DNA of 32,000 nucleotides from Marinicellulosiphila megalodicopiae (GCF_045862395.1 NZ_AP023087.1:1699990-1731989); one strand, 5' to 3'; positions 1-32,000 are shown, numbered from the stretch's first letter. Numbers and translations are program-made. Notes: generated by a model not told the origin, from the letters alone.

Positions 1-1
1 G

Positions 2-550
2 GCAGGCATTGCCATTACCGCTTTAGGTGGCGCGTTAACGGGCATCATTATTTACATGGCGGATGACAACCAATTACGGGATATTACTTTTTGGAGTATG
101 GGCAGTCTTGCTAATTTAGATTGGCATGATGTGATGATCACTGCTCCTGTCTTGTTGGTGTGCGCTTTTGTGTTGACTCGCTTCGCAGGCCCATTAAATT
201 TAATGTTAATGGGGGAATCAGTATCTAAACACTCTGGTGTGGATGTCATTAAATTAAAAAAACGCATTATCATGATTGTCGCATTAATGGTCAGTATCTG
301 TGTGTGTTTAAGTGGGTTGATTGGTTTTGTAGGATTGGTTTGTCCTCATATTGTGAGATTAGCCGTGGGTCCTGATCATAAAAAAGTGATTCCATTAAGT
401 GCTGTTTTGGGTGCTTGTATGTTGTGTGTCGCCGACTTATGTTCAAGAGTGATCATCGCCCCTGCTGAATTACCCATCGGTATTATTACCGCTTTAATTG
501 GTGCGCCATTTTTTATGTGGTTATTAGTGAAACAAAAACAAACGAGTTAA
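2..550 (+). CDS. hmuU: FecCD-family heme/iron ABC transporter permease, C-terminal part (5' end outside window)
   Basis: Frame is open from base 2 (AGIAITALGGALTGIIIYMADDNQLRDITFWSMGSL...), upstream of the ORF-track start at 56. GFVGLVCPHIVRLAVGPDHKKVIPLSAVLGA is a FecCD permease signature; the adjacent ATPase supports the call. Confidence 0.85.
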   Translation, partial: AGIAITALGGALTGIIIYMADDNQLRDITFWSMGSLANLDWHDVMITAPVLLVCAFVLTRFAGPLNLMLMGESVSKHSGVDVIKLKKRIIMIVALMVSICVCLSGLIGFVGLVCPHIVRLAVGPDHKKVIPLSAVLGACMLCVADLCSRVIIAPAELPIGIITALIGAPFFMWLLVKQKQTS

Positions 551-559
551 GAGAATACA

Positions 560-1348
560 ATGCTTAAATTAAATCAAGTCAGTTTTAAAATTGGAAAGCG
601 TATAATTTTTAATGATGTCAGCTTTGAAGTCAAACCCGGTGAATTAGTCTGTTTACTAGGAGCAAATGGCGCAGGTAAATCAACCTTGCTTAAAAGTATT
701 TGTGACGATGTAACATTCAGTGGCGATATTTTATTAAATGATGTCAACCTTAAGAATTTCAACTTGGCTTCACTTGCCAAAATACGATCCGTCATGCCTC
801 AAAAAGTAAATCTTAATTTTGCCTTTTCGTGTTATGAAGTAGTGAGTATGGGCAGAAGTGCACATAATCAAATATTAGATGACACTGACAAACGTATTAT
901 TAAAAAATGTATGCTGTTATGTGGCGTGTGGTCATTTTGTGAGCGTCGTTATCCTTATTTGTCTGGTGGTGAGCAACAGCGTGTTCAATTAGCACGAGTG
1001 CTTGCGCAAATATATTTAGACGGAGGGGATTCTCAATCGCAACCTAGGTTGTTGTTACTTGATGAATGCACCTCCAGTTTAGACCCTAAGTTTCAGCATC
1101 AAGTGTATCGAATTTTAAAATCTCTAAAAAATCAAAATATAGCCATTTTGAGTGTCGTGCATGATATTAACTTGGCAAGCCAATATGCCGATCGAATTTT
1201 GTTGTTAAGTGACGGACAGTTGATAGAAGATGCGAGTCCTTCTTATGCGATTAATACACAAAGCATGCTGCAAACCTATGATTTACATACACAGGTAATA
1301 AAGCATCAATGTGTTGATCGCCCAGTGGTGATTGCGTTGGAGCAGTAA
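560..1348 (+). CDS. hmuV: Heme ABC transporter ATP-binding protein (HmuV-like)
   Basis: Walker A GANGAGKST, signature LSGGEQQRVQLARVLAQ, Walker B LLLLDECTSSLD, H-loop VVHD; insert before Walker B as in HmuV. Confidence 0.8.
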   Translation: MLKLNQVSFKIGKRIIFNDVSFEVKPGELVCLLGANGAGKSTLLKSICDDVTFSGDILLNDVNLKNFNLASLAKIRSVMPQKVNLNFAFSCYEVVSMGRSAHNQILDDTDKRIIKKCMLLCGVWSFCERRYPYLSGGEQQRVQLARVLAQIYLDGGDSQSQPRLLLLDECTSSLDPKFQHQVYRILKSLKNQNIAILSVVHDINLASQYADRILLLSDGQLIEDASPSYAINTQSMLQTYDLHTQVIKHQCVDRPVVIALEQ

Positions 1349-1489
1349 AATGAATCAATGCATTATTTATGTGTAAACAAAGATGTTAGGGTTATGTAAA
1401 GCTGTCTGATAATTCTCAAAAATTTATAATACTATGCATTTTGATAATTTTGACTGGCGCTCATTTTGAAATTGAAGAATAATGCAAGG

Positions 1490-3085
1490 ATGCGAAAATT
1501 ATTTTTAAAACTCTATTTTAAGATGTTTCTGACTATGTTGTTGTTAGCGGCTATTGGTGTGTTGGCATTTACAATGTTATCACAGCGTCAGCAGCAACAC
1601 TTTTTACAGAAACAAACCCTCATTATGGTTGAACAGATTCAAGGGTATTTTGCTGCCAAATATAAAGATAAGGTGTTGGTTGGGAATGTTTCAGATAGTT
1701 TGTCAAATGAATTACTCGTTTTACAGCATTCATTTGGAATGCATATATCACCGAGTAAAAAACAAACTGGCATAAATTCTTCTTTTTTAATGATCGTAAA
1801 ACCTAACAATGTAATCGATGTTTGGTTTGATGTACTTTTAAATAATCAAAAACAAGCGGTAAAGTGGCGATACAGTTACACCCAACATCAGTGGATAACT
1901 CAATTAAGTGAATTAATTTCAGCACAATTTCAATTGGAGACCTTTGACTCTCAAAATCAATTGTTCAATTGGGTCGCGCAATATCCTTCTAATGATCAAT
2001 TAATGATTTCTTTAAAGCCTTTTGATTCTAATCAATTAACCGAACATCAAATAAATCAAATGTTAATGCAATTGCCTGTTTTTGAAATGGGTGATGCTAA
2101 TAATCAAAATATTGTTGTGTATAAACGGTTAGATAATCATTGGGTGTTAACAATTGAAATGCCTGTGTATTTAGGTAGACAATCCATTGAAATTTTATTG
2201 TATACATTAGCCATGGTTATGTTTGTTGGGTTGTTTGTGTGTATTTTATTTATTCGACCTATTGAAAGTAAAATTGCTAGACTGTTAAAAAGCTTAGACA
2301 AATTTGAATCCGCCAAAGATGAGCCTTTACTGCCTATGCAATTAGAGGCCATGCACAAACCTGAAGATGAGATTGCTCAAATAAGTAATAAGGTATCGCA
2401 AATGATGCAAAGAATGCATCAACTAGCTAAAGATCAGCAAGAAATGACGCGAGCAGTATCGCATGAGTTTAGGACTCCCATCGTAAAAATGGGATACCAT
2501 GTTGAATTATTAGAATGCGATTTGCCAAAAGACGATTTTAGTATTTTGGGTATAAAGCAAAATATGAAAGAGTTGCATAGTTTAGTGGATGAACTCTTGT
2601 TATATTCAAGTTTGGAACAAGGTTTTCAAGTTCGATTCGAAGAATTTGATATTAAACATGCTGTTGAAAATTTAATCGAACAATTGCATACAATCAATCA
2701 ATGTAAGTTAAATTTAATGATGTCTGAACAGTTTATCATTAAAGCCCATGAAGGATATTTAGTGCGTGCATTGCAAAATTTAATCACTAATGCACAGCGT
2801 TATGCTCAAAATCAAATCAATATTTATGTTGAACAAATTGGCAGTCATGTTCATATTCGAGTAGAAGATGATGGGCCTGGTTTAACAAATGAACAAAAAC
2901 AAACGGTGTTTGAGCCATTTACTGTCATTGAAAAAAGCAGAAATAAAAAATTAGCAGGTCATGGTTTGGGATTGGCAATTGTTAAGCGCATTGTTTTGTT
3001 TCATGGTGGAAAAGCATTTGTTGATGAACCTAAACAATTAACCGGTGCAAGTTTTGTTATGGTGTTTCCAAAGCGTGCTATTTGA
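1490..3085 (+). CDS. Sensor histidine kinase (RstB-like), probable ATG start at 1490 rather than the TTG at 1466
   Basis: N-terminal TM, periplasmic region, second TM, H-box VSHEFRTPIVKM, N-box NLITNAQRYA, G-boxes DDGPGL and GHGLGLAIVKRI; followed by a response regulator. Confidence 0.9.
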   Translation: MRKLFLKLYFKMFLTMLLLAAIGVLAFTMLSQRQQQHFLQKQTLIMVEQIQGYFAAKYKDKVLVGNVSDSLSNELLVLQHSFGMHISPSKKQTGINSSFLMIVKPNNVIDVWFDVLLNNQKQAVKWRYSYTQHQWITQLSELISAQFQLETFDSQNQLFNWVAQYPSNDQLMISLKPFDSNQLTEHQINQMLMQLPVFEMGDANNQNIVVYKRLDNHWVLTIEMPVYLGRQSIEILLYTLAMVMFVGLFVCILFIRPIESKIARLLKSLDKFESAKDEPLLPMQLEAMHKPEDEIAQISNKVSQMMQRMHQLAKDQQEMTRAVSHEFRTPIVKMGYHVELLECDLPKDDFSILGIKQNMKELHSLVDELLLYSSLEQGFQVRFEEFDIKHAVENLIEQLHTINQCKLNLMMSEQFIIKAHEGYLVRALQNLITNAQRYAQNQINIYVEQIGSHVHIRVEDDGPGLTNEQKQTVFEPFTVIEKSRNKKLAGHGLGLAIVKRIVLFHGGKAFVDEPKQLTGASFVMVFPKRAI

Positions 3086-3115
3086 ATTAATCCCTGAAAA
3101 ACACAGGAGAATAAA

Positions 3116-3820
3116 ATGAACCCACATATTGTATTAGTTGAAGATGATGAGGATTTAGCAAAACTCACTCAGAATTTTTTAATTCGTCAGGGGTTTGAAG
3201 TCAGTATTGTCACTGATGGATTATTAGCGATTGAACATATATTGAAAGTAAATCCTGATGTGGTGTTATTGGATATTATGTTACCAGGTTGTGACGGTTT
3301 AGAAGTGTGTCGTAAAATTCGTTCAAGATTTTTTAATCCAATAATAATGCTAACAGCAAGAGATGATCAAATTGATCAAGTATTGGGTTTGGAAATTGGC
3401 GCGGATGATTATATTTCTAAATCCGTAGAACCTCGTTTGTTAGCAGCACGCATAAAAGCAATTTTACGTCGTGATGAAGTGGTAAAACATGGTAAAAAAG
3501 CGTCGGTGTTAGATTTTGGCAATTTGGTGTTTCACTCAGGCGCGCGTGAAGTTCGTGTGTTTAATAAACCCATAGATTTAACGACACCTGAATACGATTT
3601 ACTTTGGATGTTGGCAAAAAATGCAGGGTTTGTTTTATCAAGAGAGAAAATATTTGAATCGTTAAGGGGGATTGAATACGACGGGCAAAACCGATTGGTT
3701 GATATTACAATTTCTCAAATTCGTGCAAAATTAGATCATCCAAAACGAATTATTACTGTACGAAATAAAGGATATTTATTTTCAGATCAGACAGATTTAG
3801 ATGAACATTCAAAGCAGTAA
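3116..3820 (+). CDS. OmpR/PhoB-family response regulator (RstA-like)
   Basis: Receiver domain VLVEDDEDL, VVLLDIMLPG, winged-helix C-terminus ending DQTDLDEHSKQ; pairs with upstream kinase. Confidence 0.9.
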   Translation: MNPHIVLVEDDEDLAKLTQNFLIRQGFEVSIVTDGLLAIEHILKVNPDVVLLDIMLPGCDGLEVCRKIRSRFFNPIIMLTARDDQIDQVLGLEIGADDYISKSVEPRLLAARIKAILRRDEVVKHGKKASVLDFGNLVFHSGAREVRVFNKPIDLTTPEYDLLWMLAKNAGFVLSREKIFESLRGIEYDGQNRLVDITISQIRAKLDHPKRIITVRNKGYLFSDQTDLDEHSKQ

Positions 3821-3834
3821 ACCAAAGAAGATCA

Positions 3835-3868
3835 GGCTCTTTATTACATTATAATGTGATAAAGAGCC
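3835..3868. other. Perfect/near-perfect hairpin GGCTCTTTATTACATT-AT-AATGTGATAAAGAGCC between convergent genes
   Basis: Stem of ~16 bp with one T-G mismatch/wobble, located between the response regulator and the minus-strand ferredoxin gene; possible bidirectional terminator, though no U-tract follows. Confidence 0.5.
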
Positions 3869-3875
3869 GAATGAA

Positions 3876-4647
<772 letters not shown>

Positions 4648-4815
4648 TCACTGAACTGCAGTACTCAACTATCTATATAACTCTCTATATAACTCACTAT
4701 ATGGTTGAGCTGCTGTACTCATATTGCAAATATGCACAATATGATTGGCAAAATTAGGCTTTGCCTTTGCACAAAAGCCTATTAATCTTATTACACGTTT
4801 TTAAGGGAAAGACCG

Positions 4816-5370
4816 ATGATTAAAAATACAGAAACTTCTTATGGCTTAGTTGCAAAATTGCTCCATTGGCTTAGTGCTTTAGTGATAATTTTTATGTTTG
4901 GCCTTGGGTTATACATGATGGATTTATCCTATGGTCATCCATATGAAAAAAGCTCATTAAGTTTGCATCAATCCATAGGTATGAGTTTTTTCATTTTGTG
5001 GACAGTAAGACTTATTTGGAAGTTTTTGAATCTTTCACCAAAACTGGCTCAAGCTGACTCAACAATTAAAAAATTGGAAAACTTCGCTGCTCATGCAGTA
5101 CATGGGTTGCTTTATGTAATGATGTTTATAATGCTGTTTTCTGGCTACTTGCTTGCCATTACTGATGGGGCTGGCAGCTCATTTACCTTTTTTGGATTAT
5201 TTGAAGTGCCTTCGTTGGGCGAGTTTTTTGAAGAACGCGCTGATATAGCCGGATTGATACACGAAAAAATGGCATGGGCTTTGATTGTATTAGCCGGATT
5301 GCATGGCCTTGCTGCTTTAAAACATCACTTTATTGATAAAGATGATACATTAAGAAAGATGACACGCTAA
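4816..5370 (+). CDS. Cytochrome b561 family protein
   Basis: Four TM helices with conserved His residues (KLLHWLSA, LHQSIG, HAVHGLLYV, HGLAALKHHFIDKDDTLRKM). Confidence 0.9.
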   Translation: MIKNTETSYGLVAKLLHWLSALVIIFMFGLGLYMMDLSYGHPYEKSSLSLHQSIGMSFFILWTVRLIWKFLNLSPKLAQADSTIKKLENFAAHAVHGLLYVMMFIMLFSGYLLAITDGAGSSFTFFGLFEVPSLGEFFEERADIAGLIHEKMAWALIVLAGLHGLAALKHHFIDKDDTLRKMTR

Positions 5371-5437
5371 AATTTTAACCGCCATTAAGGCAAACCATTA
5401 ACTGACTATTAAATTTGATTTAATACTGGAGAGTTTC

Positions 5438-5995
5438 ATGAAAAAATTACCATTGGCTTATGCATTAGTTGCAGCTTTAACTACATCGATTGCAGCAAAT
5501 GCTGCTGATTATAATATTGACCAAACTCATACGACTATTGAGTTTAAAGCCAGTCATTTAGGCTTTAGTTATGTGATTGGTCGATTTGATGATTTTGAAG
5601 GCACATTCTCTTATGATCCTGCAAAACCTGAAGCTTCTAAAGTCATGGCAACAATTGATACCACAAGCATCAACTCAAACCATACCGCTCGTGACAAACA
5701 TTTAAAAAGCGATGATTTTTTAAATGCAGCTAAATTTCCTGAAGCGACGTTTGTTTCAACTAGCTTTAAGGTGACTGATGAAGATAATGCGGTAATGATG
5801 GGTAATTTCACTTTAAATGGTGTGACTAAGCCTGTATCTATTGATGTAGCGAAAATCGGCGAAGGTAAAGATCCATGGGGCGGATATCGCGCAGGATTTG
5901 AAGGTTCTTTTGAATTTGGAATGGATGAGTTCGATTTTAAAAGTAATTACGGTAAAGTGATGATCGATATTACTGTTGAAGGTATTAAAAAGTAA
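5438..5995 (+). CDS. YceI-family periplasmic protein
   Basis: Signal peptide, YNIDQTHTTIEFKASHLGFSYVIGRFDDFEGTFSYD, GRAGFEGSFEF...FGMDEFDFKSNYGKVMIDITVEGI; directly after cytochrome b561. Confidence 0.93.
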   Translation: MKKLPLAYALVAALTTSIAANAADYNIDQTHTTIEFKASHLGFSYVIGRFDDFEGTFSYDPAKPEASKVMATIDTTSINSNHTARDKHLKSDDFLNAAKFPEATFVSTSFKVTDEDNAVMMGNFTLNGVTKPVSIDVAKIGEGKDPWGGYRAGFEGSFEFGMDEFDFKSNYGKVMIDITVEGIKK

Positions 5996-6074
5996 GTTAG
6001 TTTTTATTTGAGTGGCACGAATCATAGAGAGGAGTTTCTGTGATCGTGCCATTTTTTTGTTAATTGTTTATGAA

Positions 6075-6623
6075 TTAACAGTTACCACCAATTTCTGAGA
6101 GCATGGATTCATCGATTTTTAATTTTTTAAGCGCGTGCTTTCGTAAATCTTCGATTGGGCTATCCCAAATTAATTTACTGTCCGCTTCAACACAAAGCCA
6201 AATGTTTTCTGCTATTTCTTCCTCTAATTGATTTTCTGTCCAACCGGCATAACCTAAACAGCTAATGTATTCAAATGGCCCTAATCCAAAGGCAATCGAT
6301 TTTAACGTTTCCATCGAATTGCTTAATGCAATGTCAGGATTAAATAAATTTGCACTGTGATCAACACTGGGTTTGTATAATACAAATGCCTGATCTTGAC
6401 CAACAGGGCCTCCGTATCTTAAATTTTGATTGTCATCTAATTGCGTTTCTATATCTGCCTGTTGCATTAGCATTTGCATATTCATATTAATGGGTTTGTT
6501 TAAAACAAATCCAAACGCGCCTTTTTCATCGTGTTCGGCAATGTATATAACAGAGTGTTGAAAATGTGGGTCGTCCATTTTAGGCATGGCAATTAAGAAG
6601 TTATGATTTAAATATTGAGTCAT
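6075..6623 (-). CDS. YqgE/AlgH family protein
   Basis: YLNHNFLIAMPKMDDPHFQHSVIYIAEHDEKGAFGFVLNKP and YGGPV motifs. Confidence 0.93.
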   Translation of the reverse strand: MTQYLNHNFLIAMPKMDDPHFQHSVIYIAEHDEKGAFGFVLNKPINMNMQMLMQQADIETQLDDNQNLRYGGPVGQDQAFVLYKPSVDHSANLFNPDIALSNSMETLKSIAFGLGPFEYISCLGYAGWTENQLEEEIAENIWLCVEADSKLIWDSPIEDLRKHALKKLKIDESMLSEIGGNC

Positions 6624-7549
6624 AATTGATTTCCTATCCAGTTAAACAAATCGCTCATGGCATCTTGAGCGCTTACGTCGTTAAAAATCTCGTGCCTTGC
6701 ATTTGGGTAGGTGAGAGATTCAAATTGATTATTTTGTTTACTAAGTGATGTTTTTAATCGATCAACGCCACCTTTTAAATGTGCGTTACAACAAAATTCC
6801 CCTTGTTGTAATAATATTGGAAAGTGGAAATGATGGTTTTGTACTTGATTATCTAAGCTGCTTAAACAGGATAATAGCCCACTCCACATGCCATTAGTTG
6901 GTATAAAACCACATAATGGATCTTGTAAGTATAGGTCAACTTCTTCAGTTTTTGAGGACAGCCAATCAAAAGCGCTTCGATTTGGCTTAAAAGGTTTGTT
7001 AAATGCTGAAAATGTTAGCTCATCAAAAAATTCACTTTTTGCTGTTTTGCCTTTGATTTTACATAAAGTTTTATTAATCAATGTAGCGGCTAAAATCATG
7101 GGTTTAGTATTATAACCGCTTCCTGAAAGTATTAACCCATCAATAGATGGGTTATTTCTAATACAGTAATCCAGGGCTATATATGAGCCCATTGAGTGGC
7201 CTAATAGGAATGTTTTTAAATTAGGTGCGATGCTCTCGCGTAATTCTAAAATAAACTGAATGCGCTCGGACATTTGGGTAAATGGACCGTCTAAATGGCC
7301 TAACTGTTCGCAGTGCTCACCATGACCAATGTGATCCCAAGCTAACACGTTGATATTTTGTTGGTTAAAGTACTGGGCGAATCTTTCATAGCGTTCGCTA
7401 TGCTCAGCAAGGCCATGTGCAATTAGCAGCCATGCTTTAGGTTTTGCTACTAACCAGGCTCTATAGTGAATGTCGTCGTTTTCTTGTTCTAACCAGTCAG
7501 CTAAATATTGCATCGCGTCCTTTCCTGTAAAAAATTGTAATTCTGACAA
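6620..7549 (-). CDS. Alpha/beta hydrolase, lysophospholipase/monoacylglycerol lipase-like
   Basis: LIAHGLAEHSERYERFAQYF, GHSMGS nucleophile elbow, NARHEIFND C-terminal His; overlaps algH-like gene start by 4 nt. Confidence 0.85.
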   Translation of the reverse strand: MSELQFFTGKDAMQYLADWLEQENDDIHYRAWLVAKPKAWLLIAHGLAEHSERYERFAQYFNQQNINVLAWDHIGHGEHCEQLGHLDGPFTQMSERIQFILELRESIAPNLKTFLLGHSMGSYIALDYCIRNNPSIDGLILSGSGYNTKPMILAATLINKTLCKIKGKTAKSEFFDELTFSAFNKPFKPNRSAFDWLSSKTEEVDLYLQDPLCGFIPTNGMWSGLLSCLSSLDNQVQNHHFHFPILLQQGEFCCNAHLKGGVDRLKTSLSKQNNQFESLTYPNARHEIFNDVSAQDAMSDLFNWIGNQL

Positions 7550-7623
7550 GCTTTACTTCTAAAATACATCAGAATTTTTAAAAATGTGTAAATGGTCTAG
7601 TCTTAAAGAGAATTATTGAAATT

Positions 7624-8445
7624 TTGAGGTTGATTTTGCACAAATTGAAAGCTGTATTTTTAATTATATTTTTGTTCTTTAATGTGCAATGTGTGCATGC
7701 TTTTGATGAAAATGGCCATAGAGTGATTGCGCAAATAGCTTTATCATATTTATCTAGTGACGCTAAAAAAAGATTAAGTGTTATTTTTGGTGAAGATTAT
7801 CAGCAACTCTTTTTAGAAGCTCCGGATTATATTGCAATTAAAGAGCAAAATTTAGACAGTAAATGGATGAAAAATCTGCATTATGTCTTTTTTAATGCAG
7901 AGGATGAATCCTTTGATCCTCAAACACATTGTCCACATAATCAGTGTTCTGTTGCTGCGGTTTTAGAATCTAAAGTGGTGTTGCAAAAAGCCAAATATTC
8001 CACCACACAAAAACGGCAGGCTTTACGTTATTTGGTGTATTTTATAGGGGATATTCACATGCCAATGAATAATGGCTTTTTAGTGGATCGAAGCGGAAAT
8101 AAAATTCAACTGCAAAAAAATGATTTGTCATATGTCAGTTTAAACTGGGCTTGGAATAAAGGCTTGATGATCGAAAAGGATCAAAAATGGTTTGCATTAA
8201 GTGGTCAATACAGAAAAAGTATCGACAGGGAGCAAATCCAATTATGGAGTGAACAGGTAGAACCAGCTCAATGGGCAATTGAGTCACATCTATTAGCAAA
8301 AGATTTTGGTTATAGATTAGCCCAAAATAAACGTTATGATTCTGTGTTTATAAAGGAAGCTATGCCTGTCTTTGATTTGCAGTTAAAAAAAGCAGCAATC
8401 CGCTTGGCAACTATGCTCAATCAGCTTTATTCTGCAATTGATTAA
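7624..8445 (+). CDS. S1/P1-type nuclease, secreted
   Basis: Signal peptide then FDENGHRVIAQIAL, WMKNLHYVFFN, LVYFIGDIHMPMN; ORF-track start at 7624 has ambiguous start choice. Confidence 0.85.
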   Translation: MRLILHKLKAVFLIIFLFFNVQCVHAFDENGHRVIAQIALSYLSSDAKKRLSVIFGEDYQQLFLEAPDYIAIKEQNLDSKWMKNLHYVFFNAEDESFDPQTHCPHNQCSVAAVLESKVVLQKAKYSTTQKRQALRYLVYFIGDIHMPMNNGFLVDRSGNKIQLQKNDLSYVSLNWAWNKGLMIEKDQKWFALSGQYRKSIDREQIQLWSEQVEPAQWAIESHLLAKDFGYRLAQNKRYDSVFIKEAMPVFDLQLKKAAIRLATMLNQLYSAID

Positions 8446-8606
8446 ATGTGGCGTTGAATAATATTAGAACTGGGCTATAATAAAAATGCTTGAAATTAAG
8501 AATAATTTTTGTGCTCATTGTTATTCACGTTTACGTAAATGTCTCTGCTCATAAATAGTGATTTCTTGTTCTTGCACGTTTAAATTTTTATTTACAGGAA
8601 AGAGTT

Positions 8607-8813
8607 ATGTCTAGCAATGTCGGAACCGTAAAATGGTTCAATGAAGCAAAAGGCTTCGGTTTTATCGAACAAGAAAATGGCCCAGATGTGTTCGCACATT
8701 TTCGTGCAATTAACGGTTCAGGTTTTAAAACGTTACAAGAAGGCCAAAAGGTTACTTTTGAAGTAACTCAAGGCGAAAAAGGCCCACAAGCTGAAAACAT
8801 CGAAGTAGTTTAA
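8607..8813 (+). CDS. Cold-shock (CspA-family) protein
   Basis: [29 protein letters not shown] motifs; 68 aa. Confidence 0.95.
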
Positions 8814-9481
8814 TCTTTTTTTGATGTCTTGAATTTTGAAGGTCTCTTCTTCTGGAATGGGCCTTTTTTTGTGGCTGAGTGTTTTGTATTTCTTGGATGA
8901 TTCATGTTTTTAATTGCACTTTTGATTATTGCAGGCGCAGGGTCATCAACCATTAATACCTTTAATTCTCCAGGAGCCAAATCTTGTACTTGCCAGTCAC
9001 CAATGGCACTTCTTACTAAACGCAAACATGGAAAACCAACATTTGCGCACATTCTTCTTACTTGTCTGTTTCTGCCTTCTTTAATTTTTAGCTCAATCCA
9101 ACTTGTGGGGATATTCTTGCGTTCTCTAATTTCTCTGTGCCATAACCAAGTAGGTGGCTCGATGATTGTGCACTTTGCAGGAAGTGTGAATCCGTCCTTG
9201 AGTTCTACGCCATCTTGCAAGGATTGTATGGCTTGATCAGTGATTTCACCTTCAACTTGCGCTAAATAGGTTTTTGCGGATTTGAATTTTGGGTTGGCGA
9301 TTTGTTGATTAAGTGCGCCGTTGTCAGTGAGCAGTAATAAGCCTTCACTGTCGTAATCTAATCTACCTGCTGGATACACTTTTTTGATTTTTATAAATTC
9401 AGCTAAAGTTTGTTTGCCATCAATAGGGCTAAATTGAGACATCACTTTAAACGGTTTATTGAAGAGAATTAATTGTGCCAT
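8810..9481 (-). CDS. rluE: RluE-like rRNA large-subunit pseudouridine synthase
   Basis: [18 protein letters not shown] catalytic motif, [10 protein letters not shown]; basic C-terminal tail. Confidence 0.8.
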
Positions 9482-9576
9482 ATTTTGATCTTTTTTTAGA
9501 CTATGTTAGCTGGTTCACATCTGATATAATACCGCGCCTAAAACAAGCGGTCTATCAACCTCTTAAATAGACTTAG

Positions 9577-11900
<2,324 letters not shown>

Positions 11901-11910
11901 ATAAATAGTT

Positions 11911-11945
11911 AAAAAAAGGCTGATTTAATCAGCCTTTTTTGTGCC
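11911..11945. terminator. Rho-independent terminator after icd
   Basis: AAAAAAAGGCTGATTTAATCAGCCTTTTTTTG: GC-containing stem GGCTGAT/ATCAGCC followed by T-run. Confidence 0.9.
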
Positions 11946-12128
11946 TGTCGTTTATAAATTTGATATGAAATTATGGATGATATAAGAAAAAATCTCGTTT
12001 TATAATAATTAAGTGTCCCCATTCTATAGCCCTTCTTTTATTTTCGATTAACTGAAAATCGATTCTTTTAACTTAAAAAAATACATGACTCAATTTTAAA
12101 GTGACATTCTTTTCCTGTACGGCAACTC

Positions 12129-12145
12129 TTGGCCTTGTGTTTGCA
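12129..12145 (+). promoter_or_regulatory. Candidate sigma-54 promoter TTGGCCTTGTGTTTGCA upstream of fliE
   Basis: GG-N10-GC spacing resembling TGGCAC-N5-TTGCW, in the intergenic region ahead of a flagellar operon. Confidence 0.35.
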
Positions 12146-12374
12146 TTTGACGTTTTACGAAGAAAATTAGTCAATGTAATGACAATTTAATATTTATATT
12201 AAATGGGGTGTAAAAACCGGGAACAAAAGGGACTTTCTTTGTGGCTTGGTTGGGACGAATCAAGTGGGAGTATGGAGTCAGGATGATTGCTTTATTTAAA
12301 GCGACACCTACAAAATAACAGGGCAAGTGTTGAGTAGGTGAATTTTTTTATTTGAGATAAGTTAGGGGGCCGAA

Positions 12375-12818
12375 ATGAGCGTAGATCGAATGGACATTAG
12401 TCAAGTGTTATCACAAATGCGTGCATTAAAAGCTCAGATGCCTTCTCAACAATTAAATATTAATCCCGTGCAAAATGATGCGTTTAAACAGCAACTTAAT
12501 CAAGTGCAGCAAGAAGTTTCAAACGTAAATAAGCCAGATTTTTCCCGAGTGAATTCAAATACAGATGGAATATTACCTGTAGAAAAAGATGAAGGACCTT
12601 CGTTTGGTGATATGTTCAAATCTGCAATTGATTCTGTAAATGATAGTAAAAGTCACGCTAATGATTTGTCATCTCGTTATGAGCAAGGCGATCCAAGTGT
12701 TGATTTACCTGAGGTTATGATTGCCCTTCAAAAATCATCCGTTAGTTTTCAGGCCATGACTCAAGTACGCAATAAAATGGTAGAAGCGTACAAAGAAATC
12801 ATGAATATGCCTTTATAA
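12375..12818 (+). CDS. fliE: Flagellar hook-basal body complex protein FliE
   Basis: C-terminus LPEVMIALQKSSVSFQAMTQVRNKMVEAYKEIMNMPL; first gene of fliEFGHIJ. N-terminus is longer than usual. Confidence 0.93.
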   Translation: MSVDRMDISQVLSQMRALKAQMPSQQLNINPVQNDAFKQQLNQVQQEVSNVNKPDFSRVNSNTDGILPVEKDEGPSFGDMFKSAIDSVNDSKSHANDLSSRYEQGDPSVDLPEVMIALQKSSVSFQAMTQVRNKMVEAYKEIMNMPL

Positions 12819-12835
12819 CCGAGTAATAGATAATT

Positions 12836-14551
12836 ATGGATCAAGCACAAGCGTCACCTGGTGATATGGAGGGATCAAACCCTCCAATGCTCGATACAGT
12901 CAACGCTGAAAGCGCGGCGGTAAGCACGAAAAAAATACATCCTATTGTAGCGGGTTTTAGTAAGCTTACTATGTTGCGTCAATTGGGTTTATTAATTGGC
13001 CTGTCAGCTGCCATTGCATTAGGCATTGGCATGGTGTTATTTACTCAAAGCGAAACTTATAAACCGCTTTTAAATTCTGCTAATTCCTATAATACAAAAG
13101 AAGTGATTCAACTTCTGCAACAACAAGACATTGATTTTAATATGAATCCAGTATCTGGGGTGATATTGGTAACACAAAGTGATCTTCATAAAGCTCGTTT
13201 AGCTATAGCGGGCGCCGACTTAGCTACCGATGACTTATTGGGTTATGAATTATTAGATCAAGACCAGCCACTTGGTACCTCTCAGTTTATGGAAAATACT
13301 CGTTACATGAGAAGTGTAGAAGGGGAATTAGCCAGAACCATCGCATCCTATAATTCTGTAAGATCTGCACGCGTGCATTTAGCATTACCAAAAAGAAGTG
13401 TGTTTGTGCGTGATAAACGTAAGCCTACTGCATCGGTTATGGTCGAATTATTTGCAGGTGGACAGTTAGAATTTGATCAAGTCAAAGCCATTAAAAATAT
13501 GGTGTCTGCTTCTATTTCAGAGTTGAATCCTGAAGATGTAGTTGTGACAGATCAAAAAGGACATTTATATGAAAACAACGAAGAACAAACCCAAGAAGAG
13601 CTCACTAAAAAACAATATGACTTTACACGTAAAATTGAAAACGATCGGATCAGTTCGATTAACTCTATTTTATCGCCAATTTTAGGAGCCAATAATTTTG
13701 AAGTATCCGTTAATGCACAGGTTGATTTTACAAAAGTTGAGCAAACGGATGAATTATATAATCCTGATTTATTAACCATTCGATCACAACAAACTTTAAG
13801 CGAAACCAAAACCGGAGAACAAAATGGTGGGGTGCCTGGTGCGTTAACCAATCAGCCGCCATTAGATGCACAAGCCCCAGAAGAAGCTGGAGCAGGTGAC
13901 GCAGCAAATGCGCCTCCTACAAGCACAAAAGACCAAGCAACCACCAATTATGTAAATGATAGAACATTGCGTTATTCAGAACATGCAACCGGACAGGTAA
14001 AAAGATTAACAGTAGCCGTGGCGATTAATAATTTAACCACAGTGGATGCAGAAGGAAATTCTGTCACAGAGCCTTGGCCTCAAGAGTCATTAGATAAATT
14101 AAAAATCATTGTTCAAAATACAGTTGGGTTTGATATTTCTCGTGGCGATTCTGTTGATGTGATTAATTCAGAATTCAGAGCCCCGATTGTTGCACAGGAG
14201 TTACTTAATTTTTGGGAGCAACCTTGGTTTTGGGATAACGCAAAACAAATATTAGGCGGCTTGTTTGTATTAATTATGATTTTTGGTGTGCTTCGCCCAG
14301 CAGTTAAAAACCTAATGGAAAAAGGTGAGGATGAAGAGTCGGATGAAGACGATGCACTTGAATTATTAAATATTGATGAAGAATCCATAACCGATGATAA
14401 GGTGACACTTTCAGGCGCAGATGAGTTTTTATTGCCTGGACCTTCAGAGACATTTGAGCGAAAACTCGATGCACTTCGTGGGTTGATTGCTGAAGACCCA
14501 GGTCGTGTGGCTTTAGTATTGCGTAAATGGATTATGGCCGATAAACAATGA
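12836..14551 (+). CDS. fliF: Flagellar MS-ring protein FliF
   Basis: ARVHLALPKRSVFVRDKRKPTASVMVEL, DVVVTDQKGHLY, FEVSVNAQVDFTKVEQT; synteny. Confidence 0.96.
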   Translation: MDQAQASPGDMEGSNPPMLDTVNAESAAVSTKKIHPIVAGFSKLTMLRQLGLLIGLSAAIALGIGMVLFTQSETYKPLLNSANSYNTKEVIQLLQQQDIDFNMNPVSGVILVTQSDLHKARLAIAGADLATDDLLGYELLDQDQPLGTSQFMENTRYMRSVEGELARTIASYNSVRSARVHLALPKRSVFVRDKRKPTASVMVELFAGGQLEFDQVKAIKNMVSASISELNPEDVVVTDQKGHLYENNEEQTQEELTKKQYDFTRKIENDRISSINSILSPILGANNFEVSVNAQVDFTKVEQTDELYNPDLLTIRSQQTLSETKTGEQNGGVPGALTNQPPLDAQAPEEAGAGDAANAPPTSTKDQATTNYVNDRTLRYSEHATGQVKRLTVAVAINNLTTVDAEGNSVTEPWPQESLDKLKIIVQNTVGFDISRGDSVDVINSEFRAPIVAQELLNFWEQPWFWDNAKQILGGLFVLIMIFGVLRPAVKNLMEKGEDEESDEDDALELLNIDEESITDDKVTLSGADEFLLPGPSETFERKLDALRGLIAEDPGRVALVLRKWIMADKQ

Positions 14552-14567
14552 TAATAAGCAGACAGTC

Positions 14568-15620
14568 ATGAGTGAAAATAAACCACCAGATAGCCAAGAA
14601 ACCGCTTTAGCTAAACGTGTACTTGAGCCTGTCTCAAATCTTGAGCGTGCCTCGATATTATTGATGAGTATTGGTGAGTCCGATGCTGCAGAAGTGTTAA
14701 AACATATGGGCCCAAAAGAAGTGCAACGTGTGGGGACATCCATGAGTGCATTAAATGAAATTAGTCAAGAGCAAGTCGAAAGCACCGTGCATTTATTTTT
14801 AAATGATGTGGGGGGGCAAACCAGTTTAGGTATTGGTGCGGATGAATACATTCGAGCAATGTTAACCAAAGCATTAGGTGAAGATAAAGCAGTTTCATTA
14901 ATTGATCGAATTTTATTAGGCGGCAATACCACAGGTTTAGATACCTTAAAATGGATGGAAGCGCGAGCGGTTGCCGATATTATTCGTCACGAACATCCGC
15001 AAATTCAATCCATTGTGATTTCCTATTTAGAGCCGGATCAATCCGCAGAAATTTTATCGAATTTTCCTGAAAAAGTGCGTTTGGATATCATCATGCGTAT
15101 TGCTGCATTAGATACCATTCAGCCTGCTGCATTAAGTGAATTAAACAGCATTCTAGAGCGTCAATTCTCAAGTTCTGCTGGTGCGCAACAAACCACATTG
15201 GGTGGTGTGAAAACAGCGGCTGATATTATGAACTTCCTAGAAAGTGGTGTTGAAGCTGAAATTATGGATGGCATCAAAGAGGTGGATGAAGATTTGGGTC
15301 AAGAAATCGCCGACTTGATGTTTGTGTTTGATAACTTAATTGATGTGGATGATCGCGGAATTCAAACATTATTACGTGAAGTATCAACCGATGCGCTTAA
15401 AATTGCACTTCGTGGTTGTGACGACTCATTGACTGACAAAATATTGGGTAATATGTCTAAACGTGCTGCGGAATTATTACGTGATGATATGGAAGCGTCA
15501 GGCCCAGTTAAAGTCAGTGATGTTGAAACTGCACAAAAAGATATCTTGTCAATTGCTAGAAGAATGGCAGATGCAGGTGAAATTATGCTTGGTGGTGGAG
15601 GTGGCGAAGGCATGCTTTAA
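14568..15620 (+). CDS. fliG: Flagellar motor switch protein FliG
   Basis: LLMSIGESDAAEVLKHMGPKEVQRVGTSMS, FDNLIDVDDRGIQTLLREV motifs; synteny. ORF-track start at 14568 is likely ATG of MSENKPPDSQE. Confidence 0.96.
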   Translation: MSENKPPDSQETALAKRVLEPVSNLERASILLMSIGESDAAEVLKHMGPKEVQRVGTSMSALNEISQEQVESTVHLFLNDVGGQTSLGIGADEYIRAMLTKALGEDKAVSLIDRILLGGNTTGLDTLKWMEARAVADIIRHEHPQIQSIVISYLEPDQSAEILSNFPEKVRLDIIMRIAALDTIQPAALSELNSILERQFSSSAGAQQTTLGGVKTAADIMNFLESGVEAEIMDGIKEVDEDLGQEIADLMFVFDNLIDVDDRGIQTLLREVSTDALKIALRGCDDSLTDKILGNMSKRAAELLRDDMEASGPVKVSDVETAQKDILSIARRMADAGEIMLGGGGGEGML

Positions 15621-15654
15621 ATGCCTTCTTCGCTTCAATTAAAAAGAGAATAAA

Positions 15655-17100
15655 ATGCCAGAGATTCCTCTAAAACCAGAAGATCAAGAATTGTGTCGTA
15701 TTCATGATTATGAATACGAACAATGGGGAGAGCAAAAAGAAAAAGCCAAACCAAAAGCAATGAATGCTGAAAAAAAAATAAAACCAGAAGAGAAGCCAAA
15801 GTATCCAACCATTGACGAGTTGCAGAAAATTCGTGACGATGCTTTTAATGAAGGATTTGAGTTAGGTTATAAAGAAGGTATTGCAAAAGGAAAAAAACAA
15901 GGCGAGGCTGATGGGTTTGAATCAGGTAAAAAAGAAGGTCATGAAGAAGGATTAAAGGCAGGAACCGAAAAAGGGTTGAAAGACGGTTTTGACCAATCAA
16001 AAAAAGACGTTGAAGACACCTATTTAGTAAAATTTAAAAAACAAAATGAAATTTGGCAAAGCGTGATCGATCGATTAAAACAAAGTATTGATGAGCAAGA
16101 TGAAAACATAAAATCATCTTTGACACAGTTGATTGTTCAAATTTGCCGCGGCATTTTTGTGAAAGAAATGGCATTAAAACCCGAGCATATTTTATATATT
16201 GTGAAGCAAGTATTGGATGCGTTACCAAATGACGAACAAAAATTACAAATATTTGTAAATAGTGATGATCATGCAGAATTAGAAAAAGTTATGGATTTTC
16301 ACCCTAATCAAGAACTGCAATACAATATTGATGATGCATTACAAAGTGGGGGGTGCATAGTTAAAGCTAAGTATTCTTATGTGGATTATTCATTATCAAA
16401 ACGTTTTCAAAACCAGTTAAAAGATTTAATGGAATCCGTGACAGAGTTAGATTGGGATTGCATCATTAACTTGCAAAAACCATTGCCTGAAAATGACATC
16501 ATTGAAGAACTTGAGAATGAAGAACTTGAGAGTGAAGAACTTAAGAGTGAAGAACTTGAGATTGAAGGTGAGTTAATAGTTGAGGATGAAATAGAAACTG
16601 AAGAACCTCAAATCGAAGATAAAGAGTCCGTTGAATATGATGGATCAGTTAAAGACGAAGAAATATCAGCAGAGTTAAATGAGCCGACTACTAAAGAAGA
16701 AAGAAATCAAGAAGCTGAAGAGCTTGTAACTGAAGAGCTTGAAACTGAAGTTGTACAAAGTGCTGAAGATAATAAAAAAGAACTAGACAACAAAGAACAA
16801 AGTCAAGAACCATCGTTGACAGAAACAGAAACAGAAACAGAAACAGAAACAGAAACAGAAACAGAAACAGAAACAGAAACAGAAACAGAAACAGAAACAG
16901 AAACAGAAACAGAAACAGAAACAGAAACAGAAACAGAAACAGAAACAGAAACAGAAACAGAAACAGAAACAGAAACAGAAACAGAGCAAAGTAAAGCTGA
17001 AACATTAGATCAACAAGAACAAGAAAAAGAACAAGAAAAAGAAAAAGAACAAGCCGAACAACTGAAAGACGAAATAAAAAAGGACGATAAAAATGTCTGA
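15655..17100 (+). CDS. fliH: Flagellar assembly protein FliH with ~200-aa acidic repeat-rich C-terminal extension
   Basis: Position between fliG and fliI; FliH-type E/K-rich N-terminal region, [36 protein letters not shown] and [29 protein letters not shown]; extension from ~residue 283 to 481. Confidence 0.9.
16504..16563. repeat. 15-bp tandem repeat (GAAGAACTTGAGAGT-like), 4 copies in fliH
   Basis: Copies 16504-16518, 16519-16533, 16534-16548, 16549-16563 encode [20 protein letters not shown]. Confidence 0.9.
16819..16980. repeat. Hexanucleotide tandem repeat (ACAGAA)27 within fliH
   Basis: 27 uninterrupted perfect copies, followed by a degenerate ACAGAG; encodes (TE)n. Confidence 0.99.
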
Positions 17101-18472
17101 AGTCAGTGACTTTTTTACCAAACAATCTGAGATGATGGGGGAACAAAAACCCTTAGTAGAAGGCAGATTAACTCGAATGGTTGGGTTAACAATGGAAGCT
17201 TTGGGTTTGCAAGTCACCGTAGGCGATCGTTGTTTAATTGATGACGGAACAAAAAAAATTGAAGCTCAGGTCGTTGGATTTGATGCAGGTAAAACATACT
17301 TAATGCCGTTGCAACCTTTGGTCGGTTTAAAATCTGGGGCAAAAGTCATTCCTATCAATCAAGATGAACCGCTAGCCATTGGGGATGAATTATTAGGCCG
17401 AGTAGTCAATGGTTTTGGTGAGCCAATTGATGGCAAAGGGCCTTTAACCTGTCGTACGCATCGCTCATTAGATGGCGAATATATTAATCCATTACATCGA
17501 GAACCTATTAGACAACCACTAGATGTTGGCATAAAAGCGATTAACGCCATGTTAACCGTAGGACGTGGACAGCGTTTAGGATTATTTGCAGGCTCAGGTG
17601 TAGGTAAATCAGTTTTGTTAGGCATGATGACAAAATTCACAGAAGCAGACATTACCATTGTGGGGTTAATTGGTGAGCGTGGACGAGAAGTAAAAGAATT
17701 TATTGAAGATATTTTGGGCGAAGAAGGGTTAGTCCGATCTGTGGTTGTCGCGTCTCCTGCTGATGACGCGCCATTATTACGATTACGCGCCTCCCAATAT
17801 TGCACCACCATCGCAGAGCATTTTCGTGCTCAGGGTAAAAACGTTTTATTACTGATCGATTCATTAACCCGTTATGCCATGGCGCAACGTGAAATTGCCT
17901 TAGCCATTGGCGAGCCACCTGCAACAAAAGGGTACCCGCCATCGGTGTTTGCAAAAATCCCTCAATTAGTTGAGCGAGCAGGTAATGGAGAAGCAGGGGG
18001 AGGATCGATTACTGCGTTTTATACAGTATTAACAGAAGGGGATGATCAACAAGATCCAGTAGCGGATTCTGCCCGCGCAATTTTGGATGGCCACATCGTT
18101 TTGAATCGAGCGATTGCGGAGCAGGGGCATTATCCAGCAATAGATATTGAGCAAAGTATTTCTCGTGCTATGCCGCAAGTGGTTGACGAGGTGCATTTGC
18201 AAACGGCTCAACAATTTAAACAGATCTTTGCTAAATATCGACAAAACGAAGATTTAATCACCATCGGTGCGTATCAAAAAGGCAGCGATCCACAGCTTGA
18301 TCAAGCAATTTTAATGGTGCCGCAAATGAAAGCGTTTTTACAGCAAAGTCACAAAAAAGCAGAACCCTTTAAAGAATCACTACAACAATTTGTTCAAGCC
18401 ATGCAACCTCCAGCGCCACAAAAACAACCATTAAAATCAGGACAAAAACAAGCAGGGGGCGTCAGACGATAA
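17093..18472 (+). CDS. fliI: Flagellum-specific ATPase FliI
   Basis: Walker [53 protein letters not shown]; overlaps fliH by 8 nt. Confidence 0.97.
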
Positions 18473-18916
18473 ATGAAACCACAATCCCAGCGTTTTTTAA
18501 TGGTCTTAAAAGTATATGAACAAAAAGAGAAAAAAATGTCAGACATGTTGCGTGAACTCACCATTCAAAAGCAACAAGAAGAAGAGAAGTTGACACAGCT
18601 TTATGACTATCAAAAACAATACGAAGCCAATTTTCAAATAGAAGCAAAAAAAGGCATTACAGGGTCACAGCTGCATTCACAACAACATTTTATGGCGCAA
18701 CTAGATGATGTAATTAAAGGTCAACACAAAGCACTAAACGATCAAAATCAGTACTTAGAATCTGTAAAAGAAAAATACATGCAAATGTTATTTAAACGGC
18801 AAAATTTTGAAAAACTCATCACTAAAATAAAAAATAAAGAACAGTATCAATTAGATAAAGTTGAACAAAAACTAATGGATGAACTGACCTCACAAATGAT
18901 GCGACGTCAGTATTAA
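18473..18916 (+). CDS. fliJ: Flagellar export protein FliJ
   Basis: 147-aa coiled-coil protein directly abutting fliI; FliJ-like composition. Confidence 0.85.
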   Translation: MKPQSQRFLMVLKVYEQKEKKMSDMLRELTIQKQQEEEKLTQLYDYQKQYEANFQIEAKKGITGSQLHSQQHFMAQLDDVIKGQHKALNDQNQYLESVKEKYMQMLFKRQNFEKLITKIKNKEQYQLDKVEQKLMDELTSQMMRRQY

Positions 18917-18919
18917 ACG

Positions 18920-18945
18920 AAAAACCAGCGATTGCTGGTTTTTTT
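18920..18945. terminator. Terminator after fliJ
   Basis: AAAAACCAGCGATTGCTGGTTTTTTT: ACCAGC/GCTGGT stem with A/T flanks, usable in both directions. Confidence 0.88.
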
Positions 18946-18962
18946 ATATTCAAATACCCCCT

Positions 18963-19310
18963 TTAGTTATTTTGCGTAAACTCATCAAAAGCGCGTAAAG
19001 CGTCCGCGGCATACATCAACGCAGGACCGCCTCCCATATAAACACACATCATTAATACTTCAGCGATTTCATCACGAGTAGCACCTAACTTAATTAACGT
19101 TTTGATATGAAACCCAATACAGCCATCACAATGCTGTGTGATTCCAATTGAAAGCGCGATAAACTCCTTGGTTTTTTTATCAATTAACCCGTCTTTAGTC
19201 GCCGCAGCCGACATCGCATAAAACCCTTTCATCCCCTCTGGCATAGCCTTTTGCAATTCACCCGCATATTGAGAAATGTCTTTGGTGATGGATTGATAGC
19301 TTTTAGTCAT
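18963..19310 (-). CDS. Carboxymuconolactone decarboxylase/AhpD-like protein
   Basis: KTKEFIALSIGITQHCDGCIGFHIKTLIKLGATRDEIAEVLMMCVYMGGGPALMYAADAL (CxxC...H motif). Confidence 0.93.
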   Translation of the reverse strand: MTKSYQSITKDISQYAGELQKAMPEGMKGFYAMSAAATKDGLIDKKTKEFIALSIGITQHCDGCIGFHIKTLIKLGATRDEIAEVLMMCVYMGGGPALMYAADALRAFDEFTQNN

Positions 19311-19558
19311 GGGTTGCCTTTATATTAAGTTTAATTTAATAGTTACATTTAATATTCTATTCGGATTTAATTGTATAGCTTTATGGCATAAGTACGATAT
19401 GCCTGAATGGGTAGGTGGGTTGTTAGCCGTAGGGTGGATTCCATATCCGCCATTTTCTACGCGGCCGATATAAAAATTGTAAGAAATATTTATTTTTCAT
19501 TATTGTCCATGTCAAATATAAAGCCCACCCGAGATAACAATGTGAGTGATAGTTTCTA

Positions 19559-19595
19559 GTCATCTTCAACTGTTTTATCGTTGGAGATCCAGTGG
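19559..19595. repeat. Dispersed repeat family 1, copy A (GTCATCTTCAACTGTTTTATCGTTGGAGATCCAGTGGCT)
   Basis: Closely similar to 22261-22299 and 26711-26749. Confidence 0.75.
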
Positions 19596-19735
19596 CTTTA
19601 GTCTTTGCTTTCAGATTAAAAGTGGATGTTTGTTTTGGTTTTACGATATCTTTACTTGTGAATAAATGATTAAGTAATGTTATTATGGTATGAATCTTCA
19701 AACCCATTAAAATAATAGTTAATCAAAGGAAAATA

Positions 19736-21409
19736 ATGAAATCGGTATTTGTTTTTTTAATCCCCTTTATTGCGATAATGACATTCATAGGCTGTTCAGA
19801 AATTGGTAATGATAACGCAGGTAATGTGCTTGCTGAGCAAGACGTTAAGGCAGACTTTTTTCAATTTACAGACGCAAATGATGTGCAGCCAACACAATTA
19901 ATTGAAAGTAATGAAGTAGTTGTTACTGGAATTAGTGGGAACGTGGCAGTCAGTGTAATTGGAGGGAAATATAGTATTAATGGTAGTAATTATACTAATA
20001 ATAATGGTTACATTAATAATAATGACTCGATCAAAGTTCGAGGGGTGTCTTCTGATCTATATGGTGTCTCGAATAATGTAGAATTAAGTATTGTCAATGC
20101 TTTTTATAATTTTAAAATCACCACAAAACAAGTTCCTGTTATTGGTGTTGAAGATGTTAATTATGAAAGTAATAATGAAATATCTACATCAATTACTGCT
20201 TATAAAGATGAGGTTTACAATGATTTAACTTTTGTTATTAGTGAAAATATAGTTGATGTGGATCATTTTGAATTTTCAGTTAGCTTTGAAGATCAGGAAA
20301 TAATTGCGGATCAAAGTATTAATATAATTGATAATGGACACTCTAAGAAGATTAGCTTTACTCCAAGTTCAGTTGGTCAAACTGTATTAACTGGACTATT
20401 AGTAAATACATTAACGAATGAATCGTTAATAACGACATTGACAGTGAATGTCGTTGAATTACAAATCAAAGCAAATTTGTTTGCTGCATCTAACTCTAGA
20501 GATATGGTTCATAACCCAGCTAACAACACTCTATACATTACAGATGGGAGCGATGTGCTGCATTATGACTTGTTATCTGGCCAGTTACTGGAAAGGATAA
20601 GTGTCGGTGGAAATTTAATTGGTATCGATATTAATCAAAATAATTCACAGTTAGTTGTGGCTGACGGAACAAGATTTGAGAATACAAGTAGTCGATTTGA
20701 TGATGAAGTTAACCTTTATTTTATTGAAATTGATTCTCATGTGGTTTCTTCTATGGTTATAGACGCAGAGTTTGGTGAGTCGGGATCTTATTCAGTGTTA
20801 TATTTACCCGATAATAAAATAATGTTTACCACCGATTATGCTGGCTCTGGTGGTGTTTTAGTAAGGATTGTTGATTTAGGGTCAGATGCGGTTTTATATG
20901 AAAGAAGCATTGAACAACGAACAATGTTAAATGCTAATAATGACAGATCAATCATCGTGCTTTCTGAATCAAATAGTAGTGCTGGGCCATTTGGTATTTA
21001 TAATATTGAGACCAATTTAACAAAGCGGGGTCGAACCGATTCATTTTTGTATGATATTTCCATCGATCGAAATAATGAGTTTGTGGCAATTCCTAGTATT
21101 ATGTCTTTGAAAATATTTGATAATATTGGGAATTTAATAATAAGAATTGATTCAGAAAATTATGGCATACCTTTGGGGGTGGCTTATAGTCCTGTTTCAG
21201 ATTTGCTTTTTGTTCCATGGGCAGATAAATCTAGTATTGGTATATTTAATTCAATAACAAATGAATTTGTTGAGAATATTTCAATTCCGCATATTATGAA
21301 TTGGCATAATAATAAAGGTATGAATGACGGGCGTATTAAAATTTCAAAAGATGGGTCTCTAGGGTTTGTTCAGGTTGTGGGGGGGATTCATAGTTTTATA
21401 ATTCAATAA
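19736..21409 (+). CDS. Putative secreted lipoprotein with Ig-like N-terminal and beta-propeller-like C-terminal region
   Basis: Signal peptide with lipobox-like FIGC; repeated NTLYITDGSDVLHYDLLSGQL / DLLFVPWADKSSIGIFNSITNEFV propeller-like motifs. Confidence 0.7.
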   Translation: MKSVFVFLIPFIAIMTFIGCSEIGNDNAGNVLAEQDVKADFFQFTDANDVQPTQLIESNEVVVTGISGNVAVSVIGGKYSINGSNYTNNNGYINNNDSIKVRGVSSDLYGVSNNVELSIVNAFYNFKITTKQVPVIGVEDVNYESNNEISTSITAYKDEVYNDLTFVISENIVDVDHFEFSVSFEDQEIIADQSINIIDNGHSKKISFTPSSVGQTVLTGLLVNTLTNESLITTLTVNVVELQIKANLFAASNSRDMVHNPANNTLYITDGSDVLHYDLLSGQLLERISVGGNLIGIDINQNNSQLVVADGTRFENTSSRFDDEVNLYFIEIDSHVVSSMVIDAEFGESGSYSVLYLPDNKIMFTTDYAGSGGVLVRIVDLGSDAVLYERSIEQRTMLNANNDRSIIVLSESNSSAGPFGIYNIETNLTKRGRTDSFLYDISIDRNNEFVAIPSIMSLKIFDNIGNLIIRIDSENYGIPLGVAYSPVSDLLFVPWADKSSIGIFNSITNEFVENISIPHIMNWHNNKGMNDGRIKISKDGSLGFVQVVGGIHSFIIQ

Positions 21410-21800
21410 AAAAACTAATGGGGTCGAAGCTGAATGAGACTATGTTAAGCCCCGAAGGCATATAAAAAAGGTCTGCAGAGCTAAAACTCCCTTAAAAAGT
21501 AACAAGACAGTCAGTGATTACGATCCAGTCAGTTTCATTGATTTTTTTCATAAAAGGTTAGTGTAATTAATTTAAGAGATAATCCAGTTGGTTTTTTGGG
21601 TAACTATGTCAAATGTAAGACTCGACCCCGACATACTGAATCGAGTAATATTAAATCAGTAAATATTGTTAGTTATTAGCTATTTTAGAAGGTCAAGTTA
21701 TAGCTTAATTCTTAATAAGATGGATAATAAATGAACATAGAGCATCTACTTTGAATATGATTGAATTAATTGGCAATTCGGTACTGGGGGGAAGTGAATA

Positions 21801-22097
21801 TTGAAATATTTTATTTGTCCTTGTTGTGATAAAAAAACATAACAATCAAGCAGAAAATAATACTGATTTTTAAAATTGAGTATAAATGCCATGAATGCAA
21901 TGAGGCGATATCCGTCTGGAGTGGATATGAAATAATAGGTCGCTTTTCAATTCCGGGGATCGCAATATACATATATTCAATTATGCCAATTGTTAAGAAT
22001 GAGTGGAATTTATTAACAATATTTATTTCATTAAGCCTTTCTACAATACTATATTTCATAATCGGTGTTTTATTTATATCAATTAACAAAAAATAAA
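21801..22097 (+). pseudogene. Frameshifted small zinc-ribbon inner-membrane protein
   Basis: Frame 1 (TTG 21801): LKYFICPCCDKKT*; another frame continues from the A7 tract: NITIKQKIILIFKIEYKCHECNEAISVWSGYEIIGRFSIPGIAIYIYSIMPIV...TIFISLSLSTILYFIIGVLFISINKK*. Joined at 21831-21837 they give a CPCC...CHEC zinc ribbon plus two TM segments. Confidence 0.6.
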
Positions 22098-22168
22098 GTA
22101 CAAAAGTGAGTGTCACTTTTGAGCGTCTTGTGAGCATCTTTCTAATGGGTTAGTTGTGAGTCAATTAT

Positions 22169-22200
22169 GGATCCGACCCCAATATTACGACCCCAATATT
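22169..22200. repeat. GGATCCGACCCCAATATT repeat-family motif, with a second partial copy (CGACCCCAATATT)
   Basis: Same 18-mer occurs at 22357, 22453 and 26835. Confidence 0.8.
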
Positions 22201-22260
22201 AACCTGTAGGTTGCCTTTTAAGGGAACAAAACAACGGTAAGTCAATATGGATAATTACTC

Positions 22261-22299
22261 GTCATCTTCAGCAGGTTTATCGCTGGAGATCCAGTGGCT
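22261..22299. repeat. Dispersed repeat family 1, copy B
   Basis: GTCATCTTCAGCAGGTTTATCGCTGGAGATCCAGTGGCT; compare 19559 and 26711. Confidence 0.75.
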
Positions 22300-22344
22300 T
22301 TGTAATGGGTATGGCGAAATGAGCATCTTTCTATTGGGTTGGCG

Positions 22345-22536
22345 TGTGTCAATTTTGGATCCGACCCCAATATTATTAAAAATAAAAACGTAGGGTTGAG
22401 CTTTAGCTAAAACACTAAAGTGGGTGTCCCTTTTGATCTGTGTGTCAATTTTGGATCCGACCCCAATATTATTAAAAATAAAAACGTAGGGTTGAGCTTT
22501 AGCTAAAACACTAAAGTGGGTGTCCCTTTTGATCTG
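22345..22536. repeat. Perfect 96-bp tandem duplication (2 copies)
   Basis: 22345-22440 and 22441-22536 read identically: TGTGTCAATTTTGGATCCGACCCCAATATTATTAAAAATAAAAACGTAGGGTTGAGCTTTAGCTAAAACACTAAAGTGGGTGTCCCTTTTGATCTG; then a further 14-bp partial (TCCCTTTTGATCTG). Confidence 0.97.
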
Positions 22537-22619
22537 TCCCTTTTGATCTGCTTTTGGGTGGTTGATAGTCTTATTAATGTTAATCTTGAGATGGTTGTGA
22601 AATAGTTATTTTTATCATG

Positions 22620-22648
22620 TTGACCGATCGGTCAGTAGTGGGTAGTAT
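22620..22648 (+). promoter_or_regulatory. Promoter TTGACC-N17-TAGTAT overlapping a palindromic operator TGACCGATCGGTCA (22621-22634)
   Basis: Perfect 14-bp palindrome of the TetR/NemR operator type overlapping the -35, immediately upstream of a TetR gene. Confidence 0.75.
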
Positions 22649-22679
22649 TGTGCTTAACTTAATGTAAAAAACAAATCAA

Positions 22680-23219
22680 ATGCATACTACAAAATTGAAA
22701 ATATTAAATCACACTATCCAATTGATTGGTGAGGAAGGACTATCAGGATTAAGTGCAGGTAACTTAGTCAAACAAATAGGCATAAGTAAATCAACAATAT
22801 TTCACCATTTCGAAAGTATTGACCAGCTCTTAATTGAATCGTTTGACTTGCTTATTGAGCAATTATTTATACAACAAGATGTAAAATACCCTTCATCGCA
22901 AGAGTATTTAGATGCTTTGGGTGAACAAACATTATATGCCTGTGAACATTATAATAAATTCATTACTGCTTATTTTATGTTTTTCACGAAATCTATTTTC
23001 AATAATGACATTAAACAAAAACTAAAAAGATCAATTAATAAATTTAAATGCAATATGAAAAATGACTTGTCAGCCTATTTTTCTAAAGAAGAGGCTGAAG
23101 ACTATGCCGAATTAATATTCACTAGTTTAGATGGTATGGCTATTCACTTTTTAATCTTTAAAAATAACCAAAAATTCATGAAGTCTTGGAAACTTTTATC
23201 AAATAAACTAATAACGTAG
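22680..23219 (+). CDS. TetR/AcrR family transcriptional regulator
   Basis: N-terminal HTH: ILNHTIQLIGEEGLSGLSAGNLVKQIGISKSTIFHHFESIDQLLIESF. Confidence 0.9.
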   Translation: MHTTKLKILNHTIQLIGEEGLSGLSAGNLVKQIGISKSTIFHHFESIDQLLIESFDLLIEQLFIQQDVKYPSSQEYLDALGEQTLYACEHYNKFITAYFMFFTKSIFNNDIKQKLKRSINKFKCNMKNDLSAYFSKEEAEDYAELIFTSLDGMAIHFLIFKNNQKFMKSWKLLSNKLIT

Positions 23220-23229
23220 GGCTTTAATT

Positions 23230-23790
23230 ATGTGGTTAACAAATGATATAAATATCATTAAATCTATGCATGATGTGTTTGGGTTAAAACAGAGTGTATT
23301 TTCAATTCTTTCCATTTTTAGCTTCTCTATACTCAGTACCATTTTATTATTGTATATCGGATGGGATTTTTTAAGTGAATTAGCGTTATGGAAAACAATC
23401 GTTGCAATGGTGATTGTTTTAGATATTAATGCTGGATTAATTGCCAACTTTACAAAGGGTACTAATGATTTCTACCAAAATGAACCTAAAAAAAGATGGA
23501 TCTTTATCTCGATTCATTTCCATGTATTAATTGTTGCTTGGCTGTTTGAAGTTGAAAGTTATAGTGCAGTCGTTATTTCTTGGGTGGCTACAATATCAGT
23601 TGCGTCGATGCTGAATATATTGAAAAGTAGCGCGTGGAGTTCAATGCAGAGAATAGTCGCTGCAGTGTGTCTAGGGTTGGGCTTAATTTTAATCATGGTT
23701 TTAAATTGGTCGAATTTAGTTTTACAAATAGTGGCTATGTTGTTTTATATTAAAGTGGCTTATAGCTTTTCGGTTAACCACTATGAATAA
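23230..23790 (+). CDS. Integral membrane protein of unknown function (about 5-6 TM segments)
   Basis: Hydrophobic segments; 11 nt after the TetR gene and overlapping the following GNAT gene by 8 nt. Confidence 0.7.
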   Translation: MWLTNDINIIKSMHDVFGLKQSVFSILSIFSFSILSTILLLYIGWDFLSELALWKTIVAMVIVLDINAGLIANFTKGTNDFYQNEPKKRWIFISIHFHVLIVAWLFEVESYSAVVISWVATISVASMLNILKSSAWSSMQRIVAAVCLGLGLILIMVLNWSNLVLQIVAMLFYIKVAYSFSVNHYE

Positions 23791-24412
23791 TATACAGTAT
23801 TATGAATTAACAAAAGCAGACGTAAAGCAAGCTGTTGATTTAATTGAATTAAGCTTTAGGCAGGATCCAATGTTTTTGTCTATATTTAGAAGTATAAAAT
23901 GTCGAAAGTTTTTTATTCATTATTTAATCAAACAAAATAATATTATCGGTGGAGCAACAACTGTTGCGATTAGTCAAAATAAAATGGTCGCTGTTTATTT
24001 ATTAAAACCCTATATTGCTAATCGATTTATTAATTTTCTAAAAGAATGCCAAGCGTTTATAGTCTTTTTACCACTTTTATTTAAGATTGGATTAAAATCA
24101 AGCAAACAGTTAAATGATTATTATAAAATAATTTCAAAAACAAAACCTAAAGGCCCACACTCATACCTCACTTTAATTGCGGTGAGTGATCATGCGAAGG
24201 GGCGAGGTGTGGGAAAAATGGTTTTACAAAATATTATTGAGCGACTACAAATTGAAAACAAATCTCAGGCATTGTTACTAGACACTGAAAACAAAGAAAA
24301 TATCGGATTTTATGAACATTTAGGTTTCACACTAACTCAAACTAAATCCGTCAATGAACTTAATATTTACTCTATGAAAAAAGTTAGTTCAGACATCCAA
24401 AATAAAAACTAG
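23783..24412 (+). CDS. GNAT-family N-acetyltransferase
   Basis: LIAVSDHAKGRGVGKMVLQNIIERLQ...LLDTENKENIGFYEHLGFTLTQ (motif A and B). Confidence 0.85.
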   Translation: MNNIQYYELTKADVKQAVDLIELSFRQDPMFLSIFRSIKCRKFFIHYLIKQNNIIGGATTVAISQNKMVAVYLLKPYIANRFINFLKECQAFIVFLPLLFKIGLKSSKQLNDYYKIISKTKPKGPHSYLTLIAVSDHAKGRGVGKMVLQNIIERLQIENKSQALLLDTENKENIGFYEHLGFTLTQTKSVNELNIYSMKKVSSDIQNKN

Positions 24413-24470
24413 GCTAATCCCCAAAAAAGAGCATTTTTTGTCCAAAATCTCAAAATCAAAACTAATCAAG
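24410..24470. repeat. ~60-bp direct repeat, left copy
   Basis: TAGGCTAATCCCCAAAAAAGAGCATTTTTTGTCCAAAATCTCAAAATCAAAACTAATCAAG; compare 25759-25820. Confidence 0.85.
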
Positions 24471-24527
24471 ATACCCAAGGTAAACCCTATAAGTTATTAT
24501 GAATATCTAATTAATGTGGAAATAAAA

Positions 24528-24968
24528 ATGGAATTCATAGAATTTAATAGCAATAGCCCACTGTATGAAGAAACAATGGAGCTTCGATATCACACCTTCT
24601 TTAAAAATTTTGGTTTGCCTAAGTCAGTCACACCCGATGAGCTAGAACCAGAAAGCATTCATTTGGCGTTGCTAAATCAATCAGAAATTCTGGCTTATGG
24701 TAGGTTGTCACCACTTGAAAATGGTGTGTTTAGAATCTCTCAAATCATAGTGCCTGAAATGCATCGTAAAATCGGCTATGCGACAGCACTGCTATTAAAG
24801 CTCATAAAACGTGCTCAGTCACTTGGGGCGACTAGCATTCAATTGAATGCTCAAGTATCGGCACAAAAGCTCTACGAAAATTGTGGTTTTGTTGCTAGTG
24901 AAAAACCATACAAAGTAAAACTAACAGGCGTTGAACACGTAAAAATGGTGGCGACACTATCCACGTAA
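24528..24968 (+). CDS. GNAT-family N-acetyltransferase (ElaA-like)
   Basis: MEFIEFNSNSPLYEETMELRYHTFF...RISQIIVPEMHRKIGYATALLLKLIKRAQSLGATSIQLNAQVSAQKLYENCGFV. Internal ATG at 24528 chosen over the ORF-track start at 24438. Confidence 0.88.
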   Translation: MEFIEFNSNSPLYEETMELRYHTFFKNFGLPKSVTPDELEPESIHLALLNQSEILAYGRLSPLENGVFRISQIIVPEMHRKIGYATALLLKLIKRAQSLGATSIQLNAQVSAQKLYENCGFVASEKPYKVKLTGVEHVKMVATLST

Positions 24969-25084
24969 CAGGCAGGTAGCATTGCCACTTTGTGGTCACA
25001 ATTTTTGGTGTAACAACCAAATTGATAATCTAGAAAAAGTAAATGAATACGAGAAACGCTTTCAATTGAACTTGCACAAAAATC

Positions 25085-25202
25085 CTATAACAAAGACGAT
25101 TAAAACAAGGCAATTAAAGCGGACACCCAAATCTTGGCTGGTGCTCGTTGCTCATAACCATTATAGCCAAGTATTTATTGCCGTTTATTACGGCGTCAGG
25201 TG
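25085..25202. other. Integron attC-like site (degenerate)
   Basis: CTATAACAA...GGCAATTAAAGCGGAC...CTTGGCT (25133-25139)...AGCCAAG (25165-25171)...TTTATTGCC (25174-25182)...TTACGGCGTCAGGTG. Imperfect dyad with extrahelical-base-like asymmetry, between two GNAT genes in the same orientation. Confidence 0.55.
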
Positions 25203-25206
25203 TTTG

Positions 25207-25671
25207 ATGAAAACGATTGAAAAAATCTCTTACCGTAAGGCGACTGAGAAAGACATTCCACAGCTTATTGAACTTCGTATCAAACAGCTTATAGATGAAG
25301 GATACCCTGAAATCAGAGACATTCGTCACGAGTTGCAAACGTATTTTGCAAACAGCTTAAGTAATGGCTCGCTGGTTTGTTGGCTTGGGCTCAGTAACGA
25401 TATAATTATCGCCACTGGTGGGCTTTGTTTTTATCAACTCCCTGGTTCTTTTTCTAATCCAACTGGAACCAATGCGTATATAACCAATATGTACACTGAC
25501 GATCAATTTCGTAAACAGGGCATTGCATCATTATTAATTGATAAACTTTTAGTTGAGGCAAAAGAACGAGGCTTTGTATCTGTAAAACTGCATGCATCAA
25601 CCCATGGAAAAAGTGTTTACGAAAAAGCGGGTTTTGTAAAAGCGGACGGTTATATGGGATTGACGTTTTGA
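25207..25671 (+). CDS. GNAT-family N-acetyltransferase
   Basis: MKTIEKISYRKATEKDIPQLIELRIKQL...YITNMYTDDQFRKQGIASLLIDKLLVEAKERGFVSVKLHASTHGKSVYEKAGFV. The 75 upstream residues in the track ORF translate the attC-like region. Confidence 0.92.
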   Translation: MKTIEKISYRKATEKDIPQLIELRIKQLIDEGYPEIRDIRHELQTYFANSLSNGSLVCWLGLSNDIIIATGGLCFYQLPGSFSNPTGTNAYITNMYTDDQFRKQGIASLLIDKLLVEAKERGFVSVKLHASTHGKSVYEKAGFVKADGYMGLTF

Positions 25672-25758
25672 GTTTTACCATTAAGTAAACTAATTAATCC
25701 TATGCGTTAAAATAGGGTGAATCGATAGCAAGCTAAACCAGACAACCAAAGTAAAACT

Positions 25759-25820
25759 TAGGCTAATCCCAAAAAGATTAGCCTTTTTTTGTACAAAATT
25801 TCAAAATCAGGACTAATCAA
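25759..25820. repeat. ~60-bp direct repeat, right copy, containing an intact terminator hairpin
   Basis: TAGGCTAATCCCAAAAAGATTAGCCTTTTTTTGTACAAAATTTCAAAATCAGGACTAATCAAG; perfect GGCTAATC/GATTAGCC stem followed by T-run. Confidence 0.88.
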
Positions 25821-25983
25821 GCCGCCATAAAAAAACCAACAAATCATTATGGTCACCTCACAATCCATGCTCATCAACCGCCAATATCCATGATGTACAA
25901 GAATAAATGGAACAAGTTCGAAATAATGTACATACTTGGTGAATATAGCAATTGTGTTGCAACAACAGATAGGCGGAACCATC

Positions 25984-26217
25984 ATGGCTAAAGGCAGTAT
26001 TTTTACAAACAATCGAACCCAAGCAGTGCGATTACCTGCGCAAATGCGTTTTGATGATGATATAAAGCAGGTAAGTGTCAGAATCGTAGGTAAAGAGCGT
26101 ATTCTTTGCCCATTAGAGAACACCTGGGACAGTTTCTTTATGCAGGATCAAAGCGTAGATGACGATTTTATGTCAGAGCGTGCCGAGCAAACTGAAACAA
26201 AGCGTGAGTCGTTTTAA
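25984..26217 (+). CDS. vapB: VapB-family antitoxin
   Basis: MAKGSIFTNNRTQAVRLPAQMRFDDDIKQVSVRIVGKERILCPLENTWDSFF; start at 25984 fits the family better than 25936. Confidence 0.9.
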   Translation: MAKGSIFTNNRTQAVRLPAQMRFDDDIKQVSVRIVGKERILCPLENTWDSFFMQDQSVDDDFMSERAEQTETKRESF

Positions 26218-26228
26218 TACTCAAATAT

Positions 26229-26624
26229 ATGCGCAATACAAACATTGTCATATACATTATAAAGCGCCGCCCAATTGAAGTATTGACTCAGTTTAATAAC
26301 CACCAAGGACAATTATGCATTAGTAGCGTGACCTTGGCGGAGTTAATTCATGGGGTTGAAAAAAGCGAAAGACCTGAGCACAACCTTAAGCAAGTAGAAG
26401 ATTTTATTTCACGCTTAGAAGTGCTTGATTATCAAAGTGGTGCCGCGTTTCATTATGGTGAAATACGAGCGAATTTAGAAAAAAAAGGCACCACCATAGG
26501 TGTGAATGATTTGCATATTGCAGGGCATGCTCGAAGTGAAGGGTTGATTATTGTCACAAATAATTTAAAAGAATTTGATCGCGTAGAAGGATTGCGTTGT
26601 GAAAACTCGGTGGCAGAGCACTAG
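26229..26624 (+). CDS. vapC: VapC-family PIN-domain toxin with altered first catalytic motif
   Basis: MRNTNIVIYIIKRRP...ISSVTLAELIHGVEKS...GVNDLHIAGHARSEGLIIVTNNLKEFDRVEGL; immediately after vapB. Confidence 0.9.
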   Translation: MRNTNIVIYIIKRRPIEVLTQFNNHQGQLCISSVTLAELIHGVEKSERPEHNLKQVEDFISRLEVLDYQSGAAFHYGEIRANLEKKGTTIGVNDLHIAGHARSEGLIIVTNNLKEFDRVEGLRCENSVAEH

Positions 26625-26649
26625 TTTAATATTGGCGCCCAATAAAATA

Positions 26650-26676
26650 GAGCTCGATTTAATCGAGCTTTTTTTG
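26650..26676. terminator. Terminator after vapC
   Basis: AGCTCGAT-TTA-ATCGAGCT stem (26651-26669) followed by a T-run. Confidence 0.9.
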
Positions 26677-26710
26677 TGCCTGTTGGTTATAGAAGAGGAA
26701 AGCTTCACTC

Positions 26711-26749
26711 GTCATCTTCAACTGTTTTGTCGTTGGGGATCCAGTGGCT
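26711..26749. repeat. Dispersed repeat family 1, copy C
   Basis: GTCATCTTCAACTGTTTTGTCGTTGGGGATCCAGTGGCT. Confidence 0.75.
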
Positions 26750-26834
26750 GCGGTTTTAGTTTGATGGTTAAAAGTGAAAGGGCAGTCAAAATGTGGGTGA
26801 TGGCTTGCCTTCATAACTATCCTAAAAAAAATTT

Positions 26835-26955
26835 GGATCCGACCCCAATATTGCAAAAGAACAACAAGAAGTACCAAAAGTGGATGTGAATTTGGGTTCT
26901 TGTTTTCCTCTAGATTGCCTTTTAAGAGAACAAAAGCAACGGTAAGTCAATGTGG
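26835..26955. repeat. Composite repeat: GGATCCGACCCCAATATT (26835-26852) plus ATTGCCTTTTAAGAGAACAAAAGCAACGGTAAGTCAATGTGG (26914-26955)
   Basis: Both modules recur near 22169 and 22210-22250 in the same order. Confidence 0.75.
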
Positions 26956-27083
26956 GTGAGTGCTTGCCCTCATGGGAAATAATTCAAAAGTGGGCGTCGC
27001 TTTTGATAGCTATTGGGTTTTTTGAACGCTCTTTGTTGTATAATTAGATTCACTAAAAAACAAGACACTCTCAAAGGGAATGC

Positions 27084-28091
27084 ATGGAAATCGAAACGTT
27101 ATTAACCCCACTGATTAAACCCTTTGTATATTTTGTAATATTTTCAATTTTTGTGGCAGTGATCAAGTCTGCTTGGTTCAAAGGTAAACTAGGGGAGTTT
27201 AAGGTTAATCTATTGCTGAAGTTGTTTCTAAATAAAGCACAGTATCATCTAATTAAAAATGTCACGTTACCGACCTTTGATGAATCAGGTCAGCACAGCG
27301 GAACCACACAGGTTGATCATATTGTAGTGAGTGCATTTGGTGTGTTTGTGATTGAAACCAAACATTTTAAAGGTTGGATATTTGGCAGTGAGTTCCAAAA
27401 GCAGTGGACACAACAGATTTACAAACATAAATCGAGATTCCAAAACCCGTTACTGCAAAACTACAAACATTGTAAAACCATAGAAAACCTGTTGGGTTTA
27501 GATGGCACTGACAAACAAGACAAGACCAAACGTTTGATCAAAAGCTTGGTGGTATTCACAGGCAGTGCTGAGTTTAAAACCGAGCTTCCAACGAATGTGT
27601 GTTATGACTCAAAACTGATTAAAACAATTAAAGGATTTAAAACCCAATTATTAGACGCACAGCAAGTGGCAAAAATAATCGAACAGATAGAATCTGGCCG
27701 ATTAAAGCGTGGGTTTGTTACTGACAAACAACATGCCGAGCATGTGAAGGTACTTGTTAAAGACAGTCAGTCAAGAGGCGGGAAAAGAGATAGTCAAAGA
27801 GTTACCCAAAGAGTAACGTCGTCAGGTAAACATGACAGACAGGGTGGTTTGAAGCGGGGTAGTAGAGTGGGTAGTGAGGTGGTTAGGTCTGAGATTGCTC
27901 GTGAAACTAGCGCTCAAGACTAGGCTAACCATAATTCAACTGATGGTGTTTTGATTGCTGATGTTGAACCTGAGTGTCCTAAATGTGGTGGGGGGATGGT
28001 GAAACGTCAATCTAAAACAGGTCAGTATGCAGGTGTCCCGTTTTTTGGGTGTTCGGCTTTTCCTAAGTGTCGAGGTTTGGTTCGGGATTGA
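27084..28091 (+). pseudogene. NERD-domain protein with C-terminal topoisomerase-type zinc finger, interrupted by in-frame TAG at 27921-27923
   Basis: NERD nuclease-like motifs GEFKVN...TTQVDHIVVSAFGVFVIETKHFKGWIFG; after the TAG the same frame continues ANHNSTDGVLIADVEPECPKCGGGMVKRQSKTGQYAGVPFFGCSAFPKCRGLVRD*. The track ORF stops at 27923. Confidence 0.8.
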
Positions 28092-28229
28092 AGTTGGCTG
28101 AAGCCTGAAATCGTGATTTTATAACGCTTTTCCGTTGAACTTAATGGCTGATGGGGGACGCGACTTCGTTATTTCCGGAAAGAGCTCAGTTGCTCAGACT
28201 CATTTCATGTTGGACAAGGCTTAAGCTCT

Positions 28230-28259
28230 TGATAAAGAAGTCTTTAGTGTAATATATTA
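28230..28259 (+). promoter_or_regulatory. Candidate promoter for the SIR2-STAND gene (TTGATA-N18-TATATT)
   Basis: Consensus-like hexamers 31 bp upstream of the ATG at 28290. Confidence 0.35.
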
Positions 28260-28289
28260 ACGGGAATATATATTTAATAAGACTTTTTT

Positions 28290-31200
28290 ATGAACGATAT
28301 CCAAATACCTGACTTTCTAAAAAAGTCCTTAGCTAGTGGCGAAGTTATTCCTTTGATTGGTGCTGGTGTTTCAATGTCAATTAAAACCAAGGAAGGTGAA
28401 AAAGCATTTCCTTCTTGGTCCGAATTACTTTTTAATGCAGCAGAAAAGCTAGAGAAAGAAGATAGTCAACTTGTTAAGCTTCAAGTAAAAAGAGGGAAGC
28501 TGCAACGCGCGGCTGAAGAAGCACAGGAGCTTCTAACAGGTCGTCCTTGGGGGGACTTTCTTAACTCACAGTTTTCTATTAATTTCAAAGAATTAGATGT
28601 TAGAGGTAAAGCGCTTCCTAAAGCTATTTGGCGATTAAGTAATAGAGTTGTCACTTTGAATTATGACAAGGTTCTTGAATGGGCTCACGAAGAATCTGCA
28701 AATTTATGTGTTTTTGACAATTCTAATTGCACTCAACTTTCAGAGTTTTCAAGACCAAGTCAACAAGAGATGCTCTGGCATTTGCACGGCACAATTGAAC
28801 ACCCAAAACACATGGTACTTACTCCGCAATCATACCACCGCTTATACGAAGAAGAAGCTGAAAAAAACTACAAAGCAGCGCTTACCAAGTTTAGAGAGGT
28901 GATTAGCAATAAGATCATTCTTTTTATTGGTTGCTCACTTGATGACGCAGAACTACTCGCTGAAATAGTGAAACAAAACGAGCTATTTGATGGGAATACT
29001 GGCCCTCATTATGCGCTGGTAAGAAAAACGGATGAACAGGAAATCAAGTCTAAGTTAACAGATAGTCATGTTCAAACCATTACTTTTAGTGATTTTGGTC
29101 AACCACTTATTGATGCTGTCACACAATTAGCTGAATGCAAAAAACAGCAACAGCTAGCAATCAATAATGAAAAAGAACTTAACCAACAACCTAAACTTGA
29201 CAATGACAAAGAACAAAAAAAGAAATTCAATAAAATAAGCCTGTTTACGGCCTCACCTTTAGATAAACCATTAGATGAAATTGATATCATCGCAAAACTT
29301 AAAAAATATAAATACCCTATTTTTCAACAAGCTTTCACCGAAAATAACCTAATGCAAGCCGATGATTACTCAATTATTTTATTACTCGCCAAGAAAACGA
29401 ATGGCGGACTTCTAATTGAAGATGATAATGCTTGTAGTGATTATTTAACTATTGAGGAGTTAGAACAAAACTTGCCAGTGAATGCTAAATTAACAGTATT
29501 GATAACGGACAAGTTACTTAGTGAGCAAGAACTAAAAACAATTAACTTTCCTTTGCTTGTTTTACCTGTATTAAATAAGCAGGGGAAAGATTTAAACATT
29601 CTAGATAAATTAACTCACCAGCTGTTTAAAAAACAGGATATTAAACCCTTTGTTGATAAAGAAGACATTCAATTAGTACAAGTTAGCGACGAGTTATTGA
29701 AGTCACTTAACCCTGAAAATCGAAAGGATTGGTTGAAGCATAATCCTGTATTACCCCGTGATATTAACTCAAGTGAGCTACAAGGTTTTACTGGGCGATT
29801 ATCTGATTTAGCTGATATTAGTCAAAAACTTACCAAAGCGGCGAATGGCCAAAGATTATTAACCATCAAGGGGAGTGGCGGGCTAGGAAAAACTACGATA
29901 GCAAAAAAAGTTGCATTAGAATTAGCCAATCGTGGCCGCTTTGATGCAGGCGTTTACTTTGTTGATTGTGAAAGTATAACCAGCGTAAATCAACTTGAAA
30001 TGCATATAGGTGAAGCTTTTAAATTACGCTCCGCTGATGATTTATTTGGCTACTTGGCGCAACATCACGATCAGCTTAGTCGCTTGTTGATTTTTGATAA
30101 TTTAGAAAGTTTGCTGTATTTAAAAAAATCTGACAAACAGCAAAACAAACAAGCTGTAGATCAAGTTAAAATTTTGTTATCACGTACTTTGATGTATGCG
30201 AACGTATTAGTGACCTCAAGAGAGATTATGAACACTGAATGGGAAGATGTGCTGTCGTTCAGGCAAATGGAATCTGAAGAGGCGCTAACCCTATTTAATC
30301 GTTTAACCAAAAATAACTATCTCAACGAAGATGATCAGGGCTATGTACGTAGGAAAATTTTAGAGCCGCTACTTAACAATAATCCGTTAGCTATTAAACT
30401 TATTTGTGATGGCATGCCTAATGGTAAGTGCTTAAAAGGGTTGAAAAAAGAGTTAGAAGATGACTTTTTTGGTAAGGTCAAAGAAGAAGATTTAATCTTG
30501 ATGTTTGACGATGAAGTTGACGCTAATATTAACCGCCAAGAATCGCTTTACGTTTCTATTCTATATTCATATGAAACGCTAAATAATAGTCAGAAGAGAG
30601 CGCTTGAATCATTTTCTCTATTTCCAGATGGTATTGACTTAAAAACCTTTAAGGCTTTGGTAGCAGAAAGCAAAAAAAGTGACCGAAACCAATACGAGAA
30701 TAAATTTAAAAAACCCGTTAGCGACAAAGATATTACGGTACTTGCAAATAAATCATTAATTGAAAGTAATAATGGAATTTATTCTCTACAGTCTGTCATT
30801 CAACGTTTTTCCCGTTTTCGATTTGACCAAAACACTCAAGAAAAAGATAAGATTGAACTTTTTAGAGGAGCACTTCGTTATAATGAGAAAACGCTGGAGT
30901 TTATTCAAAAATTAGAGAGAGTAAATAAAAAAGCAATCCCTCTATTTCTTTCAATCGTAAATAACTTATTCGCTGCAATTACCTATGGAACTAAAGAAAA
31001 TGTTGTGAGAAATTCAGAAGAAATAGAAGATTATTTTCATATGGTAAGAGCAATTAAAAACTTATCAATTACATTGAACTTATCTCACGACTTTTTAACC
31101 GTACTTAATGAAAATGCTATTGAACATCTCATCACTGAAAATAATAAAGAACAGCTAGAATTAGCATGGCAACTATTTAAAGTTAGCTCTATGTATTATA

Positions 31201-32000
31201 ACGGGGAATTTGATACTGCGTACAGCCAGTTAAATTCATTAATCCCTGTTAAGCTATTAATGACTATCTATGAAAATGATGAAAATGATGAACTTAATAA
31301 TATAATTTATCATACGGCGCAACACGTATATTCCATGGAAGGTGATATTATCAATAATGTTTTGCATATTGAAAAGTTTAATCAGTATCGCTATTTTACG
31401 TTAGTAGCATCTCAAGTACAAACAGCAATGAATGTTGAGCCATTGATGAAGCTGGTTATTCCTGACTTAGATTACTTCGAAGCGCAAAGTTATTTAAGTG
31501 AGGGTGTAGACCTTAATCAAATAAATAAAGTGATTGATGAGTTGCACGAGAATGAACATTTAGACCGAGTAAATTTAACTTATATTAAGTCACGTGATGA
31601 GTATGTGAATTATGAGGTTATCGAAAAATTAGTTAATGTAAACCCTTATACGAGAGGTTTAAAAAGACTGATGTATGCACTTTCATTTGAACATAAATTA
31701 CTTGCTGAAGAGGCTAACCCTGAAAAGAGTATTCCTGACGAGCATAATATCGAATTAAATAATAGGGTTATCGGTTATTATCAATCAGCATTAACTGATT
31801 TAAAGCATATCAAATTTTACTACGTGCAAGCACTTTATTTTTATGCGAGGTTTCTACAAAAAACAGATAATAAAAATTTCGAAAAAGTCTATGAAAACGG
31901 ATTACAATTAACGAAAAAACACCATTATCGTCTTTGGCAACATAAGTTTCATTTGTTGAAACAGCCAGCATTAGGGCCCTATAAACCTGAGAACTATCCT
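28290..32000 (+). CDS. SIR2-like / NB-ARC STAND NTPase / long alpha-helical C-terminus protein; putative anti-phage defence protein (3' end outside window)
   Basis: Open frame for >=1237 codons with no stop, absent from the supplied ORF track. SIR2: VIPLIGAGVSMS (GAGVS 28359-28373), VVTLNYDKVLEWA, LHGTIEHP, IILFIGCSLDDAELL (GCSLDD 28929-28946). STAND: GSGGLGKTT (from 29871), LLIFDNLESLL (30084-30116), VLVTSREI, NNPLAIKLI. Confidence 0.93.
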   Translation, partial: MNDIQIPDFLKKSLASGEVIPLIGAGVSMSIKTKEGEKAFPSWSELLFNAAEKLEKEDSQLVKLQVKRGKLQRAAEEAQELLTGRPWGDFLNSQFSINFKELDVRGKALPKAIWRLSNRVVTLNYDKVLEWAHEESANLCVFDNSNCTQLSEFSRPSQQEMLWHLHGTIEHPKHMVLTPQSYHRLYEEEAEKNYKAALTKFREVISNKIILFIGCSLDDAELLAEIVKQNELFDGNTGPHYALVRKTDEQEIKSKLTDSHVQTITFSDFGQPLIDAVTQLAECKKQQQLAINNEKELNQQPKLDNDKEQKKKFNKISLFTASPLDKPLDEIDIIAKLKKYKYPIFQQAFTENNLMQADDYSIILLLAKKTNGGLLIEDDNACSDYLTIEELEQNLPVNAKLTVLITDKLLSEQELKTINFPLLVLPVLNKQGKDLNILDKLTHQLFKKQDIKPFVDKEDIQLVQVSDELLKSLNPENRKDWLKHNPVLPRDINSSELQGFTGRLSDLADISQKLTKAANGQRLLTIKGSGGLGKTTIAKKVALELANRGRFDAGVYFVDCESITSVNQLEMHIGEAFKLRSADDLFGYLAQHHDQLSRLLIFDNLESLLYLKKSDKQQNKQAVDQVKILLSRTLMYANVLVTSREIMNTEWEDVLSFRQMESEEALTLFNRLTKNNYLNEDDQGYVRRKILEPLLNNNPLAIKLICDGMPNGKCLKGLKKELEDDFFGKVKEEDLILMFDDEVDANINRQESLYVSILYSYETLNNSQKRALESFSLFPDGIDLKTFKALVAESKKSDRNQYENKFKKPVSDKDITVLANKSLIESNNGIYSLQSVIQRFSRFRFDQNTQEKDKIELFRGALRYNEKTLEFIQKLERVNKKAIPLFLSIVNNLFAAITYGTKENVVRNSEEIEDYFHMVRAIKNLSITLNLSHDFLTVLNENAIEHLITENNKEQLELAWQLFKVSSMYYNGEFDTAYSQLNSLIPVKLLMTIYENDENDELNNIIYHTAQHVYSMEGDIINNVLHIEKFNQYRYFTLVASQVQTAMNVEPLMKLVIPDLDYFEAQSYLSEGVDLNQINKVIDELHENEHLDRVNLTYIKSRDEYVNYEVIEKLVNVNPYTRGLKRLMYALSFEHKLLAEEANPEKSIPDEHNIELNNRVIGYYQSALTDLKHIKFYYVQALYFYARFLQKTDNKNFEKVYENGLQLTKKHHYRLWQHKFHLLKQPALGPYKPENYP

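What the first reader, a model, noticed from the sequence alone, without database searches (positions are those of the whole stretch)
28290..32000. Giant SIR2-STAND ORF missing from the ORF track: probable Avs5-like or new anti-phage sensor
The longest coding region here is not in the provided track because it has no stop in the window. Direct reading shows an uninterrupted frame of at least 1237 codons. The N-terminus carries SIR2_2-type motifs (GAGVS, TLNYD, LHG, GCSLDD), typical of NAD-degrading effectors in defence proteins (ThsA, DSR, Avs5). A P-loop NTPase module with NB-ARC-like features follows (GSGGLGKTT, LLIFDN, VTSRE, NNPLA), and then ~500+ residues of helical sequence suited to a ligand-sensing C-terminus. 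Together this is an NLR-like layout: NADase effector, STAND switch, sensor. Neighbouring vapBC, a NERD gene and many repeats fit a defence island.
Basis: partly seen in the sequence, partly recalled or inferred. Interest (0 to 1): 0.9.

Follow-up and report, generated by a model that had tools for sequence, protein, structure and literature searches.

The report
SIR2-STAND immune sensor with dead-protease adaptor
This is a real, intact 1275-residue bacterial "NLR-like" gene that most likely senses phage infection and then destroys the cell's NAD+; it resembles the known Avs5 defence proteins in layout but belongs to a separate, uncharacterised family that carries an extra, catalytically dead protease-like domain as part of its switch.

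Summary
Window 28290-32000 (+) is one open frame of 1237 codons (chance ~1e-43). The full protein is 1275 aa (WP_422382300.1, Marinicellulosiphila megalodicopiae), so the window lacks only 38 aa. Pfam confirms SIR2_2 and NB-ARC.

The interpretation ("Avs5-like or new sensor") is largely right but can be sharpened. Avs5 structures are the best fold matches (E 1.5e-11, 12% identity). HMM searches, however, find no Avs5. The protein is ~450 aa longer than Avs5 and keeps the SIR2 catalytic His that EfAvs5 lacks. It also has an additional, confidently folded domain (res. 313-450) between SIR2 and the NTPase. That domain is a degenerate CHAT/caspase-like fold without the His/Cys dyad.

The module of CHAT-like domain, NB-ARC and helical sensor is a fixed chassis. 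In relatives the SIR2 is replaced by TIR, DUF4062, Mrr nuclease, CHAT protease, phosphoesterase, HD-CE or PRTase-CE, always at the same boundary. This is strong architectural evidence for an immune function. No partner gene is conserved. The "defence island" context is weak.

Verdict: new variant of a known kind, untested experimentally.

The parts
28229..28258 (+). Promoter-like site TTGATA-18-TATATT (10/12), 32 nt upstream of the ATG
   Evidence: Consensus scan. The number of sites in the region is not above the shuffle expectation, so this is only a candidate.
28290..32000 (+). SIR2-CHAT-like-NB-ARC-sensor gene, codons 1-1237 of 1275 (cut by the window end; predicted stop near 32117)
   Evidence: Open frame. 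100% identical 1275-aa protein P0001.
28290..29159 (+). SIR2 NADase-type effector domain (res. 1-290); catalytic N124 (28659-28661) and H166 (28785-28787)
   Evidence: Pfam SIR2_2 E 7e-23. PADLOC LmuA-SIR2 1e-19 and ThsA 1e-15. PDB profile hits FAM118B 1.5e-14, ThsA 1e-11, KomC 1e-10. Foldseek FAM118B TM 0.75. N124, H166, G26, S28, T122 and D219 invariant in 77 sequences.
29160..29225 (+). Low-confidence, poorly conserved linker (res. 291-312); this is the effector-swap boundary
   Evidence: pLDDT below 50 at 297-310. Mean pairwise identity 18%. Homology with TIR, Mrr and CHAT variants starts at res. ~300-309.
29226..29639 (+). Degenerate CHAT/caspase-like alpha/beta domain (res. 313-450) without a His/Cys dyad; E377 (29418-29420) invariant, D407 (29508-29510) at the position of the catalytic Cys
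   Evidence: AF2 model of the domain alone: pLDDT 89, pTM 0.83. Foldseek top 4 are SAVED-CHAT 8TL0 (E 1e-4, TM 0.55), with caspase-11, caspase-8, MALT1 and Craspase also listed. hhalign against genuine CHAT E 3e-5 over 113 columns; controls E 0.016-0.65. No conserved His or Cys column. No Pfam hit.
29640..29789 (+). Pre-NOD segment (res. 451-500) joining the CHAT-like domain to the NBD
   Evidence: Model elements. 25% mean identity. L488 and I492 nearly invariant.
29790..30269 (+). Nucleotide-binding domain of the NOD (res. 501-660): Walker A GSGGLGKTT (K534, 29889-29891), Walker B LLIFDN (D603, 30096-30098), sensor-1 TSR (R644, 30219-30221)
   Evidence: Pfam NB-ARC 4e-12, AAA_22, nSTAND3 and NACHT all above cut-off. 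Motif residues invariant. PDB profile hits Roq1 1.3e-5, AfsR 1.7e-4, Apaf-1 6.5e-3.
30270..30839 (+). Helical domain and winged-helix domain of the NOD (res. 661-850), including the NNPLA (GxP-type) motif, P699 at 30384-30386
   Evidence: The NB-ARC match extends to res. 713. Helices plus a beta-hairpin at 825-832 in the model. 43-48% mean identity.
30840..32000 (+). All-helical C-terminal putative sensor (res. 851-1237 in the window, to 1275 in the full protein)
   Evidence: Helical in the AF2 model. No Pfam repeat family matches. This is the most variable part: 23% mean identity at 851-1000 against 43-48% in SIR2 and NOD.

Best explanation
The gene encodes a single-protein, NLR-like anti-phage sensor from a family distinct from Avs5. 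Its domain order is SIR2 NADase, a catalytically dead CHAT/caspase-like domain, an NB-ARC-type NOD (NBD-HD-WHD) and a large helical sensor. The proposed mechanism is as follows. (1) At rest the protein is a closed, nucleotide-bound monomer with SIR2 silent. (2) A phage protein binds the fast-evolving C-terminal helical domain. (3) The NOD undergoes nucleotide-dependent opening and oligomerisation, using K534, D603 and R644. (4) The CHAT-like domain belongs to the switch chassis and not to the effector. It passes the oligomeric state on to whatever effector sits at the N-terminus, probably by proximity-induced pairing of the kind caspase-fold domains use. (5) Clustered SIR2 domains hydrolyse NAD+ through N124 and H166, which depletes the pool and stops phage replication. 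What is shown here: the intact ORF, the domain identities, the conservation of catalytic residues, the absence of a protease dyad, the effector-swap boundary, the lack of a conserved partner gene, and the conservation gradient. What is inferred: the trigger, the oligomerisation, the NADase activity, the adaptor role and the anti-phage phenotype.
For: The ORF is intact and 100% identical to the 1275-aa P0001. SIR2_2 and NB-ARC score above the Pfam cut-offs. N124, H166, the Walker A residues G528-T535, D603, R644 and E377 are invariant in 77 homologues at 29-88% identity; P699 is conserved in at least 90% of them (P699 is invariant in the 43-sequence alignment). The AF2 model has pLDDT 87 and pTM 0.71. 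The best full-length fold matches are EfAvs5 9JAP (E 1.5e-11) and the AVAST5 filament 9NC9, followed by ThsA, DSR2, FAM118B and plant NLRs. The middle domain is CHAT-like by three tests: Foldseek top hits are SAVED-CHAT, hhalign gives E 3e-5 with clean controls, and there is no His/Cys dyad. The middle-domain profile finds only 131 representatives among 1.84 billion, almost all in this architecture. On the same chassis SIR2 is replaced by TIR, DUF4062, Mrr_cat, CHAT, Metallophos, HD-CE or PRTase-CE. Homology with those variants starts at res. ~300-309 and runs to ~1256, with E from 6e-94 to 5e-137. No conserved neighbour was found in 27 loci. The phyletic spread is patchy across Proteobacteria, Desulfobacterota, Bacillota, Bacteroidota and Campylobacterota. 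Plasmid copies lie next to recombinases. The sensor is the most variable part. Precedent: Avs5 needs its SIR2 Asn, Walker A/B and sensor for defence, and it depletes NAD+ (PMC11897194, PMC12931631).
Confidence: 0.6

Rival explanations
1. It is simply a divergent member (a further clade) of Avs5/AVAST type 5 that has acquired an insertion. It would work exactly as EfAvs5 or PaAvs5 do, including filament formation, and the middle domain would be incidental.
For: The best fold matches for the full-length model are the two solved Avs5 filaments. The domain order is the same and the Pfam families are the same (PF13289, and PF20720 at 29.4 bits against a cut-off of 27.2). Accepted Avs5 clades are themselves only 18-21% identical (PMC12931631).
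Against: Neither phmmer nor a 43-sequence family profile detects 9JAP or 9NC9 at E<=1, while both detect FAM118B, ThsA, KomC and plant NLRs. Six accessions of the family are absent from the 335-sequence Avs5 table, whose first ~40 rows (the part read) are ~710-840 aa long. The spacing from the SIR2 Asn to the Walker A Lys is 410 aa against 238 aa. H166 is invariant where EfAvs5 has Asn180. NB-ARC is the best NOD model. The middle domain is conserved across every effector variant, so it is not incidental.
Confidence: 0.15
2. The CHAT-like domain is not a passive adaptor. It could be a second sensing surface or an integrated decoy, that is, a pseudo-protease bait that phage inhibitors of CHAT/caspase-type defence proteases bind, much like integrated decoys in plant NLRs. 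It could also be a binding site for a small-molecule signal.
For: The domain keeps a CHAT-like core with an invariant E377 and a D/N at the Cys position, but has no dyad. Its conservation (35%) lies between the core (45%) and the sensor (23%). Some relatives carry a genuine CHAT next to it. Kaur et al. proposed decoy roles for inactive enzyme domains in conflict systems (PMC7159879).
Against: It sits between effector and NOD in all variants, which is the position expected of a transmission element. The large helical C-terminus already supplies a sensor and varies faster. There is no evidence of any ligand. No viral protein of related fold was found.
Confidence: 0.15
3. It is a non-immune STAND regulator, for example a signalling ATPase that controls protein deacylation or NAD metabolism, related to AfsR/MalT-type regulators.
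For: There are weak NCBIfam matches of the NOD to AfsR and to FxSxx/HaaT TPR proteins. Actinobacterial LuxR/BTAD regulators share the NOD. The local context is flagellar and housekeeping genes with no known defence system adjacent.
Against: There is no DNA-binding or output domain other than SIR2_2, the NADase-type SIR2 of ThsA, DSR and Avs5. The same chassis carries TIR, Mrr nuclease, CHAT protease, HD and phosphoesterase effectors, which makes no sense for a metabolic regulator. The distribution is patchy and includes plasmid copies. All NCBIfam scores are far below the cut-offs (34 against 300 bits).
Confidence: 0.04
4. In this genome the gene is a decaying relic of a mobile island and is no longer functional.
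For: The adjacent NERD gene is broken by an in-frame TAG. Repeat scars and a 96-nt duplication lie upstream. A plasmid homologue in Metabacillus is fragmented.
Against: The 1275-codon frame is intact with every catalytic residue in place. There is a promoter-like site upstream. NCBI annotates it as an intact protein.
Confidence: 0.05

Closest known systems
Avs5 / AVAST type 5 (EfAvs5, PDB 9JAP; PaAvs5; 'AVAST5 filament' 9NC9)
   Same: Both are single-gene systems with an N-terminal PF13289 SIR2, then a STAND NOD (NBD-HD-WHD), then a helical C-terminal sensor. Avs5 gives the best full-length fold match (E 1.5e-11). The likely logic is shared: phage-protein sensing, then oligomerisation, then NAD+ hydrolysis.
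   Different: Identity in the structural alignment is only 12%, and HMM searches show no similarity. The protein is ~1275 aa against ~790-840 aa. It has an extra CHAT-like domain, so the spacing from SIR2 Asn to Walker A Lys is 410 aa against 238 aa. Its NOD is best described by NB-ARC. It has the canonical catalytic His, where EfAvs5 has Asn180. The sensor is roughly twice as long and matches no TPR, Sel1 or PPR Pfam family. The trigger and the assembly mode (filament or not) are unknown.
Avs1-4 and the wider set of Avs families (>=90 families; Lee et al., PMC12803255/PMC13581612)
   Same: They share the tripartite arrangement of effector, STAND and sensor. They exchange effectors modularly on a conserved NOD plus sensor, occur as single genes, and are patchily distributed.
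   Different: In this family the conserved chassis includes a pseudo-CHAT domain between effector and NOD. None of the named families I could read about is described with this feature. I could not check whether the family is one of the 198 unnamed defence-associated clades, because the supplements are not held.
SAVED-CHAT (PDB 8TL0), Craspase TPR-CHAT/Csx29 and caspases
   Same: The middle domain shares their fold (Foldseek E 1e-4, TM 0.55) and the CHAT sequence pattern (hhalign E 3e-5).
   Different: The catalytic His and Cys are absent: His aligns with the variable K368 and Cys with D407 (D/N in 98% of sequences). The domain is about 140 aa, shorter than CHAT. It sits inside a STAND protein, and no protease substrate is implied. 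Conceptually it is nearer to pseudo-caspases such as cFLIP.
ThsA (Thoeris), DSR1/DSR2, KomC, SIR2-HerA and human FAM118B: SIR2 NADase effectors
   Same: These are the closest solved relatives of the SIR2 domain by sequence (FAM118B 1.5e-14, ThsA 1e-11, KomC 1e-10) and by fold (FAM118B TM 0.75). They share the Asn/His catalytic pair.
   Different: They are controlled differently: by SLOG with gcADPR, by a direct tail-tube sensor, by HerA, or by filamenting on their own. None is controlled by a fused NB-ARC NOD.
Plant and animal NB-ARC NLRs (Roq1, RPP1, NRC, ZAR1, Apaf-1) and AfsR
   Same: The NOD is detected by the NB-ARC model. In PDB profile searches it hits plant TNLs and CNLs, Apaf-1 and AfsR. 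It has Walker A, Walker B, TSR and GxP-type motifs. The TIR-bearing variants of this family mirror plant TNLs.
   Different: It is bacterial and has a helical rather than an LRR or WD40 sensor. The effector is SIR2. It has a CHAT-like insert. The MHD-position motif reads LQS and not MHD.

Membership tests
Avs5 / AVAST type 5 | N-terminal SIR2-like effector (Pfam PF13289) with the catalytic Asn | tested here: met
   SIR2_2 E 7e-23. N124 is invariant. It aligns with the TNY motif of EfAvs5, T140-N141-Y142.
Avs5 / AVAST type 5 | STAND NTPase with intact Walker A/B (annotated nSTAND3, PF20720, in PaAvs5) | tested here: met
   nSTAND3 scores 29.4 bits against a cut-off of 27.2, but NB-ARC is the better model at 46.3 bits. 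K534 and D603 are invariant.
Avs5 / AVAST type 5 | Helical-repeat C-terminal sensor (TPR, Sel1 or PPR; SAMD9-like cluster) | tested here: inconclusive
   The C-terminus is all-helical in the model, but no repeat family matches it.
Avs5 / AVAST type 5 | Detectable sequence homology to accepted Avs5 proteins (the published set was assembled by PSI-BLAST from PaAvs5 and the Gao 2020 list) | tested here: not met
   phmmer and a 43-sequence profile against all PDB sequences do not find 9JAP or 9NC9 at E<=1. Six family accessions are absent from Table S1 of PMC12931631. The only similarity is at fold level, at 12% identity.
Avs5 / AVAST type 5 | Compact architecture with SIR2 joined directly to the NOD (~790-840 aa; N141 to K379 in EfAvs5) | tested here: not met
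   The protein is 1275 aa and N124 to K534 spans 410 aa, with a folded ~140-aa CHAT-like domain in between.
Avs5 / AVAST type 5 | Protection against phage through NAD+ depletion; filament-dependent activation | not testable with these tools
   This needs plaque assays, NAD+ measurement and EM.
STAND / NLR-like antiviral ATPases (Avs in the broad sense) | Tripartite layout of effector, NOD (NBD-HD-WHD) and sensor in one polypeptide | tested here: met
   Pfam, AF2 model, and fold matches to Avs5 and plant NLRs.
STAND / NLR-like antiviral ATPases (Avs in the broad sense) | Interchangeable N-terminal effectors on a conserved NOD plus sensor | tested here: met
   SIR2 72, TIR 5, Mrr 2, CHAT 1 and CHAT+SIR2 1 of 88 representatives. 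The 7 left unassigned by BLAST include Metallophos (2), HD-CE (1), PRTase-CE (1), DUF4062 (1 above the cut-off, 1 weak) and a weak EAD11. The chassis shows 29-33% identity along its full length.
STAND / NLR-like antiviral ATPases (Avs in the broad sense) | Association with defence islands or mobile elements | tested here: inconclusive
   The 132 neighbours from 27 loci give scattered PADLOC hits (NERD+UvrD, mads, DRT-type RTs, dCTPase, QatC, type IV REase), with no background rate computed. Plasmid copies lie beside recombinases. In the window itself there are only vapBC and a broken NERD gene.
CHAT / caspase-like peptidases (Pfam PF12770, clan CD), for the middle domain | Caspase-hemoglobinase fold | tested here: met
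CHAT / caspase-like peptidases (Pfam PF12770, clan CD), for the middle domain | Catalytic His-Cys dyad | tested here: not met
   No column in res. 300-500 has His above 25% or Cys above 52% in 77 sequences. The aligned positions are K368 (variable) and D407 (D 86%, N 12%).
CHAT / caspase-like peptidases (Pfam PF12770, clan CD), for the middle domain | Match to the Pfam CHAT model | tested here: not met
   None of 30 middle-domain sequences matches PF12770, even at E<=10.

The most novel reading that the evidence does not exclude
The CHAT-like pseudo-protease is a new kind of built-in NLR module. One reading is that it is a universal proximity adaptor, a bacterial counterpart of pseudo-caspases such as cFLIP, that converts NOD oligomerisation into activation of any of at least eight unrelated effectors. 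The other reading is that it is an integrated decoy that baits phage inhibitors of caspase-like defence proteases. Either would be a principle not yet described for bacterial STAND immunity, and a parallel to the caspase-recruiting logic of apoptosomes and inflammasomes or to the integrated decoys of plant NLRs.
Probability: 0.2. Interest if true: 0.8.

Novelty: new variant of a known kind. Interest (0 to 1): 0.58.

Why it matters
SIR2-STAND proteins (Avs5) are an active topic, with filament activation, the gp1.7 and JADA triggers, and links to human SAMD9 and FAM118. This family shows that the SIR2-on-a-STAND solution exists on a second, sequence-unrelated chassis of NB-ARC type, closer in sequence to plant R-protein and Apaf-1 NODs than any solved Avs.

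It also places a conserved dead caspase-like domain exactly where effector meets switch. That offers a tractable system, a single gene with eight natural effector swaps at one boundary, for asking how NOD oligomerisation is transmitted to chemically unrelated effectors. It also bears on whether the caspase-NLR partnership of animal apoptosomes and inflammasomes has a bacterial antecedent.

In practical terms, the family is missed by the defence-annotation models tested here (PADLOC-DB v2).

Tried and rejected
1. An integron cassette array as the explanation for the same-strand GNAT/TA genes and repeats. No attC-like regular repeats were found. The repeats are a dispersed ~45-nt core plus a 96-nt duplication, and Rfam found nothing. 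I did not pursue it further.

2. A conserved partner gene. All-vs-all clustering of the flanks of 27 loci yielded only generic paralogue families, namely histidine kinases and ABC ATPases. Rejected.

3. My first idea that the Pfam CHAT hits in Electrothrix homologues marked the middle domain. They are in fact an additional N-terminal genuine CHAT. They were still useful as an internal comparator.

4. Pfam and PDB-sequence identification of the middle domain gave no hits.

5. An exact look-up of the source contig to extend past 32000 found nothing on record. The genome scan did not return the source genome.

7. Supplements of the 90-family STAND survey are not held.

8. Viral fold library: only generic AAA+ matches. 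Phage records: no tblastn match.

9. Model coordinates are not exposed, so inter-domain contacts could not be analysed.

10. I did not verify that PADLOC-DB v2 contains an AVAST type V model. The lack of an Avs hit is therefore weak evidence on its own.

Full report
OBSERVATION. Translating window 28290-32000 on the + strand gives 1237 codons with no stop. The other five frames of the same stretch contain 63-182 stops and have open runs of at most 80 codons. From base composition (34% G+C; stop probability 0.078 per codon), the chance of such a frame is about 1e-43. The P-loop lysine K534 is codon 29889-29891. A database protein identical over all 1237 residues is 1275 aa long: P0001, WP_422382300.1, 'SIR2 family protein', from Marinicellulosiphila megalodicopiae. 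The window therefore lacks only the last 38 residues, and the gene should end near 32117.

DOMAINS. Pfam gives SIR2_2 (res. 119-258, E 7e-23) and NB-ARC (508-713, E 4e-12). AAA_22, nSTAND3 and NACHT also score above their cut-offs on the same NTPase. PADLOC matches only SIR2-bearing models (LmuA 1e-19, ThsA 1e-15) and mad8, with no Avs model. NCBIfam gives only far-sub-threshold NOD matches to AfsR and TPR proteins. An AlphaFold2 model of residues 1-1200, built from a 77-sequence alignment, is confident (pLDDT 87, pTM 0.71). It shows these parts:
- SIR2 (1-290)
- a disordered linker (297-310)
- a compact alpha/beta domain (313-450, pLDDT above 90) with a short extension to 500
- NBD (501-660)
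- helical and winged-helix domains (661-850)
- an all-helical C-terminal region from 851 onward

In 77 homologues at 29-88% identity the invariant positions include N124 and H166 (the SIR2 catalytic pair), G528, G530, G531, G533, K534 and T535 (Walker A), D603-N604 (Walker B) and R644 (sensor 1). P699 (GxP-type motif) is conserved in at least 90% of the 77 and is invariant in the 43-sequence alignment.

RELATION TO Avs5. Foldseek of the full model against the PDB ranks EfAvs5 (9JAP, E 1.5e-11, 1216 aligned columns) and the 'AVAST5 filament' (9NC9) first. Next come ThsA, DSR2, RPP1, FAM118B (TM 0.75 on the SIR2 domain), KomC and NRC proteins. The overall architecture is therefore closest to Avs5. 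Several features set the protein apart.
- Identity in those alignments is only 12%. Neither phmmer nor a family profile detects any Avs5 chain at E<=1. The same searches do detect FAM118B (1.5e-14), ThsA (1e-11) and KomC (1e-10) for the SIR2 part, and Roq1 (1.3e-5), AfsR, ADR2, MLA13 and Apaf-1 for the NOD.
- The rows I read of the published Avs5 homologue table (335 sequences in all) are ~710-840 aa long, and six accessions of the present family are absent from the table.
- In EfAvs5 the catalytic Asn (N141) and the Walker A Lys (K379) are 238 residues apart. Here they are 410 apart.
- EfAvs5 has Asn180 at the canonical His position. This family has an invariant His166.

Accepted Avs5 clades are themselves only 18-21% identical, so the line is partly a matter of definition. 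On the features that could be tested, however, this is a different family with the same general design.

THE MIDDLE DOMAIN. They in fact contain a separate domain. Modelled alone, it is confident (pLDDT 89, pTM 0.83). Its four best PDB fold matches are all chains of the SAVED-CHAT filament 8TL0 (E 1.3e-4 to 3.8e-4, TM 0.51-0.55). Caspase-11, caspase-8, MALT1 and Craspase follow, interspersed with generic Rossmann-like folds. Pfam and PDB-sequence searches find nothing.

Three cable-bacteria homologues happen to carry a genuine Pfam CHAT domain at their extreme N-terminus, in addition to the middle domain. A profile-profile comparison of the middle-domain alignment with these genuine CHAT domains gives E 3e-5 over 113 columns. 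Controls with a reversed CHAT profile and with TIR, Mrr, phosphoesterase, SIR2 and NBD profiles give E 0.18-0.65 over 1-27 columns, and the best control (HD/WHD) gives 0.016. In that alignment the CHAT catalytic His falls on K368, a variable column, and the catalytic Cys falls on D407 (Asp 86%, Asn 12%). The conserved CHAT Glu and Pro correspond to the invariant E377 and to P421. No column in residues 300-500 has His above 25% or Cys above 52%. I conclude, with moderate confidence, that this is a degenerate CHAT/caspase-like domain that cannot be a cysteine protease.

A FIXED CHASSIS WITH SWAPPED EFFECTORS. An exhaustive HMM search with the middle-domain profile over 1.84 billion cluster representatives finds only 131 proteins. 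Almost all are 1160-1270 aa long with the domain at ~280-500. The exceptions are informative. Of 88 representatives with an N-terminal module, 72 have SIR2, 5 TIR, 2 an Mrr-type restriction endonuclease, 1 a genuine CHAT and 1 CHAT+SIR2. Among the 7 that BLAST left unassigned, two have a calcineurin-like phosphoesterase, one HD-CE, one PRTase-CE, one DUF4062 above the cut-off (reported as a TIR-like NADase in bioRxiv 10.64898/2026.05.01.722283), one a weak DUF4062 match, and one a weak EAD11 match below the cut-off. A Vibrio variant adds a Phage_CI_C domain before SIR2.

The TIR, Mrr and CHAT variants align with the window protein from residue ~300-309, that is from the start of the CHAT-like domain, to ~1256. 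Identities are 29-33% and E-values run from 6e-94 to 5e-137. The swap boundary is the disordered linker. The CHAT-like domain therefore belongs to the conserved switch and sensor, not to the effector. Effector exchange among cell-killing or NAD-consuming enzymes on a constant NOD plus sensor is the defining pattern of Avs/NLR-type conflict systems (PMC12803255; PMC8195603). It is the strongest argument here for an immune function.

OTHER EVIDENCE. No neighbour gene is conserved across 27 full-length loci, so this is a single-gene system. Full-length relatives occur patchily in several groups:
- Gammaproteobacteria: Pseudoalteromonas, Idiomarina, Colwellia, Moritella, Vibrio and Photobacterium
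- Betaproteobacteria
- Desulfobulbia and Desulfuromonadia
- Paenibacillus, Clostridium and Peribacillus
- Bacteroidota
- Campylobacterota

Relatives also occur on plasmids next to serine recombinases or integrases, and one plasmid copy is fragmented. No phage record encodes one, and no viral structure resembles it beyond generic AAA+ folds. Mean pairwise identity is 43-48% in SIR2, NBD, HD and WHD, and 35% in the CHAT-like domain. It falls to 23% in residues 851-1000 and rises again towards the C-terminus. That is the pattern expected if the helical region is the ligand-binding sensor.

CONTEXT IN THE WINDOW. Upstream lie monomeric isocitrate dehydrogenase and fliF-G-H-I-J, ending at 18916. 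After that comes a variable stretch: small and unknown ORFs, dispersed repeats, TetR, three GNATs, a MazE/AbrB-like antitoxin with a PIN toxin, a NERD gene, and finally the SIR2-STAND gene. PADLOC recognises none of the neighbours, except for a weak match of the NERD domain to PglW. The NERD gene is interrupted by an in-frame TAG that separates it from its topoisomerase-type zinc ribbon. Pooled neighbours of homologues show scattered defence hits, including NERD+UvrD, mads, DRT-type reverse transcriptases, dCTPase, QatC and type IV restriction enzymes. I did not compute a background rate. A promoter-like site (TTGATA-18-TATATT) lies 32 nt upstream of the ATG.

MECHANISM (best estimate, ~0.6 for the whole chain; the immune-sensor core is more likely than that). 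The protein rests as a closed, nucleotide-bound monomer. A phage protein binds the helical C-terminus. The NB-ARC NOD opens and oligomerises in a nucleotide-dependent way. The CHAT-like domain transmits the oligomeric state to the N-terminal effector, using the tendency of caspase-fold domains to pair or stack. Clustered SIR2 domains then hydrolyse NAD+ and infection is arrested. The sequence and structure features are shown here. Each functional step is inferred from Avs5 (PMC11897194, PMC12931631), ThsA/DSR and NLR precedents. Rival readings are a divergent Avs5 clade, a decoy or second sensor role for the CHAT-like domain, a non-immune regulator, and a decaying relic. They are listed with their tests.

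NOVELTY AND SCORE. SIR2-STAND sensors are a known kind, and at least 90 Avs families have been catalogued, so the basic finding is not surprising. Three things appear to be undescribed in the literature I could search:
- a second SIR2-STAND lineage that is unrelated in sequence to Avs5 and has an NB-ARC-type NOD
- a conserved pseudo-CHAT module as part of the chassis
- the breadth of effector swapping at one boundary

The family may already be an unnamed clade in the 2026 survey, and I could not check that. I rate it a new variant of a known kind, with interest 0.58.

Noticed in passing
window 27084-28091 (+): The NERD gene (Pfam 8e-31) ends at an in-frame TAG (27921-27923). The same frame continues for 55 codons and encodes a topoisomerase-type C4 zinc ribbon (Zn_ribbon_Top1, E 1.3e-9). 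This looks like a nonsense-interrupted NERD + Zn-ribbon gene, or possibly a read-through.
   Followed up: yes
window 15655-17100 (+), array 16819-16985: fliH is unusually long at 481 aa, with the FliH domain at 135-253. It contains a perfect (ACAGAA)x27.8 array that reads in frame as Thr-Glu repeats, plus 15-nt repeats at 16503-16567 and 16711-16750. This may be a slippage-prone, length-variable acidic tail that overlaps the fliI start.
   Followed up: partly
window 19556-19624, 22258-22326, 26708-26776; also 22145-22535 and 26829-26975: A dispersed repeat with a ~45-nt conserved core (CTCGTCATCTTCAACTGTTTTATCGTTGGAGATCCAGTGGCT) and a recurring GGATCCGACCCCAATATT motif occurs at three junctions of the variable region after fliJ. 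There is no Rfam match. It could be MITE-like or a set of insertion scars; its nature is unexplained.
   Followed up: partly
window 22344-22537: A perfect 96-nt tandem duplication (2.0 copies, 100% identical) lies in an intergenic stretch and overlaps the dispersed-repeat motif.
   Followed up: no
window 18916-28290: The flagellar operon fliFGHIJ is followed not by fliK and later genes but by a variable stretch of at least 13 kb: unknown ORFs, TetR, three tandem GNAT acetyltransferases, vapBC-like genes and NERD. This suggests an island inserted after fliJ. G+C content does not differ clearly from the flanks.
   Followed up: partly
window 19736-21409 (+): A 557-aa ORF has no Pfam hit and no PADLOC hit. 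It is flanked by the dispersed repeats.
   Followed up: no
related proteins P0062/P0094/P0099 (Candidatus Electrothrix and related) and P0074 (Vibrio): Cable-bacteria homologues carry two effectors in tandem (a genuine CHAT protease, then SIR2) ahead of the pseudo-CHAT chassis. A Vibrio homologue has a phage CI-repressor C-terminal domain (Phage_CI_C, E 1e-12) ahead of SIR2.
   Followed up: partly
related protein P0195 (1391 aa), residues ~1143-1391: The Mrr-effector variant has a ~250-aa C-terminal extension beyond the shared chassis. It contains a 'FVEGKTDK' motif reminiscent of Toprim/OLD-type domains. I did not analyse it.
   Followed up: no
L082 (Metabacillus plasmid pBY2G20) 6468-9231: The plasmid homologue is split into three annotated ORFs ('SIR2 family protein' 160 aa, 'ATP-binding protein' 519 aa, and a hypothetical protein). 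It is a decayed copy, next to a serine recombinase.
   Followed up: no
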